DNA of 64,000 nucleotides, taken from the NCBI GenBank assembly GCA_018812705.1, contig JAHJCZ010000097.1:840-64839 (forward strand), read 5' to 3'. The DNA comes from Candidatus Omnitrophota bacterium (GTDB lineage: Bacteria; Omnitrophota; Gorgyraeia; Zapsychrales; Zapsychraceae). Positions within the stretch are counted from its first letter, which is position 1, and every line of letters starts with the position of its first letter. The notes under the pieces were generated by a model, which saw only the letters and a program-made list of their open reading frames with translations, made no database searches and was not told where the DNA came from. Positions 1 through 64,000 of the stretch are shown here, in pieces. A program made the position numbers and the translations under genes.

Positions 1-3000
1 AGCCAGCATTCACTATTGTCAGCAGCGCTTCCATCTGAAACAGACTTATCCATCATTAAAGCCCCGCTGTAGATCTTCCTAACTCCTCCGCCCATATCAG
101 GGAAAGTATTAATGTATGCGGCCGGAACATTGGCTGAAGCCGGAGGGTTATCAACCATCAAATCCCCACAACAGCTTGTAACAGCTCCGCAATCCTTAGG
201 ACAGCTTGTTTGGTGCTCCCCAATCAAATTATCACAAATGCCATCACCGCAAAAACCTGTTGGAGCTGGACAGTCCTGAGGACATGACACAGCATCCTCT
301 CCCCCTGCACAAACACCATCTGGACAAAGGGGACAATCCTGCCAACAGGAGCCTGAATTTTCCCCGACTTCACAAGCCCCATTAGGACAAACAGCCGCCC
401 CTCCGCCGGAACAGACCCTGCCAAGCGGGTTAAAATCAAAAGCCGTTCCCGTCTGTGGCCTTAAAGGATGGTTAAATCTAAAATCCCAGATCGGCACACC
501 ATTAGGGAAGAATGTCCTGCCCAAGTTGGTCTGGTCTTGATCTACCCTAGTAACACGAGCCTTTACAGTACCAACGTAGTTAATAATAAAGAAACATCTC
601 TTTGTTCCCCAGTTGTGCGTCTCAGTTTTAATGCTCGGCCATTCTTGAGGTCCCGTCTGCGAAGGATTACACCTTCCCTCACATCTTCCAGGAGTCCTGA
701 CATCAACCCGTACAACGTGCCAAGACCCAGAGCCGACTCCCATCGTTTCATTAAGAGGCGGGCTTTGCCAATAATAGACAGCGGCACTTGGCAAACCATT
801 GTCCGTACCATCCTCATAACTAATTCTGTACTGAATAATGTCTTGCGCAGGACCATTTAAGAAATCACTAAATTTGTTCTCAGCTGTTTGAAAAACTTCT
901 TCAATATTTTTAATTTCGGGTATTCTGTTCTCAAGGAAATTCATTCTGACCGTAAATTTTGCAACTTGGTTTTCAGCCTCTTGGTAGCTCTGATCTACCA
1001 GGTCTTTGTACCCTCCAGGAGCAACATCGGCACAAGAACCACCCGCAGTAACAATGGCATCAAGTATTCCCTGTCTAAAACCAGGCGCTGCTCCCGCATC
1101 AGTTGCCCCGTCCCACCAAAAAGAACAAGACCCCGCATTCGCAAGCTCCGGAACCGGTACCTCTGGAACGCTCGGCACCCAAGGTGACATTGGCGCAGCC
1201 ATTCCGAAGAAATTGATCAGAATGTTATGGTCAATGATAAAAGCTGGGTCTAGTGGTCCCGTTCTCGGATCATGAGCACAAAATGCCTCACAATTAACCG
1301 CACCGATCGGGCCGTCTCCGACAACAGGGTTAAACAAAGAGTTTGCACAATTGATAAACATTTGACTATCCACTGCATCCATTGTTCCTGGATAAGGCGG
1401 AACCGCAGCAGCAGCTAATAAAACGGCTGTTCTAAAATTAGTAGCAGCCCCTCCTGAACACCAGTTACTACATTCTACATTACATTGAGTAATCCAGTTG
1501 ACAATAGGATTTACCCATACAGGAACAGTGTACGGAGCAGCATTAAGGCCATAAGGATCAGTACCTCCTGGGAAAAGGCTTCCGCAAACAGTCTGACAAT
1601 CTGCAACGGACATGTCAGGATCGTCCGGTGCCGGTGGTACAAGAGTAGAAACCCCTAGAGTGTCCCTACAATTTTCAAGAGCTAGCACTACGGCATCATT
1701 GCTCGCTTGAAAAGCAATTGAATCAAAACCTGGAACTAATGACCTCGGCAAGAACTCACAATTAGCTTCATTACAATAATCCCAACATCCTTTAAACTTC
1801 TGAGCATTACCCGTTGCAACACCAGGGTCAGCACCTCCGGTTATTATTGAAACTGGCAGATATTCATTAAAATCAAGGTCGCCATCAACATCAGCTAGAT
1901 CCACTGCCAACAAAATCCTCTGATCGTTAATATTGTAATCAAGACAAGCGGCAACGTCTTCAATATCTCCGGTCACTCCGTTGACATTACTATCAAAAGT
2001 GTTTTCTTCTTTATCATGCTCTTCATGGGCGCCTGCAAAAGTAGCACATCCAGGCATTGGAACACACCACGCATCTCCACACAAGCCGCCTAAACCTACT
2101 TGTGCAACATGGCTAACCCTTAGCAAGTCCACCCTATCCCTAATTTCAGCGAGAGCCGTCAACCATTGCCACAAAATACCCTCTGTTGGGTTAGCAGCTG
2201 TTCCATAACAGTTGTAACATGCCGGGACAGATGTCCTGTCGGCAGGAGGATTTAAAGGCTCTATCCACGGGGCAAGATCTTCATACCAGGAATCAAAGTT
2301 ATTGATCAGCGATTTTTTATCTTTCATTAATAATGTCGTACCGAACCGCAAAAATTCAGAAAGCCCATAATAAACGTCCTCTAAAACATCTTCCGGCCAG
2401 TTAGCTGCAGGCTGAGCTAAAGCGTCCCCGCAAGCACAGTCAGCAGGCACTGTCTGATTGCTTCCATCTCCATCACCCCAATCATTGTCGCATGTCCAAT
2501 CTGCAGGATTATCCGGATCGCCAGCGGGAACAACAAGATGCACCCCGTTTTCATCCAACTGCTCACAAGGCATTTTGCAGCATGGACAGTCATAGGTCAA
2601 GACATTGCCGTTACCGTCATCATCTGTAGTACAGGCAATCCAATTACCAAGATCATCAAGTTCCCAACAGAGACATGGCGCACATACCCCTCCCTCTGAC
2701 TTGTCACAATTCCCAAAATACGGCCACTCTGCATCACTGGCTACATCTCCATCTGAACAAAATCTATCAGAACCTTGCTTCCAGAAACCTAAAGCGGGAT
2801 TGACAACAAGATCATCAAAAGCATCCTGGGCGCATGCACCAGCTGCAGCAATGACGTCGTTAGGAATTCTTATCCTGTCAACAGCGATCGGTGGATCTGT
2901 TGCAACTGCACTGTTTTGTGCTTGTGAAGGAACGACCCATGTCGTATCATAAGTAAGTGTAGCTGGAGCACGAGGCAGTCCTACTACTGACAATCTATTG

Positions 3001-4691
3001 GCTTCCAACTCAGGATGCTCCAATGGCCCCGCAGGTACACAAGCAGGATTTGCATCCCAGAAGCAGTTGTTTGCTGCTGAGGCACCAATACTTAGGTCCC
3101 AGCCCCAGTTAGCCATTCTCCAAAAAACAGGGTAAACGCCTTTCTTGCCATCATCGCCGTCAGGAGCATACCCTTCAAAAAAGCCAGTGACATCTTCCTC
3201 AATAAAAGAGTTAGTATCCCCTACTTGAACAATCAGGCTTCTGTCACCGGGGTTCTTGCGATAAAGCCTGTGTTCATCATCCCTTCCGATCTGTTCCCGA
3301 AGAGACCTGTAACAATCTTGTGGACAATAGTATGGGTTATCTGCGCCATCATCTCCTGCAGAGCCTTCGTTGTTTCTTGGATGATCTTCCCACACGACAT
3401 CTGCCACACCAAGATTGATTTGATCACAAGTTGCAGAAAGAGCCCCACAACAATCATTCGGGTCTGCTTGAAGACAGAAGGTCACATTTGGAACTGATGG
3501 GTCATTATTGTAATTATTCTCAACACCTGTATCAAAAATCCATTTGTATTGATTACCATTTACGATGTTGCCGTTAGAGAATGGCGCCACTTGCTGGGCA
3601 GGCGCCCCGCACGAAACAGACTCTCCACATTGACCTGCCCCAATATCACAACAAACGGGCCTTAAAGTAACATCTGTTCCTGAAAGAGGATCAACCGCGC
3701 CAACAGGAGCACAACAAAAATTTGCCTCAGAAAGCGTTGGCGTAACCGTACATGCCGGATGCGCCGCACCAACAGTAGTACACACACCATTAACAAATAG
3801 CGGGTCAGACAATCCCCACGCCTCATCGACTAGATCAGGGTTACCGTCTCCGTCATTATCAGCATGACAATCTGACGCATAAAGAGCATCATACAGGCAA
3901 TCGCCATGCATAAAATCATCTAAAGCCCTAATAAATGCAAGGATCTCAGTACCATCCGGAGTTTGAATTCTGTTGAGTCTTTGGGTGTAATAAAAACCAA
4001 ATCTTGAAACCATATCATTTGGCACAAGCCCCGTAAAACCCCAATTTCTATCAGTATCCATATCATAAACATCGGCAACCTCACCCGGATCAGTAATAAC
4101 TGTTTGAAGGGCTGTCCTAACACCACTTTCGACAAATTGATTCTTAAGCGACATCGTCTCACCGATTATCTTGTTCCACATGCTAGTAATGCCAGGCTGA
4201 ACTACCGTTGCCTGCATGACAACTGATGCAATAGAAAGAATTATCGCAACAATCGCAAAGGCAATGATATACCCTGCCACCGCAGCAGACCCCCCACTAG
4301 TTACAGGGGCCAGAATAATAGCGATGACCGCAATAATGACAACAATGATCATGGAAATAATTGCCGTAAAAAGACTGGTCTTATCACAAACCTGAAGACT
4401 TCCCTTAAGGTTCTCTTTAACAAGCTTTTGAGCATAACTTGCCATTTGAGAAGCAAGTACACTAGCGGTTTTTTCAGCAGCCATTGAAGTCAGCGTCTTT
4501 GCGCCGCTAAGCCGTCCAAGATTTAAAGTAACCGCATAAAAAATAAGGGCGACTGCTGTCATTATTATCAGTATGATCGCAACTTGCCCTTTAGAATCAG
4601 AGGCTCTTCCTAAAGAACTCCTCTTTTTGGTTAAGGAGCAATTCAGTTTCTTTTTAAGCGCCAAGATGTGCTTGTTTATTCTCTGTATCAA
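1..4691 (-). CDS. Giant secreted Cys-rich TadG-like pseudopilin/adhesin-like protein. 3-prime end lies beyond window position 1; at least 1563 codons are in the window.
   Basis: Manual reverse-complement translation is open from a stop at 4731-4733 down to position 1. Candidate TTG start at 4691-4689 follows an AAGAGG RBS; an alternative TTG lies at 4664. The N-terminus (KKKLNCSLTKKRSSLGRASDSKGQVAIILIIMTAVALIFYAV) resembles a TadE/TadG-type class III signal plus TM. The body has many Cys and acidic Ca-binding-like motifs (DNDGDGNPD, DDDGNGN, DWGDGDG). Three C-terminal 20-aa Cys repeats are encoded at about 196-420 (CPNGACEVGENSGSCWQDCP, CPDGVCAGGEDAVSCPQDCP, CGDGICDNLIGEHQTSCPKDCG). It is absent from the ORF track, probably because no stop codon falls inside the window. 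Confidence 0.7.
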   Translation of the reverse strand, partial: MIQRINKHILALKKKLNCSLTKKRSSLGRASDSKGQVAIILIIMTAVALIFYAVTLNLGRLSGAKTLTSMAAEKTASVLASQMASYAQKLVKENLKGSLQVCDKTSLFTAIISMIIVVIIAVIAIILAPVTSGGSAAVAGYIIAFAIVAIILSIASVVMQATVVQPGITSMWNKIIGETMSLKNQFVESGVRTALQTVITDPGEVADVYDMDTDRNWGFTGLVPNDMVSRFGFYYTQRLNRIQTPDGTEILAFIRALDDFMHGDCLYDALYASDCHADNDGDGNPDLVDEAWGLSDPLFVNGVCTTVGAAHPACTVTPTLSEANFCCAPVGAVDPLSGTDVTLRPVCCDIGAGQCGESVSCGAPAQQVAPFSNGNIVNGNQYKWIFDTGVENNYNNDPSVPNVTFCLQADPNDCCGALSATCDQINLGVADVVWEDHPRNNEGSAGDDGADNPYYCPQDCYRSLREQIGRDDEHRLYRKNPGDRSLIVQVGDTNSFIEEDVTGFFEGYAPDGDDGKKGVYPVFWRMANWGWDLSIGASAANNCFWDANPACVPAGPLEHPELEANRLSVVGLPRAPATLTYDTTWVVPSQAQNSAVATDPPIAVDRIRIPNDVIAAAGACAQDAFDDLVVNPALGFWKQGSDRFCSDGDVASDAEWPYFGNCDKSEGGVCAPCLCWELDDLGNWIACTTDDDGNGNVLTYDCPCCKMPCEQLDENGVHLVVPAGDPDNPADWTCDNDWGDGDGSNQTVPADCACGDALAQPAANWPEDVLEDVYYGLSEFLRFGTTLLMKDKKSLINNFDSWYEDLAPWIEPLNPPADRTSVPACYNCYGTAANPTEGILWQWLTALAEIRDRVDLLRVSHVAQVGLGGLCGDAWCVPMPGCATFAGAHEEHDKEENTFDSNVNGVTGDIEDVAACLDYNINDQRILLAVDLADVDGDLDFNEYLPVSIITGGADPGVATGNAQKFKGCWDYCNEANCEFLPRSLVPGFDSIAFQASNDAVVLALENCRDTLGVSTLVPPAPDDPDMSVADCQTVCGSLFPGGTDPYGLNAAPYTVPVWVNPIVNWITQCNVECSNWCSGGAATNFRTAVLLAAAAVPPYPGTMDAVDSQMFINCANSLFNPVVGDGPIGAVNCEAFCAHDPRTGPLDPAFIIDHNILINFFGMAAPMSPWVPSVPEVPVPELANAGSCSFWWDGATDAGAAPGFRQGILDAIVTAGGSCADVAPGGYKDLVDQSYQEAENQVAKFTVRMNFLENRIPEIKNIEEVFQTAENKFSDFLNGPAQDIIQYRISYEDGTDNGLPSAAVYYWQSPPLNETMGVGSGSWHVVRVDVRTPGRCEGRCNPSQTGPQEWPSIKTETHNWGTKRCFFIINYVGTVKARVTRVDQDQTNLGRTFFPNGVPIWDFRFNHPLRPQTGTAFDFNPLGRVCSGGGAAVCPNGACEVGENSGSCWQDCPLCPDGVCAGGEDAVSCPQDCPAPTGFCGDGICDNLIGEHQTSCPKDCGAVTSCCGDLMVDNPPASANVPAAYINTFPDMGGGVRKIYSGALMMDKSVSDGSAADNSECW

Positions 4692-4828
4692 TTCACATAC
4701 CTCTTTAAAAACTATTTTTTCTATTCTACATCAAAAACAAATCTTTTAAAAAGCTTTAATTCTTTTTCTATCTCTCTGTTCCAACACTGTCTTTCTATCA
4801 TTAACCAACAACAAAACATCCAGAACTA

Positions 4829-5068
4829 TTATGGCATCCAAATCGCGTTCAGCGGGATAGGCTCGTAAAAATACGTATCCAGCTGCTGCCCAATCGACCC
4901 TCCCGACCTTAACAAATCATGATGCGCCTGTCTTCTTGCAACAGGGTCCCTTGAAACCCATCCCATGATCTGTACCATGCTCCACAGCATCAAAAGAATA
5001 ATGAACATACAGAAGGTAAATTCTATCAAAACCTGACCCTTAGATCTTTTTGCCTTTTTTAAAAACAT
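4829..5068 (-). CDS. TadE-like minor pseudopilin (79 aa)
   Basis: N-terminal KRSKGQVLIEFTFCMFIILLML matches the TadE/Flp-type prepilin motif (G then xxxxE[FY]) followed by a hydrophobic helix. It lies between two other pseudopilin-like genes. Confidence 0.55.
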   Translation of the reverse strand: MFLKKAKRSKGQVLIEFTFCMFIILLMLWSMVQIMGWVSRDPVARRQAHHDLLRSGGSIGQQLDTYFYEPIPLNAIWMP

Positions 5069-5101
5069 TGACTTTTTCCCTTTTTTCTCTGTTCAAAGTA
5101 C

Positions 5102-6439
5102 TTATCGCATAAATTCAACGTACGGTTCGTCGGTTGTATCAGTAACCCATCTACGTCCACGTCTATCCGCTATTCTGCTCCTAATAAAAATGTACCTGTC
5201 TCTAATTGCCATGCAGGTAAGAGGCGTATTCCCGCCAAAACATTCTTGCCGCATGTTAACACAAACCTCAATGGGATTTGGCACGCTAGTATCGTCCCCA
5301 ACAAAAGGCGGGACCGTTCGATCAGCATTACAGAACCTCCCGGGTGTAAAATTGCTTAACAGTACCTCCCTTTGAATAATATCAACCTGATCTTTCTTTT
5401 TGGCTGTTCTAATAAACTGTCTTCCTGGAGAGGTCGCATAAAGACGTCCTTCTTCTATTAATGCATAAGTGCCTTCTTCTCCCGGCCTTTGCCCTCTTAA
5501 GAATGTAAAGACCTCCGTATCTCTTTGAAGACCTGGCCGTTCACCGGGGTCCCCTTCTTCCCAAGTACCATCAATATCTCCAGCACCATAATCAATAGCA
5601 TGTATTGAAGTAACAACTCCGTTTGCATCTGAAGTTACGCTGTAAACCGTTTCTTCCATGTAATCTCCATCAACATCATAAGACACCTGTGATGTTTCCA
5701 TCGCAACGTTTCCAGGAAGAAGCGTTCCTCCTCCAGCTTTAGTTTCAAAAGCATATCTGATTTTCCATTGCCAAGAGAAATTGGACCTCATTGCTACTGG
5801 CACCTCGCTCGAGTCTCCATCTCTGTCAAGATCAAAACACGCGTCACAGCCTGCATCCCAATCATCTATGCCAGGGTGATTAGGAATTTTCTCGTAAACA
5901 GCAACGCAGCCAACAATAGCGCCCGATGCTAATCTTGCACAATTGTCTTGCCATGTAGGATGTCCATCGACTAACCCTCCAATGTTTGTAAAACTGGCGC
6001 TTGAAAAAGGAAAATGTTGACCATTTATCCAATAGTCCGTAACTGATAAACTGAAATTTTCATTGGAATCAATGTTAAGAAATAGGTTTCTGCTGTGCGT
6101 GCCTGATCCTGACAGCATGTAAGGAACTCTATCGACTGTACCATATTTCGCGCTTGAGGCAGTTAGCCTGTCTTCGATCAAAACAACCGCAGCCGAATTT
6201 CTTGAAGCATTATTATCGCCATGACTTCCCATCTGTCCTGAAGTGTACATGTACGACATTCTCATTGCCATTCTCATTGCCTTCAAAGCCTGGCCCTGCT
6301 GATATCCATAACCAAGCGCGCTTCGAACAATAAGACCCATCGTAAAAATAAATATTGATCCAAAAACCGCCAATTCCATTGCGGTTTGGCCCGATTCTTT
6401 GACCAGCTTAAAATAACGTTTCTTTCTAAATAAGTTCAT
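5102..6439 (-). CDS. TadE/TadF-like pseudopilin with large C-terminal extracellular domain (445 aa)
   Basis: N-terminus ESGQTAMELAVFGSIFIFTMGLIV fits a TadE-like prepilin. The C-terminal domain is rich in Asp/Gly motifs (DLDRDGDSSE, DVDGDYMEE, GAGDIDGTWEEGDPGE) suggestive of Ca binding. Confidence 0.6.
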   Translation of the reverse strand: MNLFRKKRYFKLVKESGQTAMELAVFGSIFIFTMGLIVRSALGYGYQQGQALKAMRMAMRMSYMYTSGQMGSHGDNNASRNSAAVVLIEDRLTASSAKYGTVDRVPYMLSGSGTHSRNLFLNIDSNENFSLSVTDYWINGQHFPFSSASFTNIGGLVDGHPTWQDNCARLASGAIVGCVAVYEKIPNHPGIDDWDAGCDACFDLDRDGDSSEVPVAMRSNFSWQWKIRYAFETKAGGGTLLPGNVAMETSQVSYDVDGDYMEETVYSVTSDANGVVTSIHAIDYGAGDIDGTWEEGDPGERPGLQRDTEVFTFLRGQRPGEEGTYALIEEGRLYATSPGRQFIRTAKKKDQVDIIQREVLLSNFTPGRFCNADRTVPPFVGDDTSVPNPIEVCVNMRQECFGGNTPLTCMAIRDRYIFIRSRIADRRGRRWVTDTTDEPYVEFMR

Positions 6440-6483
6440 ATCGCCCCTAAAACCATCAGCTTCTGAAAACCTTGAAAATAAAC

Positions 6484-6798
6484 TTAATATGCCCCAGAGG
6501 AAACATATCCAGATTTTGTTTCAACAACATTTGTCATATCTCTTCGAGATGTCCACCAACCTTCAGATGTGTTTAAAGAAATGATCTGCGTGTCCGTGTT
6601 TGAAACTATCCTATGGACGACCATTGTGTTTCCCGTTCTAGGATCATACTGTTCTCCTAGTTCGTCAACTGCAGTTTTCCATCTTCCCTGCAATCCTCTT
6701 TTAAAATAATTACCTATTGATAAAAAAGCTGCAAGAATAACTGTCATCAAGACCAGAAACTCCATTGATGTTTGCCCTTTTTTTATTAGTTTAAACAT
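6484..6798 (-). CDS. Flp-family type IVb pilin, extended (104 aa)
   Basis: KKGQTSMEFLVLMTVILAAFLS carries the Flp prepilin motif (G/xxxxE[YF] plus hydrophobic helix). It shares the YFKRGLQGRWKTAVDELGEQ block with its paralogues. Confidence 0.7.
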   Translation of the reverse strand: MFKLIKKGQTSMEFLVLMTVILAAFLSIGNYFKRGLQGRWKTAVDELGEQYDPRTGNTMVVHRIVSNTDTQIISLNTSEGWWTSRRDMTNVVETKSGYVSSGAY

Positions 6799-6831
6799 AA
6801 TATCTCCTGTTTCAATAGCAACTTCACTTTT

Positions 6832-7182
6832 TTAATCGTTCTCTTGAAAACCTAAACCTGTTTCAGTCGTTGATTCAGAATGCATCCGATCATTATAGTA
6901 ATGAGTTACGACGCCAGCACTTTCTCCTCTTGTTGTTTCTGTTGCCGCGTCAACATCAACAAAAGCATTTACCATGAACCCTTCTTCTATGTCAAAAATC
7001 TGATCCGCATTCCTTTGAGTTCCAATTTGATCGGCAACTGTCTTTATCATTCCCTGCGTGCCTCTTTTAAGGAACGTCCCCATATTAAAAAATATAACCG
7101 TAACCATTCCGACTATTAATGAGTACTCCAGAATGCTTTGAGCCTTATTATTTTTCCAAAATTTCAAATTTACCTTAAACAT
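6832..7182 (-). CDS. Flp-family pilin paralogue, extended (116 aa)
   Basis: NNKAQSILEYSLIVGMVTVIFF Flp motif, plus the conserved FLKRGTQGMIKTVADQIGTQ block. Confidence 0.7.
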   Translation of the reverse strand: MFKVNLKFWKNNKAQSILEYSLIVGMVTVIFFNMGTFLKRGTQGMIKTVADQIGTQRNADQIFDIEEGFMVNAFVDVDAATETTRGESAGVVTHYYNDRMHSESTTETGLGFQEND

Positions 7183-7203
7183 TTTTCCCTCTAAACTAGC
7201 GTA

Positions 7204-7587
7204 CTATTCATATTCCCTATCTGCTTCCCTTGGAGGCTTTGTCACGCTTGTTGTCATTATTCTTGAAAGATCATCATATTCCATTCTGTAAACGCCGCTA
7301 GTGCCTCCCTCGGCAAGAGAAGTTCTTGATCTAAGGCTACGATAAGTTTCTGAATCAGTGTTCTGATAATAAGGCTCATAATGAAAGAATATGTTGCCAT
7401 TGAAGAAACCTGCTGATTGATTTCTTGTGAGCCTGACCATTGAATCTCTGGCATCATAAATTCTTCCCTGAACCACCCTTTGAAAATATGTACTCATTGC
7501 TGTTATTACTCCGATAGCAACAAAAAAAACTATAACATATTCCCCCATAACCGCCTGAGCTTTATTATTTTTAATAATTCTTAGCAT
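7204..7587 (-). CDS. Flp-family pilin paralogue, extended (127 aa)
   Basis: NNKAQAVMGEYVIVFFVAIGVITAM Flp motif. It shares YEPYYQNTDSETY with the 8281..8643 paralogue. Confidence 0.65.
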   Translation of the reverse strand: MLRIIKNNKAQAVMGEYVIVFFVAIGVITAMSTYFQRVVQGRIYDARDSMVRLTRNQSAGFFNGNIFFHYEPYYQNTDSETYRSLRSRTSLAEGGTSGVYRMEYDDLSRIMTTSVTKPPREADREYE

Positions 7588-7780
7588 AAAAAATGCTTCC
7601 CCTTAAAAATTTTAATAGTCATATAATAAGTATACATTATTTTTATCTGATTGAATAGAGTAGGTATCTTTTTTTTGGATTGATAACTTTAACAGTACCA
7701 TAAACTTAAAGAAATCCCTTTTATTGTTTTTGCACAATTTAACAAAAAACCAACTCAAAAATAAAAAACACAGAATCTTT

Positions 7781-7836
7781 TTTTTACGCAAAAAAAAATC
7801 CGGCTTGCCGAAAAACTATTTCTCGACAAACCGGAT
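7781..7836 (-). terminator. Rho-independent terminator on the minus strand between the flp sub-operons
   Basis: Read on the minus strand: ATCCGGTTTG, 19-nt loop, CAAGCCGGAT (10-bp stem with one G-U), then TTTTTTTT. It sits just downstream of the pilin gene ending at 7881. Confidence 0.6.
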
Positions 7837-7880
7837 CTATGTTTCAAACTAAGAACCTATTTTTTACAAAACACCGTTTA

Positions 7881-8249
7881 TTAGCTTCCCCAATATTCTT
7901 GCTCAATATTAGCAATTCTTGAAGTTCCTTGGGTAACTGTTGCTTCGTCGTTAAGTAAAGATGAAGTTACAACGCCGCCGATATTTGTATCAGACGTATA
8001 ACTTACAGTTCTTACTGTTTTTTGTACGTTTGTGTTTCCAGGGGAGAATTGCTCTCCGATATCATCAGCCGCACCTTTTAAGCGACCCTGAATACCTCTC
8101 TTAATGTAGACCTGAATAGAGACAAGAGCACCAATGATAATAATTATCAAAATTGCATATTCTAGTGTGCTCTGGCCTTTCTTTCTTCTTCTATTTAAAT
8201 ATTCAAACATTGTTTTAGCCTCCTTAATTTTACCTCTTCTAAAGAGCAC
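7881..8249 (-). CDS. Flp-family pilin paralogue (true start probably the internal Met at about 8210, MFEYLNRRRKKGQSTLEY)
   Basis: KKGQSTLEYAILIIIIIGALVS Flp motif and the IKRGIQGRLKGAADDIGEQFSP conserved block. Confidence 0.7.
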   Translation of the reverse strand: MLFRRGKIKEAKTMFEYLNRRRKKGQSTLEYAILIIIIIGALVSIQVYIKRGIQGRLKGAADDIGEQFSPGNTNVQKTVRTVSYTSDTNIGGVVTSSLLNDEATVTQGTSRIANIEQEYWGS

Positions 8250-8280
8250 TTCTTATGTTACTAACTGATCAGGTCTACTA

Positions 8281-8643
8281 TTAAAGACCGTTTTGAATAC
8301 CAGCAACCGATACGTCATAAGAAGTTGTCTGACGACCACCCGCTGTTCTTGTTCTAGTAGAATTTTCACCTTTCAAAATAGCATCTGCATCATAACTTTC
8401 GGTCATAGTTTCATCCCGAATAATGTTATAAGTAGTTGATAGATAATAAGGTTCATATTGTACTGTGTTGCCTAAACCATTAGTTTGTGTAGCAAGGTGC
8501 TGTGCGGCATCACGAACTCTTGCCTGCAATGCTCTTTGAGCATACGTTTGCATGGCAATAATACCAGCAACAACCAGAGATATCAAAATTGCATACTCGG
8601 CTGTGTTTTGCGCTTTTTTATTTTTAATCAATTTTCTAAGCAT
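8281..8643 (-). CDS. Flp-family pilin paralogue, extended (120 aa)
   Basis: NKKAQNTAEYAILISLVVAGIIAM Flp motif. Confidence 0.7.
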   Translation of the reverse strand: MLRKLIKNKKAQNTAEYAILISLVVAGIIAMQTYAQRALQARVRDAAQHLATQTNGLGNTVQYEPYYLSTTYNIIRDETMTESYDADAILKGENSTRTRTAGGRQTTSYDVSVAGIQNGL

Positions 8644-8702
8644 TGATTTTACCTCCTAATTTTAACTTCTCCAAATAACTGGATTCCTTCTTGTTCTCCT
8701 GA

Positions 8703-8933
8703 TTAAGGGGTACTGTTAGCAGCAGGTCTTGATGCAGCTAATCTGTCTGCCATGTCTTCCATTCCGTCTGTTCCAGAGTTGATAGTTGTGTTAAAAGCAT
8801 TCTGGAATGGCCCGCCTGGTCCTAAGAATATAATGAGCGCTGCTAAAACAGCAGCAATCAAAATAATGTACTCAACTGTGCTCTGGCCTCTTTTCTTTTT
8901 GCCAGATGTTTTATGAATCATCCTTTTAAGCAT
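8703..8933 (-). CDS. Flp-family pilin (76 aa)
   Basis: KKRGQSTVEYIILIAAVLAALIIF Flp motif. Confidence 0.7.
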   Translation of the reverse strand: MLKRMIHKTSGKKKRGQSTVEYIILIAAVLAALIIFLGPGGPFQNAFNTTINSGTDGMEDMADRLAASRPAANSTP

Positions 8934-9076
8934 TATTTATCCTCCTTCGATAATAACAATCCCTGTTACTAAACAAGGGCTTTTGCTTAATTAAGCCTAA
9001 AAATACACTAATTTTTAAGCCTTACGAAAGAATTGACTCAGAAATAATTTTCTGATCGTCTTTCCTCGCGTAAATG

Positions 9077-9268
9077 TTATTGTGATGCTTTGAATTCTTC
9101 TTGTATTACCTGCTGGGTAGCCTGAACTGACCTATACACGTAGGTACTCATAGCGACAACCGCTACGGAAATAAGAGCTGCGACCATGGCATATTCAATT
9201 AGATTTTGACCTTTATGATTCCAATTTTCCACTTTTTTGTTCCTCGCCATACCGCAACTACCTAACAT
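9077..9268 (-). CDS. Flp-family pilin (about 57 aa from the internal Met at about 9250)
   Basis: MARNKKVENWNHKGQNLIEYAMVAALISVAVVAM; classic short Flp. Confidence 0.7.
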   Translation of the reverse strand: MLGSCGMARNKKVENWNHKGQNLIEYAMVAALISVAVVAMSTYVYRSVQATQQVIQEEFKASQ

Positions 9269-9655
9269 GTCTAACAGATAACATTTGTCCCATTCTTACT
9301 AAACACTGAATCGAATTCGCGGGACTCTATTGCCGAACTTTTCGGCTCCTCTGCTTTTGACCACCGTGTCTCCGGTCTATCCCAAAAACAGAAGAATAAA
9401 ACACCTTAATGGTGTATTAACTCGAAACTATTCTGTCAAAAAACGTTACATTAATATTGGACATGAAAATAACACAAACGTCTTTCTATCCAATACTTAA
9501 AAAAGTATATCATAATAATAGCTTAAGTGTCAATAGAACCTGCTTTTATTTTTTAATTTTCAAAAAATGCAAAAAAACCCCTTTCACTATTAGTAAAGCA
9601 AAGCCAGCAAAGGCTTTGTGAAAATAGCTTTTTATTTGTTTTCCCGTCAAACATC

Positions 9656-11671
9656 CTAAGCTTTTATTTTTTGAGCACTTACAAAAAAACCCTTGCCCTC
9701 CTTTGTTACCAGATGCCTATCGTTTACTCTATTAATAGCAAATTCCAAAACCTCGAGAAAATTATACCGCTCGGGAATCATAATTGTCACAATTAATCGG
9801 TTGGGATGTTCCTGTACAAAGCCCTTTAATCCATAAAATATTGGCACCATAGTTTTTATGTCAACTGCTCCTTTTTGCTTAGGAAAATATTTATCTAAAC
9901 AATACTCATGAAGGGTTAGGATGTAGTCATCAAAAATATCTCCAAGATTCTCAAATCTTCTTTCTACAAAATCCCCAACATGGTCTTCGTGTTGGCTTTT
10001 AATAGGCTCTAGCTTGCTAATAGCATTGCTTGTTTCTTCCTTATTATAGCTCTGCTTAAATGCGCTTGGCCAACGATTTAAATAATTTGCAATAATAGTT
10101 TCAGCTTTTTCTGCAAACATATTAGTTAAAAGGGCTATTTGAGGCATCTTGTTCTTTTCTTTACCTAAAAACACCAATTTTAAAGACTTTTCCTCATTAA
10201 AATGCTTAGGAATGTTAAAAACATCATTCAAAAAGCTCGAAAATGGAACATTTTTTTCAGAATAGTACAAAATACTGTCTCTTTGGCTGTCATAATAGGA
10301 AAAATCGACAAAATCGACAAATTTTTGAATTAATTCCTTAAAAATTTCCTGATAAGGCCTAAAACCAACAATAAACGAGCGCTTAATTGAAGGAATAAGC
10401 GTAAATTCGGTAATTATGTCTTGATTTTCACTTAAAACTTCAATCTTTCGTATTTTTCTGCCAGGAATGTCAAAACAAGCAGCAACTAGCATTGAAAGAT
10501 CCTTTTTGTTAATGCCTTTTTCCCTTAAAACATCCATTACTAGGCACTCATTGTTGCTGATCAATGTTTTTGAAAGAATCGTCATTGCGCTACTTACAGA
10601 CGCAAACAATTCCTTTTGAACTAAATCTCTCCAAAGAGACCTCAGTTGAGCATCAAGTACAATGCTAGTAGAATCCTCAAAGATGACATTAAAAGCACAG
10701 ATTTTGCTTAAAGCCTGTTCCTTTTCATTAAGATATTCCAACTGCAGTTGATTGGAAAAGTCAATCTTCTGAGTCCACCCAAAAAGATTTTCTCTTCCTG
10801 GATACCCTTTAAAACCATTTAATCTCCATAAGGCGTCATTCTTTGAATTTTCAATAGTCTCAACCGATTGCATATTAAACGCTTTAAGGAATAGCAAACT
10901 TGAACAAATATTATTAAAATTCTCTAAACCCATTCCTTTTGAATTTTTTCCAAAAAGATCACCCAGAAGGTTTTCACCCGACATGTCGATCTGAGCAGCT
11001 TTTAAGAACACAACTCCCGCATTATCATACAAGTTACTATTTTTTCTTTCTTTCCCTTTATTTTCTCTCGCAATTTTTACATCATAAAGGAATTGTTCCT
11101 CGTCGAAGAATTTAGGACCAACAGGAACAACATATTCCTTCTGATATTGACTTGATAGAGCTGATTGCTCTTCTTTAATTGCTTTGTTTTCTTCTGCAAA
11201 TACTCTCTCTTCATTCTTCACTCTTTGTTCATCATAAAAGATCTTGCCCTTGCGTTTTCTTCTCTCGTGCTCCTGAAGATCAATAGAGAGCTTTTCAAGA
11301 GAAAAGACTGCCGCTTCTTTTTTTATCTCAAGGAGTTCATTAGGAACACCTTTTTTCTGTTCCTCGTTTTCTGCGGAAACCTTTTTATCAAAAGTAAAAC
11401 CAAGGCTTGAAATGCTATCTAACAATTGTTGTTTCTTTTCTGGCGGGATCTGAAATTTTTTAGAGGTTGCTTTTTTCTGGACTCTTCTTCCTACTGAACT
11501 GCTTAGCATAGTATTTTTCAAAACAGAATTCACCGAAGACTTTGATACCTTAATTTCAAATTTCTTGCTTGTCTGCTCTGATAATTGTCGACAGCTAATT
11601 AAGGGCTCTTCCTTCTTTTTGTTTATAATAAAATCAAACACTTCTTTTTTTAGCTTGTGTACTACTCCCAT
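9656..11671 (-). CDS. Hypothetical 671-aa Lys/Glu-rich protein with an HTH-like N-terminus, embedded in the Tad locus
   Basis: Long ORF with an N-terminal PLISCRQLSEQTSKKFEIKVSKSSVNSVLKN helix-turn-helix-like segment and K/E-rich low-complexity coiled-coil regions. It has no TM segments and I recognise no family. Confidence 0.45.
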   Translation of the reverse strand: MGVVHKLKKEVFDFIINKKKEEPLISCRQLSEQTSKKFEIKVSKSSVNSVLKNTMLSSSVGRRVQKKATSKKFQIPPEKKQQLLDSISSLGFTFDKKVSAENEEQKKGVPNELLEIKKEAAVFSLEKLSIDLQEHERRKRKGKIFYDEQRVKNEERVFAEENKAIKEEQSALSSQYQKEYVVPVGPKFFDEEQFLYDVKIARENKGKERKNSNLYDNAGVVFLKAAQIDMSGENLLGDLFGKNSKGMGLENFNNICSSLLFLKAFNMQSVETIENSKNDALWRLNGFKGYPGRENLFGWTQKIDFSNQLQLEYLNEKEQALSKICAFNVIFEDSTSIVLDAQLRSLWRDLVQKELFASVSSAMTILSKTLISNNECLVMDVLREKGINKKDLSMLVAACFDIPGRKIRKIEVLSENQDIITEFTLIPSIKRSFIVGFRPYQEIFKELIQKFVDFVDFSYYDSQRDSILYYSEKNVPFSSFLNDVFNIPKHFNEEKSLKLVFLGKEKNKMPQIALLTNMFAEKAETIIANYLNRWPSAFKQSYNKEETSNAISKLEPIKSQHEDHVGDFVERRFENLGDIFDDYILTLHEYCLDKYFPKQKGAVDIKTMVPIFYGLKGFVQEHPNRLIVTIMIPERYNFLEVLEFAINRVNDRHLVTKEGKGFFVSAQKIKA

Positions 11672-11706
11672 AGAAACGACCTCTTAGAAGATTTTGTTAA
11701 CATGAA

Positions 11707-11823
11707 AATGTCCATTCTGAACTATAAGATATATTATTTTTCCAGATTGGACATTGTTACATTTTTTAGTATAGCACAATACTTAAATAAACAAGCTAAA
11801 ATATTAACTTTTTTTGGACATTG
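11707..11823. promoter_or_regulatory. Three copies of a TGGACATT motif in the promoter region upstream of the 671-aa gene (candidate operator)
   Basis: AATGGACATT (reverse orientation) at 11707-11716 and TTGGACATTG at 11747-11756 and 11814-11823. A fourth copy, TTGGACATG, lies at 9457-9465 upstream of the last flp gene. Confidence 0.4.
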
Positions 11824-11824
11824 A

Positions 11825-12169
11825 TTAGCTTGAGATCTCTATCTGATCACCAATAGAAATCCCTGCGCTGAGGATAGCGCTAGAGGGAAGCTCTACAACA
11901 TAGCTTGATCTAAAATATATACGGCTAAGCTGAAAAGGCCGAATATCGCTGACTAAACCAACAACAACATTCTCTTTGCTGACAAAAACAACGTCAATAG
12001 CAAATTTCATAAAAAACATATGAATAGAATTACACCTTGTAATAACAAGAGCCTCTCCTTCTGAAAAAGATTCACGATTCAACAATCCAACCATTCTAGT
12101 TAAAAAACTATCTGCGACCTTGGCCTTATCGGCAATTATATTCTGTTTTGTTTTGTTAAGTATTTTCAA
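11825..12169 (-). CDS. DUF192 (COG1430) family protein
   Basis: GLLNRESFSEGEALVITRCNSIHMFFMKFAIDVVFVSKENVVVG matches the DUF192 core. Confidence 0.6.
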   Translation of the reverse strand: MKILNKTKQNIIADKAKVADSFLTRMVGLLNRESFSEGEALVITRCNSIHMFFMKFAIDVVFVSKENVVVGLVSDIRPFQLSRIYFRSSYVVELPSSAILSAGISIGDQIEISS

Positions 12170-12187
12170 TTATTGAAAGGATTATAG

Positions 12188-12505
12188 CTACTCTGCGGGT
12201 TTTGGTGGCAGAGCATTAGTTTTATCATTTTTCTCTGTAGCAGGCGCTTGATCTTTTATCGCCTCAGGAGCCAGTATCACAACCTCAGGAACTTCTATTT
12301 TCTCTTCAGGATTAACATAAATAGTCCGTTTATCAAAAATACTCTTTTCAATTTTTAACCCCCGAGTAACAAAATCATCGAAGCTTGTAGGGACATACCC
12401 TGTGGCTTCAAAATCTCCAATAACCCTGCCGTACGCATCGATCCCATTTGATTGTAAAGAAAAATATCTTTTAATATCAATTGGTGGTCTTCGTCCATTC
12501 CGCAA
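12188..12505 (-). pseudogene. Frameshifted C-terminal segment of the TadA/CpaF ATPase
   Basis: The overlapping frame encodes IDAYGRVIGDFEATGYVPTSFDDFVTRGL, which matches the conserved CpaF C-terminus. The main frame instead ends in a non-homologous tail. A 1-nt indel in the AAA run near 12440-12450 would join the two frames. Confidence 0.55.
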
Positions 12506-14484
12506 GTTTCAGAAATCTGTGTGACCTTTCGAGTTCCATCTGAAAAACGATTGATCTGAACGATAATATCAATCGCTGAGGCGATCATTTCATTAATAGC
12601 TCTAACAGGTAATTCAATACCACTTAAAAGAATCATAGAGTGCATACGAGTAACAACATCTCTTGTAGTATTTGCGTGCAATGTGGTCAAGGACCCGTCG
12701 TGCCCTGTATTCATAGCCTGAAGCATGTCCAAAACCTCAGGTCCGCGACACTCCCCGATAACTATGCGGTCAGGTCGCATTCTCAAACTATTAGTAAACA
12801 AATCCCTAATAGTAACTTCACCTTTTCCTTCAATATTTCTAGGTCGAGATTCCAGTCTACCACAATGGCTCTTTTTTAGCCTCAACTCAGCAGCATCCTC
12901 AATAGTGATAATCCTTTCATTATCAGGGATAAACTCGGAGACAACATTCAGTAATGTCGTTTTACCAGCACCTGTTCCTCCAGAAACAATAATATTCTTG
13001 CGGCCAATAACAGCACAATTTAAAAACAAAACCATCTCTTTTGTCACGCTGTGAAACTTGTTGAGCAAGTCATCCGTATTAAGTCTTTCAGCTCCAAACT
13101 TTCTGATAGTTATCATTGGCCCTCTCAACGAAAGTGGCGGAATAATAGCATTAATTCTTGATCCATCCGGCAAACGAGCGTCAACCATCGGAGTCGACTC
13201 ATCAATTCTTCTTCCTAAAGGAGCAATTATTCTGTCAATAATCGCCCTCATCTTGTCATCCGAAACAAAACTATAATCTGTAAGGACTAGTTTTCCCTTC
13301 TTCTCAACATATATCTCATCTCTACAATTTACCATAATATCAGTTATATCTTGATCCGCTAATAGGTCTTCTAATGGCCCTAAACCTAAGGCTTCATTAA
13401 CGATATCTCTAACCAATCGCACTCTCTCTTCGTGGGAAGATATCTTTCCGCCTGCTTCTTCCGTAAGAAGCGTCCCGACAACTCCTTCCGCCATTTTTTT
13501 AACTTTATGGATGGATTCCGGGTCACTTAAAGCCTCAAGAGAAATGCCTTCCTTGTTCAACCTGTCAACCAGCTTGAGATGAATTTTTCTCTTTAAAATG
13601 CTAATCTCATCTTCCTGAGAAGTATATGCTTTGCCTGAAGGAGCCGTACCCATTTGCTGAGCAATACCATATTTAGCCCAAAATGCTCCTGGACTAGGAA
13701 GATCTTCTTTGTTTCTTATCTTCTCAACATCCATTGCAGGGACAAAATTACTTTCTTTGCGGAAAGAATCTACTAGCTTAATAAAAGATTCTCCAACATG
13801 GCTCTTTGGATTATCAATAACACAAGGAATCCCCCTGTTAAGAGCAATGCCCACTGCCTTTCCATCGGATGGAACATGTCCAAAAATCTCACAAGTCAGA
13901 GCAGACTTAACTTCTTGCCAAGCAACACTTCCACGACTTTCAGACCTGTTCAAAAGCAGCTTGATCATTTTCATCGGAAACTGCAGGCTCTGCAGAACAT
14001 CCAAGCACCACTTTATTTGATAAACAGCCAAAATATCCGGCGTTGCCACTAATAAAATAAGGTTAGAATAGTCAAATACTGTAATAAGCGGTTCATGGAA
14101 AGCTTTCCCTGCATCAATAAGAATATAGTCATATACTTCAGATATTTTTCTAAGATAGGGTTTTATATTATCTGGCGTGATCAAACTGATTTGACGGGTA
14201 TTCTTAACTGCCGCCATAAAGTCCAATCCACAAGTATGTCGTGCAGAAAATCTTCTAATAACGGCATGATCTGTTACTGCGTCTATTTGCGAAAGAACGT
14301 CAACGATCGAGTTCTTTGGAGACAGGTTCATTGTTCGCGCCATATCCTGTCCTGCCTGAAAATCCATGTCGATCAAAAGCACTTTATATTTAGCAAGAGC
14401 CAGGGCTGTGGCCATATTAACAGCGACGAAAGTTTTGCCAACCCCACCTTTGTTACTAAAAATAGTTATTATTTTTGCACTCAT
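12355..14484 (-). CDS. Fused TadZ/CpaE-like (ParA/MinD-fold) ATPase and TadA/CpaF secretion ATPase; the C-terminus continues in another frame
   Basis: N-terminal IITIFSNKGGVGKTFVAVNMATALA deviant Walker A of the ParA/MinD family. The C-terminal half has CpaF hallmarks: Walker A GGTGAGKTTLLNV, IITIEDAAEL, GHDGSLTTLHANT, RFSDGTRKVTQISE. Confidence 0.8.
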   Translation of the reverse strand: MSAKIITIFSNKGGVGKTFVAVNMATALALAKYKVLLIDMDFQAGQDMARTMNLSPKNSIVDVLSQIDAVTDHAVIRRFSARHTCGLDFMAAVKNTRQISLITPDNIKPYLRKISEVYDYILIDAGKAFHEPLITVFDYSNLILLVATPDILAVYQIKWCLDVLQSLQFPMKMIKLLLNRSESRGSVAWQEVKSALTCEIFGHVPSDGKAVGIALNRGIPCVIDNPKSHVGESFIKLVDSFRKESNFVPAMDVEKIRNKEDLPSPGAFWAKYGIAQQMGTAPSGKAYTSQEDEISILKRKIHLKLVDRLNKEGISLEALSDPESIHKVKKMAEGVVGTLLTEEAGGKISSHEERVRLVRDIVNEALGLGPLEDLLADQDITDIMVNCRDEIYVEKKGKLVLTDYSFVSDDKMRAIIDRIIAPLGRRIDESTPMVDARLPDGSRINAIIPPLSLRGPMITIRKFGAERLNTDDLLNKFHSVTKEMVLFLNCAVIGRKNIIVSGGTGAGKTTLLNVVSEFIPDNERIITIEDAAELRLKKSHCGRLESRPRNIEGKGEVTIRDLFTNSLRMRPDRIVIGECRGPEVLDMLQAMNTGHDGSLTTLHANTTRDVVTRMHSMILLSGIELPVRAINEMIASAIDIIVQINRFSDGTRKVTQISETCGMDEDHQLILKDIFLYNQMGSMRTAGLLEILKPQGMSLQASMILLLGG

Positions 14485-14540
14485 TTTTGCACCAGGGAAA
14501 CAACTTTTATCTTTTTACAAATTTTTAATAGGCGTGTCAA

Positions 14541-16193
14541 TTATTTCTTAAAGCTGTAAACAATTGGAACAGTAATATTCAATTCCTGAAGGTCTACATC
14601 TGAAGGAAACCCTGCGTACGGCGCAATTCTTTTGGCCGCTCTTAGGGCACTTTCATCCATAACCTCATGTCCTGATGATTCTTGAATTAAGGCATATGCA
14701 AGTGTTCCGTCTTTTAATATAAGCATATTCATCCTAACAGTTCCTTCCCATCCATATCTTTTTGCCTCTGGAGGGTAGAGAATTGTTTTGGAAATCTGCT
14801 TCTGAACATTTCTTACATACTCAGTCATGTTTTTTGGTATTCCCAAGTAATAAGGAACAGCCGCGGAAGACGAGACTTTTTGCTTATATATTGCAGTTGT
14901 CTTATATTCTTCAACCGTTTCCTCTTTTTCCTCTTCAGGATTGTTACGGTTTCTTTCTAATATAGTTGGCGTCATTGAGATAACTAGCTCTTTATCTGTA
15001 TCTGAAGGATTCGTTCCATGAGACCTGAAAAGCATCCCAATAATCGGTATTTGCCCCATAAAAGGAACTATTCTCGTGCTGGAACCTCTGTTCTCTTTAA
15101 TTAAACCAGCAAGAACCATCGTCTGCCTATCATTTAAAAGAACGTGAGTTGTTGTTGTTTCTGTAAAGAAAGATGTTTCGTTTCCTGTTCCAGAAGCGAC
15201 ATCACTGATCTCAACGTTTAACTCAATATCAATTTTATCTTTTATTACTTCCGGCGTTATCGTTAACCCAATACCATACTCTTTAAAAGAAACATTTTCT
15301 TGTGTTCCTTCTGCGGAGGAGGTTGTTGTCTTAATAGGAATTTCCCCACCAACTAAAAAACTCGCTTCTTCACCGCTCATAACGACTACTTTTGGTCTTG
15401 AAAGAACCCTTGCTTCCCCTTTTTCTAATAAAGCTTTAACAGTTGCAGTTAAAGCTGACGTTCTGCTAAAATCTCCAATCTTAAAAAAGTCACCTATTGA
15501 TCCGTCCATCGCAGGCATGTTTTCAGGATAGGTCAAAGATACGCCACTCGACCCAGAGGACCAATCTATACCTAAACTTTTTGTAAGCGTGGTATTTAAT
15601 TCTGTCATTTGCATGTCCACTTGAATAAGATCCTGAATTTCTTCCTTCCTTACAAGTTTCATAACAAGATCAGCATATCCATCCAATATTGAATCAAGCA
15701 TCTCTTCGTTTTTCTCTGAAACATCCCCAGTGACAAATATCTTACCTTCTCTTTTATTAGGCTCTAATTTTATTCCCTCAATTCTTGCCTTTTTTAAAAG
15801 TGTGTCGATCCTTTGAATAGCAGTATCAAGCATTCCCATGTCCGCAGCTTGAACATTAACGAAAACCATTCTTTTTCCTGCATCATCCCAAACAAAAAGT
15901 ATAGTTTGTCCAGGTTGTTTCGCAATAAGCAAAATCTCCTGGTCATCTGCTTCAACAATATCAGCAATATCTGGATTTGTAATAGAAAGCCTTGTCATGT
16001 TTGAGACCTTAGCTATAGTCAGTTCTCCGACAACCATATAAATCTCGTTTTCATTCACTGAATCAAGATTTTTATAAATGTCATCCAATGCATTAGCTTG
16101 TGCCAATGAAGATGCGAAAAGAATGACTACTGCCGTAACAATAGCTCCTTTCACTGCGAACTTTATTTTTTCAAAAATTCTTTTATTATCCAT
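14541..16193 (-). CDS. RcpA/CpaC-type Flp pilus secretin fused to a C-terminal TonB-C domain
   Basis: Signal peptide; Pilus_form_N-like block (IYMVVGELTIAKVSNMTRLSITNPDIADIV...TILFVWDDAG); secretin core; C-terminal YPPEAKRYGWEGTVRMNMLILKDGTLAYALIQESSGHEVMDESALRAAKRIAPYAGFP, a clear TonB C-terminal domain signature. Confidence 0.75.
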   Translation of the reverse strand: MDNKRIFEKIKFAVKGAIVTAVVILFASSLAQANALDDIYKNLDSVNENEIYMVVGELTIAKVSNMTRLSITNPDIADIVEADDQEILLIAKQPGQTILFVWDDAGKRMVFVNVQAADMGMLDTAIQRIDTLLKKARIEGIKLEPNKREGKIFVTGDVSEKNEEMLDSILDGYADLVMKLVRKEEIQDLIQVDMQMTELNTTLTKSLGIDWSSGSSGVSLTYPENMPAMDGSIGDFFKIGDFSRTSALTATVKALLEKGEARVLSRPKVVVMSGEEASFLVGGEIPIKTTTSSAEGTQENVSFKEYGIGLTITPEVIKDKIDIELNVEISDVASGTGNETSFFTETTTTHVLLNDRQTMVLAGLIKENRGSSTRIVPFMGQIPIIGMLFRSHGTNPSDTDKELVISMTPTILERNRNNPEEEKEETVEEYKTTAIYKQKVSSSAAVPYYLGIPKNMTEYVRNVQKQISKTILYPPEAKRYGWEGTVRMNMLILKDGTLAYALIQESSGHEVMDESALRAAKRIAPYAGFPSDVDLQELNITVPIVYSFKK

Positions 16194-16431
16194 GGTTAAT
16201 ATCTCTTACTTTCTTTAAAACAAGATTTCTTGTTTGGATTGATTTGTAATTAAAAACAATTAAGAACCTTGAATCAAAGACGATCGTCCCTTTGGCTCTA
16301 AGATGTCACATAAAACACAACATAGAAACAAATCTCAAACTATAATAGAAAAGAAACACCAGCAACAATCTGCAAAGTAACTCGCGAAAGAATCAAACAA
16401 AAAAGCACTCTACAGCATCAATACTAAACTT

Positions 16432-17277
16432 CTAAAAATTAGACTCTGCTCCTGATTTAAAAATCTGTATATAAGGACGAACTTCGTCTTCCTCTTCATC
16501 TGCTTCAAAGATATTCGCCTTCTTTTGCGGGACCATCAATTCTGTTCCTTGGTGATCCATAACATATTCAGCTAAAGTATCCCAAGATGCAATTTGAAGC
16601 AACTGCAATCCACCGTCTGTTGGTGGCCTTAAAGACAGTTGTAATTTTCCATTTGCCTGAGCAAATGCAATCAATCCAGACTCTTCCGGACTAATCGCAA
16701 CTGTTATGTTAAGGGACCTGGCCTTTTGCTGTGCTTCATATGCAGGAGCGCTTCCAAGAGGCTTAAAATTAGTTCCAACTGCCAGCACTTGAATATTCTG
16801 GAATAAAACGGTAGTCACATCTTTTAAAGCTTTTGAGTCTTCCGAGTCATCAGGTATCTTTATTTCACCAATAATATCAACAAAGTCGCCTGGATTAATA
16901 AGACCTCCAACCGCTGAAAGAGAATCAACTAAAATAGTAACTGCTCTTTTTCCAGGAGGTGTTCTTACTGAAAAAGAATCCATCTGAACAACTGGCTGCG
17001 CTTTTTCAGTGGTAGCTTGTGTTGCTGCTCCTGGCTTATATTGGCTTTGCTTTGTCTCCACCTTCTTGATTTCTTCACGCTGTCTTTTGATCTCGCTTCT
17101 TAAAACCTCTATTTCTTTAGCAAAACCAGCATTTTGTTTGCCATAATCTCTTGCCAAAGCTTTTGTTTGAGCCTTAATATTGTTTTGGACATATTGGCTA
17201 GTTAAAAACGCAGCAACCAAGCCAAGCCCTATCGCGATAAGAATAATGACAAACTGTTTTTTGTTTTCAATGTTCAT
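16432..17277 (-). CDS. cpaB: Flp pilus assembly protein CpaB/RcpC. The start is probably the internal Met with a GGAGGG RBS.
   Basis: N-terminal TM (FVIILIAIGLGLVAAFL). RAVTILVDSLSAVGGLINPGDFVDIIG matches the CpaB C-terminal domain. Confidence 0.7.
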   Translation of the reverse strand: MNIENKKQFVIILIAIGLGLVAAFLTSQYVQNNIKAQTKALARDYGKQNAGFAKEIEVLRSEIKRQREEIKKVETKQSQYKPGAATQATTEKAQPVVQMDSFSVRTPPGKRAVTILVDSLSAVGGLINPGDFVDIIGEIKIPDDSEDSKALKDVTTVLFQNIQVLAVGTNFKPLGSAPAYEAQQKARSLNITVAISPEESGLIAFAQANGKLQLSLRPPTDGGLQLLQIASWDTLAEYVMDHQGTELMVPQKKANIFEADEEEDEVRPYIQIFKSGAESNF

Positions 17278-17390
17278 TGTACCCTCCGCACTGTTACCCA
17301 AAAACAATTTAAAAAACCACTCGCTCTTACAATACAAGAATTTTTATTTTTGGAAATAACAGAAGCTTGTTTTTCAATTGGCCAAAAAAT

Positions 17391-18326
17391 TTATTTTAAA
17401 AGATCGTAGTTAACCTCAACCTTGATCTCTTTCTGCAATGCTTCAAGTTTATCTAACAGCTTTTGTTGCTGCTTTAATAGAGTTTGATTCTGAATGATAT
17501 CATTCTTTATTTCTTCAAACTCCAGCTGCCTTCCTTCTCTTTTGTCTTCTAGTTTTACAATATAAAATTCTCCGGTTGGCGACTCAACAGCTTCACTTAT
17601 TTCTCCTTTTGCCATCTCCATAAGTACTGGGGCCATAGATTCAAAGGGAACCGAATCTATAAAACCAACATCACCTCCGTTTGGTGCAGTTTGACTAATT
17701 GAATTCTCTTTAGCCTTTGCTGCAAAATCTGCGCCATTTGCAAGCTCAGCAACTAATGCATCAGCCAAGGCTTTTTCTTTAACAACTATCTCTTTCACAT
17801 GAAACTGAGGTGGCTGGATCAACTGTTCTTTGTTCTCATTGTAGAAAGCTTGAGCCTCTTCGTCTGTGACTACAATTCCTTCTACCAATTTTTGCGCAGC
17901 TTCTCTAACTATAAGAGTTCTTCTGAATTCAGCAACAGCATCTTTAATATCTTTGCTGTTTGCGATACCTGCTTTTTCTGCATCAATAACCAAAAGCTGC
18001 TGGCGAACAAGTTCATCGATGACCATCTTTCTTGCTTCTAGACTTGCTACATCAAAATCTGGAACAACTTCTTTTAATGCTTTTACTCTTTCTTTAAACT
18101 CTTCTCTTGTGATGGTCCAATTACCAACTCTTGCGATCGTCTCAGGGGTCATTACCACCTGATCCGCTGCAGGTTTTGCAGCATCAACAACTGGCGCATC
18201 TGCAGATTTCTCCGAGTCACCTTTAAAATATTCTTTAATAGCTGAAATTTGTTCACACCCTAAAAAGAAAACAACACAAACAAGGCATATGGCAAGTAAA
18301 TTAAAACTTTTACGCATTTTTTCCAC
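17391..18326 (-). CDS. Parvulin-type peptidyl-prolyl isomerase lipoprotein (SurA/PrsA-like)
   Basis: Signal plus lipobox FLGC. PpiC rotamase signature FHVKEIVV...GADFAAKAKENS...GGDVGF. Confidence 0.7.
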   Translation of the reverse strand: MEKMRKSFNLLAICLVCVVFFLGCEQISAIKEYFKGDSEKSADAPVVDAAKPAADQVVMTPETIARVGNWTITREEFKERVKALKEVVPDFDVASLEARKMVIDELVRQQLLVIDAEKAGIANSKDIKDAVAEFRRTLIVREAAQKLVEGIVVTDEEAQAFYNENKEQLIQPPQFHVKEIVVKEKALADALVAELANGADFAAKAKENSISQTAPNGGDVGFIDSVPFESMAPVLMEMAKGEISEAVESPTGEFYIVKLEDKREGRQLEFEEIKNDIIQNQTLLKQQQKLLDKLEALQKEIKVEVNYDLLK

Positions 18327-18471
18327 GTGACAATCCCTCCCTTTAAATAATTATAAGACATTTTTAATAATATATTAACAGTATACATTTCCTAAAAACA
18401 AAACTCAAGGCAATTTCCCAAAATTTAACATTAAAATATAATTAAATTTCTTATAAAGAATGTGCCTGCTG

Positions 18472-19455
18472 TCAAAGCATTTCTTTGCACAGTTGTATCT
18501 CTAAAAGCAGCTCTTTTCTTGTAATATGAATTTTTTCTTTTGCAAAATCTGTAAGATCAAGGCCTTTAACTATTTCCCAGTCTGTACCATCAGATCGAAT
18601 GGGATAACTAAAGATTATACCCTTGTCTACATCATAGCTCCCATCAGAACAAACTGCGACAGAGAAGAACTCGCCTGCTTTTGTTGGCGTTGTTAACATT
18701 TTTACAGTATCCACTACCGCATTTGCTGCGGAAGCTGCCGACGACATCCCTCTCGCTTTAATTATCGCAGCCCCTCTTGTTTGCACTGTTTCAATAAACG
18801 CTCCTTTTAGCCAGGCTTTGTCAGCAATAACTTCTTCCACTTTTTTGTCTCCGATCTTAGCATTAAAAAAATCCGGATACTGCGTTGAAGAATGGTTCCC
18901 CCAGATAGCGATATTTTTTACACTGCTAACATCAACCCCCGCCTTTAAAGCAAGCTGAGCTGCTGCTCTATTTTGATCAAGCATTGTTAGAGCAAAGAAA
19001 TTTTTATCATCAAGCTTTGTTGCAGCAGCTTTTGCAATGTACGCATTTGTGTTGCATGGATTTCCAACGACCAAAACCTTGCAGGTTGATTTTGCGTTTT
19101 CAGACAAACTCTTTCCTTGGGCTGTAAAGATTGATCCGTTTATTTTTAATAATTCGCTTCGTTCCATTCCGGCTTTTCTTGGCATGCTTCCGATCAGCAA
19201 TGCCCAATCTGCGTCTCTAAAGACAACATCTGGGTCACTTGCTGCTTCCAGTGATCTTAAAAGAGGGAACGCGCAATCCTGTAGCTCCATCTTAACGCCC
19301 TCTAATCTATCTAAAGCAGCGTCGACCTCTAGCATTCTTAAATGTATCTCCATGTTTTCTCCGAACATCTCCCCAGACGCAATGCGAAACAGCAGCGAAT
19401 ATCCTATTGCCCCCGCAGCGCCCGTCACCGCAACATTAACCTGTTTTTTTACCAT
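18472..19455 (-). CDS. mdh: Malate dehydrogenase (NAD), LDH-like cytosolic type
   Basis: VAVTGAAGAIGYSLLFRIASGEMFG Rossmann motif; VLVVGNPCNTNAYIA; IWGNHSSTQYPD. Confidence 0.85.
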   Translation of the reverse strand: MVKKQVNVAVTGAAGAIGYSLLFRIASGEMFGENMEIHLRMLEVDAALDRLEGVKMELQDCAFPLLRSLEAASDPDVVFRDADWALLIGSMPRKAGMERSELLKINGSIFTAQGKSLSENAKSTCKVLVVGNPCNTNAYIAKAAATKLDDKNFFALTMLDQNRAAAQLALKAGVDVSSVKNIAIWGNHSSTQYPDFFNAKIGDKKVEEVIADKAWLKGAFIETVQTRGAAIIKARGMSSAASAANAVVDTVKMLTTPTKAGEFFSVAVCSDGSYDVDKGIIFSYPIRSDGTDWEIVKGLDLTDFAKEKIHITRKELLLEIQLCKEML

Positions 19456-19457
19456 AA

Positions 19458-20249
19458 CTACTTCCTTCCTAATATTGTTTTCACCTGAAGAACTTTTTCT
19501 TTGTTTATATCCGCATAAATAATCTCTTCCTTATTATTAGATGCCCTTGCTAAAATTTGCCCCCAAGGGTCAACTATCATGCTGTTCCCATAACACAAAA
19601 CGCCTTGGCTGTTCTCTCCAGTTTGATTGGGCGCCAAAACAAAACATTTATTTTCTATTGCCCTCGCCCTTAAAAGCATTTCCCAATGCGCTTTTCCCGT
19701 TGTCATTGTAAAAGCTGACGGAACGCACAATATCTCCGCTCCTTCTAAAGAATATTTTCTGTACAATTCCGGATATCTTAGATCAAAACAAATTGATAAA
19801 CCAACTTTTATTCCGTGAACATTTGCTAATGCTGTTTTAGTCCCTGCAGCAAAGTGCTTTGACTCTCTTATTCTTTTTCCGTCAACATTTGCATCAAATA
19901 GATTTATTTTTCTATATTTTGCCGAAACCTTCCCGTCAGATCCAATCAAAACAGATGTATTGTAAACTTTTTTAGAGCTTTGAATCTTTTCATATAGCGA
20001 TCCAGCTAAAATTGAAACCTTGTTTTTCTTTGCAATTAAAGAAAATGTCTTAATCGTGCTTCCTTTTATGGTCTCAGCAACAGCAGACAAAACACCTTTT
20101 GAGTCTAAACAGCCTCGGAAAACAAAAACTTCAGGAAGCAAAATAAACTTAGAGCCTTTAACAATAGCTTTTTCTACAAAAGCTAGCGCCCTTGCAACGT
20201 TTTGTTCTTTATTTGATCCTGCATTAAATTGAATTACTGCTATTTTCAT
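19458..20249 (-). CDS. Carbon-nitrogen hydrolase family protein (Nit/omega-amidase-like)
   Basis: MKIAVIQFNAG..., LPEVF, GLSICFDLRYPELYR; the catalytic E-K-C pattern. Confidence 0.75.
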   Translation of the reverse strand: MKIAVIQFNAGSNKEQNVARALAFVEKAIVKGSKFILLPEVFVFRGCLDSKGVLSAVAETIKGSTIKTFSLIAKKNKVSILAGSLYEKIQSSKKVYNTSVLIGSDGKVSAKYRKINLFDANVDGKRIRESKHFAAGTKTALANVHGIKVGLSICFDLRYPELYRKYSLEGAEILCVPSAFTMTTGKAHWEMLLRARAIENKCFVLAPNQTGENSQGVLCYGNSMIVDPWGQILARASNNKEEIIYADINKEKVLQVKTILGRK

Positions 20250-20281
20250 ATTACTCGTAATTAAAGGCTATTCACTCTTGG

Positions 20282-20935
20282 CTATGTCCTGTCCTTAAAA
20301 ATTCCCTTCAACTTTTCCCCATACTCTTTATGGCATTTCAAATAGAAATCCTGAGACTTTAAGGCCTGTCTCCATTTGACAATATTGTCCTGCTCTTCAA
20401 TGCTGATTCCGCCAATATCAACAGGGTCAAGAGTCGCAAGCAGCGAAATATCAGCTAAAGAGAAACTATTTCCAGCTAGATACGGATGCTCTTTAAGCTG
20501 TTTATCCACAACTGGTAAAAACCTGTGCAAAAAATTCAAGCCATCTTGAAGAGACCTTTCATCAGCTTCAACTTTTGCAAATTTTGCAAAAACCCTGTTG
20601 AACAATACCCTGCTCATCGCGCCCCCAATATGGATCGAAGTAAAGTCCATCCATTGCTCAATTAATGCCCGTTTCTTTAATTCCGACGGATAAATATCAG
20701 ACTTTTCTTTTTGTGCAAGATATTTAATGATCGCATCACTTTCAAAAAGAATAAAACCATCATCATCAATGACTGGTATTTTTCCTACTGGATTAAGGTC
20801 TAAAAACCACAGTTCTTTATGTTCCTTGTCGCGAAGTGCAACCAAAATATATTCATACTCCAGCCCTAATTTATTAGCAGCCATTCTAACCTTATTACTT
20901 GGTGCCGATAGGTCTGCTCCATATATCTTTAACAT
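20282..20935 (-). CDS. Glutathione S-transferase family protein
   Basis: MLKIYGADLSAPSNKVRMA...GKIPVIDDDGFILFESDAIIKYL N-terminal thioredoxin-like GST domain. Confidence 0.75.
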   Translation of the reverse strand: MLKIYGADLSAPSNKVRMAANKLGLEYEYILVALRDKEHKELWFLDLNPVGKIPVIDDDGFILFESDAIIKYLAQKEKSDIYPSELKKRALIEQWMDFTSIHIGGAMSRVLFNRVFAKFAKVEADERSLQDGLNFLHRFLPVVDKQLKEHPYLAGNSFSLADISLLATLDPVDIGGISIEEQDNIVKWRQALKSQDFYLKCHKEYGEKLKGIFKDRT

Positions 20936-20936
20936 T

Positions 20937-21890
20937 CTATTCTCTCTTTCCTTCCTTTACAAACTTCACCACAGCTTCTACGCTTTGCCTTGCTTTTTCT
21001 TCAACAGCTTCGACGGTGTTAAAAGCATTATGCGGCGTAAATATTACATTTTCTCTGTTTTTTAATTCACAAAACATCTTAACATCGTCAGACGCTTCTT
21101 TAACATGTCCCCTAAGATAATCTGCAAGCTCTTTTTCACAGCAGTATACATCTAATCCCACTCCGCCAAGTGTACCTCTATCCAGCATCGTTTTCACATC
21201 TTTAACTGGCGTTATCTCCCCTCTTGAAATATTAACTAAAACGATTCCTTGTTTTGCATTTTCAAAAGCAGCAATAGTGAACATTTTGTTAGTATCTTCT
21301 GTCAGCGGCAAAGCACTAAAGACCACATTCGCCTCTTTTAATCCCTCTTTTAGAGTGACATACTCCACTCTTTTGTCTTTTGGCTCAATATCCACACCTT
21401 TTACCTCCATTTTGAGCCCTAGCAAACAATCTACTATCTCGCTCCCAATTTTTCCAACACCTACAACAAGAGCCTTCTTTCCATTGCACTCCATGCCCGT
21501 CAATCCATCACGATGAAATCCATCAAAATTTTTTATCTGCGCCTTTAATTTCCTCAACAAACACATCATTATTAAAACTGCATGTTCCGCAACAGCCCTA
21601 GAACAATAATTATCAAGATGCTTAAAATTCACAGCCACTCCAGAATCCTTCCTATACTGCAATATATGATCATATCCCTCACTTCTCGACAAAATACCCT
21701 TGAGGTCTTTTGCCCAATCAAGAGGTATCGTTGATTGTGTTCTAATGCTGATTAACTTAGCCGGCATTGCCGTATCACCACTCTCCTGAATCGTTTTCCA
21801 AGTAAAGCCTGCACTAATTTCGTCGGGCAAATATTTTTTTATTGCTCTTTCCTCTTCTTCAAAAACTTCGTAAAAATATATATCCAACAT
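20937..21890 (-). CDS. D-isomer-specific 2-hydroxyacid dehydrogenase (D-lactate DH-like)
   Basis: GVVGVGKIGSEIVDCLLGLKMEV NAD-binding motif; ISRGEITPV and GLDVY catalytic region. Confidence 0.75.
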   Translation of the reverse strand: MLDIYFYEVFEEEERAIKKYLPDEISAGFTWKTIQESGDTAMPAKLISIRTQSTIPLDWAKDLKGILSRSEGYDHILQYRKDSGVAVNFKHLDNYCSRAVAEHAVLIMMCLLRKLKAQIKNFDGFHRDGLTGMECNGKKALVVGVGKIGSEIVDCLLGLKMEVKGVDIEPKDKRVEYVTLKEGLKEANVVFSALPLTEDTNKMFTIAAFENAKQGIVLVNISRGEITPVKDVKTMLDRGTLGGVGLDVYCCEKELADYLRGHVKEASDDVKMFCELKNRENVIFTPHNAFNTVEAVEEKARQSVEAVVKFVKEGKRE

Positions 21891-21925
21891 TATTCCTTCC
21901 TATCTTTTGTGCCTTCTTGTGAAAA

Positions 21926-23551
21926 TTAAGGTGCTGTTCTAGCACCTCTAAATCCACGAATAGCGCTCCCATCAGGCTGAATAACAGCAGCAATACTTCG
22001 ATCTGATACTGTATGAAATGTTTCAGCAAGCGACCACGCTCCGCCACGTAACCCGCTACCTCGTGCTCCATCAACAATTGTTGTTCCAGTATTGTATCCC
22101 GGCCAGGTTGCCACATCGGAATAACCTCCTGCGGATAAAATTCCATTGCCATGTGCCCCATCAAAAGCCCTTCCTCCAATCTCAGCTCCAGAAGTATCAT
22201 TACCAACCGTAACAAGCCTCTCCATAAGATTCCCGGAAAGCTCCATTGCCCCATAATAGCTCCCACCAGATTGTAGCCTATTCGTTAAGCCTGTAGCTGC
22301 AAACCCTGCTCGCAAAGGTCCCCCTGTATCGGTTCCCACTCCATCATAATTGCAGAGGCCATTACCGGTGGTGTTTGCTACTTCTGTTTCCTCTCCTGAA
22401 CTTTGAACTGCTCCCTCAGCTTGTGTCAAATCCGTGCTTCCCCAAGCATATTCATCATCAACTACTAATTGAGGCCCTCTAGCAACTTTTTCGAATTCAA
22501 GCTCAGTATACGGCCTCAATGCAGCCCAATCTGCATAGGCTGCACCATCCATCCAAGAGAGCCAATTACAGGCAATCCATTTTCCATCAGTTGATTCATT
22601 GTAAACACCATCCTCATCAAGATTGTGGGCATAAACACCTGCTTTTGAACCCGCTGGAGCAATATCGCAAACAATCCCATTGCGAGTTTGTGGAGTTCCT
22701 GCACCTGGTGCAGTAGCATCCATAAATGTCCCTGCAGTTACTGCCGAAACACGGTTCGCTTGCTGCGTTCCATTCAGCGTATTTAAAAAATCTACATATT
22801 GACCCTGCGCTAACTCGTATTTCATAACATAAAAGGCATTATATCCTTTTGGATATGCAGCTGGAATAGGGCCCGTTCGATCTCCAGTACTTCCCGTTTC
22901 AGCATCATAATATAAGTTACCCGAGGAAGTCCCTACAGTAATTGCCCCCTCGGATGTAATCGTATACTGAGGTAAGCCTACTTCATCTTCTACAAAAGAA
23001 CCATCAGCAGTAAAAAAACATCCCTCCTGATCATTATCCGCATCACCAATATAAAAAGGACCTTGTGGAACATAAACCATCTCAATACCAAAAACCTTTA
23101 TTCTTACGTTTTCAAAATCTTCCACTCCATCGGTGCCATACTCCCAGCGGATCTGCGCATTGTCCCAATTGTTTGAACCGTTGCCAGGGGCATCACGATA
23201 AATAAAAACACCTTTTCCTGTTGTTGTTAATCCGGTATCTATTGTTGAACCAGCAGGCGCCACATGATCTGTGTCGCTTGAGCTAAGAGTACAGTGGGCC
23301 CATTCTGACCAAGAGCCTCCAGAATACTTTGAGAACTTAGCGAATACCCAGGCAGCATCGTAATTGTCTGGGGCAGCTGAACCATTATACCAAGAGTTAT
23401 CCCAGCTGATGTCGAATTCGATATCATATGTGTTGCCACTGGAATCCTTGTCAGTTAAAGAAATGTTCTCTATTTCAAGATTGTTTGCAAAAGCAGTGCT
23501 TGTTGATAATAGAAGCACCCAAATAATATAGAAGATAATGATTTTAGTCAT
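21926..23551 (-). CDS. Secreted FGE-sulfatase (SUMF1-like) domain protein
   Basis: Signal peptide; IEMVYVPQGPFYIGD; FYVMKYELAQGQYVDFLN; C-terminal RGGAWSLAETFHTVSDRSIAAVIQPDGSAIRGFRGAR. GC content is visibly higher than in the neighbours. Confidence 0.65.
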   Translation of the reverse strand: MTKIIIFYIIWVLLLSTSTAFANNLEIENISLTDKDSSGNTYDIEFDISWDNSWYNGSAAPDNYDAAWVFAKFSKYSGGSWSEWAHCTLSSSDTDHVAPAGSTIDTGLTTTGKGVFIYRDAPGNGSNNWDNAQIRWEYGTDGVEDFENVRIKVFGIEMVYVPQGPFYIGDADNDQEGCFFTADGSFVEDEVGLPQYTITSEGAITVGTSSGNLYYDAETGSTGDRTGPIPAAYPKGYNAFYVMKYELAQGQYVDFLNTLNGTQQANRVSAVTAGTFMDATAPGAGTPQTRNGIVCDIAPAGSKAGVYAHNLDEDGVYNESTDGKWIACNWLSWMDGAAYADWAALRPYTELEFEKVARGPQLVVDDEYAWGSTDLTQAEGAVQSSGEETEVANTTGNGLCNYDGVGTDTGGPLRAGFAATGLTNRLQSGGSYYGAMELSGNLMERLVTVGNDTSGAEIGGRAFDGAHGNGILSAGGYSDVATWPGYNTGTTIVDGARGSGLRGGAWSLAETFHTVSDRSIAAVIQPDGSAIRGFRGARTAP

Positions 23552-23742
23552 TTTTTATTAAGAAATGCTTAATATGAAGATTCTTATTAATACTTTACAA
23601 CAATATCTTGTTTTTTGTAATGAAATATTCAGAAAACATTGGCGCCAAAAAATATTATTTTTTTATAATAATTTTCGATCATAGGATAGAGCCCCTGAAC
23701 ACTTAGCAGACCGCGCGTCCTTCCGGGAGATAATTAAAATAA

Positions 23743-23780
23743 AAACGGCCGCTCTATTGAGCGACCGTTTTTTTTATTTT
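23743..23780. terminator. Bidirectional rho-independent terminator
   Basis: AACGGCCGCTC, TATT loop, GAGCGACCGTT, flanked by an A-run upstream and a T-run downstream. It sits directly 3-prime of tRNA-Glu on the minus strand. Confidence 0.6.
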
Positions 23781-23782
23781 AA

Positions 23783-23856
23783 CGACCCCAGCGGGATTTG
23801 AACCCGCGTCGCAAGCTTGAAAAGCTTGTGTCCTAACCAGGCTGGACGATGGGGTC
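23783..23856 (-). tRNA. tRNA-Glu (anticodon UUC)
   Basis: Cloverleaf by eye: acceptor GACCCCA/TGGGGTC, anticodon loop TTTTCAA, T-loop GGTTCAAATCC. No encoded CCA. Confidence 0.8.
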
Positions 23857-23956
23857 TTACATTTCTCAGTCAGGTCATTAATTATATTCAAAAACTTCAA
23901 TACGTCAAGCAAAAAATATCAATCTGAACAATTTCGTTTCTAGTGAAACGTCTCAA

Positions 23957-26410
23957 TTATTCCGGCTCTTTTGCTACAACATTTGCAACTGAGCTAACCT
24001 TATCTTCACTTTTCAAGACAATAAGCCTAACTCCCTGCGAGCTTCTGCCGCATTTACGAATATCCTTTGTTGAGCATCGAACGATCATTCCGGTCTTTGT
24101 AACTGTCATTATTTCATCTTCCGTCATAACCGCTAAGACGCCAACGACATTGCCGTTCTTAGGAGTTACCTTCATATTAATAATGCCTTTACCTCCTCGA
24201 GACTGAACTCTATAATCGTTAAAGTCTGATCTCTTTGCAAAGCCCCCGGACGAAACTGTTAATAAGGTGCTTCCTGTTTTTCCAATATCTGCAGAAAAGA
24301 CCTGTAGGCTTACTACCTCGTCATCCTTACCCAGATTGATCCCTCTGACACCTCTTGCAGATCGACCCATATCTCTAATATGTTTTTCGTTAAATCTAAG
24401 AGCCTTCCCTTCTCTGGTCGCTAACAGAATTTCATGTCTGCCATTACTTAAAGAAATCCCTATCAGCTTATCCCCTTTATCTAAACTGATAGCAACAATT
24501 CCACTTTTTCTAGGATTACTGAAAGCTGACAATTTTGTCTTTTTGATGTTTCCCTTTGCCGTAGACATAACTAGGAATTGATCATCACAAAAGTCTTTAA
24601 CGGCAACTATCGAGCTGATGTCTTCATCCTGGCTCATAGAAAGAAGATTAACAATGTTCTTGCCCTTCGCATTGCGCGACGCTACTGGTATCTCATAAAC
24701 CTTAAGCCATCTAACAACCCCTTTGTTAGAAAAGATCAAAAGATAATCTTTTGATGATGCAATAAAAAGATTCTTAACAAAGTCTTCTTCTCTTGTTGTC
24801 ATCGCAGAGACACCTTTGCCGCCTCTTTTCTGATTGCGGTATGAAGAAACAGCCAATCTCTTTATATATCCGGAATTGCTTATAGTGATCGCCATTTCTT
24901 CTTCAGCGATAAGGTCTTCTATCTCGATTTCCTCGGCATCTCCCGCAATCTCTGTTCTTCTCGCGTCTCCAAATTTTTTCTTTATTTCGGCAAGCTCTGC
25001 TTTAATAATATCATCTATCATCTTTTCAGATGACAGAATCGCCCTATAGCTTTCTATGTCTTTAAGAAGCGCTTTGTATTCTTCGTCTATCTTGTTTCTT
25101 TCAAGCGCGGTCAATCTTTGCAGCTGCATCTCTAATATTGCCTGAGCCTGGATCTCTGAAAGAGCAAAACCTTTCATCAAGGCAACCTTAGCAACTGCTG
25201 TACTTTTAGACTCTCTGATCGTTTTAATGATCTGATTAATATTATCTAAAGCGATCTTTAGCCCTTCTAGAATATGTGCTCTTCTTAAGGCCTTATCTAG
25301 ATCAAACTCTGTTCTTCTTCTAACAACTATCCTTCTATGGTTAAGAAAATGGCTTAAAAGTTGTTTTAAATTTAACACCTTTGGACTATTGTTCACCAGC
25401 GCAAGGTTTATTATGCCGAAAGTTGTTTCCATTTGTGTATGTTTAAACAAATAGTTCAAAATAATTTGCGGTTCAACATCTCGACGAAGTTCTATAACTA
25501 TACGAATACCATCTTTATCAGATTCATCCCTTAGGTCAGTAATGCCGTCTATTTTTTTCGCCGACACTAAATCAGCAATGGCTTCTATCAATCTTGCTTT
25601 ATTAACCTGATAAGGTATCTCCGAAACAATGATCCTGTCTTTATTTCCTTTTTGCCTTTCAATATTAGCTCTGGCACGAACTGTTAATTTTCCACGTCCC
25701 GTGCTATAGGCATCTATTATTCCCTGACGTCCACAAATAATACCTCCCGTAGGGAAATCAGGTCCTGTAACGATCTTGTTGAGTTGCTTTATTGTTGCAT
25801 CAGGGTTCTCAATAAGAAAAACTGAAGCATCCACCGCTTCAGATAAATTGTGGGGCGGCATATTTGTTGCCATGCCTACTGCTATACCACTTGACCCATT
25901 GATCAAAAGATTTGGCATAGAAGACGGCATAACAACCGGTTCTTTTAAAGTCGCATCAAAGTTAGGAGAATAATTCACAGTTTCTTTATCAATATCCTTT
26001 AGCATTTCTCCGGCAATAGACGCCATTCTGGCCTCTGTATAGCGCATAGCGGCGGCAGAATCGCCATCGATAGAACCAAAGTTTCCCTGACCATCTACCA
26101 GCGGATATCTCAGAGAAAAATCCTGTACCATTCTTACCAAAGTCTCATAAACTGCCGAGTCTCCATGAGGGTGATATTTACCCAGGACCTCACCGACGAT
26201 ACGAGCACATTTTTTATAGGGCTTGCTGTGTTCTAGGCTAAGCTCTTTCATAGCATAAAGAACTCTCCTATGAACTGGCTTTAAGCCGTCCCGCACATCC
26301 GGTAGCGCACGTCCAACAATAACGCTCATCGAATAGGCAAGATATGATTGTTTCATCTCCTCTTCAATGTATACCGGAACTATCTTTTCTCTATTTGATA
26401 AATCTCTCAT
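23957..26410 (-). CDS. gyrA: DNA gyrase subunit A
   Basis: [10 protein letters not shown] active-site region, GyrA N-terminal domain and C-terminal beta-pinwheel repeats. Confidence 0.95.
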
Positions 26411-26458
26411 TTAAAAAACACCTTTCTATCTCTATTCTTTAGCGCTTAACACTATTAT

Positions 26459-29259
<2,801 letters not shown>

Positions 29260-29343
29260 TCTATTAATTTATTATTTTTTTCTCTGCAGGCTTATAATAA
29301 TCAAGCGTGCCCTATTTTCCTGCCCCAAAAAAACTTCCAACAA

Positions 29344-30441
29344 CTATATTCTCATTGGTAAAGCTAAATATAAATAATCATCTAACCTGATAACGGCAGG
29401 TTTATCCGGACCTAAAAACTCAATACCAATGGTTTCATTATTAACATTTTTTAAAAAATCAATTAAAAAAACAGGGTTAAAGCCAACTATGAATTCTGCT
29501 CCACTATAATCAATAGGAATTTCTTCTCTTGATTCTCCTACATCCGGAGTGTGCTTTGAAACAACCATTTTATCACGAAAAATCTCAAATTTAACAGCTT
29601 GAAAATCAGGTGTGGCTAACAAATTTGCCCTTTTTATAGTATAAAGAAGGTCTTTAGTGTTAACGGTTACTTTAGTTTTTATTGGTTTTGGAATAACTTG
29701 ATTATAATTAGGAAATTCACCCTCAATAACCCTAGTTGCAATCAAAACGCCTTCAATATCAAACAAAACCTGGTTTGTGCCGATAATAAATGATACTTCT
29801 CCTTCATCCTTTAGATTCCTATTAACTTCCTGAACAGCTTTTATTGGAAGAATAACACTTATCTCTTTTTTAATAGAAGAAATTAATTTCTTCTCTATTT
29901 TAGCCAATCTTCTACCATCAGTTGCAACTATCCTTATAATATTATCTGACAACTCCATTAAAACACCATTTAAAACATATCTTGACTCTTCATGTGAAGC
30001 AGCAAAAGATGTTAGTTTGAACATCTCTTTTAAATCAGCTTGCTGTATTCTAATCATCTCATTGTCTTTGAATTCTGGAAATTTAGGAAATTCTTCTTTA
30101 GGAAGGCCATTTAACTTAAATCTACAATTTTTTCCTTCAATATCAATTTGATTGTTTTTCTTTGCATGAATATTAATATCACCTGCAGGCAATTCTTTAA
30201 CTATATCGCTAAATCTTTTTGCTGGAATAGTTATTGCACCTTCTTCAACCGTTTCCACAGGTATTTCACAGGAAATACCAATATCTAAATCTGTTGCATT
30301 TAACTTAAGAACATTGTTGCTAATTTCTAATAGTATATTAGACAGGATAGGTAATGTGGCTTTGCTAGAGACAACATTCTGTACTGTTTGAATACCAGCC
30401 AAGAGATCATCTTTCTTCATTTTAAGTTTCATGTTATTCAT
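29344..30441 (-). CDS. dnaN: DNA polymerase III beta sliding clamp
   Basis: MKLKMKKDDLLAGIQTVQNVVSSKATLPILSNILLE... three-domain clamp. Confidence 0.9.
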   Translation of the reverse strand: MNNMKLKMKKDDLLAGIQTVQNVVSSKATLPILSNILLEISNNVLKLNATDLDIGISCEIPVETVEEGAITIPAKRFSDIVKELPAGDINIHAKKNNQIDIEGKNCRFKLNGLPKEEFPKFPEFKDNEMIRIQQADLKEMFKLTSFAASHEESRYVLNGVLMELSDNIIRIVATDGRRLAKIEKKLISSIKKEISVILPIKAVQEVNRNLKDEGEVSFIIGTNQVLFDIEGVLIATRVIEGEFPNYNQVIPKPIKTKVTVNTKDLLYTIKRANLLATPDFQAVKFEIFRDKMVVSKHTPDVGESREEIPIDYSGAEFIVGFNPVFLIDFLKNVNNETIGIEFLGPDKPAVIRLDDYLYLALPMRI

Positions 30442-30583
30442 TTCCTTCCAATAACTAAGTTAAAAATCTATATAGTAACCGTATACGTAGGGCCTGTTAA
30501 TAATTTGAACAAGGCTCAAAGTTCTTTTATTTCAAGCATTTAAGAGAAAAATAGTTGTTCAAAACTTGAAGACAAACTATTAA

Positions 30584-31918
30584 TCATTGTTGTAAATCAA
30601 AGAATAACCCATTAATAGAATCTTTCAGGTTAGAATTTGATTCTAAATCTTTTGCGATCTTTTTACAAGAGTGCAAAACAGTTGTATGATCCTTCCCTCC
30701 AAACGCTCCACCTATTTCAGGTAAAGACAGGTTGGTTAATTGTCTAGCTAAATACATTGCAATTTGTCTTGGCAAAACTATATTTTTAGTTCTTTTGTTT
30801 GATTTCAGTTCATTCAAAGATACATTAAAGCGCTCAGACACTATTTTTTGCACCATTTCGACACTTATGATCTTAGCTGTTTCTTTTATCATATCCTTTA
30901 AAATATTTCTTGCCATATCCAAATTAATTAATTTTTCTTCTAATAAAGAGTAGGCTGTCACTCTTATCAAGGCCCCCTCAAGCTCCCGAATATTGGTTTT
31001 GATTTTATCCGCAATATAGTGAATGACTTCATCTGGCACGGAAAGAGGTTCATTTTCAACTTTTTTCCTTAAAATAGCCACTCTTGTTTCATAGTCTGGA
31101 GGTTGAATATCTGCAATTAAACCCCAAGCAAACCTTGAGCTCAGCCGTTCTTCCAGCCTTGCTATTTCTTTTGGCGGCCTGTCAGAAGTAATGATCAGTT
31201 GTTTTCTATTATTATGTAAATTATTAAAAGTGTGGAAAAATTCTTCTTGAGTAGAATCTTTTCCGGCGATAAATTGAATATCATCAATGAGCAAGACATC
31301 GATCTCCCGATATTTTTTTCTAAACTCCGGAGTTGACCTATGTCGTATGGCATCTATCAATTCATTGGTAAATTGTTCCGACGATCTGTAACAAATCTTT
31401 AGCTTCGAATTAATTTCCAATATTTTTTGAGAAATGGCTTGTATCAAATGAGTCTTCCCTAGCCCGACCTGCCCATAAATGAATAATGGATTATATGCTT
31501 TGGCTGGAGATTCAGCGACGGCAAAACTAGCAGCGCAAGCAAATCTGTTGGATGGCCCAATAACAAAATTATCAAAAGTAAACCTGGAATTTAGATTGGA
31601 AGTGTCGTTTGTAAAACTGTTATATTCTTTTTGAAATATCGAAGGTTGTTCTCGAGGAGCATCTTCTAAAACAGCGGGATTTACCTTAAACTCTAGATTA
31701 ACAGCAAAAGAAGCTGCGGCTGAAAGTATTTCCTCGAGCATCGCTTGGTAGTGCTCGATGATCCAATTTTTAAAAAAATCATCAGGAGCTTCTAAAGAAA
31801 GCGTCTGCGGAGATATTTCTTTTATTTGGATAGAAGTAAACCAGGTTTCATATGAAGCTGACCCAATTTTTTCCTTAATAGTTTTTTGTGAGTTTTCCCA
31901 AACGGTTTTTAGTGTCAT
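30584..31918 (-). CDS. dnaA: Chromosomal replication initiator DnaA
   Basis: AAA+ Walker A GQVGLGKTHLIQAI, and the C-terminal DNA-binding domain ...GGKDHTTVLHSCKKI. Confidence 0.95.
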   Translation of the reverse strand: MTLKTVWENSQKTIKEKIGSASYETWFTSIQIKEISPQTLSLEAPDDFFKNWIIEHYQAMLEEILSAAASFAVNLEFKVNPAVLEDAPREQPSIFQKEYNSFTNDTSNLNSRFTFDNFVIGPSNRFACAASFAVAESPAKAYNPLFIYGQVGLGKTHLIQAISQKILEINSKLKICYRSSEQFTNELIDAIRHRSTPEFRKKYREIDVLLIDDIQFIAGKDSTQEEFFHTFNNLHNNRKQLIITSDRPPKEIARLEERLSSRFAWGLIADIQPPDYETRVAILRKKVENEPLSVPDEVIHYIADKIKTNIRELEGALIRVTAYSLLEEKLINLDMARNILKDMIKETAKIISVEMVQKIVSERFNVSLNELKSNKRTKNIVLPRQIAMYLARQLTNLSLPEIGGAFGGKDHTTVLHSCKKIAKDLESNSNLKDSINGLFFDLQQ

Positions 31919-32530
31919 TTAATTATATTTTAAATCCTTCAAAGTATTTGCATTGAAAAAAGATGGAAACATCTAATTATAAAGCATTGAAAATAAACAG
32001 TTTACACAATTAATAACAGTGTTAACAAGTTTTCCACAGGTGTGGATTATTCTATTCTTCTACCTCCAGATCTTTATATACAAAACTTTTAGTAAAGAAA
32101 CTTGTTAAATACTTCAAAGATTCGTGTTATTTTTCGGGGTTTTGTTCCCAAAGGCGATCAACTTTAAGCCAAGATTATAAAAAGAAAAAGGTCTTATTAT
32201 AAAAATGCTTTTCAAGCATGCAATAGTATCTGGCACCAAAAACGCCAATGATTGAAATGAACAATTTAGAAAGTTGCAATAAAGTGCCATATTATAACAG
32301 AGAAAATTTTTATTTCAAATCAAATATTTTTCTAACACTAAAATGCTAGGGAATAATAGACTTATGAAGCACAGATCAAAGGAAATATGTTCGATTTCCA
32401 TAATTAATTTGTATGAGAAAATGATATTAGTCTACTCTCATATCCTTTGTCGTCGAGAAAAAAAGATACCTTTGATTTTCAGTAACTGTTGAAAATTCAA
32501 GAGTTTTGTTTCTAAAGCATATGGAAATCG
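31919..32530. other. Putative oriC (dnaA-rpmH intergenic region)
   Basis: About 650 bp of AT-rich non-coding DNA between divergently transcribed dnaA and rpmH. Global gene-strand polarity switches here. It holds an inverted DnaA-box pair plus AT-rich runs (for example around 32290-32330). Confidence 0.6.
32030..32049. promoter_or_regulatory. Inverted pair of DnaA boxes
   Basis: TTTTCCACA (8/9 to TTATCCACA) at 32030-32038, and TGTGGATTA at 32041-32049 (reverse complement TAATCCACA, 8/9). Confidence 0.55.
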
Positions 32531-32531
32531 C

Positions 32532-32559
32532 TTGACTATAAAAAGTCGTGTGATATAAT
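32532..32559 (+). promoter_or_regulatory. Sigma70-type promoter of rpmH
   Basis: TTGACT, 16-nt spacer, TGaTATAAT (extended -10). The ATG of rpmH lies about 10 nt after the -10, so the mRNA is nearly leaderless. Confidence 0.6.
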
Positions 32560-32568
32560 CTACAAATT

Positions 32569-32706
32569 ATGAAAAAGAATTTAACTACACCTACAATAAT
32601 TAAAGGCAAAAGAAAGCATGGCTTTCGAAAAAGAATGCAAACAAGCGATGGTCAAGAAGTCCTTAACAGGCGCCGCGCTAAGGGTCGAAAACAATTAACC
32701 AAATAG
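32569..32706 (+). CDS. rpmH: 50S ribosomal protein L34 (not in the ORF track because it is under 60 aa)
   Basis: Translation [45 protein letters not shown] matches the L34 signature (KRKxxHGFRxRMxTxxGRxVLxxRRxKGRKxL). Confidence 0.85.
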
Positions 32707-32899
32707 GTACAAACAGGCTTAGAAGCTGTTTTTAAAAAACATTGTGTCGACCAATATTATGTTAAAAAGCATTATTTGCCAATTTAAACATACTTATTCA
32801 AACAGTTCCTCCTGCTTATCAAAGGCATTTTTGGAAAACAGGCAATAAGACTTTTTCTGTCTAAAAACTGTTAGACCTCAACAAGGATTATAACTAATT

Positions 32900-34543
32900 A
32901 TGGAAAAGAGATTTTTATTAGCTGTTATTTTGTCGTTCATGACATTGTATGCATGGCAAGTAGTATCACCAAAACCAGTAAAAGCACCAATTGCTATAAA
33001 TAAAACAGAAACTATTACAGCACAACAAGATAAGGACACCTCCCTTCTTTCTGACAATCAAAAAACAGTAACCTCTAATGAAAATGCATCCCTTTCAACC
33101 TCTGGAGCTGTGCTAAATAAGACAGTTGTAATTATTGAGGGTGAAAAGTTGGATCTTTCTATTTCGAACATAGGCGGTGTTCTAGATAGCGTCTTTATTA
33201 AAGAGTATGACGAAACGCTTCCGTTGACTAATATTGGGAGCGTTTTTGGCTTTGAAAACGTTGAGTTTGTTCTTAAAGAGCAAACAGCGCGAGCAATTTC
33301 TTACACATTCGAGGATGAGAATTATTTAATAAACAAAACATATACATTGTCGAAAGAGGATTATTCGGTTAAGATGGACATTTCAATTCAAGGGAAAAGC
33401 AAAATGTCCAATCTGTCTGAAATGGCAATCGGAGCATATACAATTGATATGTCCAGTTTGGACAATAATACAGGTAAGTTTGGTGGAGATGCTGAAAAAA
33501 ACAGGGATAAGTCATTAAATGAATATGTAGTTTATTCGACGAAGGAAATGTTGAGAAAAAATAATGCTTATAAATTTTCACCTAAAGACAGGGTGGTAAC
33601 ACAAGATAGTGTCAATTGGGTTGGTTTTAGAAATAGATATTACTGTGCTATATTCAAACCTTTGTTTGATACAAAAGGATTTTCTCTCAATCCTGTCGAC
33701 AAGGAAAGGTTAAAAGTTGAAATAGAGCCTTTGTCAGTTAAAGCAGAGAAAGAGCAACATGTTGCATATTCTTTTGTTTGTTATTTCGGCCCAGAAAAGT
33801 TAAATATTTTAAAAAAATTCGATTTGTCTTTTGAAAAAATCAGAAGATATTATCGTTTTGGTTTATTTGACACTATTGCAAAGTTTATACTTTCAATAAT
33901 GAATTTAATTTATAGCATTGTTCCAAATTGGGGTGTATGTATTCTTCTTATAAGTATTATTATTTATTTTTCTATGTATCCTTTAACTAAAAGATCAATG
34001 GTTTCAATGAAGAGAATGCAGGCAATGCAACCAAAGGTTAATGCGTTAAAAGAAAAATACAAAAATAATCCTCAGAAAATGAATGAGGAAATGATGAAAG
34101 TATATAAAGAGAACAAGATTAATCCTTTGGGGGGATGTTTGCCGATGTTGCTGCAAACGCCCGTTTTTATTGGCCTGTATCAGGTGTTGTGGCGTTCGGT
34201 TTCTCTAAAAGGAGCTAGTTTTTTATGGATTAAGGACTTATCTGCTCCGGATAGATTGTTTTTATTACCAAAAAGCTTTCCGATTATTGGCAATGAAATC
34301 AATATTTTGCCTCTAATAATGATGATAGTTATGTATTTTCAACAAAAATTATCAACACAGAATATGGCATCAGCAGATCCTGCGCAGATTGCTCAGCAAA
34401 AAATGATGAGTAAAATTTTCCCATTGTTTTTAGGTTTCATCTTTTATAAGTTTGCAAGTGGGTTGACATTGTATTTTACAATGTTTTATTTTTTCTCAAC
34501 GTTTACTCAGTGGAAAATGTCCAAAGAACCAAAGGTGGTATAA
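32900..34543 (+). CDS. yidC: Membrane protein insertase YidC
   Basis: N-terminal TM, periplasmic domain, then the conserved 5-TM Oxa1 core (KRMQAMQPKVNALKEKY..., GGCLPMLLQTPVFIGLY). Confidence 0.9.
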   Translation: MEKRFLLAVILSFMTLYAWQVVSPKPVKAPIAINKTETITAQQDKDTSLLSDNQKTVTSNENASLSTSGAVLNKTVVIIEGEKLDLSISNIGGVLDSVFIKEYDETLPLTNIGSVFGFENVEFVLKEQTARAISYTFEDENYLINKTYTLSKEDYSVKMDISIQGKSKMSNLSEMAIGAYTIDMSSLDNNTGKFGGDAEKNRDKSLNEYVVYSTKEMLRKNNAYKFSPKDRVVTQDSVNWVGFRNRYYCAIFKPLFDTKGFSLNPVDKERLKVEIEPLSVKAEKEQHVAYSFVCYFGPEKLNILKKFDLSFEKIRRYYRFGLFDTIAKFILSIMNLIYSIVPNWGVCILLISIIIYFSMYPLTKRSMVSMKRMQAMQPKVNALKEKYKNNPQKMNEEMMKVYKENKINPLGGCLPMLLQTPVFIGLYQVLWRSVSLKGASFLWIKDLSAPDRLFLLPKSFPIIGNEINILPLIMMIVMYFQQKLSTQNMASADPAQIAQQKMMSKIFPLFLGFIFYKFASGLTLYFTMFYFFSTFTQWKMSKEPKVV

Positions 34544-34750
34544 ATGGATGAAAACCTACCAAAGAGCATTGAAATAGAAGGAAGTACGGTAGAAGATGCT
34601 ATAAACAAGGCGCTAAAGCTTCTTAATGCAACTAGGGATGAAGTTTTGATTAAAATTGTTTGTGAAGAGAAGAAGGGCTTGTTTGGTATGGAGGGAGAGA
34701 AGCCCGCCAAGATAGTAGTGTCTATTAAAGAAAAAGATAAAAATGCTTGA
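34544..34750 (+). CDS. Jag/KhpB N-terminal-domain-only protein (68 aa)
   Basis: IEIEGSTVEDAINKALKLLNATRDEVLIKIVCEEKKGLFGMEGEKPAKIVV fits the Jag_N fold. The KH and R3H domains normally fused to it are absent. Confidence 0.5.
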   Translation: MDENLPKSIEIEGSTVEDAINKALKLLNATRDEVLIKIVCEEKKGLFGMEGEKPAKIVVSIKEKDKNA

Positions 34751-34843
34751 TATTTTTATCTTTTGTTGGAAAATATAAGAAGAATAGTTTAAACAGTAGT
34801 CCTTGCCATTATATAAAGTTTTCTTTCCGTAAAAAGAAATATT

Positions 34844-34893
34844 GTTTCACGTGAAACGGTATTACAATGTTTTTTAGTGTTCCACGTGAAACA
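34844..34893. promoter_or_regulatory. Two parS centromere sites upstream of parA
   Basis: TGTTTCACGTGAAACg at 34844-34859 and TGTTcCACGTGAAACA at 34878-34893. Each is 15/16 to the parS consensus TGTTTCACGTGAAACA. Confidence 0.8.
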
Positions 34894-34937
34894 TTCCATA
34901 GGGCAAGCACTGAATAACACTCATATCAAAAAATCCT

Positions 34938-35777
34938 ATGTCAAAAATCATTTCAATTTGTAATCAAAAAGGCGGAACAGGTAAAACAACAACAACGGTA
35001 AATCTAGCATCGTCGCTAGCAGAGCTTGGCAAAAAAATATTAATTGTTGACTCGGATCCTCAGGGAAATGCAACTAGTGGGGTTGGGGTTAATAAGAATG
35101 AGCTAGACCGCTCTGTTTATGATCTTTTGCTGAACAAAGAGACGGCAAAGGATGTCATCCTGAACACAGCTTTTCCTAATTTGGACATTATTCCATGTAA
35201 TATTAATTTAACAGGAGCGGAAATAGAGCTTGTTGGTGTTTTCTCAAGAGAGACTAGATTAAAGAGAGCTCTTGATGAAGTGAAAAACGGTTATGATTTT
35301 ATTTTTATAGATTCACCACCGTCTTTAGGGTTATTAACACTGAACTCCTTGGTTGCAAGCGACTCTATCCTTATCCCTATCCAGTGTGAGTTTTATGCTC
35401 TTGAAGGGGTTTCACAACTTGTGAACACTATTAGGTTGATAAAAGAGAGTTTGAATGCAGAGCTAACCATTGAAGGAGTCCTTCTTACAATGGCTGATTA
35501 TAGAACAAATCTTACGGCAGAAGTTATTGGCGAAATTAAAGAGTATTTTAAAGAGAAGGTTTACAAGGCTGTAATTCCTAGAAATATTAGGTTGAGCGAG
35601 GCTCCTAGCCATGGAAAGCCTATTAATTATTATGAGAAATCTTCAGTAGGCGCAATCAAATATATGGAGTTAGCAAAGGAGCTACTACCAGAAGAATATG
35701 ATTCTAAACAGTTGGGAATAAACGACTTAGGTGAAGGCGCTACTGCTGCAGGTATTGCTGGGGAAGTGGAGCTATAG
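34938..35777 (+). CDS. parA: Chromosome partitioning ATPase ParA/Soj
   Basis: KGGTGKTTTTVNLA deviant Walker A; ILIVDSDPQGNAT. Confidence 0.9.
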   Translation: MSKIISICNQKGGTGKTTTTVNLASSLAELGKKILIVDSDPQGNATSGVGVNKNELDRSVYDLLLNKETAKDVILNTAFPNLDIIPCNINLTGAEIELVGVFSRETRLKRALDEVKNGYDFIFIDSPPSLGLLTLNSLVASDSILIPIQCEFYALEGVSQLVNTIRLIKESLNAELTIEGVLLTMADYRTNLTAEVIGEIKEYFKEKVYKAVIPRNIRLSEAPSHGKPINYYEKSSVGAIKYMELAKELLPEEYDSKQLGINDLGEGATAAGIAGEVEL

Positions 35778-35819
35778 ACATTTAGATTGTTCAAAGAGTG
35801 AACAACATAAGGAGACGAG

Positions 35820-36686
35820 ATGCAAAATAGAGCATTGGGCAAGGGACTAGCCGCTTTAATTCCTGGAAAAGCTGAAACTGAGAATATTGCAGATTCTTCT
35901 TCGGTTGCGTATATAAAAACAGATTTAATCGTCAACAGTACTCAGCAACCTAGAAAGAATTATGGTAAAGAAGAATTAGATGAGCTAAAAGCCTCAATAA
36001 AGGAAAAAGGTGTTTTGCAGCCCATTCTTGTTAGAAAAAGGGATGCTTTTTATGAGGTTGTGGCTGGTGAGCGACGACTTAAGGCCGCAAGGGCTCTAAA
36101 CTTAACAGAGGTTCCTGTTTTAATCAAAAACGTTGATGATCAAGAAGCTTTTATTATAGCGCTCGTCGAGAATATCCAAAGAGAAGAGCTTAACCCGATC
36201 GAAGAAGCCTTGGCTTATCAAAAAATGATAGAAGACTTTAATTTTACTCAAGATGCCGTTGCTCGCTCAGTTGGTAAAGATCGCTCTACAGTAGGGAATA
36301 TATTGCGCTTATTGAAGTTGCCTCAAGAAATGCAAAAGAGTGTTTATGATGGTGATTTATCAGCTGGACATGCAAGGACCTTGCTAGGAGAGGTATCAGA
36401 AACTGAAAGAAAAAGATTATATGATCTGGTTTTGGAAAAAGGGTTGTCCGTAAGAGAGCTAGAGAATCTGATCAAAAAAGGAAACAAAGGTTCGTCCCGT
36501 AGAGATAAAAAAGCTATAGAAAGAAACCACGAGATCATTTCTCTTGAAGAGGATCTTCAAAGGGCCTTGGGTACAAAAGTTAGGGTCATGGCACAAAAAA
36601 AACGTGGAAAAATCATCATAGAATATTATTCTTTAGATGATCTTGATAGGTTGTTAAAAGTTCTTAAGAAACAGGAGAAAAGATGA
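35820..36686 (+). CDS. parB: Chromosome partitioning protein ParB/Spo0J
   Basis: ParB box GERRLKAARAL, HTH, LVENIQREELNPIEEA. Confidence 0.9.
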   Translation: MQNRALGKGLAALIPGKAETENIADSSSVAYIKTDLIVNSTQQPRKNYGKEELDELKASIKEKGVLQPILVRKRDAFYEVVAGERRLKAARALNLTEVPVLIKNVDDQEAFIIALVENIQREELNPIEEALAYQKMIEDFNFTQDAVARSVGKDRSTVGNILRLLKLPQEMQKSVYDGDLSAGHARTLLGEVSETERKRLYDLVLEKGLSVRELENLIKKGNKGSSRRDKKAIERNHEIISLEEDLQRALGTKVRVMAQKKRGKIIIEYYSLDDLDRLLKVLKKQEKR

Positions 36687-37504
36687 TAAAGGGAATGACG
36701 GGTTTTGGTTCAGCGCAGCTCGCTAAGGGAAAAAATAGAGCGACAGTTGAAATTAAAAGTGTTAATCATAGATATTTTGATACTAGCTATTATTTGCCGA
36801 CGGGATTTGCTTCTTTAGAGAACAAGATACGCCAGTTGTTGCAAAAAAGCATTCAGCGTGGCCGAATAACTCTTTCTGTTAGAATAACAAAAAAACCGGA
36901 TTCTGAAATAACGTTAAATAAAAATATTGCTAAAAATTATTTGAATTCTGCTCAAGTTCTGCAAAAGACCTTTAATCTTGACAATGATCTGAAGCTTTCA
37001 GATCTTATAAGATTACCGGGGGTTTTAGAGACAAATGAAGTTTTTGTTAAAGCAGAATCCATATGGCCTGAGTTGGAAAAAGGCATTGAAGTAGCGTTAA
37101 ACAACTTGATGGTCATGAGGAAAAAAGAGGGCAAGAGCCTGTCAGCTGATGTTGCAGATAAAGCAAAGAGAATGCTTGCGCAGGTGAAGACAATTAGAGC
37201 TAGAGCTGCAACAATTTTGAAGCAGAAAAAGAAAACAATGACGGTAGAAGAATTTAAATCATATCAAAAGAATATTGACATTGAAGAAGAGATAACAAGG
37301 CTCTCTCATTATATTTATGAAGTGAAGAGCCTTCTTAAAAGCACTGTTCCCGTCGGGAAAAAAATGGATTTTATTGCTCAAGAAATGCAGAGGGAAACGA
37401 ATACTATTGGATCAAAACTGCAGGATTCAGCTGTTTCAAATGCTGTAATTGCCTTGAAAAGCAAAATAGAAAAAATCAGAGAACAGTCTCAAAACATAGA
37501 GTAA
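36683..37504 (+). CDS. yicC: YicC-family (YloC) protein
   Basis: MIKGMTGFG start and the C-terminal DUF1732-like region. Conserved yicC-gmk-rpoZ gene order. Confidence 0.8.
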   Translation: MIKGMTGFGSAQLAKGKNRATVEIKSVNHRYFDTSYYLPTGFASLENKIRQLLQKSIQRGRITLSVRITKKPDSEITLNKNIAKNYLNSAQVLQKTFNLDNDLKLSDLIRLPGVLETNEVFVKAESIWPELEKGIEVALNNLMVMRKKEGKSLSADVADKAKRMLAQVKTIRARAATILKQKKKTMTVEEFKSYQKNIDIEEEITRLSHYIYEVKSLLKSTVPVGKKMDFIAQEMQRETNTIGSKLQDSAVSNAVIALKSKIEKIREQSQNIE

Positions 37505-37511
37505 TTGAATA

Positions 37512-38084
37512 ATGAAATCGGGTATAATATTTATTATTTCCGGGCCTTCAGGCTCAGGAAAAACCACGCTGTGCGAAAAAGTCCTTAAAGATACCAATAT
37601 TAAGAAGAAGATCGCAAAGATGGTTTCTGTAACAACAAGGCAAAAAAGAGAAGGCGAGAAGTGTTGTCGTGATTATTTTTTTGTTAGCAATAAAATGTTC
37701 TTATATAAAAAAAGAAGCGGCCACTTTTTAGAAGCGAAAAAAGTTTTTGATAATTATTATGGTACCCCAAAGAGAGCCGTAAAAGAACGGCTTAAAAAGG
37801 GCAAGGATGTTTTATTGTGCATTGATGTTAAAGGGGCTAAGGATGTTTTAAAAGTTTTTCCTGCCGCTGTAACTATATTTGTGAACACCCCTTCTTTTTC
37901 AGATCTGAAAAACCGGTTGGTAAGCAGGGGCTCTGAAAGCAAAAAAACTACGGAGTTGAGGCTTAAAATCGCAAAAAGTGAGATGAAAGAAGAAAAAAAT
38001 TATAAATATATTGTTATTAATGATAAGCTGAGCAAGGCTACAAAGGAATTAGAAGAAATAATGCTTGCAGAACTTGGCGCTTAA
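37512..38084 (+). CDS. gmk: Guanylate kinase
   Basis: P-loop GPSGSGKTT, conserved GMP-binding residues. Confidence 0.9.
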   Translation: MKSGIIFIISGPSGSGKTTLCEKVLKDTNIKKKIAKMVSVTTRQKREGEKCCRDYFFVSNKMFLYKKRSGHFLEAKKVFDNYYGTPKRAVKERLKKGKDVLLCIDVKGAKDVLKVFPAAVTIFVNTPSFSDLKNRLVSRGSESKKTTELRLKIAKSEMKEEKNYKYIVINDKLSKATKELEEIMLAELGA

Positions 38085-38214
38085 AGAGCCTTGAATCTGG
38101 ATAGAACTGTAAGCTGTAGAAAGTAATTGAGTTAAAAGAAATTTTTGTAAAAAACAAGAATTTTTCAGTGGAAAAGTTTTTTTTGACATATCTAGCAACA
38201 TATGATATATAAAT

Positions 38215-38250
38215 AGCCCTGTATTAGTATAATAATAAGGGCTTTTTTTG
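38215..38250 (+). terminator. Rho-independent terminator after gmk
   Basis: AGCCCT, 17-nt loop, AGGGCT, then TTTTTTT. Confidence 0.5.
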
Positions 38251-38308
38251 TTGAATTCTATATAAAGAAAGATTTATTTAACTATAAAAAGAGAGGCGGA
38301 AGTGTAAC

Positions 38309-38554
38309 ATGCTAAGATCAACAGTTGAGAAATTATTGCCAAGATCAAATTGGAGTATTTATAAGCTCTCAAGAATGGCGGCTACTCGCGCACTTGAACT
38401 TGCAGATGGTAAAAGAAAATTAGTTGATTTAACGACGGATAAACTGACGTCCATTGCTTTGCAGGAAATAGCTGAAGGTAAGATTGAATTGAAAGAAGCT
38501 GTTGGAAACGCTCCTGCCGGAAACGAGAAAGCTGAAGAAGAAACTGAAGAATAG
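38309..38554 (+). CDS. rpoZ: RNA polymerase omega subunit
   Basis: YKLSRMAATRALELADG...LTSIALQEIAEGKI matches the omega core. Conserved position after gmk. Confidence 0.75.
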   Translation: MLRSTVEKLLPRSNWSIYKLSRMAATRALELADGKRKLVDLTTDKLTSIALQEIAEGKIELKEAVGNAPAGNEKAEEETEE

Positions 38555-39099
38555 TGGCTAAACAAAAGATAGTAATCCTAGGTATTACCGGAAGCATTGC
38601 GGCATATAAAGCTGGAGATATTATTAGGAGATTAAAGGATCAAGGCTTTAGAGTCGTTCCCGTAATGACAAAGGGAGCTCTGCAGTTTATTACTCCTTTA
38701 ACATTATCAAGTCTCTCTGAAGAAAAAGTTTACAGCGATATGTTCTCAGGAAGAGTTGACTCCTGGGAAATTGAGCATATTGATCTAGCAAGGCAAGCGG
38801 ATATTCTATTGATCGCTCCGGCGACAGCGAATATAATTGGTAAGATTGCGAATGGAATCGCAGATGATTTGTTGACGGCCGTTTCGATGGCTACAAAGGC
38901 TCCAATATTGATTGCACCGGCAATGAACACTCACATGTATGAGAACAAGATATTGCAGGAAAATTGCACAAAATTAAAGAAATATGGCGTCAGCTTTGTG
39001 GATCCGATAAAAGGAAAATTAGCTTGCGGAGATATTGGTAAAGGGCATTTGGCGAGTGTTGACAATATTGTGAAGAAAGTCATTCAGATAGTTAAATAA
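38554..39099 (+). CDS. coaC: Phosphopantothenoylcysteine decarboxylase (CoaC flavoprotein domain only)
   Basis: KIVILGITGSIAAYKAGDIIRRLKDQGFRVVPVMTKGALQFITPLTLSSLS flavoprotein fold. No CoaB (synthetase) half follows. Confidence 0.75.
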   Translation: MAKQKIVILGITGSIAAYKAGDIIRRLKDQGFRVVPVMTKGALQFITPLTLSSLSEEKVYSDMFSGRVDSWEIEHIDLARQADILLIAPATANIIGKIANGIADDLLTAVSMATKAPILIAPAMNTHMYENKILQENCTKLKKYGVSFVDPIKGKLACGDIGKGHLASVDNIVKKVIQIVK

Positions 39100-39104
39100 A
39101 GTTT

Positions 39105-39175
39105 GGCGTGGTGGCCGAGGGGTTAGGCAGTGGTCTGCAAAACCATGCACACCGGTTCAAATCCGGTCCGCGCCT
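39105..39175 (+). tRNA. tRNA-Cys (GCA)
   Basis: Acceptor GGCGTGG/CCGCGCC, anticodon stem-loop GTGGT-CTGCAAA-ACCAT, T-loop TTCAAAT. Confidence 0.7.
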
Positions 39176-39206
39176 TTTTTAAGATTATTTGTTTTTTTAT
39201 TTTTTT

Positions 39207-39289
39207 GGGCAAGTGGTGGAATGGCATACACGTTGGACTTAAAATCCAATGGCCGTAAGGTCGTGTGGGTTCGACTCCCACCTTGCCCA
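39207..39289 (+). tRNA. tRNA-Leu (UAA)
   Basis: Acceptor GGGCAAG/CTTGCCC, anticodon loop CTTAAAA, long variable arm, T-loop GGTTCGACTCC. Confidence 0.75.
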
Positions 39290-39314
39290 TATATATTTTA
39301 GCAAGGAATGCTTT

Positions 39315-39391
39315 GGGCCCATAGCTCAGTTGGTTAGAGCGCTTCCTTGACGTGGAAGAGGTCAGGGGTTCGAACCCTCTTGGGCCCACCA
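39315..39391 (+). tRNA. tRNA-Val (GAC), CCA encoded
   Basis: GGGCCCATAGCTCAGTTGGTTAGAGC... anticodon loop TTGACGT ... GGTTCGAACCC ... TGGGCCCACCA. Confidence 0.8.
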
Positions 39392-39437
39392 GGACTAAAA
39401 GGGACAGAGTTTCTTTGACTAAAGCTTATAAAACAAA

Positions 39438-41171
39438 ATGAAAACATACACGGCATTAGATATTTTAAGGCACAGTTGTGCTCATGTTATGGCTCAAGCA
39501 GTAAAAAATCTTTGGCCAGAAACTAAAGTTGCTATCGGCCCTCCGATTGAAAATGGTTTTTATTATGATTTTGATAAACCAGAACCATTTACGAACAAGG
39601 ACCTGAAAAGCATTGAAAAACAAATGCGAAAGATCGTTAGCAAAAAACAAGCATTTGTAAAATCTATAATTTCTAGACAGGATGCTATAGAGCTCTTTGA
39701 AAAACAAAATGAGACTTATAAAGTAGAATTGATAAGAGATCTTCCCCAAGAGGTGGAAGTTTCTCTTTATACAACAGGTGAGGACTTTGTTGATCTTTGT
39801 AAGGGCCCTCATGTAGAAAACACTTCCCAGATACAAGCTTTTAAGCTGCTTTCTGTTGCTGGAGCATATTGGAGAGGAGATGTGTCTCGCCCTATGCTAC
39901 AACGTATTTATGGAACATGTTTTTTTACAGATGAAGAATTAAAAGCGCATCTTTCTCTGTTAGAGGAAGCAGAAAAAAGAGATCATAGAAAACTGGGAAC
40001 ACAGCTGGAGCTTTTTCATATTTATCATGATGAAGCAGGCGCAGGATTGGTTTTTTACCATCCTAATGGAGCGATGCTAAAAAAGATAATCGAAGATTAC
40101 TCTAAAGAGAAGCATTTAAAAAGTGGATATGAACTGATAACAACACCAAATATCCTAAAAGGAAAGCTTTGGGATCAGAGTGGCCATTCAGATTTTTATA
40201 GAGAGAACATGTATTATTTTCAGGTTGATGAAGAAGAGTATGCTGTTAAACCGATGAATTGCCCGGGACACATGTTAATTTATAAATCTAAGATTCGTTC
40301 TTATAGGGATCTTCCTATTAGATATTTTGAGCTTGGAACAGTATATCGTCAAGAAAAGGCAGGAGTGTTGCATGGCCTTTTACGCGTTAGAGGATTTACG
40401 CAAGATGATGCGCATATATTTTGTACGCCAGGTCAATTAAAAGAAGAGATTAAGAGCGTTATCGAGTTTGTTTTTGAAACAATGAAAGATTTTGGTTTTG
40501 ACAAGTGGGAAATAGAAGTAAGCACAAAGCCGGAAAAATACATTGGCCAGGATGATGATTGGATAAATGCGACCGATGCCCTTGAAATGTCTTTAAAGGA
40601 AAAAGGGATAGAGTATCAAATTAATGAAGGAGATGGAGCTTTTTACGGGCCCAAGATAGATATTAAGCTGAAGGATGCAATTGGGCGCTCATGGCAATGC
40701 GCGACGATACAATGTGATTTTTCTTTGCCCGAGAGGTTTGATTTGACTTATATGGGACCTGAAGGACAGTATCTTCGACCTGTTATGCTACATCGTGCTG
40801 TTTTTGGCAGCGTTGAGAGATTTTTTGGAACATTGATCGAGCACTATGGAGGGGCCTTTCCTGTTTGGCTTGCGCCTAAGCAAGTTGTTATAATTCCGAT
40901 AGCGGAACAGCACAAAGAGTTTGCTATAAAAATAAAAGAATACTTACAGAATGCGGGTTTACGAGTTATAATTGATGAAAGAAATGAAAGCTTGAACAAG
41001 AAAATAAGGGAAGGAACTGTTAAAAAGACCCCTTATTTGATTATTGTTGGAGACAAAGAAGTGGCAGACAAGATATTGTCTGTAAGGCAATATGGTCAAG
41101 GAGAGACAGGAACAGTCACACAAGAAGAATTTCTTGAGCAGGTATTAGTTAGAATTAAAGAAAAAAATTAA
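39438..41171 (+). CDS. thrS: Threonyl-tRNA synthetase (short form; the N-terminal TGS domain is reduced)
   Basis: Second-additional-domain motif (HSCAHVMAQAV), class II motifs, C-terminal anticodon-binding domain. Confidence 0.9.
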   Translation: MKTYTALDILRHSCAHVMAQAVKNLWPETKVAIGPPIENGFYYDFDKPEPFTNKDLKSIEKQMRKIVSKKQAFVKSIISRQDAIELFEKQNETYKVELIRDLPQEVEVSLYTTGEDFVDLCKGPHVENTSQIQAFKLLSVAGAYWRGDVSRPMLQRIYGTCFFTDEELKAHLSLLEEAEKRDHRKLGTQLELFHIYHDEAGAGLVFYHPNGAMLKKIIEDYSKEKHLKSGYELITTPNILKGKLWDQSGHSDFYRENMYYFQVDEEEYAVKPMNCPGHMLIYKSKIRSYRDLPIRYFELGTVYRQEKAGVLHGLLRVRGFTQDDAHIFCTPGQLKEEIKSVIEFVFETMKDFGFDKWEIEVSTKPEKYIGQDDDWINATDALEMSLKEKGIEYQINEGDGAFYGPKIDIKLKDAIGRSWQCATIQCDFSLPERFDLTYMGPEGQYLRPVMLHRAVFGSVERFFGTLIEHYGGAFPVWLAPKQVVIIPIAEQHKEFAIKIKEYLQNAGLRVIIDERNESLNKKIREGTVKKTPYLIIVGDKEVADKILSVRQYGQGETGTVTQEEFLEQVLVRIKEKN

Positions 41172-41187
41172 TCGAGGAGGTGTAATT

Positions 41188-41706
41188 ATTCAAAAATTTA
41201 TACGAATAAATGAACGAATCAGGGCTTCAGAAGTTAGAGTTATCGGTCCTGATGGAGAGCAGCTAGGAGTAGTAGTAATTAAAAGAGCGGTAGATCTGGC
41301 AAAAGAACATGAATTAGATTTAGTTGAAATTGCTCCAACAGCAAAGCCTCCTGTTTGTAGAATAATGGATTACAGTAAGTACAAATATGATCAAGAGAAA
41401 AAAGAGAGAAAGGTCAAGAAGAACCAGCACGTTACGCATTTAAAACAGATCAGATTAAAGCCACATATTGGAGAAAGCGATTATCAGATAAAATTAAAGC
41501 AGGCGATCGGGTTCTTAGGCAAGAAAGATAAAGTTAAGATAAATATGATGTTTCGTGGACGAGAAATGATGCACAGGGATTTAGGAAAAGATATTATTGA
41601 CAGAATGGTAGTTGATATGAAAGAGTTCGGGGTTCCGGAAACTTCTCCTTCTATGGAAGGCAAAACGATGTATGTTGTTTTGAATCCGCATTCTGAGAAA
41701 AGTTAA
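41188..41706 (+). CDS. infC: Translation initiation factor IF-3, initiated at a non-canonical ATT codon
   Basis: The reading frame opens right after an AGGAGG RBS (41175-41180) and encodes ...INERIRASEVRVIGPDGEQLGVVVIKRAVDLAKEHELDLVEIAPTAKPPVCRIMDYSKYKYDQEKK, a canonical IF3 N-domain. There is no ATG/GTG/TTG upstream in frame. ATT codons lie at 41185 and 41188. The ORF track catches only the C-terminal 113 aa (41365..41706). Confidence 0.8.
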   Translation: MQKFIRINERIRASEVRVIGPDGEQLGVVVIKRAVDLAKEHELDLVEIAPTAKPPVCRIMDYSKYKYDQEKKERKVKKNQHVTHLKQIRLKPHIGESDYQIKLKQAIGFLGKKDKVKINMMFRGREMMHRDLGKDIIDRMVVDMKEFGVPETSPSMEGKTMYVVLNPHSEKS

Positions 41707-41797
41707 ATTGAATTAAAATTGTTATACAATATTACATTACAAGACAAGGATGTTCTTGTTATTTTTGAATAAATGAGAAGTTGAGAAAGGAAAAGAA

Positions 41798-41995
41798 ATG
41801 CCAAAGTTGAAAACCAACCGGTCAGCTGCAAAACGGTTTAAGATTACAAAATCTGGAAAATTAAAAAAGCGTAGTGCAAACAGGGGCCATGTTCTAGGAA
41901 AAATGACTAGAAAAAGAAAACGTAATTTACGTAAAAGCAGCTATGTCTCTGACGCAGATGTAAAGAAAATAAGGAGGTTGTTGCCATATGGTTAG
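41798..41995 (+). CDS. rpmI: 50S ribosomal protein L35
   Basis: MPKLKTNRSAAKRFKITKSGK... Confidence 0.9.
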   Translation: MPKLKTNRSAAKRFKITKSGKLKKRSANRGHVLGKMTRKRKRNLRKSSYVSDADVKKIRRLLPYG

Positions 41996-42335
41996 AGTTA
42001 GAGGTGTCGTTGCGGCACAAAAGAGAAAAAAGAAAGTTCTAAAACAAGCTAAGGGTCAGTTTGGGCACAGAAGCAAGAGATTTAAGCAAGCAAAAAGATC
42101 CATTATTAAGGGCATGGTGTATGAATACAGAGATCGCAAAGTAAGACAGAGAGATTTTAAAAGTCTTTGGATTATTCGCATTAATGCTGCTTGCAAAGAA
42201 GCTGGTATTACATATAGCCGTTTTATGAATGGATTGAAAAAAGCAAAGATAGAGATCAATCGTAAAATATTAGCAGAATTAGCAGTTAGTTCTCCAGGAG
42301 CGTTTAAAAAATTGCTAAAACTAGTTCAATGCTAA
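41988..42335 (+). CDS. rplT: 50S ribosomal protein L20
   Basis: MVRVRGVVAAQKRKKKVLKQAKGQFGHRS... Confidence 0.9.
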   Translation: MVRVRGVVAAQKRKKKVLKQAKGQFGHRSKRFKQAKRSIIKGMVYEYRDRKVRQRDFKSLWIIRINAACKEAGITYSRFMNGLKKAKIEINRKILAELAVSSPGAFKKLLKLVQC

Positions 42336-42413
42336 AAAATAAAAAGCAGTTTAACGATTAGTAAATTTTTAGGCCCTGATTAGCAGGGCCTAAACTTTAA
42401 AGGGTCCAAAGTT

Positions 42414-43772
42414 ATGAGAATAATAATTATTGGAGCGGGAAGAATTGGGTTAAACCTAGCAAAATCTCTCGTGAAAGAGAACCATGAAGTCTACATAATA
42501 GAAGCTAATGAGGATATAGCCAGAAAAGTAGATGAAAAGCTTGATGCAAAAGTGGTTTTTGGAAGCGGAGCTGATCCAGATACGCTGAGAAAAGTTCAAG
42601 TTCAAAGCGCTGATCTGGTCATAGCTGTTACGCATTCAGACGAAACGAACATGATAGTTTGCTCTTTAGCAGATTTCTTTGGGGCGAAAAGACAAGTTGC
42701 GCGAGTAAGAAATACAGCTTTAAGCAGAGAGTTAGGGGCATCAGGTTTTGAGCATTTTAACATTGATGAAATTATTAATCCTGAAGAGGTCGCTGCACAT
42801 GCTATTGTAAAAGCAATATGTTCTCCTGGCACAAGAGAAGTTGGTGATTTTGCTGAAGGAAGCATTCTTCTTCGCGGTTTTGACCTACCTGCAAAGTCTC
42901 CTTTGGCAGGATCAAAAATCAGCGACTTTAACGATGATGATTTTCCATGGCCCTTTCTTGTTGTAGCTATTAGTCGAGAAAAAGAAGCTTTTATCCCCAC
43001 CGGTGAAACAGTTCTCAATCCAAAGGACAGGATATATGTGCTTCTCCCAAGAGAATCCCTTGGAGAATTTTTATCTTTTGTTGATCCGACAGCGAAAAAA
43101 CCCGAAAAAGTTATTATATATGGTGCAACAGATACGGGCGTGCATGTTGCTCAAGAATTATCAAAAACTATAAGAGATGTAATTCTTTTAGAAGAGGATC
43201 CTAAGCGAGCAGAGAACGTTGCTGAAAAATTGGAATTTACAAGGGTGATCAATGGTTCAGCATCGGACAAAGATATTTTGACAGAATGTGGAATTGAAGC
43301 TGCGGACGTTTTTGTAGGGGCGACAGATAACGATAATTCAAATTTGATCAGCGCGGTTCTAGCTAAAAAAAGAGGAGCAAAGACCACAGTTATTATGACG
43401 CAACATCCCGACTACATGTCAATCGTTGATGCCCTAGACATTAATGTTATTGTTAACCCTCATCTTTTGGCTGTTGAGCAAATTTTAAGCTATGTAAGAG
43501 GGAAAACTATTAGCTCAATTACTAAATTGCTTGATTGTAAGGCGGAAGCCTTGGAGTTTATTGTCGAAAAAAATTCGCCAATAACAAAAGTCCCTGTAAA
43601 AGATGCTGCCTTTCCCAAGAACTCTATTATTGGAGCCGTCTTCAGAGATTCAAAAGCTTTTCTTGCAAAAGGAGACACTCAAATTCAAGAAGGGGATAAA
43701 GTTGTTGTCTTTTGTAAGGAAACAGAAGTTAAGAAAGTCCAATCGTTTTTTATTCAAAAAAAGGGTTTCTAA
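42414..43772 (+). CDS. trkA: Trk K+ uptake system NAD-binding subunit TrkA (two RCK domains)
   Basis: MRIIIIGAGRIGLNLAKSL, and a second Rossmann motif VIIYGATDTGVHVAQEL. Confidence 0.85.
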   Translation: MRIIIIGAGRIGLNLAKSLVKENHEVYIIEANEDIARKVDEKLDAKVVFGSGADPDTLRKVQVQSADLVIAVTHSDETNMIVCSLADFFGAKRQVARVRNTALSRELGASGFEHFNIDEIINPEEVAAHAIVKAICSPGTREVGDFAEGSILLRGFDLPAKSPLAGSKISDFNDDDFPWPFLVVAISREKEAFIPTGETVLNPKDRIYVLLPRESLGEFLSFVDPTAKKPEKVIIYGATDTGVHVAQELSKTIRDVILLEEDPKRAENVAEKLEFTRVINGSASDKDILTECGIEAADVFVGATDNDNSNLISAVLAKKRGAKTTVIMTQHPDYMSIVDALDINVIVNPHLLAVEQILSYVRGKTISSITKLLDCKAEALEFIVEKNSPITKVPVKDAAFPKNSIIGAVFRDSKAFLAKGDTQIQEGDKVVVFCKETEVKKVQSFFIQKKGF

Positions 43773-43781
43773 AGGTTTTTA

Positions 43782-45236
43782 ATGCACAAGAAATTTGTTC
43801 TGAACATTGTTTCTAGAGTACAAATGATCGTATGCATGATCATGACAGTTCCTCTTTTGTGGTCAATTGCTGATGATCCTCACAGCAGAGAAACAATGTC
43901 ATTTATTGTGACCATATTGTTGGGGCTCTTTGTTTCATGTCTTGTTTTCTGGAATGTTAGGATGGACACAGAGGATTATGAAAAGTTAAACGCGAAAGAT
44001 GGTTTAGCGATAGTAGGTCTATCTTGGGTTTGTTTGTCTGTGTTCGGAGCGCTCCCTCTTTATTTGAGCCACGTTGTCGGCAGTTATACAGATGCGTTTT
44101 TTGAAATAGTTAGCGGATTTACTACAACAGGAGCTACGATCTTTACTGATGTTGAATCTTTGCCAAGAGGAATTTTATTTTGGAGAAGCCTTACTCACTG
44201 GCTTGGAGGGATGGGTATCATTGTTCTTTATTTAGCGCTGTTGCCTGCGGTTTCTAAAAATGCTTTTCAGCTTTTTAAAGCGGAGTCTCCTGGAATAACG
44301 GTTGAAAGGGTAGAACCAAGAATAAAGGAAACGGCAAAGATGCTTTGGACCGTCTATGTTCTTCTTTCTGTCGCGGAAATTATTTTGCTTATGTTAGGGA
44401 AAATGCCGTTCTTTGATGCCCTTTGCCATACTTTTGGAACAATGGCGACGGGAGGCTTTTCAACAAAGAATGCTAGTATTGGAGCGTATGGGCCATATAT
44501 TCAGTGGGTAATTACGTTCTTCATGTTTTTAGCAGGCGTAAATTTTATGCTTCATTATCAGGCGCTTAGAGGAAAGATAGGTGGATATTTTAGAAACGAA
44601 GAGTTTAGGTGGTATCTGGTTCTTGTTATTGCCTGTATTTTTATTTTTACAGCGGTCCTGCATATTCATTCAATTGGAAGTAGCCCTTTACTCGAGGCAT
44701 CATTTCAAACCGTTTCAATAATCACGACGACAGGTTATGTAACAGCAAATTTTGATCTTTGGCCTCAAGCATTAAGATTTATTTTGATCGTTTTAATGTT
44801 TATTGGTGGATGTGGCGGGTCTACCGGTGGAGGAATGAAGATAATAAGGTTTTTCTTGTCTTTAAAAATTGCTTTAAGGTCTATCATGCAGGCATTGTTC
44901 CCAAATGCAGTTTTGCCCGTTCGGTTCAATAAGGCCCCACAGGCCGACAGGATAGTAACATCTGTTCTATCATATTTTGTAATATATATTCTGTTGTTTT
45001 TTTCTGGGACAGTTGTTATGACCATAACAGAACGATGTGATCTGGTAACAGCTTTTTCAGCGTCAATCGCCTGTCTTAGCAATATTGGTCCTGGATTAGG
45101 GAAAGTTGGTGCGGATAGCAATTATGCTTGGATCTCTCTTCCTGGTAAATGGTTTTTGTCATTCTTAATGTTAGCAGGCAGGCTGGAGCTTTATTCCATT
45201 TTAGTCTTATTTATTCCCTCAACCTGGAAAAAGTAA
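43782..45236 (+). CDS. trkH: Trk K+ transporter membrane subunit TrkH
   Basis: Multi-TM protein with repeated selectivity-filter-like GFTTTG / TTTGY motifs. Confidence 0.85.
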   Translation: MHKKFVLNIVSRVQMIVCMIMTVPLLWSIADDPHSRETMSFIVTILLGLFVSCLVFWNVRMDTEDYEKLNAKDGLAIVGLSWVCLSVFGALPLYLSHVVGSYTDAFFEIVSGFTTTGATIFTDVESLPRGILFWRSLTHWLGGMGIIVLYLALLPAVSKNAFQLFKAESPGITVERVEPRIKETAKMLWTVYVLLSVAEIILLMLGKMPFFDALCHTFGTMATGGFSTKNASIGAYGPYIQWVITFFMFLAGVNFMLHYQALRGKIGGYFRNEEFRWYLVLVIACIFIFTAVLHIHSIGSSPLLEASFQTVSIITTTGYVTANFDLWPQALRFILIVLMFIGGCGGSTGGGMKIIRFFLSLKIALRSIMQALFPNAVLPVRFNKAPQADRIVTSVLSYFVIYILLFFSGTVVMTITERCDLVTAFSASIACLSNIGPGLGKVGADSNYAWISLPGKWFLSFLMLAGRLELYSILVLFIPSTWKK

Positions 45237-45345
45237 GGATGTTTTAAAGGTCATAAAAAATATCGGTTTCAAAAACAATAAACGATGATATAATAGCTCT
45301 CGTTTTTAAAAAAAACAATTAATAACAATCTTTGCGAGACAAAAT

Positions 45346-46356
45346 ATGGAGTGGGATTTTCAATCAATTAGACAGGAAGCGCAAAAGGAAGCAATTTCCA
45401 TAAGCGACCAAACGTCTTTAGAGTCTTTTCGAATAAAATATTTAGGAAAAAAAGGTCTTATTCCACAGGTCTATTCTTCTTTGGCAACAGCGTCAAAAGA
45501 AGAAAAACCTCTTTTAGGAAAGAATGTCAACGAATTAAAGAATTTTATATCAGGTCTTATTGAAGAAAAAAAGCAAAGCGTTAAGGATAGCATTAAGCAG
45601 GCGTCGAAGAGCAATATAGATGTTACTCTCCCAGGAGTTGCTAGCGATATAGGGCATTCTCATTTGCTAACTCAAACAATGGAAGAGATTTGTGGCTTGT
45701 TTGAAAAGCTTGGATTTATCGTACAAGAAGGCCCTGAAATAGAAACAGAGTTCAATAATTTTGATGCGCTAAATATTCCAAGTAATCATCCATCAAGGGA
45801 CGGGTTTGACACCTTTTACGTCGATAAATCTGATCCAGATGATAAAGACAAAAAGCTCCTGCTTAGAAGTCAAACATCTCCGGTGCAGATCCGTGTTATG
45901 AAAGCAAATAAGCCTCCTTTAGCGGTTGTTGTTCCGGGAAAGGTTTACCGTCCGGATGCTGTTGATGCGAGCCATTCTTTTATGTTTCACCAGATAGAAG
46001 GATTGCTTGTTGATAAAGACGTAAAATTCTCTCACTTAAAAGGATTGCTTACAACTTTTTGCAAGCGTTTTTTTGGGGATAAAATTAAAATGAGATTTCG
46101 CCCGCATTTTTTTCCGTTCACTGAGCCGTCCGCAGAAATTGATATTTCATGGGAACAAGGCAAGAAAGACTGGCTTGAAATTATGGGTTGCGGAATGGTT
46201 CATCCACAAGTTTTTAAAGCAGTCGGATATCCAAAAGGGAAATATACAGGCTTAGCGTTCGGTTTGGGTGTAGAGCGAATCGCAATGCTAAGATATGGCA
46301 TTAGGGATATTCGTCTTTTTTATGAAAACGACAAAAGATTTTTGGAGCAGTTTTAA
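45346..46356 (+). CDS. pheS: Phenylalanyl-tRNA synthetase alpha subunit
   Basis: Class II core (FRPHFFPFTEPSAEIDI, GCGMVHPQV). Confidence 0.9.
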   Translation: MEWDFQSIRQEAQKEAISISDQTSLESFRIKYLGKKGLIPQVYSSLATASKEEKPLLGKNVNELKNFISGLIEEKKQSVKDSIKQASKSNIDVTLPGVASDIGHSHLLTQTMEEICGLFEKLGFIVQEGPEIETEFNNFDALNIPSNHPSRDGFDTFYVDKSDPDDKDKKLLLRSQTSPVQIRVMKANKPPLAVVVPGKVYRPDAVDASHSFMFHQIEGLLVDKDVKFSHLKGLLTTFCKRFFGDKIKMRFRPHFFPFTEPSAEIDISWEQGKKDWLEIMGCGMVHPQVFKAVGYPKGKYTGLAFGLGVERIAMLRYGIRDIRLFYENDKRFLEQF

Positions 46357-46358
46357 TT

Positions 46359-48398
46359 ATGAAAATAAGTCTAAGATGGATCAAAGATTATGTGGAGGTT
46401 CAAATCCCCCCGGGCAGCCTGGCCGATAGGTTAACTATGGCAGGCCTTGAAGTGGAAGATATTTCGTCAGTTGGTGATGATACGGTTTTTACAATAGAGA
46501 TCACTCCGAATAGACCAGATTGTTTAAATATGATAGGCATAGCCAGAGAGATCTCGGCAGTTTTAAACAAAGACCTGATTCTTCCTAAAATAGGAAAAAT
46601 ATCAAAAGCTGATGCCAAGTGCGAAATTAAGATAGAAGATAAAAAAGGATGTCTTCGTTATATTGGGACAGTGATTGAAAATATTTCAATAAAACAAGCA
46701 CCAAAAGAAATGTTGAAAAGAATAAATTCTTTAGGCTTACGAGCCATCAACAACATTGTTGATATAACTAATTTTTGTTTGTTAGAGACGGGACAACCCT
46801 TACACGCTTTTGATTATGATAAACTTGCCGGAGGAAAGATATTTGTCCGCAGGGCAAAAGAGGGGGAGAAGATAGTTACCATTGATGATGTTGAAAGAGT
46901 CTTAGATACGTCAATTCTTGTTATAGCAGATGAAGAAAAGCCTGTCGCTATTGCAGGGATCATGGGAGGCAAGGTGACAGAAGTAACTTCTGCAACAAAA
47001 AAGATTCTTTTGGAAAGCGCATATTTCGACCCGATACTTATTAGAAAAGCCTCAAGAAAATTGGGGCTTTCGAGCGATTCTTCTTATCGATTTGAAAGAG
47101 GAGTTGATTATCCTACTGTAGAGAAATGTTCAAACAGGGCTTTGTCTTTGATCCTTAAGGAAGCAGGAGGGAAGATCGTAAAGAGCTCGGATGTTAAAGT
47201 TTCGGATAGGAAGGCAGAGGAAAAAGAAATTGTTATTGAAAAAGAAACGATAGATAGTTTTTTAGGGACAGAAACTTCAGTTGCAGAAATTAAGAATATT
47301 TTTGATAAATTAGGTTTTAATGTCAAGGTTGACAAAAAGAAGATCTTTACGATCGTGCCGCCATCTTTTAGGAGCGACATAGTTCAAGAAGTTGATATTA
47401 TTGAAGAAGTTGCAAGGATAATTGGCTATGATAATCTTCCGCTATCTATGCCGAGCATAAAAGTTTCAAGCATTGCTGAAAGTAAAGAGATCAAACTAAG
47501 AAAGAAAGTTAAGCAAATATTAATATCTCAAGGCTGCAGCGAAACAGTTACCTACACTATGATCAATCAGAAGCATTTGAATGATTCAAAACTAAGCGAT
47601 ATAGAAAAGTTAAAGATATTGAATCCTTTGTCACAAGATCAAGAAATGATGAGACCCTCTTTGCTGCCAAGCATGTTATCGAGAGTGCAGTTCAATATGA
47701 ACAGGGGACAGAAAGACCTAAGCTTCTTTGAGGTAGGCAAAATATATACAAAAAAGGGTGAGAAAGAGACGCTTGCGGTCATTATGACAGGAGTTGCTTT
47801 AAGAGATTGGCGAAAGCTAAAACAGAACAATGTAGATTTTATCGACATAAAAGGTATTGTTGGAAAAGTTTTGAGTGGGATCGATATAAAAGATAGCGAT
47901 GTGTCTTATAAGATAAGTGAGGTGTCATTTTTTGAAGAAGAAGTAAGTGCTCAAATATTGTTGAAAGGAAAAAGGATTGGTTCTGTGGGGCAAATATGTG
48001 GAGAGGTGCTTGATTCCTGGGATATTAAAGGGGCAAGTGTTATTTTTGCAGAGGTTGACCTTGAAAGTGTTTATTCATATTCTTTTAGCAAGAAGCACTA
48101 TTCTCCTATTATTGAATATCCTCTCGTGACCAGAGACATAAGCTTGGCAATTAAAAAAGAAACAACCTTTGATGAAATAATGAATATTGTTTTCAGCGAC
48201 AGCAATGATATTATGAATAATTTTAATTTAATAGAAGAATATTTGGGCGAAAATCTTCCCGGGACAGAATATAAAGGAATAGTTTGCTCTTGTAAATACC
48301 AATCAAATAAGGGAACTCTTACTGAAGAGGCAGTAACCGAAGTGCATGAAAGGATCTGCCAGTCTTTGATAGATAAATTGGGCGCAATTCGAAGATAG
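46359..48398 (+). CDS. pheT: Phenylalanyl-tRNA synthetase beta subunit (short, 679 aa)
   Basis: MKISLRWIKDYVEV start, B3/B4 and B5 domains; follows pheS with a 2-nt gap. Confidence 0.85.
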   Translation: MKISLRWIKDYVEVQIPPGSLADRLTMAGLEVEDISSVGDDTVFTIEITPNRPDCLNMIGIAREISAVLNKDLILPKIGKISKADAKCEIKIEDKKGCLRYIGTVIENISIKQAPKEMLKRINSLGLRAINNIVDITNFCLLETGQPLHAFDYDKLAGGKIFVRRAKEGEKIVTIDDVERVLDTSILVIADEEKPVAIAGIMGGKVTEVTSATKKILLESAYFDPILIRKASRKLGLSSDSSYRFERGVDYPTVEKCSNRALSLILKEAGGKIVKSSDVKVSDRKAEEKEIVIEKETIDSFLGTETSVAEIKNIFDKLGFNVKVDKKKIFTIVPPSFRSDIVQEVDIIEEVARIIGYDNLPLSMPSIKVSSIAESKEIKLRKKVKQILISQGCSETVTYTMINQKHLNDSKLSDIEKLKILNPLSQDQEMMRPSLLPSMLSRVQFNMNRGQKDLSFFEVGKIYTKKGEKETLAVIMTGVALRDWRKLKQNNVDFIDIKGIVGKVLSGIDIKDSDVSYKISEVSFFEEEVSAQILLKGKRIGSVGQICGEVLDSWDIKGASVIFAEVDLESVYSYSFSKKHYSPIIEYPLVTRDISLAIKKETTFDEIMNIVFSDSNDIMNNFNLIEEYLGENLPGTEYKGIVCSCKYQSNKGTLTEEAVTEVHERICQSLIDKLGAIRR

Positions 48399-48434
48399 AA
48401 GCCATTAATATTTTAAAGATAGAATGTTTCTTGA

Positions 48435-48611
48435 TATGGTGTTATCATAAGCCAGTAATCCCTGCTGTGTTCGTTAGGACGTTTATAGAGAACCAACACT
48501 CTATAAAGGGACGCTAAACTTCCGGGTTGTCTGAGGACACTTCGGAGAGGTTCCCACTTGGTGAAAAGGTTCACCTATTCTCTTGTCCGACGGCATGGTG
48601 GGGATTTTTTT
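48435..48611 (+). ncRNA. Candidate structured ncRNA or structured 3-prime UTR ending in an intrinsic terminator
   Basis: A GC-rich island in AT-rich intergenic DNA. Local hairpins TTATAGAG/CTCTATAA and GGTGAA-AAGG-TTCACC. A long-range stem TTCCCAC (48551-57) with GTGGGGA (48598-604), followed by TTTTTTT. No coding potential. Confidence 0.3.
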
Positions 48612-48632
48612 ATATGAAGGCATAGTTTTTTA

Positions 48633-49976
48633 ATGAACAGCGAAGAGAAGAATCCAATGGAGCTTTTTGATGAGCCTTTAAAAGAAAGGGTTTTTGAAAA
48701 TTCACCTTTAAGCGTGAGAATGCGGCCACGTTCATTAGATGAATATGTAGGACAAAAGCACATTCTTGGAGAAGGCAAACTGCTGTTTCGAGCGATCGAA
48801 GCAGATAAAATAAATTCTCTGATCTTGTATGGCCCTCCCGGAACAGGTAAAACTACATTGGCTCAGTGCATTAGCCAGAAAACAAAAGCATGTTTTGAAA
48901 GAATCAATGCAGTTTCTTCCAATGTTGATGACCTCAGAAGAATAATAAAGGGAAGCCTGCATCGTATTAGCACATCAGGTCAAAAAACAATCCTTTTTAT
49001 AGATGAGATTCATAGGTTTAACAAAGCTCAGCAAGATGTTTTAATGCCGGATGTTGAAACAGGGTGTTTAATTCTTATTGGAGCAACGGTTTTAAATCCC
49101 TTTTTCTCTTTAACCAGCCCTTTGTTGTCAAGGTCTATGGTTTTTGAGCTTAATTCTTTGTCAAAAGAAGATCTTATGCAAATTTTAAAAAGAGCTTTAA
49201 AGGATAAAGAAAGAGGCCTGGGAAAACTGCCTATAAAAGCAAAACAGTCAGCCCTTGTTTTTCTTGCAGAGGTTTGCGATGGAGATGCCAGAAGAGCTTT
49301 AAATGCTTTAGAGATTGGATGTTCAACAACACCAAAATCCAAAGACGGTAAAATATATTTTGACTTAAACATTGCACAGGAATCAATTCAAAGAAAGCAA
49401 GTGGTTTATGATAAGGATGGCGATGCTCATTATGATACAGCATCAGCCTTTATTAAATCAATGAGAGGGTCTGATCCTGACGCAGCAATTTATTGGATGG
49501 CAAAAATGATATATGCAGGGGAAGATCCGAGATTTATTGCCAGAAGGATATGTATTTGCGCGGCTGAGGATGTTGGCAATGCGGATCCGCAAGCATTGGT
49601 TTTAGCTAATGCAGCATTTCAGGTATCAGAATTTATTGGTCTGCCGGAGGCGAGAATTCCTCTAGCTCAAGCTGCTATTTATGTGGCGTGTGCTCCAAAA
49701 TCAAATGCTGCGTATATGGCAATTAATAATGCTTTGGAGGATGTAAAGAATAAAAAAATTCAAGAAGTGCCTGTTCATTTAAAAGATGCTTCATATTCTG
49801 GCGCCAAAAGTCTTGGGCGCCAAAAAGGCTATAAATATGCACATGATTATAAAAGCCATTATATTGAGCAAGAATATATGCCTATAAACGCAAAATATTA
49901 TAATCCTGGAGAACTTGGTTATGAGAGAAAAATGAAGGAAAGAATGGAAAAAATGAAAGACTCTCATGAAACGTAA
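48633..49976 (+). CDS. rarA: Replication-associated recombination protein A (RarA/MgsA AAA+ ATPase)
   Basis: GPPGTGKTTLA Walker A, LFIDEIHRFNKAQQD, C-terminal MgsA domains. Confidence 0.85.
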   Translation: MNSEEKNPMELFDEPLKERVFENSPLSVRMRPRSLDEYVGQKHILGEGKLLFRAIEADKINSLILYGPPGTGKTTLAQCISQKTKACFERINAVSSNVDDLRRIIKGSLHRISTSGQKTILFIDEIHRFNKAQQDVLMPDVETGCLILIGATVLNPFFSLTSPLLSRSMVFELNSLSKEDLMQILKRALKDKERGLGKLPIKAKQSALVFLAEVCDGDARRALNALEIGCSTTPKSKDGKIYFDLNIAQESIQRKQVVYDKDGDAHYDTASAFIKSMRGSDPDAAIYWMAKMIYAGEDPRFIARRICICAAEDVGNADPQALVLANAAFQVSEFIGLPEARIPLAQAAIYVACAPKSNAAYMAINNALEDVKNKKIQEVPVHLKDASYSGAKSLGRQKGYKYAHDYKSHYIEQEYMPINAKYYNPGELGYERKMKERMEKMKDSHET

Positions 49977-50168
49977 GACAATGAAAATAAATGATTTATA
50001 AGGCTAGTATAGCATTTAAAATTGCGGTTGTATCTTTGAAGAAAAGGTGATAATATAAAGACTCAAATAGATAGCTCAATTTTAGCATATTTGAGAGTTA
50101 CAGGACAAATTAAGAAAATATAATATTTAATAGTATTAAAGTGGTTTTTAGAGGCTGAAAGAAGTTTA

Positions 50169-50723
50169 GTGTTTAGACAAAAACAGATTATTAGGGAAAG
50201 GATAATAACGCTTTTAAGAAATCAGGAGGAGGAAAAGCGATCAGCTAAAAGCTTGGTAATTCTTAACAGGCTTTTTAAAATGCAAGAGTTCCAAAATGCA
50301 GTAACGGTTTTGTTTTATTCAGCATTTTCAGGGGAAGTAGAAACATTTGAAATGATTAAAAGAGCACAAAAACTAGGAAAAAGAATTGGTCTGCCAAAAG
50401 TCATACAAGAAAAGAATATAATGTATCCGACATTGGCAGGGGATTTAAATGCAGATTTAGAAGATGGTCCTTATGGTATTAAACAAACAAAAGAATCTAA
50501 AGTTCTATCTTTCAAAGATATAGATATGATCATTGTTCCCGGGGTTGCCTTTGACAAAAAGAAAAATCGTCTTGGCAGAGGAGGGGGATACTATGATCGT
50601 TTTTTAAAAGATAGACCTGCAAACATTCCTACAGTTGGCCTTGCTTTTGATTTTCAAATAGTTGATAACTTACCCATAGATAAACATGATGTGCCAGTTG
50701 ATCATGTTCTAACCGATATATAG
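50169..50723 (+). CDS. 5-formyltetrahydrofolate cyclo-ligase (YgfA family), GTG start
   Basis: IVPGVAFDKKKNRLGRGGGYYDRFL signature. Confidence 0.8.
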   Translation: MFRQKQIIRERIITLLRNQEEEKRSAKSLVILNRLFKMQEFQNAVTVLFYSAFSGEVETFEMIKRAQKLGKRIGLPKVIQEKNIMYPTLAGDLNADLEDGPYGIKQTKESKVLSFKDIDMIIVPGVAFDKKKNRLGRGGGYYDRFLKDRPANIPTVGLAFDFQIVDNLPIDKHDVPVDHVLTDI

Positions 50724-50857
50724 CTAGATCGTTTTAAGATACAATCCTTCTATTAAAACTTTAAAACAAAAGAGCAATGCATATTGTTGCATTCGATAAT
50801 GGAGTGATAGAAACAACTAACAACTATTGTTTTAGTTCTTAGAGAGGAGAAAATAGA

Positions 50858-52435
50858 ATGTTTGGAGATAAAAACATGTATCCGCAAGGAGCAGTTCTTT
50901 CAGTATTTGCTGTTGTCCTTTTTTTTGCAGGTTATTTTTTAAGATGGTTTTTTGCAGGAAAAAAGTTAAGAAAAACTGAAGAAAAAGCAAGGAGATTGCT
51001 GGAATCAGCAAAAAATGAGGTAGATAGCCAAAAAAAGGAAATTGAACTGCATAGTAAAGATTTGGTTATCAAATTAAGGCAGGATTTTGATAAAGAAACA
51101 AAGGACAGAAGAGAAGAAATTGCAACTGTAGAAAAAAGGCTTATTCAGAAAGAAGAAAATTTAGACAAAAGAGTGGATCTTTTGGAAAAGAAGGAAAAAG
51201 ATATAACTGCGAGGGTAGAAGAGTTACATAAGAATGAAAAAGATGTGCAGGGCAAGAATTTAGAGCTGGTCAAAATGATAGAAGAAGAAAAGCAGCGCTT
51301 GCAGAAAATTTCTTCAATGACTGAAGAAGAGGCGAAAAAACTGCTTTTAGCACGCTTGGATGAAGAAATAGTACATGAAAAAGCAACGAGAATACGTAAA
51401 TCAGAAGAAGAGATCAAAGAAACTTGTGATAAGAAAGCAAGACAAATAGTCTCAACAGCGATACAAAGATGTGCATCAGACCATACTTCTGCATCTACGG
51501 TAACAGTTGTTATGCTGCCAAGTGATGAAATGAAGGGTAGGATCATTGGTCGAGAAGGAAGAAATATTAGAGCTTTAGAAGCGGCTGCAGGAGTAGATGT
51601 TATTATTGATGACACCCCTGAAGCTGTAACGATCTCAGGATTTGATATGTATAGAAGAGAGATCGCCAGGATTGCTTTAGAAAGTTTAATTACAGATGGA
51701 AGGATTCACCCAGGACGTATTGAAGAAGTTGTAGAAAAAGCTAAAAAGGAAATGGATAATACGGTTAAAGAAGAAGGTGAAAAGATAGCCTTCGATTTGT
51801 CTGTACATGGAATGCATCCGGAATTATTGAAATTAGTTGGTAAGTTGAAATATAGAACTAGTTATGGGCAAAACGGATTGCAACATACTAGAGAAGTTGC
51901 GATCTTAATGGGAGCAATGGCTGCTCAAATGGGATTAGATACAAAGATAGCAATAAGAGCTGGATTGCTTCATGATATTGGGAAAGTTGTCAACCAAGAG
52001 GTTATGGAGGGCACACATGCTATTGTTGGCGGGACATTAGCTCGCAAGTTTGGAGAGCAGGAAGATGTGGCTAGCGCGATTGAATCACATCATGAAGAAG
52101 TTGAAACAAAGAATGTTTATGGCATTTTGGTTTGTGCCGCAGATGCCATTAGTGCTGCACGCCCAGGGGCAAGAGCAGAGACCCTTGAGACATACGTTAA
52201 ACGATTAGAGAACTTAGAAAAGATAGCAAACTCCTTTAAAGGCGTTAGCAAAACGTTTGCTTTGCAGGCAGGAAGAGAAATTCGAATCATGGTTGATCCA
52301 GACAAGATCAATGATGATGAATCTTTGGTTCTTGCCAGAGACATACGTAAAAAAATCGAAGAAGAAATGGAGTATCCAGGACAGATAAAAGTTATTGTTT
52401 TAAGGGAAAAAAGAGCAGTTGAATACGCTAAATAG
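50858..52435 (+). CDS. rny: Ribonuclease Y
   Basis: N-terminal TM, coiled coil, KH domain ([15 protein letters not shown]), HD domain (LLHDIGK). Confidence 0.9.
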
Positions 52436-52476
52436 GCTTTTAAAGGCTTTGTTTTTAGATAATATTAAAATACATT

Positions 52477-53268
52477 ATGAATATATTATGCCTTGGAGAT
52501 ATTGTTGGTAAGCCTGGAAGGCAAGCTGTTGAAGAATTACTGCCTGCTTTAAAAGAAGAGCATTCTATAGATCTTGTTCTCGCTAATGCTGAAAATGCAG
52601 CGGGAGGCTCAGGGTTAACTTCCAGAATAGCTAAGCAGCTCTTTAATATGGGATGTGATGTTATTTCTCTTGGAGACCATGTTTGGGATCAAAAAGAATT
52701 AGAGGAGTATTTAAAAGATTCGGACAAGGTTATCCGTCCTGCGAATTTTCCCGATGATGTTCCAGGCAAAGGGTGGTGTATCGTTAAAACCGCTTCAGGG
52801 CAAAAGGTTGGGATAATCAATGTTCTTGGTCGGGTTTTTATGAGATACAGCTTGAACTGTCCGTTTCGTACAGTAGAGGCCTTGGTTACCGAAATAAAGA
52901 AAGAAACAGATATTATTGTTGTAGATCTTCATGCTGAAGCAACAAGTGAGAAAGTTGCGATGGGCCATTTTGTTAACGGAAGTGTTTCGGCGGTCGTAGG
53001 AACACATACGCATATACAAACAGCTGATGAAACTATTCTTTCCAAGGGGACTGCATATATTACAGATTTAGGTATGGTTGGCCCATATGACTCTGTTATT
53101 GGACAGGATAAAGAAAGAATTATTGAGCGATTTATAAAATGCATGCCAATAAAATTTCAAGTTGCAGAAAATGATGTGAAATTATGCGGCGTTGTTATTA
53201 ACATTGATGAATCAACTGGTTTGGCCAAGAATATTGTGCGGATCCAAAGAGATCTTAAAAAAGGGTAG
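52477..53268 (+). CDS. ymdB: YmdB-family metallophosphoesterase (2',3'-cNMP phosphodiesterase)
   Basis: MNILCLGDIVGKPGR...LVLANAENAAGG...GDHVWDQ; conserved rny-ymdB linkage. Confidence 0.8.
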   Translation: MNILCLGDIVGKPGRQAVEELLPALKEEHSIDLVLANAENAAGGSGLTSRIAKQLFNMGCDVISLGDHVWDQKELEEYLKDSDKVIRPANFPDDVPGKGWCIVKTASGQKVGIINVLGRVFMRYSLNCPFRTVEALVTEIKKETDIIVVDLHAEATSEKVAMGHFVNGSVSAVVGTHTHIQTADETILSKGTAYITDLGMVGPYDSVIGQDKERIIERFIKCMPIKFQVAENDVKLCGVVINIDESTGLAKNIVRIQRDLKKG

Positions 53269-53368
53269 AGTTTGTGAAAATATAAAATTTCCTGTATTTT
53301 AAAAAGTTTTTTGTGGTATAGTAAAAATAATTATAAAAAGAAGCTTTAATAACTAAAGGAGTTTTTTG

Positions 53369-53761
53369 ATGGGAAGATGGGACGGATTAAACAGACGTAA
53401 ATTTCCTCGTGTAAACTATCCTTGTTTAGTTGTAATAAGAGGATCCGCAGAAGCTGAAGATGTTTTGTTGACACATACTGAGAATATTGGAGTTGGAGGC
53501 GTTTGTCTTATCTTAAAAAAAGATATAAAGATGTTCTCGGAAATAGAGCTTGAATTAGATCTATTGGATTTGGGAGACCATATAAAGTGTAAAGGTAAAA
53601 TTGTGTGGAATGTCCAGCGTAAAAGCGATGAAGAGAAAAAACCTCTGTTCTATGATATTGGAGTAGAGTTTGAAGATATTGATAAAGCTGAAAAAAAGCG
53701 ATTAGAAGAAATTGTTGAGCGTTTGGTCAGAATAAATCAAGAGAAAAACTCACCTCTTTAA
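53369..53761 (+). CDS. PilZ-domain c-di-GMP receptor
   Basis: RRKFPR (RxxxR) and ENIGVGGV (DxSxGG-like) PilZ motifs. The ATG at 53369 is preceded by an AAGGAG RBS; the track start at 53366 is a TTG. Confidence 0.7.
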   Translation: MGRWDGLNRRKFPRVNYPCLVVIRGSAEAEDVLLTHTENIGVGGVCLILKKDIKMFSEIELELDLLDLGDHIKCKGKIVWNVQRKSDEEKKPLFYDIGVEFEDIDKAEKKRLEEIVERLVRINQEKNSPL

Positions 53762-53882
53762 TTAAGTTCTTCCAGAGAAAGTCTGCGTATTTAATCAAAA
53801 GCGTATAAATTGTCTTCAGGGGCTGTCGATTAAATGATCAGTTGTAACTTTATATAAAATATAAAAGCTTAAGGGAAGTAAA

Positions 53883-55214
53883 ATGATAAAAGTAAGATTT
53901 GCCCCAAGCCCAACAGGGTATTTACATATTGGCAGTGCTCGCACAGCACTGTTTAATTGGATGTACGCTAAATCGCAAAAAGGAAAGTTTGTTTTGCGAA
54001 TAGAGGATACAGATCTGCAGAGATCCTCAAAGGAGTTTGTCGACGAGATTTTAGCTAGCATGAAATGGTTGGGGTTAGAGTGGGATGAGCTTTACTTTCA
54101 AAGTGAAAGATTTGATATTTATAAAGAATACGCGCAAAAGCTTTTGAAAGAAGGCAAGGCATATGAGAGTGCCGGTGCCATAATCCTAAAAATGCCAAAG
54201 CAAGAAGTGAAGATATATGACTTGATCAGAGGGGAGATCAATTTTGATACGGCTAATTTTATGGTCCGCAACGAAGATGGTTCAACAGCGCTTGATGAAA
54301 AAGGAGAGCCGGTTTTAAAAGATGAAGTATTAATAAAGGCAGATGGTTCACCTTCTTATAGTTTTTGTTGCGTGATAGATGATGCTTTAATGGAAATATC
54401 GCATGTGATCAGAGGTGAAGATCATATTTCAAATACACCAAAGCAGATAGTTATGTATGAAGCTTTGGGTTTTAATCCTCCAAAGTTCGCACATTTGCCT
54501 CTTATTATGGGTGAAGATGGAGGTAGGCTTTCCAAAAGAACGGGAGCAGTGGCGGTCAGCGATTATAAGGCGAATGGATTTATTGCAGAGGCCTTGATAA
54601 ATTACCTTTTGCTTTTGGGATGGTCTCCTGGAAACGATCAAGAAAAGATAAGCATTACAAATGCGATCAAGATGTTTTCTATTAAAAAAGTTAATAAAGC
54701 GGCAGCAGTGTTTTCAATGGATAAGCTTCGGTGGCTGAATGGGCAATACATTAAGCAGATGGAAGATGAAAAACTGGTTGAGTTGATAGCCCCGTTTTTG
54801 ATAGAAAAGAATTTTATTAATAGTGATTTCAATAGTCAAAATCTAAAAAGTGTTGTAAGATTATACAAAGCAAGGTTGCCCACGTTGTTGGATTTTATTG
54901 ATAGAGCGGGTTTTGTTTTCGTTGATGATATTGCGATAGAAGATGAACTTTTTCAAAAATATTTTTCTATTGATAGAAAGAAAGAGTTTTGTTTGCTAGG
55001 TGAAAGGCTTGGTATGGTCGAGCCTTTTGATCTTAAAAATGTAGAACAAGTTTTTAGAGCGGTTACAGATGAACTTGGTCTAAGCGCAGCTGATCTTGTT
55101 CATCCTATTAGGGTTGCTTTAACCGGTAGTGATATTGGGCCAGGGCTGTTTGAAACTATGGTGGTCTTAGGAAAAGAAAAAACAGTAAAAAGGCTAACTG
55201 GGGTTTTTAAATAG
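53883..55214 (+). CDS. gltX: Glutamyl-tRNA synthetase
   Basis: HIGS (PTGYLHIGSART) and KMSKS-like LSKRTG motifs. Confidence 0.9.
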   Translation: MIKVRFAPSPTGYLHIGSARTALFNWMYAKSQKGKFVLRIEDTDLQRSSKEFVDEILASMKWLGLEWDELYFQSERFDIYKEYAQKLLKEGKAYESAGAIILKMPKQEVKIYDLIRGEINFDTANFMVRNEDGSTALDEKGEPVLKDEVLIKADGSPSYSFCCVIDDALMEISHVIRGEDHISNTPKQIVMYEALGFNPPKFAHLPLIMGEDGGRLSKRTGAVAVSDYKANGFIAEALINYLLLLGWSPGNDQEKISITNAIKMFSIKKVNKAAAVFSMDKLRWLNGQYIKQMEDEKLVELIAPFLIEKNFINSDFNSQNLKSVVRLYKARLPTLLDFIDRAGFVFVDDIAIEDELFQKYFSIDRKKEFCLLGERLGMVEPFDLKNVEQVFRAVTDELGLSAADLVHPIRVALTGSDIGPGLFETMVVLGKEKTVKRLTGVFK

Positions 55215-55231
55215 ATTTTCAAGGAGGTTTT

Positions 55232-55402
55232 ATGAGATATATGCTAATGATTGTTGTTGCTTTTTTGTTAATGCTCACTTTGCAGGGATGTGAAACCTTG
55301 ATAGGCGCAACTTCTGGTTTGCAAAAAGATATTGAAAATTTACGTTCGCAAGATGGAGAACTTTACGAAACAGATGCATGGCTGAAAGAGAATTTGTGGT
55401 AA
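55232..55402 (+). CDS. Small lipoprotein, entericidin-like (56 aa; not in the ORF track)
   Basis: AAGGAGG RBS; MRYMLMIVVAFLLMLTLQGCETLIGATSGLQKDIENL... Lipobox LQGC followed by a Gly-rich amphipathic segment typical of EcnA/EcnB-type peptides. Confidence 0.45.
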   Translation: MRYMLMIVVAFLLMLTLQGCETLIGATSGLQKDIENLRSQDGELYETDAWLKENLW

Positions 55403-55438
55403 CTATCCTTTTTGACATTTTTGTTTGAAAGCGAACAT

Positions 55439-55472
55439 TGCCCGCACTGATAATGGTGTGGGCAATTTTATA
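55439..55472 (+). terminator. Rho-independent terminator
   Basis: TTGCCCGCAC, 8-nt loop, GTGTGGGCAA, then TTTTAT. Confidence 0.5.
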
Positions 55473-55475
55473 AAT

Positions 55476-55546
55476 TGCCCTGTCGTCCAATGGTAAGACG
55501 CAAGTCTCTGGATCTTGTTATTCTGGTTCGAATCCAGACGGGGCAG
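55476..55546 (+). tRNA. tRNA-Gln (CUG)
   Basis: Acceptor TGCCCTG/CGGGGCA (one G-U), anticodon loop CTCTGGA, T-loop GGTTCGAATCC. Overall similarity to enterobacterial tRNA-Gln. Confidence 0.7.
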
Positions 55547-55601
55547 ATTTTATCAGAAAGCCCTTTAAGGGCTTTCTGATAATAAAGAAACTATTTGTAT
55601 T

Positions 55602-57290
55602 ATGAATGAAAAAGAAACAAAACAATCTCTAGATTTTATTAGGCAAAAAATATCCCAGGATATTAATACAGACAAAATAAAGCATGGGGTAGTGACGAGG
55701 TTTCCTCCAGAGCCTAATGGTTATCTGCATATTGGACATGCTAAGTCAATATGCTTAAATTTTGGTATTGCCCTTGAACATGCTAACGGTGTTTGCCATT
55801 TGCGGTTTGATGATACAAATCCGACAAAAGAAGAAGAGGAATATGTTGAATCGATAAAGGAAGACGTTAGATGGTTGGGTTTTGATTGGGGGGACAAGCT
55901 TTTTTATGCTTCAGACTATTATCAAAATCTTTTTGAATCAGCCATTGAGCTGATCAAAAAAAATAAGGCATATGTTGATAATTTAAATGCTGATGAAATT
56001 AGAGAATATAGAGGGACGTTGACAGCTCCAGGGAAAGACAGTCCTTATAGGGATCGTTCGCCTCAAGAGAATCTTGAGCTTTTTGAAAAGATGAAGAATG
56101 GTGAGCTTGAAGAAGGGGCATGTGTCCTTCGTGCAAAGATAGATATGTCATCGCCGAACATAAACATGCGAGATCCTGTAATTTATAGAATTCTCAAGGA
56201 GCCTCATCATCGTACAGGAAAAGATTGGTGTATTTATCCCATGTATGATTTTGCGCATTGCTTATCTGATTCGTTCGAAGGTATCACTCATTCAATATGT
56301 ACGCTAGAGTTTGAAAATCACAGGCCATTGTATGATTGGTTTTTAGATGAGTTAAATGTTTATCATCCACAGCAAATTGAATTTGCAAGATTGAACTTGA
56401 GCTATGCTGTTATGAGCAAAAGAAAATTGCTTGAAATGGTAGAAAAGAAAATAGTTTCTGGGTGGGATGACCCAAGAATGCCGACAATTTCCGGATTAAG
56501 AAGAAGAGGGTATACTCCTGAGGCTATAAGGGATTTTTGTGATAGAATTGGCGTAGCAAAAGTTGAAGGCACAGTTGATGTTGCCCTTTTAGAGCATTGT
56601 TTAAGGGAAGATCTAAACAAGACTGCTTTGAGAGTTATGGGTGTATTAAGACCGCTTAAAGTAGTTATAGAGAATTACCCTGAAGGAGAAACAGAGGATC
56701 TTGAGGCAATAAACAATCCGGAAGATACAGAGGCTGGCACAAGAAAAGTTCCTTTTTCTAGAGAGATTTATATAGAGCGAGATGATTTTCAAGAAGAGCC
56801 GCACAAGCAGTTCTTTAGGCTGGCTCCTGGAAGGGAAGTGCGGTTAAGGTATGCTTATTTTATTAAGTGTGAAAAAGCTATAAAGGATGAGAGCACAGGA
56901 GAGATCGTTGAATTAATATGCACGTATGATCCCGCGACCAAAGGTGGGAATGCTCCTGATGGAAGAAAAGTCAAAGGCACTATTCATTGGGTTTCTGTTG
57001 AACATGCAAAGAAAGCGCAAGTTAATCTTTATGATAGATTATTTGTAGACGAGAACCCGTCAGCGGTGAAAGGTCAAGGAAGTATTTTTGATAGTATCAA
57101 TCCAGGCTCTTTGGAAGTTTTGGATAATTGTTATGTAGAGCCAAGCTTAATTGGAGCTGAAGTATTCAGCAAATTCCAATTTGAAAGGTTAGGGTATTTT
57201 TGTGTCGATCCTCAATCAAATCAAGAGAAGCTTGTTTTTAATAGAACAGTTACCTTGCGAGATTCATGGGCAAAAATTGCAAAAAAATAG
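55602..57290 (+). CDS. glnS: Glutaminyl-tRNA synthetase
   Basis: HIGH ([14 protein letters not shown]) and VMSKR ([11 protein letters not shown]) motifs; GlnRS-type C-terminal anticodon-binding beta-barrels. Confidence 0.9.
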
Positions 57291-57343
57291 ATCAGATCAA
57301 AATGCAGTTTTATCTGATGAAAAAATAGTGACGTCTTACTTGT

Positions 57344-57376
57344 AGGGACACAGATCATGGTGTCCCTTTCTTGTTT
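57344..57376 (+). terminator. Rho-independent terminator after glnS
   Basis: AGGGACAC, 8-nt loop, GTGTCCCT, then TTCTTGTTT. Confidence 0.55.
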
Positions 57377-57488
57377 ATGTGTAAAAGACAGGACATATTG
57401 CGCGAGAATATTCTTATTGCAGAATAGAAAAAGAAGAATAGTATAAATAATATATATATCTACGCTAAAAATTAAAGTTCAATACAAA

Positions 57489-58691
57489 ATGATAAGCTTT
57501 AAAGAATCCATACAATTGCTTGGACAAAATACTGAAGTTTTACATTGTTCACAAGTAAAGACTGAAGAGGCTGTTGGTTATTTGCTGCAGGAGGATGTTA
57601 TTTCAAAAATAGATATGCCGCCGTTTGATAAATCTATCAGAGATGGATATTCTTTATTAGCAGAAGATTCACAGGCCATTGGCAATAAAATTAAAAATAT
57701 TGGGTTTGTTTCGGCGGGTGAATGCTTTTCGGGAGAAATGCATAAAGGCGAGTGTGTTAAAACAATGACAGGGGCTTCTTTGGCTAAGGGTGCTGATTGT
57801 GTCATTATGGTTGAAGACACGAAAGAGGATAAGGAGCTGGGTCTTGTTGAGATACTGAAAAAACTAGAGCCAGGGGACAATATTTGTAGCAAGGCGCAAG
57901 ATATTAAAGCCGGAGATATAGTTGTAAAAAAAGGCACGGTGCTCTCAGTATCAAATATTGCTGCAATTGCATCAGTTGGAAAAGAAACAGTCACAGTGTG
58001 CAGTAAACCAAAGGTCTCGTTGATCAACACAGGCGGCGAGATCGTTTCGTTAGGGGGTGCCTTAGGTGCAAACGAGATCTTTAACACTAATGGCCCTATG
58101 TTAAAGGCAATGATTAAAGAGGATGGCTTTGAGCTCGAGCATTATGATGTTGTTAAAGATGTAGAGATTGAAATGCAGAGGTCTTTTGAAGAGGGGTTAA
58201 CTAGCGATGTTTTATTGATCTCAGGAGGCGTTTCTAGAGGTGATTTTGACCTGGTGCCGAAAGTGTTAAAAGATCTTGGAGTTCAAGTTATATTCCATCG
58301 GGTAAGCATCAAACCTGGACGGCCTCTGTATTTTGGTAAAAAAGATAAAACTCTTGTTTTTGGATTACCTGGAAATCCCATTTCTGGATTTTTAACATAT
58401 TTGATATATGCAAGAGCTGCTATGCTGAAAATGTCTGGTATCAATAATGATTCGAGGGTGTTTAAAGAAGGCATCCTGGGAAAAACCTTTGTTCAAAAAG
58501 ATGCAACAAGGAGGCACTTTGTTCTTGTAAAAATAGAAAAGAAAGGTATGGCTAGTTATTTGCATCCTTCTACGAATTATGAATCAGCGGATATCAAAAC
58601 TTTGTCAGATGCTGATGGCTTTATGGAAGTTGAAGAGAATGTTTCAGTGATTGACGAAGGACAGAGAGTTAAATATTTTACATGGAAATGA
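57489..58691 (+). CDS. moeA: Molybdopterin molybdenumtransferase MoeA
   Basis: MoeA N-terminal domain, MoCF-biosynthesis domain (LLISGGVSRGDFD), C-terminal domain. Confidence 0.85.
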   Translation: MISFKESIQLLGQNTEVLHCSQVKTEEAVGYLLQEDVISKIDMPPFDKSIRDGYSLLAEDSQAIGNKIKNIGFVSAGECFSGEMHKGECVKTMTGASLAKGADCVIMVEDTKEDKELGLVEILKKLEPGDNICSKAQDIKAGDIVVKKGTVLSVSNIAAIASVGKETVTVCSKPKVSLINTGGEIVSLGGALGANEIFNTNGPMLKAMIKEDGFELEHYDVVKDVEIEMQRSFEEGLTSDVLLISGGVSRGDFDLVPKVLKDLGVQVIFHRVSIKPGRPLYFGKKDKTLVFGLPGNPISGFLTYLIYARAAMLKMSGINNDSRVFKEGILGKTFVQKDATRRHFVLVKIEKKGMASYLHPSTNYESADIKTLSDADGFMEVEENVSVIDEGQRVKYFTWK

Positions 58692-59653
58692 AGCCCAAAA
58701 TAGATTACTTGAGACTTTCCCTGACAGACAAATGTAACCTGAATTGCTTTTATTGCAATCCTTTAGAGAAGAAAGATTATCTTGATAATAACGATATTTT
58801 ACGATTAGAAGAAATAGTAAGGGTTGTTAGAGTCTTGGCAGATCTTGGTATAAGCAAGTTAAGGCTGACGGGAGGAGAACCGTTAATAAAAGAAAATATT
58901 TGTACAGCAGTTAGTTTGTTTAAAAAGATCGACGGAATAGAAGAAGTTTCTTTAACGACCAATGGTGTTTTTCTCTTCGAGATGGCCGAAGCATTGCAGG
59001 CGAATGGTCTAGATAGGATTAACATAAGTTTGGATACTTTAAGGCCTAAAAGATTTGAACAGATCACAGGCCAGGATTGCTTTGAACATGTGTGGAAGGG
59101 AATAGAAAAATCGATTGAAGTTGGCCTTTTTCCATTAAAGTTAAATATGATCTTGCTTAAAGGCATCAATGAGGATGAGATAATTGATTTTGCAAAATTA
59201 ACAATTAAGCATAAGATAGATGTCAGATTTATTGAACTGTTCAGGACATCAAATCGTTTAAGTGTTCAACAAACCGGATCACTAAAGAGCTCAGAAGCAA
59301 AAGAAACCATTGTTAGTAAATATGGAGAGCTGTTTCCTGAAGGCAATGTGGTCGGAAATGGACCGGCTGAATATTTTAAATTAAAAGAAGCAAAAGGTAC
59401 GATTGGGTTTATTAGCAATTTAAGTAAACATTTTTGCGGTGCATGTAATCGTTTGAGAATGGATAGCGCAGGTAGAATTGCGCCGTGCCTGTTTTCAGGA
59501 TATTTATATAATGTAAAAGAACTGATCAGAAGCGGTGCTTCGGATGAAAATATAAGAGAGTTATTAAAACATATTATTTTAGATAAACATAAGCATAATA
59601 AAAAGAGTGCAGTTATTGATAAGCATATTGAAATGAGCAGTGTCGGAGGATGA
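58682..59653 (+). CDS. moaA: GTP 3',8-cyclase MoaA (radical SAM)
   Basis: CNLNCFYC radical-SAM cluster motif, second C-terminal Cys cluster CGACNRLRMDSAGRIAPC. Confidence 0.9.
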   Translation: MEMKPKIDYLRLSLTDKCNLNCFYCNPLEKKDYLDNNDILRLEEIVRVVRVLADLGISKLRLTGGEPLIKENICTAVSLFKKIDGIEEVSLTTNGVFLFEMAEALQANGLDRINISLDTLRPKRFEQITGQDCFEHVWKGIEKSIEVGLFPLKLNMILLKGINEDEIIDFAKLTIKHKIDVRFIELFRTSNRLSVQQTGSLKSSEAKETIVSKYGELFPEGNVVGNGPAEYFKLKEAKGTIGFISNLSKHFCGACNRLRMDSAGRIAPCLFSGYLYNVKELIRSGASDENIRELLKHIILDKHKHNKKSAVIDKHIEMSSVGG

Positions 59654-60111
59654 CAATGGATAAGAATGATCAATCTTTAGGGATGATAGATATAAGTGAA
59701 AAAAGCAAGACGATGAGGGTTGCAAAAGCTGGTGCTTTTGTAAGAATGGATAGCGAACTTGTTGATATGGTAAGGAATAATGCGGCTCCAAAAGGAAATA
59801 TTATTGAAACTGCAAGGGTTGCAGGGATAATGGCTGCCAAAAAAACCGAAGAACTGATACCCTTGTGTCATAATATTGAAATTGATAAAGTAGGTTTATC
59901 TTTTTGTTTTGAAAAAGAGGGCATTAGGATAGAATCGATAGCAAAGACAACAGCAAAAACGGGCATAGAGATGGAAGCGATGATAGCTGTAGCTATCGCA
60001 GCGCTTACAGTCTATGATATGTTAAAAATGTTCAACAAGGAAATATGTATAGAAAAAGTGTTGTTACTTGAGAAAAGTGGAGGCAAAGACGGTGTCTACA
60101 AAAGATTCTGA
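59650..60111 (+). CDS. moaC: Cyclic pyranopterin monophosphate synthase MoaC
   Basis: MIDISEK...AKTGIEMEAMIAVAIAALTVYDM. Confidence 0.85.
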   Translation: MTMDKNDQSLGMIDISEKSKTMRVAKAGAFVRMDSELVDMVRNNAAPKGNIIETARVAGIMAAKKTEELIPLCHNIEIDKVGLSFCFEKEGIRIESIAKTTAKTGIEMEAMIAVAIAALTVYDMLKMFNKEICIEKVLLLEKSGGKDGVYKRF

Positions 60112-60681
60112 TTGTATCGGCAAAAAAATATTGTTGTAGGTTTTGGAGAGATCGTCTCTGTTAATATAAGCGAAAAAAAGGGGACTATAAAAAAACCAGT
60201 CAAGAAAGCAGTTTTGCTCAAGGACATAGGAATAGAAAACGATGCTCATTCTGCCCCTGATGACGAGACAAGGCAGATCAGCTTCTTGGCTTTAGAGAGC
60301 ATTGAAAAACAGAAAAATAAATTAAAAGAAAATATGATAGATAATGAAAAGGCTATTGCCTTGTATCCAGGGGTATTTGCGGAGAATATTACAACAAAAG
60401 GGATATTAGTTTCTGAGTTAATGCTTAACGACATAATTGAAATTGGCGGAGAGGTTCTTTTAGAGATCTCGCGCATTGGAAAAGAATGTCCTGCGCCCTG
60501 CAGTATATTTTATAAAACGGGCGACTGCATTATGCCGAGAGAGGGATTTTTTGCCAGGGTCTTTAAAGGAGGAGTTATTTATCCTAAAGCATCAATTAAT
60601 ATCACCAGAAAGATTAAACATCAAGTGGAACATTTTTCTGCCGATGAAGAAAATGAATATGAGGTATTAAATGTTGCATAA
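60112..60681 (+). CDS. MOSC-domain protein (TTG start)
   Basis: GIENDAHSAPDDETRQISFL...GENITTKGI...GEVLLEISRIGKECPAPC fits the MOSC beta-barrel with its conserved Cys. Confidence 0.55.
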   Translation: MYRQKNIVVGFGEIVSVNISEKKGTIKKPVKKAVLLKDIGIENDAHSAPDDETRQISFLALESIEKQKNKLKENMIDNEKAIALYPGVFAENITTKGILVSELMLNDIIEIGGEVLLEISRIGKECPAPCSIFYKTGDCIMPREGFFARVFKGGVIYPKASINITRKIKHQVEHFSADEENEYEVLNVA

Positions 60682-61168
60682 TACAGGGAACATAAATATT
60701 GTTAAAGTCGGGGTTTTGACAATTAGTGATTCAAGGACAATTGATAGCGATGCTAGCGGAAAGAGCGTTGTTTCTATTTTGAAAGAGGATGGGTATGAAG
60801 TGTCTTTTTATGAAGTTGTATCAGATGACATTGCAAAAATAATAGATAGGCTGAACACAGCATTAAAAGACAATGAATTAGACTTGATTCTGACTGTGGG
60901 AGGAACGGGGTTTGGACCAAGAGATAATACTCCAGAGGCTACTTTAAAAGTTGTTGAAAAAGTTATTCCTGGATTACCAGAATGCATGCGAACGGAAGGG
61001 GCTAAAAAGGCCAAGGAAGCTTATTTATCAAGAGGGGTTGCGGGTATTAAGGGCCAAACAATTATTGTGAACCTACCAGGAAGCCCAAAGGGAGCAAGAG
61101 AATCTTTAGAAGCTATTGCTGGGTTGATACCTCATTCAATATCAATGATAAAAGGAAAGGGGCATTAA
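60671..61168 (+). CDS. Molybdenum cofactor biosynthesis protein MogA/MoaB
   Basis: LILTVGGTGFGPRDNTPEAT signature. Confidence 0.8.
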   Translation: MLHNTGNINIVKVGVLTISDSRTIDSDASGKSVVSILKEDGYEVSFYEVVSDDIAKIIDRLNTALKDNELDLILTVGGTGFGPRDNTPEATLKVVEKVIPGLPECMRTEGAKKAKEAYLSRGVAGIKGQTIIVNLPGSPKGARESLEAIAGLIPHSISMIKGKGH

Positions 61169-61171
61169 ACT

Positions 61172-61618
61172 GTGAAACTAACAAAGATACAAATAATAAA
61201 AATGTTCGCATCTGCTCTTGCGGTAGGATTAACTTCAATGCTCCTTTATACAGGAGGGGATGTTTATAAGGTTACCAAATTTGTCAAGCAACAACAGGAT
61301 ATAATTACGGTTTTGTTTGAAAAAAGAGCAGATAAAGCTTTTTTAAACATAAAGAGTACATTTGAGAAAAAGTATCCGCATTATCGCTTGTTAATAGAGG
61401 ATGAAGTGGATCATGAGTATGCTGTAAATATTGTGTCTGGGGACTTTTATGATAAAAAGTATTTAGAGTTGATCGACAACAATTCTAAAAAAACTATTAG
61501 CAGGTTTATTGTAGTTTATAGCTCAAAGAAAAAAGATGGCGGGCAAACGTTCCTGAAGTTTCTATTGTCCGGTGAAGGTAGCCAGATATTGAAAAGAAGC
61601 AGCTATTCTGTGCGATAG
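61172..61618 (+). CDS. Mini ModA-like periplasmic-binding-protein remnant (148 aa)
   Basis: Signal/TM, then ITVLFEKRADKAFLNIKSTFEKKYP (like the ModA N-terminus) and GGQTFLKFLLSGEGSQIL (like the ModA C-terminal FLDFLLSPEGQ motif). About 100 residues of a full ModA are missing in between. Confidence 0.35.
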   Translation: MKLTKIQIIKMFASALAVGLTSMLLYTGGDVYKVTKFVKQQQDIITVLFEKRADKAFLNIKSTFEKKYPHYRLLIEDEVDHEYAVNIVSGDFYDKKYLELIDNNSKKTISRFIVVYSSKKKDGGQTFLKFLLSGEGSQILKRSSYSVR

Positions 61619-61758
61619 GAATAAAATACATCCTTTTTTGAGGAAAATATCGGATTTTTGCAGACTATTATTTATTAACAGTTGGCAAGGAAAACCTTAT
61701 TTGTTAGAATAGACTAGTTTTTATTTTTATAAATAGCGAACTACAAAAGGAAAAGATA

Positions 61759-63831
61759 ATGAAGAATGACGCTGTGTCCTCGAAAAATTTAGAAGGTTTC
61801 TTTAACACAAAAAGTGTCGCTGTTATCGGAGCCTCTGCAAATCCTTCCAAGATCGGATATCAGATACTAAACAATGTTATTGCCGGAGGCTTTGAAGGAG
61901 AGATATATCCTATCAATCCAAAAGATGATGAGATCCTGGGGAAAAAAGCATATAAGTCTGTTTCAGATGTTCCAGGCGATATTGACCTAGCAGTTATTAC
62001 TATCCCAGCTCCTTTTGTTGTTGCAACTATGGAAGAATGCGCCAAAAAGAAAGTAAAGAACGTTGCGATCATTACCTCCGGATTTGCTGAAGTGGGCAAT
62101 CATGAAGACGAAGAAAAGATCAAGAAAATAGCTGATGAAAACAATATGGCTTTTATAGGGCCCAACATTTTAGGTTTTCTATATACTCCTCTTAAATTGA
62201 ATGCAAGTTTTGGCCCTCAAGATATATTGTCAGGAAAAATTGCTTTTGTTTCCCAGAGCGGTGCATTGGCTATAGCCTTAATGGGTTGGACAGTTATGGA
62301 GAGCATTGGTTTGGGTTCTTTGGTCAGCCTTGGAAATAAAGCAGATGTTGATGAAAGAGATCTGATCGAGCATTTTAACAGCGATGGGAATATTGATGTT
62401 GTTCTCATTTATATGGAAGGCCTTAAAGATGGTCGCAAGTTCTTAAATACAGAAATTAAAAAGCCGGTCATTATTTTAAAAGTAGGACGATCACAAAGGG
62501 GAGCAAAAGCAGCAGCTTCTCATACTGGATCTTTAGCTGGCGCCGATGGCATCTTTGATGCGGCTTTTAAGCAAATGGGCGCGCTAAGAGCAAACTCTTT
62601 CACGGATGCTTTTGGCTGGGCAAGAGCATTTGCTCTTCCTATTCCTCAAGGAGAAGAAACAATTGTGATCACAAACGGTGGAGGAATAGGTGTATCTACA
62701 ACTGATGCGTGTGAAGAAGCTGGAATTCAATTATTAGAAGACGTTGAATGGACAGAAGAAAAATTTAGAAAAACAATGCCTGATTTTGGCAGCACAAAGA
62801 ATCCTATTGATATTACAGGAGGAGCAGGTGTTGAAGGCTACAGAAAAGCAATTAAGATATCTCTCGAAGAAGACAAGATCCATTGTGTCATTGTTTTGTA
62901 TTGTGAAACAGCCGTAACGGATCCTTTAGATATTGCTAAAGCAGTTGCTGAAGAGTATAGGACTGTTGAAAGAAACAAACCTATTGTTGCTGCATTTGTC
63001 GGCGGAGAGAGATCAAGAAGCGCTCTTCATTTTTTGAGTCAAAATAATATACCAGCTTATGACTCGGTTGATCAGGCGGTTTCTGCTTTAAAAATCCTGC
63101 ATACTTGGAAAGATATTTGCAATAGGCCTAAAGATGTCCCTGAAGAGGAAAAAGCTCCTCAAGAAGTTGTTGACATGATAGATAAAATCAAAAAAGAAGG
63201 AAGGTCTTTGCTTCTTGAGCATGAAGCTAGAGAGATCATGGAGAAATGTGGGGTTCCTACTCCTAAGTGGGCATTTGCGACAACTGTTGAAGAAGCTATA
63301 GAAAAGGCAGAGGGCATGTATCCATTAGCTATAAAAATAGCATCACTTGACATAGTGCATAAGACGGATGTCGGAGGAGTTGCTTTGAATATTTCTGATG
63401 AGGAAGAGCTAAGAGTTAAATTTAACAGCATGATGATAAATATTCCAAAGAAAGTTCCAAATGCAAAGCTTCTAGGAATTAACATGATCCAGATGACGAA
63501 GGGAATAGAGTGTATTATCGGAATGAGCGTAGATCCTCAATTTGGACCGGTTGTTATGTTTGGGCTTGGAGGAGTTTTTGTCGAGCTAATGAAGGATGTT
63601 TCTTTTAGAGTTGTTCCTTTTGGAAAGATCGAGGCAGAACGTTTAATTGGCTCAATTAAAGGCCAAAAAGTTCTCAATGGTTTTAGAGGCATGAAAGCAC
63701 ATAAAGAATCCATAATTCAAACGTTATGTTCAGTGCAAAAATTAGCACCTTTAGTGAAGGAAATAGATATTAATCCTTTAATCTCAAATGATGAGGGAAG
63801 TTTTGCTGTTGATGCAAGAATTATTGTTTGA
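61759..63831 (+). CDS. ADP-forming acetyl-CoA synthetase (acetate--CoA ligase), fused alpha and beta domains
   Basis: CoA-binding domain (KSVAVIGASANPSKIGY), succinyl-CoA-synthetase-like ligase domain, C-terminal ATP-grasp (KIASLDIVHKTDVGGV). Confidence 0.8.
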   Translation: MKNDAVSSKNLEGFFNTKSVAVIGASANPSKIGYQILNNVIAGGFEGEIYPINPKDDEILGKKAYKSVSDVPGDIDLAVITIPAPFVVATMEECAKKKVKNVAIITSGFAEVGNHEDEEKIKKIADENNMAFIGPNILGFLYTPLKLNASFGPQDILSGKIAFVSQSGALAIALMGWTVMESIGLGSLVSLGNKADVDERDLIEHFNSDGNIDVVLIYMEGLKDGRKFLNTEIKKPVIILKVGRSQRGAKAAASHTGSLAGADGIFDAAFKQMGALRANSFTDAFGWARAFALPIPQGEETIVITNGGGIGVSTTDACEEAGIQLLEDVEWTEEKFRKTMPDFGSTKNPIDITGGAGVEGYRKAIKISLEEDKIHCVIVLYCETAVTDPLDIAKAVAEEYRTVERNKPIVAAFVGGERSRSALHFLSQNNIPAYDSVDQAVSALKILHTWKDICNRPKDVPEEEKAPQEVVDMIDKIKKEGRSLLLEHEAREIMEKCGVPTPKWAFATTVEEAIEKAEGMYPLAIKIASLDIVHKTDVGGVALNISDEEELRVKFNSMMINIPKKVPNAKLLGINMIQMTKGIECIIGMSVDPQFGPVVMFGLGGVFVELMKDVSFRVVPFGKIEAERLIGSIKGQKVLNGFRGMKAHKESIIQTLCSVQKLAPLVKEIDINPLISNDEGSFAVDARIIV

Positions 63832-63858
63832 TAGTCTTGTTGATAAAAAATGTGATTT

Positions 63859-64000
63859 TTATCTTATAGTATAGAATTCTACAACTTTCCATCCAATATC
63901 GGTATAGCTTAATTCAAAGACCCACTTACCTTCGGGTAAATTTTCGTTTTTACCAAAATTTGCCATAACGGTTACTTTTGATCGTTTTTTTCCATCTTTT
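63859..64000 (-). CDS. C-terminal fragment of a hypothetical protein (5-prime part beyond the window end)
   Basis: Open frame on the minus strand ending at the TAA at 63859-63861 (...GKWVFELSYTDIGWKVVEFYTIR*). No recognisable family. Confidence 0.25.
   Translation of the reverse strand, partial: KDGKKRSKVTVMANFGKNENLPEGKWVFELSYTDIGWKVVEFYTIR

What the first reader, a model, noticed from the sequence alone, without database searches (positions are those of the whole stretch)
12188..14484. TadZ-like ParA ATPase fused to TadA/CpaF, with an apparent C-terminal frameshift
The N-terminal roughly 260 aa form a MinD/ParA-type domain (KGGVGKT) and the remainder is a full CpaF-type secretion ATPase. 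In canonical loci these are separate genes (tadZ/cpaE and tadA/cpaF). In addition, the conserved CpaF C-terminus (…GIDAYGRVIGDFEATGYVPTSFDDFVTRGL…) is encoded in a different frame (12188..12505) from the main ORF, which ends in a non-homologous tail. A 1-nt difference in an AAA run near 12440-12450 would restore one continuous protein of about 765 aa. Possibilities are a sequencing or assembly error, a genuine inactivating mutation, or a slippery-run phase switch.
Basis: seen in the sequence. Interest (0 to 1): 0.6.

Follow-up and report, generated by a model that had tools for sequence, protein, structure and literature searches.

The report
Fused pilus ATPase gene, locally broken
This is the pilus-motor gene of an uncultured groundwater bacterium (Omnitrophota), a natural fusion of a positioning ATPase and the motor ATPase that is normal for this lineage; its reading frame is broken only in this one assembly, so the break is either a sequence error or a very recent private mutation, not a regulatory device.

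Summary
Window 12188..14484 (-) encodes a MinD/ParA-type domain (residues 3-246), a linker and a complete CpaF/TadA secretion ATPase. After residue 679 the conserved C-terminus continues in the -1 frame.

The fusion is not unusual here. More than 100 Omnitrophota homologues are single ORFs of about 720 aa with this architecture. The same design, "TadZA", which lacks the receiver-like domain of TadZ, is already described in Bdellovibrio.

The frame break is private to this assembly. Three independent assemblies of the same strain (99.90-99.98% identical over 5-21 kb) carry an intact 765-aa gene. The window differs from them by three changes within 18 nt: loss of one A from AAAA, plus two G>T changes. 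About 41 kb of the window compared with sister assemblies shows otherwise only isolated SNPs and one intergenic 1-nt difference.

No slippery heptamer, long repeat tract or orthologue with the shift exists, so programmed frameshifting and phase variation are excluded. Error and a genuine recent loss-of-function mutation cannot be separated without reads. I lean towards artefact or an unfixed variant (about 0.55-0.6).

Interest is low.

The parts
12188..14484 (-). Full extent of the tadZA gene as it stands in intact sister alleles (765 aa plus stop). In the window it is one nucleotide short.
   Evidence: L001, L002 and L003 carry a 2298-nt ORF. In L001 and L003 it is identical to the window except at 12433, 12446 and 12450.
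12355..14484 (-). ORF as it reads in the window: 709 aa (NCBI MBU0468638.1). Residues 1-679 are homologous; residues 680-709 are an unrelated tail.
13747..14478 (-). TadZ-like MinD/ParA ATPase domain (residues 3-246). It has the deviant Walker A SNKGGVGKT (K12, K17), D39/D41 and D124. There is no receiver-like domain ahead of it.
   Evidence: The residues listed are invariant in 46 homologues.
13615..13746 (-). Linker (residues 247-290), predicted disordered. It contains the conserved motif PGAFWAKYGI (residues 265-274, window 13663..13692).
   Evidence: pLDDT <50 for residues 251-291; F268, W269 and G273 invariant
13453..13614 (-). CpaF N-terminal helical domain (residues 291-344, equivalent to NTD1).
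   Evidence: helices 291-311, 316-320, 322-344. NTD1 of CpaF is described in PMC11300603.
12448..13437 (-). CpaF NTD2 plus the RecA-like C-terminal domain, still in the main frame (residues 350-679). It includes Walker A GGTGAGKTT (residues 502-510, window 12955..12981), Walker B E578 and the His box H603.
12433..12450 (-). The lesion. On the minus strand, CAAAAGGGGATCGATGCGGAC has become CAAA-TGGGATCGATGCGTAC: one base lost and two G>T changes.
12358..12447 (-). Non-homologous 30-aa tail of the main frame (the stop codon is 12355..12357).
   Evidence: no protein in the database carries this tail
12188..12445 (-). Out-of-frame (-1) conserved CpaF C-terminus. It comprises the loop-26 hairpin, the last beta-strand, two helices, and a lineage-specific disordered extension of about 45 aa, plus the stop codon.
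   Evidence: conserved GxDxxG...TGYxP...RG; E688-694, H701-707, H714-717 at pLDDT 73-90; residues 721 onward disordered

Best explanation
The gene is the TadZA-type motor ATPase of a Tad (Flp, type IVc) pilus locus in an Omnitrophota genome.

Architecture: a TadZ-like MinD/ParA domain without the receiver-like N-terminal domain is joined by a disordered linker to a complete CpaF/TadA hexameric secretion ATPase.

Inferred function: the CpaF part powers pilus extension and retraction, and the ParA-like part couples the motor to a positioning or assembly cue, as proposed for Bdellovibrio TadZA.

The frame break is not part of how the gene works. It is a private three-change lesion within 18 nt, seen only in this assembly. 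It removes the last beta-hairpin (the CpaF loop-26 equivalent) and the two C-terminal helices. It is most likely a sequencing, library-damage or assembly artefact, or an unfixed minority variant picked up by the assembler.
For: Identity and architecture:
- establish the two domains.
- more than 100 Omnitrophota homologues (63-93% identity) are single proteins of about 716-790 aa with ParA plus T2SSE domains.
- Locus context: CpaB, a CpaC secretin, an Flp pilin and pilin-like genes.
- in other phyla the homologous ParA domain sits in a separate receiver-plus-ParA gene directly upstream of cpaF. It is fused and lacks the receiver domain in Omnitrophota and Bdellovibrionota.
- The Bdellovibrio TadZA fusion, also without the receiver-like domain, is described in bioRxiv 10.64898/2026.07.08.737194.

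The lesion is private:
- three independent assemblies (GCA_018825605.1, GCA_018896855.1 and Logan SRR2544004) of the same strain hold an intact 765-aa gene.
- The window and L001 differ at 5 positions in 20,642 nt, and 3 of those lie within 18 nt. By my own rough calculation, the chance of that under independence is about 1e-5.
- a further 21 kb or so shows only isolated SNPs. The only other indel is intergenic and is shared by two assemblies.
- sister species (24+ contigs for P0001) are all intact, and none carries the window's bases.
- the lost segment is conserved.
- the lost segment is confidently folded in the model.

Leaning to artefact (inference): the changes form a cluster of one indel plus two G>T. 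G>T is the signature of oxidative template damage and a known Illumina substitution bias (my own knowledge). They fall in a strongly conserved gene, and the downstream out-of-frame sequence shows no decay at all.
Against: - No reads were available, so an artefact is not shown.
- The window contig is long (65 kb) and otherwise very clean, which argues for adequate coverage.
- The window carries at least two private isolated SNPs (17769, 48945), so it is a slightly distinct genotype in which a real mutation could sit.
- Error-prone repair can produce clustered changes in vivo.
- Loss of pilus function is a common adaptive event.
- The functional role assigned to the TadZ-like domain is by analogy only.
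Confidence: 0.55

Rival explanations
1. The lesion is a genuine, recent loss-of-function mutation fixed or dominant in the sampled subpopulation. It would have arisen as one complex event, for example error-prone bypass of clustered oxidised guanines. The result is a Tad-defective variant of the strain, possibly favoured in planktonic cells or under phage pressure.
For: - The window is a distinct genotype with private SNPs.
- Real indel polymorphism exists among these assemblies (18375-18377).
- The contig is long and otherwise agrees with the sister assemblies to 99.97-100%.
- The intact allele from SRR2544004 comes from an attached biofilm sample (PMC5364579), where adhesion pili would be needed.
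Against: - No second assembly or protein fragment carries the variant tail.
- Three changes in 18 nt is rare for a natural event.
- The gene is under strong purifying selection everywhere else.
- The out-of-frame part shows no downstream decay.
Confidence: 0.38
2. The break is a regulated recoding or switching site, either programmed -1 ribosomal frameshifting or homopolymer phase variation. Full-length TadZA would then be made only sometimes.
For: A -1 shift at the break would restore the protein. The intact allele happens to contain A_AAG_GGG in frame at this spot.
Against: - The window's own sequence has no X_XXY_YYZ heptamer anywhere in the overlap 12358-12505 (read directly).
- The runs are only A3 and G3, and A4/G4 in the intact allele.
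- The alleles differ by two substitutions as well as length.
- All of about 120 listed homologues and all sister-strain and sister-species alleles are in one frame.
- Sister species have CAA AAA GGG/GGT, which is not a slippery heptamer.
Confidence: 0.02
3. The fusion itself is an artefact: a lost stop codon or an error joining separate tadZ and tadA genes in this assembly.
For: In most phyla the two genes are adjacent, separate and often in the same frame.
Against: - Single-ORF architecture is found in more than 100 homologues from many independent assemblies, in both Omnitrophota representative genomes among the loci returned by the scan, and in a complete Bdellovibrio genome.
- A conserved linker motif spans the junction.
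- The architecture has been published for Bdellovibrio.
Confidence: 0.01

Closest known systems
TadZA fusion ATPase of Bdellovibrio bacteriovorus (tad locus 1; bioRxiv 10.64898/2026.07.08.737194)
   Same: [quoted passage not shown]
- It is encoded next to the rcpA/cpaC secretin.
- Fused forms from Bdellovibrionota and Omnitrophota fall on one side of the tree, away from split forms, in the concatenated NJ analysis (bootstrap 90/100).
   Different: - Identity is only about 38-42% overall and 25-29% in the TadZ part.
- A common origin is not supported by the domains taken separately (bootstrap 45/100 for the CpaF part, 0/100 for the TadZ part).
- The RomR partner and polar dynamics are unknown for Omnitrophota.
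- The window lineage adds a disordered C-terminal extension of about 45 aa.
- The tadB/tadC genes are not adjacent here.
CpaF/TadA of Caulobacter crescentus (PDB 8rkd, 8rjf, 9e24; PMC11300603)
   Same: - Residues 350-704 align at E 2e-110, with Walker A, Walker B (E578 = E357), the His box (H603 = H382) and the loop-26 hairpin (D685 = H463) all in register.
- The role is the same: the single bifunctional motor of a Tad pilus.
   Different: - The disordered NTD0 of CpaF is replaced by a folded ParA-type domain plus linker.
- In the window copy, everything from loop 26 onward is out of frame.
Canonical TadZ/CpaE (Aggregatibacter TadZ, Eubacterium rectale TadZ, Caulobacter CpaE)
   Same: - The ATPase domain is homologous (24-31% identity, 72-124 bits to the ParA domains of genes directly upstream of cpaF).
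- Its position immediately before tadA is the same.
   Different: - There is no N-terminal receiver-like domain; the P-loop is at residue 12, against about 150-180 in split forms.
- The deviant Walker A is the fully canonical KGGVGKT.
- By pairwise sequence the domain is nearer to solved MinD structures than to any solved TadZ, none of which appears among the 60 PDB hits listed, all with E at most 0.22 (83 sequences matched at E up to 1).
- It is covalently joined to the motor.
MinD (bacterial and archaeal septum-site ATPase)
   Same: MinD is the best NCBIfam and PDB sequence match for residues 3-246 (E 1e-25; 4v03 at E 4e-15). The signature lysine and switch aspartates are present.
   Different: - Scores are far below the MinD family cut-offs (90 against 213 bits).
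- There is no minC or minE context.
- The domain sits in a pilus locus, fused to a secretion ATPase.

Membership tests
CpaF/TadA Tad-pilus secretion ATPase | T2SSE ATPase core with Walker A, Walker B and His box | tested here: met
   Pfam T2SSE at E 6e-59. GGTGAGKTT at residues 502-510, with E578 and H603 aligned to CpaF E357 and H382.
CpaF/TadA Tad-pilus secretion ATPase | Complete C-terminal domain in one reading frame | tested here: not met
   The window ORF leaves the homologous frame after residue 679. The feature is met in the sister alleles L001-L003.
CpaF/TadA Tad-pilus secretion ATPase | Encoded in a locus with CpaB/RcpC, a CpaC/RcpA secretin and an Flp pilin | tested here: met
   RcpC, Secretin and Flp_Fap hits in neighbouring ORFs. 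The arrangement is syntenic in L001, L090 and L093.
CpaF/TadA Tad-pilus secretion ATPase | Adjacent platform genes tadB/tadC | tested here: inconclusive
   The neighbours of tadZA were scanned and none has a T2SSF hit. None of the 20 larger ORFs scanned elsewhere in the window has one either. However, not every ORF of the 64 kb was scanned against Pfam, and the genes may lie elsewhere in the genome.
TadZ/CpaE | ParA/MinD-fold ATPase domain homologous to that of genes directly upstream of cpaF | tested here: met
TadZ/CpaE | N-terminal atypical receiver domain | tested here: not met
   The P-loop starts at residue 12. Split homologues carry 125-170 extra N-terminal residues.
TadZ/CpaE | Polar localisation and recruitment of TadA | not testable with these tools
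   Requires cell biology; the organism is uncultured.
TadZA fusion (Bdellovibrio type) | One ORF comprising a receiver-less TadZ region, a linker and TadA | tested here: met
.
TadZA fusion (Bdellovibrio type) | Common descent with the Bdellovibrio fusion | tested here: inconclusive
   NJ bootstrap for a clade of all fused forms: 90/100 concatenated, 45/100 for the CpaF part, 0/100 for the TadZ part.
Programmed -1 ribosomal frameshift | Slippery X_XXY_YYZ heptamer at the shift site, and a shift conserved in orthologues | tested here: not met
   No heptamer in 12358-12505. All orthologues are in frame.
Homopolymer phase variation | A long mononucleotide tract whose length alone varies between alleles | tested here: not met
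   The tracts are A3/G3 against A4/G4, and two substitutions accompany the indel.

The most novel reading that the evidence does not exclude
Two readings are not excluded.

(a) The receiver-less TadZ-TadA fusion marks a distinct Tad subtype that arose once. It would be shared by Omnitrophota, Bdellovibrionota and a few other lineages with predatory or epibiotic lifestyles. In that case the Bdellovibrio polarity-coupling mechanism would generalise to a whole uncultured phylum.

(b) The window's lesion is real and marks a naturally Tad-defective subpopulation in deep groundwater.

The probability given is for (a).
Probability: 0.4. Interest if true: 0.45.

Novelty: new member of a known kind. 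Interest (0 to 1): 0.2.

Why it matters
For the scan, the practical value is negative. A striking-looking fusion with a frameshift turns out to be the standard gene of the lineage plus a lesion private to one assembly. NCBI annotates the truncated 709-aa product as a normal TadA, and it should be treated with caution.

The modest positive value is comparative. The TadZA architecture was very recently shown to link the Tad motor to cell polarity in Bdellovibrio. It is the rule in Omnitrophota, a phylum suspected of predation or parasitism via Tad pili (PMC10066038). This offers hundreds of natural sequence variants and a conserved linker motif (PGxFWxK[FY]GI) for anyone studying that coupling.

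Tried and rejected
1. Exact-pattern scans for either allele (CTTTACAATCAAAN{1,2}GGGATCGATGCGKACGG...) in metagenome contigs and genome contigs gave 0 hits. There is therefore no independent copy of the variant, and the strain is not in those collections at all.

2. A protein search with the last 111 aa of the window ORF, including the aberrant tail, found only ordinary CpaF C-terminal fragments. The high apparent coverage was spurious extension of the alignments.

3. Look-ups of the exact 709-aa product, the DUF192 neighbour and the 671-aa neighbour returned only the three wild-type contigs. The window's own contig is not in the gene-position index.

4. I looked for a donor for a templated change (gene conversion or template switch). 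The longest match elsewhere in the window spanning a changed base is 11 nt, which is chance level. The change does not improve a local hairpin: -15.1 against -15.0 kcal/mol.

5. I tested import from a co-occurring sister species. Their alleles do not carry the window's bases.

6. Programmed frameshifting and phase variation were rejected for the reasons given under the rival explanations.

7. Solved TadZ structures do not appear among the PDB sequence hits for the N-terminal domain. The TadZ assignment therefore rests on homology to the ParA domains of cpaE/tadZ genes next to cpaF.

8. PF27713, listed in the precomputed annotations, is absent from the local Pfam copy, so its position could not be checked.

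9. The AlphaFold model of the close homologue P0001 is mediocre overall (mean pLDDT 64.8). I used it only for the well-predicted C-terminal sheet and helices and for the disordered linker.
Full report
**What is in the sequence**

On the minus strand, 12355..14484 is a 709-aa ORF, and 12188..12505 is a 105-aa ORF in the -1 frame that overlaps its end.

Pfam places ParA/MinD-type families (AAA_31, CbiA, ParA; E 1e-18 to 3e-12) on residues 4-239, with the deviant Walker A SNKGGVGKT at residues 10-18. It places T2SSE (E 6e-59) on residues 366-646. NCBIfam's best hits are TadA-family, VirB11 and FlaI-type ATPases for the C-terminal part and MinD for the N-terminal part.

Solved Caulobacter CpaF aligns to residues 350-704 of the intact allele at E 2e-110. 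The alignment runs straight across the break (...FLYNQKGIDADGRVIGDFEATG... against ...FVYEITGEDEHGKVVGKHRSTG...). The -1 frame is therefore the homologous continuation, and the 30-aa main-frame tail is not.

The frames change at C-AAA-T-GGG (window 12443-12450).

**The surrounding locus**

The gene lies in a Tad/Flp pilus locus. In order it contains:
- CpaB/RcpC (16432..17337);
- a CpaC/RcpA secretin with an added TonB_C domain (14541..16193);
- this gene;
- a DUF192 gene;
- a 671-aa protein with no Pfam hit above the curated cut-off (only a weak HTH-type match);
- an Flp pilin (9077..9268);
- a run of pilin-like genes.

The rest of the window is the chromosomal origin region (dnaA, dnaN, gyrB, gyrA, yidC, parA, parB) plus housekeeping genes. 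All of these are intact single ORFs with full-length domain matches.

The closest proteins are all from Candidatus Omnitrophota. One sister contig comes from run SRR2544004, a biofilm metagenome from deep groundwater at the Aspo Hard Rock Laboratory, sequenced on Illumina HiSeq 2x150 (PMC5364579).

**The fusion is normal for the lineage and is a known kind**

The homologue search returned 7,922 proteins. All but one of the 120 best listed (63-93% identity; all but one of them 716-790 aa) combine ParA-type and T2SSE domains in one polypeptide; the exception is P0008, a 1158-aa protein without ParA-type domains.

In a scan of one genome per species, the full-length match is a single open frame in 12 loci:
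- two Omnitrophota;
- six Bdellovibrionota or Oligoflexia, including the complete genome of Bdellovibrio sp. HCB288;
- WOR-3, Eremiobacterota and two uncultured lineages.

In 52 other loci, a stop codon or a frame change near residue 240-290 separates two adjacent genes. These loci come from Firmicutes, Chloroflexota, Actinomycetota, Acidobacteriota, Nitrospirota, Planctomycetota, Proteobacteria and Desulfobacterota.

In the split loci I examined, the upstream gene has a further 125-170 N-terminal residues, often an obvious receiver domain (...IRVLIVDDI...). These are canonical CpaE/TadZ genes followed by cpaF, tadB and tadC. The fused forms start 10-20 residues before the P-loop. One exception is the Eremiobacterota locus L050, whose frame is open about 298 aa upstream of the match. 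The window's N-terminal domain aligns end to end with those TadZ/CpaE ATPase domains (24-31% identity, 72-124 bits).

A 2026 preprint describes exactly this architecture in Bdellovibrio bacteriovorus as an "atypical TadZA fusion". It lacks the atypical receiver domain, binds the polarity hub RomR through its TadZ-linker region, and moves dynamically between poles (bioRxiv 10.64898/2026.07.08.737194). The large Omnitrophota genome study reports Tad complexes, and TadB/C grouping with Bdellovibrionales. The term searches I ran in that paper turned up no mention of the fusion (PMC10066038).

My neighbour-joining trees put all fused forms together with 90/100 bootstrap on the concatenated domains. 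Support is only 45/100 for the CpaF part and 0/100 for the TadZ part, and Omnitrophota and Bdellovibrionota are not resolved as sisters. A single origin of the fusion is therefore suggested but not shown.

**The frame break is private to this assembly**

The window ORF is in NCBI as MBU0468638.1. The same 90% cluster holds a 765-aa protein, P0122. It is encoded on three independent contigs:
- GCA_018825605.1 (L001);
- GCA_018896855.1 (L002);
- a Logan assembly of SRR2544004 (L003).

Across the 2,298-nt gene, L001 and L003 are identical to the window except at three positions in an 18-nt stretch. On the minus strand, CAAAAGGGGATCGATGCGGAC has become CAAA-TGGGATCGATGCGTAC. That is one base lost from the A4G4 tract plus two G>T changes, the second of which would make D685Y.

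Over 20,642 aligned bases the window and L001 differ at only five positions, and three of them form this cluster. A further 21 kb or so of the window compared with other contigs of the same strain shows only isolated SNPs. The only other indel is an intergenic A-run difference that is shared by pairs of assemblies, and is therefore real variation.

Sister species at 83-86% nucleotide identity are intact. One of them (P0001) is represented by 24+ contigs. None carries the window's bases.

No other assembly or protein fragment carries the aberrant tail. Exact-pattern scans of two large collections found neither allele.

**What the break would do**

By the CpaF alignment, residue D685 corresponds to CpaF H463, at the tip of loop 26 between beta-strands 14 and 15. 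In the closed state that loop contacts the neighbouring subunit of the hexamer.

In an AlphaFold model of the 93%-identical homologue P0001, residues 669-682 and 688-694 form a hairpin in the C-terminal sheet. Helices 701-707 and 714-717 follow, all at pLDDT 73-90. Residues 721 onward are disordered.

The segment is conserved across 119 Omnitrophota homologues (QKGIDxDGxVxGxFxxTGYxP...F.TRG).

The window ORF keeps all catalytic motifs. It replaces one sheet strand and both terminal helices with 30 unrelated residues. I infer that this would impair folding or hexamer cycling.

**Explanations for the break**

Programmed -1 frameshifting and phase variation are excluded:
- the overlap 12358-12505 has no X_XXY_YYZ heptamer;
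- the runs are 3-4 nt;
- the alleles differ by substitutions as well as length;
- every orthologue is in frame.

The intact allele's in-frame A_AAG_GGG is not conserved in sister species, so I regard it as coincidence.

A templated origin is not supported. No donor longer than 11 nt exists in the window, and the change brings no gain in hairpin stability.

That leaves two options: (i) an artefact of sequencing, library damage or assembly, or a minority variant chosen by the assembler; or (ii) a genuine recent complex mutation.

For (i):
- the changes are tightly clustered, an indel with two G>T transversions;
- they hit a gene under strong purifying selection;
- there is no independent support for the variant.

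For (ii):
- the contig is long and otherwise clean;
- the window is a slightly distinct genotype with private SNPs at 17769 and 48945;
- real small polymorphisms exist among these assemblies;
- pilus loss is a plausible adaptive event.

I put (i) at about 0.55-0.6 and (ii) at about 0.38. Only the reads can decide.

**Verdict**

The finding is real as an observation but ordinary in meaning. The gene is a TadZA-type Tad pilus ATPase, standard for Omnitrophota and of a kind already described in Bdellovibrio, carrying a private local lesion in one metagenome-assembled genome.

Novelty: a new member of a known kind. Interest: about 0.2.

The only mildly new point is comparative. The receiver-less TadZ-TadA fusion is the rule across a whole uncultured phylum, and it carries a conserved linker motif.

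Noticed in passing
window 14541..16193 (-): The CpaC/RcpA secretin (pilus N-terminal domain plus Secretin domain) carries a C-terminal TonB_C domain (residues 472-547, E 6e-15). The same architecture is present in the sister species L090 and L093. I did not examine whether this secretin-TonB_C fusion has been described before.
   Followed up: partly
window 13663..13692 (-), residues 265-274 of TadZA: The otherwise disordered TadZ-TadA linker contains a conserved motif, PGxFWxK[FY]GI. F268, W269 and G273 are invariant in 46 homologues. It resembles a short amphipathic, MinD-like membrane- or partner-binding element. In Bdellovibrio the TadZ-linker region is what binds RomR.
   Followed up: partly
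window 9656..12169 (-): A DUF192 gene (11825..12169) and a 671-aa protein with no Pfam hit above the curated cut-off (only a weak HTH-type match) sit between tadZA and the flp pilin gene. The arrangement is syntenic in the same strain and in two sister species. In canonical loci tadB/tadC occupy this position.
   Followed up: no
window 1..4690 (-): A giant ORF starts at about 4690 and runs off the start of the window (more than 1,560 aa; called as 1,564-1,598 aa in sister species). It lies directly downstream of the pilin cluster, and probably corresponds to the 'big ORF' trait reported for Omnitrophota (PMC10066038).
   Followed up: no
window 4829..9268 (-): A run of about nine small genes with Flp / class-III-signal-type N-termini (...GQS.[LV]EY...), plus a 445-aa TadG-like protein. 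This is an unusually large pilin and minor-pilin set for a Tad locus.
   Followed up: no
whole window: The ORFs scanned (the neighbours of tadZA and 20 larger ORFs elsewhere) include no tadB/tadC (T2SSF) or prepilin peptidase gene. Not every ORF of the 64 kb was scanned. If these genes exist, the Tad system of this genome is split over more than one locus.
   Followed up: partly
window 23957..37504: Chromosomal replication-origin neighbourhood: gyrA, gyrB, dnaN and dnaA (30584..31918, -), then yidC, parA (34938..35777) and parB on the plus strand. The Tad locus lies about 15 kb from dnaA.
   Followed up: no
window 18375..18377: An intergenic A-run length polymorphism. The window and L001 have AA; L002 and L006 have AAA. 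Because each state is shared by two assemblies, it is real strain-level variation. It shows these Aspo populations are not strictly clonal.
   Followed up: yes
L001 8345..10642 (intact allele), equivalent to window 12443..12450: The intact allele has A_AAG_GGG in the reading frame, formally an X_XXY_YYZ slippery heptamer, exactly where the window is broken. Sister species have CAA AAA GGG/GGT instead, so it is probably coincidence.
   Followed up: yes
L050 (Eremiobacterota), L077 (WOR-3), L011, L036: Single-ORF TadZ-TadA fusions also occur outside Omnitrophota and Bdellovibrionota. Some have divergent P-loops (for example GKPGEGKS, GPQRGMGKT). L050 is open for about 298 aa upstream of the match and may have kept an N-terminal extension. 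The fusion may therefore have arisen more than once.
   Followed up: partly

What the first reader, a model, noticed from the sequence alone, without database searches (positions are those of the whole stretch)
14541..16193. Pilus secretin fused to a TonB C-terminal domain
The 550-aa protein has the Flp-pilus secretin architecture (signal, pilus-formation N domain, secretin core), but its last roughly 90 residues are an unmistakable TonB-C fold signature (YPxxAxxxGxEGTVxxxxxIxxDGTxxxxxIxxSSGxxxxDxxALxAxK). A TonB-C module on a secretin could anchor the channel to peptidoglycan or couple it to an ExbBD-like motor. I do not recall this fusion being described for RcpA/CpaC.
Basis: partly seen in the sequence, partly recalled or inferred. 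Interest (0 to 1): 0.65.

Follow-up and report, generated by a model that had tools for sequence, protein, structure and literature searches.

The report
Tad pilus secretin carrying TonB-type domain
The outer-membrane channel of the adhesion (Tad) pilus in this Omnitrophota bacterium really does end in a domain borrowed from the TonB/TolA family; the fusion is real, strongly conserved across one clade whose named members are all Omnitrophota, and I found no paper describing it, but what the extra domain binds is still unknown.

Summary
Confirmed. One uninterrupted 550-aa ORF on the minus strand (14541-16193) encodes a signal peptide, a pilus N-domain (PF13629), a secretin core (PF00263), a variable linker of about 40 aa and a TonB_C domain (PF03544, E 6e-15). 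The domain model has pLDDT 96-98 and its top 25 PDB fold matches are all TonB or TolA C-terminal domains.

The fusion is not an assembly artefact. 79 of the 80 best species-representative loci and 260 of 268 fetched homologues have it in one ORF, down to 29% identity. Twenty carry two tandem copies. The TonB_C core is the best-conserved part of the protein. Every member named by a source except one, probably mis-binned, is Omnitrophota. Beyond a sharp score gap, relatives are plain CpaC without TonB_C.

The gene sits in a conserved Tad locus: rcpC, this secretin, a tadZ-tadA fusion, DUF192, an unknown gene, and Flp pilins.

TonB's motor-coupling N-terminal helix is absent and no ExbBD gene lies nearby, so coupling to a motor is unlikely. 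My best inference is that the domain is a tethered periplasmic docking or anchoring module. It occupies the position of the pilotin-binding tail of canonical RcpA. Its partner is unknown.

It is a new variant of a known kind. Databases call it "TonB family protein", and I found no paper describing it.

The parts
14541..16193 (-). Whole gene: Tad/Flp secretin (RcpA/CpaC type) with a C-terminal TonB_C domain, 550 aa plus stop codon
16095..16193 (-). Signal peptide, residues 1-33 (AQA/NA cleavage motif; no lipobox, no SHLS motif)
   Evidence: Read directly from the sequence
15852..16049 (-). Pilus-formation N-domain (PF13629), residues 49-114. In P. aeruginosa this is the domain that docks RcpC.
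   Evidence: PMC12307814
14958..15431 (-). Secretin core (PF00263), residues 255-412. Best solved relative is RcpA 8odn, E 1e-25.
14835..14957 (-). Variable linker enriched in E/A/S/K/P, residues 413-453. It is the least conserved region (0.16) and, measured between local domain-model hits, spans 17-354 aa across the family. Residues 415-448 have pLDDT below 50 in the full-length model.
14553..14834 (-). TonB/TolA-type C-terminal domain, residues 454-547: leading helix followed by helix-strand-strand-helix-strand. pLDDT is 96-98 and it is the most conserved region of the protein (0.63).
16432..17337 (-). rcpC/cpaB (PF16976), immediately upstream; present in 80 of 80 related loci
12188..14484 (-). 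tadZ/cpaE (ParA-like) fused to tadA/cpaF (T2SSE ATPase); present in 77 of 80 loci. In the window the last ~65 codons are shifted into another frame by a 1-nt deletion in an A-run near 12440-12460.
11825..12169 (-). DUF192 protein, present in 64 of 80 loci
9656..11671 (-). 671-aa protein with no significant Pfam domain; its family is conserved in 60 of 80 loci
4829..9268 (-). Nine genes with Flp/TadE-type class-III signal N-termini: seven small pilin-like proteins of 63-127 aa, a 445-aa TadG-like protein and a 79-aa TadE-like protein

Best explanation
This is the outer-membrane secretin of the Tad (Flp, type IVc) pilus machine of an Omnitrophota bacterium. The window's closest relative in the genome collection is Omnitrophica WOR_2 RIFOXYA2_FULL_38_17. 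After Sec export the protein should oligomerise like RcpA/CpaC into a gated channel, with its N-domain docking the RcpC ring encoded just upstream. What differs is the C-terminus. Canonical RcpA ends in a short unstructured tail whose last four residues bind the TPR lipoprotein pilotin TadD. This lineage instead has a flexible acidic, Ala/Pro-rich tether ending in one, or sometimes two, TonB/TolA-type globular domains.

If the oligomer resembles RcpA (13-14 subunits), that many domains would hang in the periplasm around the base of the channel. I infer that they act as docking or anchoring modules. Each would capture an exposed beta-strand of a partner by strand addition, as TonB and TolA domains do, or would hold the cell wall. 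In this way they would position, assemble or stabilise the secretin. They are not a link to a proton-motive-force motor.

Shown: the architecture, the fold, the genuineness of the fusion, its restriction to one clade, strong purifying selection on the domain, the Tad locus context, and the absence of TonB's motor-coupling elements. Inferred: periplasmic location of the C-terminus, by homology with RcpA. Also inferred: the docking function, replacement of pilotin docking, and the identity of the partner, which is unknown.
For: Architecture and fold:
- Pfam and NCBIfam hits.
- Sequence matches in the PDB to RcpA (8odn, E 1e-25) and to the H. pylori TonB C-terminal domain (6sly, E 1.2e-5).
- The AlphaFold model of residues 415-550 has pLDDT 96-98 over the domain. 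Its top 25 Foldseek PDB matches are all TonB C-terminal domains or TolA domain III.

The fusion is genuine:
- The top 120 database hits all carry the three domains.
- All 80 best GTDB species-representative loci match through residue 546 or beyond, and 79 of 80 do so in a single ORF.
- 260 of 268 fetched proteins carry secretin plus TonB_C, and 20 carry tandem TonB_C. The 8 that lack one or other module are all short (261-418 aa) and look truncated.
- The architecture persists down to 29% identity.

Discrete clade:
- A search seeded with a divergent member shows every hit of 200 bits or more with PF03544. Below that comes a gap to 141 bits or less, where every hit is plain CpaC from other phyla.
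- Every member named by a source is Omnitrophota, with one probably mis-binned exception.

Selection:
- The TonB_C core is the most conserved region (0.63, against 0.60 for the secretin core, 0.53 for the N-domain and 0.16 for the linker). Its last, edge strand is near-invariant.

Context:
- The locus rcpC, secretin, tadZ-tadA, DUF192, unknown gene and Flp pilins is conserved.
- No TPR/TadD-like family is conserved within +-10 kb.

Literature:
- The RcpA C-terminal tail binds TadD (PMC10499894).
- TonB and TolA C-terminal domains bind targets by beta-strand addition, and motor coupling goes through the N-terminal helix (PMC12204202).
- The TonB-like ExeB protein binds the periplasmic domains of a secretin in trans (PMC4098917).
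Against: No partner has been identified, and no TonB-box-like motif was tested.

The full-length model gives no confident placement of the domain relative to the channel (pTM 0.33).

TadD, ExbBD and TonB-dependent receptors could be encoded elsewhere in these genomes. Only +-10 kb per locus and one 64-kb window were examined. TadB/TadC are also missing from the neighbourhood, so absence from the locus is weak evidence of absence from the genome.

Long linkers (up to 354 aa) and tandem domains argue for reaching something distant, such as the cell wall or the inner-membrane complex. That fits poorly with a pilotin-like partner sitting at the barrel.

Nothing here is experimental.
Confidence: 0.55

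Rival explanations
1. Cell-wall anchor. The TonB_C domains bind peptidoglycan directly and pin the secretin to the sacculus. This would play the role that AMIN domains of PilQ, TsaP (LysM) or the ExeA/GspA-peptidoglycan complex play for other secretins.
For: The variable tether (median 42 aa, up to 354 aa) and the tandem domains suit reaching a layer below the outer membrane. No peptidoglycan-binding component or hydrolase is known for Tad systems (PMC12307814). Other secretins depend on peptidoglycan-linked factors (PMC4098917). From my own knowledge, unverified here: peptidoglycan binding by the TonB C-terminus has been proposed.
Against: No recognised peptidoglycan-binding signature (LysM, OmpA_C, AMIN, SPOR) was detected in the protein. 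The documented activity of TonB and TolA C-terminal domains is protein beta-strand addition. Nothing was tested here.
Confidence: 0.2
2. Substrate or partner capture for secretion. The domain ring recognises a strand on Tad components or on cargo, such as the pseudopilin-like giant protein encoded downstream or the minor pilins. It would guide them to the channel or gate it.
For: A giant ORF with a pseudopilin-like N-terminus lies directly downstream of the pilin genes. A preprint reports that Tad or secretion cassettes, and in two cases 'TonB C-terminal domain' genes, flank Omnitrophota giant genes (10.64898/2026.06.07.730766).
Against: The secretin C-terminus lies outside the barrel in solved secretins, so it is poorly placed to contact material in the lumen. 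The giant-ORF relative was found in only 21 of 80 loci, although many loci are cut at contig ends. There is no motif evidence.
Confidence: 0.1
3. Motor coupling. The TonB_C links the secretin to an ExbBD/TolQR-like proton-driven motor that energises gating or pilus dynamics.
For: The domain belongs to the family used by force transducers. A motor-anchored partner displaying a TonB-box-like strand could in principle be grabbed by it.
Against: Coupling to the motor needs the N-terminal transmembrane helix with its SHLS motif, and here there is only a signal peptide. No ExbB/ExbD/TolQ/TolR family is conserved within +-10 kb of 80 loci or present in the window. The Tad system already has its own ATPase.
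Confidence: 0.07
4. Artefact: two neighbouring genes (a secretin and a TonB-like gene) joined by a sequencing or assembly error, or a decaying remnant domain without function.
For: The neighbouring cpaF gene in this same window does carry a 1-nt homopolymer frameshift relative to its 89%-identical relative, so the assembly is not error-free. One related locus (L070) has the TonB_C part in a separate overlapping ORF.
Against: The same in-frame architecture occurs in 79 of 80 independent species-level genomes and in 260 of 268 proteins from many sources and assemblers. The domain is the most conserved part of the protein. The split in L070 consists of two overlapping ORFs, as a frameshift inside one gene would produce.
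Confidence: 0.01

Closest known systems
RcpA/CpaC, the Tad (Flp, type IVc) pilus secretin (P. aeruginosa RcpA, PDB 8odn)
   Same: Signal peptide, PF13629 N-domain and PF00263 secretin core. It is the best solved match (E 1e-25). The locus also has rcpC/cpaB, tadZ/tadA and Flp pilins.
   Different: Canonical RcpA is about 416 aa and ends in a short unstructured tail whose last 4 residues bind the TPR pilotin TadD (PMC10499894). Here about 140 extra residues form a linker plus a TonB_C domain, and no TadD-like gene is conserved nearby. Plain CpaC relatives are separated from this clade by a large score gap.
TonB and TolA C-terminal domains (H. pylori TonB 6sly/5lw8, FusB 7zc8, TolA III 6s3w/1lr0)
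   Same: Same fold and signature motifs (YP, EG-V, DG, SSG). The top 25 PDB fold matches are all of this kind.
   Different: TonB and TolA are inner-membrane anchored, with an N-terminal helix that plugs into ExbBD or TolQR. Here the domain is the C-terminal appendage of an outer-membrane channel, with no such helix. Its polarity in the envelope is therefore reversed.
ExeB/GspB, the 'TonB-like' assembly factor of type II secretion
   Same: A TonB-related periplasmic protein that contacts a secretin (the N0N1 domains of ExeD) and is required for secretin assembly (PMC4098917). It is a precedent for a functional link between TonB-like modules and secretins.
   Different: ExeB is a separate inner-membrane protein that works with the peptidoglycan-binding ATPase ExeA in a type II secretion system. 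It is not fused to the secretin, and its similarity to TonB is weak.
Accessory anchoring modules of other secretins (AMIN domains of PilQ, TsaP-LysM ring, S-domain with pilotins)
   Same: Extra domains or partner proteins that position and stabilise a secretin in the envelope. This is a comparison from general knowledge; the S-domain and pilotin part is from PMC10499894.
   Different: Different folds. AMIN domains are N-terminal. None of these is a TonB_C domain.
STN domain (PF07660, 'Secretin and TonB N-terminus short domain')
   Same: It is the textbook link between the words 'secretin' and 'TonB', so it invites confusion.
   Different: STN is an N-terminal domain shared by some secretins and TonB-dependent receptors, not by TonB itself. 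It was not detected here. The domain here is the C-terminal domain of TonB proper.
GltG/GltJ of the Myxococcus gliding machine
   Same: These proteins appear together with TonB in the Agl-Glt gliding literature (paper list). From my own knowledge, not read or tested here, they carry TonB_C-type domains reused outside nutrient uptake to connect envelope layers.
   Different: They are inner-membrane proteins driven by a TolQR-like motor, not outer-membrane channels.

Membership tests
Tad/Flp pilus secretin (RcpA/CpaC) | C-terminal secretin domain (PF00263) | tested here: met
   E 8e-39, residues 255-412; RcpA 8odn E 1e-25
Tad/Flp pilus secretin (RcpA/CpaC) | N-terminal pilus-formation domain (PF13629) rather than the N0/STN type | tested here: met
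   E 2.4e-12, residues 49-114; no STN or Secretin_N hit
Tad/Flp pilus secretin (RcpA/CpaC) | Encoded in a tad locus with rcpC/cpaB, tadZ/cpaE, tadA/cpaF and Flp-type pilins | tested here: met
   synteny in 59-80 of 80 loci. TadB/TadC (T2SSF) were not found in the window or in the conserved neighbourhood.
Tad/Flp pilus secretin (RcpA/CpaC) | Short C-terminal tail that binds the TPR lipoprotein pilotin TadD | tested here: not met
   The C-terminus is a ~40-aa linker plus a ~95-aa TonB_C domain. No TadD-like family lies within +-10 kb in 80 loci. A TadD gene elsewhere in the genome cannot be excluded.
Tad/Flp pilus secretin (RcpA/CpaC) | Forms a 13-14-mer gated outer-membrane channel | not testable with these tools
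   Only monomer prediction was available
TonB/TolA force transducers | Globular C-terminal domain of the TonB_C fold | tested here: met
   PF03544 E 5.9e-15, TIGR01352 E 6.3e-14; all top PDB fold matches are TonB or TolA
TonB/TolA force transducers | N-terminal transmembrane helix with SHLS motif that docks in ExbBD/TolQR | tested here: not met
   The N-terminus is a cleavable signal peptide with no His and no S-x-H motif. The definition is from PMC12204202.
TonB/TolA force transducers | Periplasm-spanning linker between membrane anchor and C-terminal domain | tested here: inconclusive
   A variable linker enriched in E/A/S/K/P precedes the domain, but it connects to an outer-membrane barrel, not to an inner-membrane helix
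TonB/TolA force transducers | Genomic association with exbB/exbD or tolQ/tolR | tested here: not met
   None is present in the 64-kb window and none is among the families conserved within +-10 kb of 80 loci. Whole genomes were not searched.
TonB/TolA force transducers | Binds a TonB-box or TolA-box strand of a partner by beta-strand addition | not testable with these tools
   The last strand is near-invariant (P543 and V545 invariant; Y546 and S547 at 90% or more), which is compatible but not a test

The most novel reading that the evidence does not exclude
An outer-membrane channel that reaches inward with TonB-type hands, reversing the usual TonB/TolA polarity. A ring of tethered TonB_C domains on the Tad secretin would grab a TonB-box-like strand on an inner-membrane or periplasmic partner, or on the pseudopilin-like giant protein. 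That would provide pilotin-independent assembly, trans-envelope alignment or gating. It would be a lineage-defining adaptation of the attachment and predation apparatus of ultra-small Omnitrophota.
Probability: 0.2. Interest if true: 0.7.

Novelty: new variant of a known kind. Interest (0 to 1): 0.45.

Why it matters
Omnitrophota are a widespread, almost uncultured phylum of ultra-small bacteria thought to live as predators or parasites. Their Tad pilus is the main candidate for host attachment (PMC10066038). The channel of that machine carries a lineage-wide extra domain that is at least as conserved as the channel itself. This points to a different solution for assembling or anchoring a secretin, possibly one that does not use the usual pilotin.

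The finding also has a practical side. Automated pipelines name these proteins "TonB family protein", so genome surveys can miscount them as iron or nutrient-uptake components and overlook the secretin. A recent preprint lists "TonB C-terminal domain" genes next to Tad cassettes without making the connection.

Finally, it gives structural biologists a natural test case of a TonB_C domain operating from the outer-membrane side.

Tried and rejected
- **Plus-strand reading of the coordinates:** full of stop codons; the gene is on the minus strand.
- **Assembly artefact or gene merger:** rejected by comparative data, even though the adjacent cpaF does carry a frameshift.
- **ExbB/ExbD/TonB, TonB-dependent receptors, TadD or TadB/C in the window:** none found. 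None is among the conserved neighbourhood families of 80 loci either.
- **Fusion outside Omnitrophota:** two name look-ups and a second homology search seeded with the most divergent member found only Omnitrophota labels. One 'Hydrothermarchaeota' label is probably mis-binned. Plain CpaC begins after a clear score gap.
- **Full-length model:** gave no confident inter-domain arrangement (pTM 0.33), so it says nothing about where the domain docks.
- **Literature:** None found a paper describing the secretin-TonB_C architecture, and one search was swamped by the hormone secretin.
- **Giant downstream ORF:** no Pfam domain.
- **Not attempted:** multimer modelling with RcpC or the pilins (chimeric or multi-chain input is not accepted) and whole-genome surveys (only +-10 kb per locus is retrievable).
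Full report
**Observation.** The reported coordinates hold one ORF on the minus strand, 14541-16193, starting with ATG and encoding 550 aa. The plus-strand reading is full of stops.

Pfam finds three domains above their curated cut-offs:
- T2SS-T3SS_pil_N at residues 49-114 (E 2.4e-12);
- Secretin at residues 255-412 (E 8e-39);
- TonB_C at residues 472-547 (E 5.9e-15, 55.9 bits against a cut-off of 24.6).

NCBIfam adds tonB_Cterm TIGR01352 (E 6.3e-14) and partial matches to GspD, PilQ and MshL secretins. The N-terminus is a typical Sec signal peptide ending AQA/NA, with no lipobox.

**Is the fusion real?** The junction region shows nothing suspicious in the DNA, but comparison is the stronger test.
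- A search of 5.8 billion protein clusters returned 431 relatives, and all 120 listed carry PF13629 + PF00263 + PF03544.
- A scan of one genome per species (GTDB representatives) found 450 relatives. The best 80 loci all match the query through residue 546 or beyond. In 79 of them my own ORF calling puts N-domain, secretin and TonB_C in one ORF.
- The exception, L070, has two overlapping ORFs, as a frameshift inside one gene would produce.
- An exhaustive HMMER search of 1.84 billion cluster representatives gave 296 hits at E <= 1e-30. The best 150, down to 29% identity, still align through the TonB_C.
- With local HMMs of the three modules, 260 of 268 fetched proteins have secretin plus TonB_C, and 20 have two tandem TonB_C domains. 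The 8 lacking one or other module are all short (261-418 aa) and look truncated.

An assembly artefact is excluded. The neighbouring cpaF gene in this window does carry a 1-nt deletion in an A-run relative to its close relative L001, which shifts its last ~65 codons into another frame. The assembly is therefore not error-free, but that error does not touch the secretin.

**Who has it.** The nearest genome is Omnitrophica WOR_2 bacterium RIFOXYA2_FULL_38_17, at 89% identity. Every family member that a source names is Candidatus Omnitrophota/Omnitrophica. The single exception is labelled Hydrothermarchaeota and is probably a mis-binned contig. Some MAG sets use the generic label 'uncultured Planctomycetales'.

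A second homology search, seeded with the most divergent member (P0260), shows a clean boundary. All hits of 200 bits or more carry PF03544. Scores then jump down to 141 bits or less, where every hit is a plain CpaC (PF13629 + PF00263, with or without BON) from other lineages such as Pyrinomonadaceae, Alcaligenaceae, Dongiaceae and Salmonella. The fusion therefore marks one discrete clade of Tad secretins.

**The domain itself.** AlphaFold2 on residues 415-550, with a 37-sequence alignment, gives pLDDT 96-98 over the domain. The elements are helix-helix-strand-strand-helix-strand. Foldseek against the PDB returns TonB C-terminal domains and TolA domain III as the top 25 matches:
- H. pylori TonB 6sly (E 1.9e-6, TM 0.80 on the target);
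- FusB;
- TonB bound to TbpA, FoxA, BtuB and FhuA;
- TolA domain III.

Sequence search of the PDB agrees, with 6sly at E 1.2e-5.

Across 231 full-length members plus the window, the TonB_C core is the most conserved region. Mean major-residue frequency is 0.63 there, 0.60 for the secretin core, 0.53 for the N-domain and 0.16 for the linker. The linker, measured between the local domain-model hits, varies from 17 to 354 aa (median 42) and is enriched in E, A, S, K and P. The last beta-strand is near-invariant: P543 and V545 are invariant, and Y546 and S547 are conserved at 90% or more. From general knowledge, this is the strand that pairs with the TonB box in TonB-receptor complexes.

**Context.** All the following genes are on the minus strand:
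- rcpC/cpaB (16432-17337);
- this secretin;
- a ParA-like tadZ/cpaE fused to the tadA/cpaF ATPase (12188-14484);
- DUF192;
- a 671-aa protein without a significant Pfam domain;
- nine genes with Flp/TadE-type class-III signal N-termini, including a 445-aa TadG-like protein;
- a very large ORF that runs off the left end of the window.

The order is conserved in the 80 related loci: rcpC 80, secretin 80, tadZ-tadA 77, DUF192 64, the 671-aa family 60, pilins 59, the 445-aa family 43-46. Upstream neighbours are conserved too: a SurA-like PPIase in 71 loci, mdh in 61 and gyrA in 42. The locus lies about 15 kb from dnaA and from the GC-skew switch.

No TPR/TadD-like, T2SSF (TadB/C) or ExbB/ExbD-like family is conserved within +-10 kb. 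None is in the rest of the window, which holds housekeeping genes.

**Mechanism.** Three points from the literature frame the reading.
- TonB and TolA have three parts: an N-terminal transmembrane helix (SHLS motif) that sits in the ExbBD/TolQR motor, a periplasm-spanning linker, and a C-terminal domain that binds its target by beta-strand addition (PMC12204202).
- In P. aeruginosa RcpA, the unstructured C-terminal tail binds the TPR lipoprotein pilotin TadD through its last four residues. This is essential for secretin assembly and localisation (PMC10499894).
- RcpC forms the periplasmic ring that docks the RcpA N-domain (PMC12307814).

The protein here lacks TonB's motor-coupling helix. It places the TonB_C exactly where RcpA has its pilotin-binding tail.

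The best-supported reading is that the domain is a tethered periplasmic docking or anchoring module. It would help assemble, position or stabilise the secretin by strand addition to an unidentified partner. Direct binding to the cell wall is the main alternative. The long, variable tethers and tandem copies suggest a target some distance below the outer membrane.

A precedent for TonB-like modules working with secretins in trans is ExeB/GspB, which binds the N0N1 domains of the ExeD secretin (PMC4098917).

Every functional statement here is inference. The full-length model has pTM 0.33 and does not place the domain.

**Comparison and novelty.** The protein is a Tad secretin by core domains and locus, but it fails the family's C-terminal feature of a short tail that docks TadD. 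It has the TonB_C fold but fails the defining N-terminal feature of TonB/TolA. The PGAP name 'TonB family protein' is therefore misleading.

I found no paper describing the architecture.
- The main Omnitrophota study discusses RcpA phylogeny and never mentions TonB (PMC10066038).
- The evolutionary survey of TonB and TolA mentions neither secretins nor Omnitrophota.
- A search for the two Pfam accessions together returned nothing.
- A 2026 preprint notes 'TonB C-terminal domain' genes beside giant genes without linking them to the secretin.

The searchable library is incomplete, and domain-architecture databases surely list the combination. I therefore rate it a new variant of a known kind: real, lineage-defining and functionally unexplained, but built from two well-known modules.

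**Scores.** Interest is 0.45. A pilus specialist would find the C-terminal TonB_C unexpected and its conservation striking. However, accessory domains on secretins are common and no mechanism is demonstrated. The most novel reading not excluded is a reversed-polarity 'TonB hand' on an outer-membrane channel that gives pilotin-independent assembly or trans-envelope capture. I give it probability of about 0.2 and interest of about 0.7 if true.

Noticed in passing
window 12188-12505 and 12355-14484 (-), break near 12440-12460: The cpaF part of the tadZ-tadA fusion gene is frameshifted. A 1-nt deletion in an A-run relative to L001 moves the last ~65 codons, including the conserved CpaF C-terminus GRVIGDFEATGYVPTSFDDF, into the overlapping 105-aa ORF. 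It is either a homopolymer sequencing error or a recent pseudogene.
   Followed up: yes
window 12188-14484 (-); 77 of 80 related loci: The ParA/MinD-like TadZ/CpaE is fused to the TadA/CpaF ATPase in one polypeptide of about 720-775 aa across the clade. This is a second lineage-wide gene fusion in the same operon.
   Followed up: partly
window 3-4730 (-): A stop-free frame of at least 1576 aa runs off the left end of the window. It has no Pfam domain, and GC is 42-47% against about 37% elsewhere. Its N-terminus looks like a pseudopilin class-III signal (KGQVAIILIIMTAVALIF) followed by further hydrophobic segments. It is probably one of the Omnitrophota giant proteins, here directly downstream of the Tad pilin genes.
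   Followed up: partly
window 4829-9268 (-): Nine consecutive genes have Flp/TadE-type N-termini (G/Q-S/T-x-x-E-Y/F followed by a hydrophobic helix). Related loci carry about seven such paralogues each (399 in 59 loci).
   Followed up: partly
window 9656-11671 (-): A 671-aa protein has no significant Pfam domain (only a weak HTH_Tnp hit below the cut-off) and no obvious membrane segments. Its family is conserved between DUF192 and the pilins in 60 of 80 loci. Function is unknown.
   Followed up: partly
window (whole) and +-10 kb of L001-L080: No T2SSF platform genes (TadB/TadC), no prepilin peptidase and no TadD-like gene were recognised in the conserved neighbourhood, so the Tad locus is incomplete by the canonical parts list. 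They may lie elsewhere in the genome or be too divergent to recognise.
   Followed up: partly
P0049, P0085, P0089, P0091, P0094, P0121-P0123, P0244, P0250 and others: Twenty family members carry two tandem TonB_C domains. Some have linkers of more than 150 aa rich in Pro, Ala and Glu, reminiscent of the periplasm-spanning segment of TonB/TolA.
   Followed up: partly
L070:871-3169: This is the only one of 80 loci where the TonB_C part sits in a separate ORF. The two ORFs overlap (871-2796 and 2630-3169), which suggests a frameshift in that MAG rather than a true split gene.
   Followed up: no
window 17391-18326 (-): A SurA-like periplasmic PPIase/chaperone (SurA_N + Rotamase) lies immediately upstream of rcpC and is syntenic in 71 of 80 loci. 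Neighbouring housekeeping genes (mdh, CN-hydrolase) are equally syntenic, so a functional link is uncertain.
   Followed up: no
window 23957-32899: This is the replication-origin region: gyrA, gyrB, dnaN and dnaA on the minus strand, then a ~1-kb gap (31919-32899) before yidC and parA/parB on the plus strand. GC skew changes sign at about 31-32 kb. The Tad locus sits about 15 kb from dnaA. Seymour et al. give similarly low genome coordinates (12382-29832) for the V. archaeovorus Tad locus.
   Followed up: partly
window 48456-48608 (+): A 6S RNA (RF00013, 55 bits) lies between pheT and an MgsA-type ATPase gene.
   Followed up: no
P0271 (RLG57178.1): A member of the fused secretin family is deposited as 'Candidatus Hydrothermarchaeota archaeon'. 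A secretin in an archaeon is implausible, so the contig is probably mis-binned.
   Followed up: no
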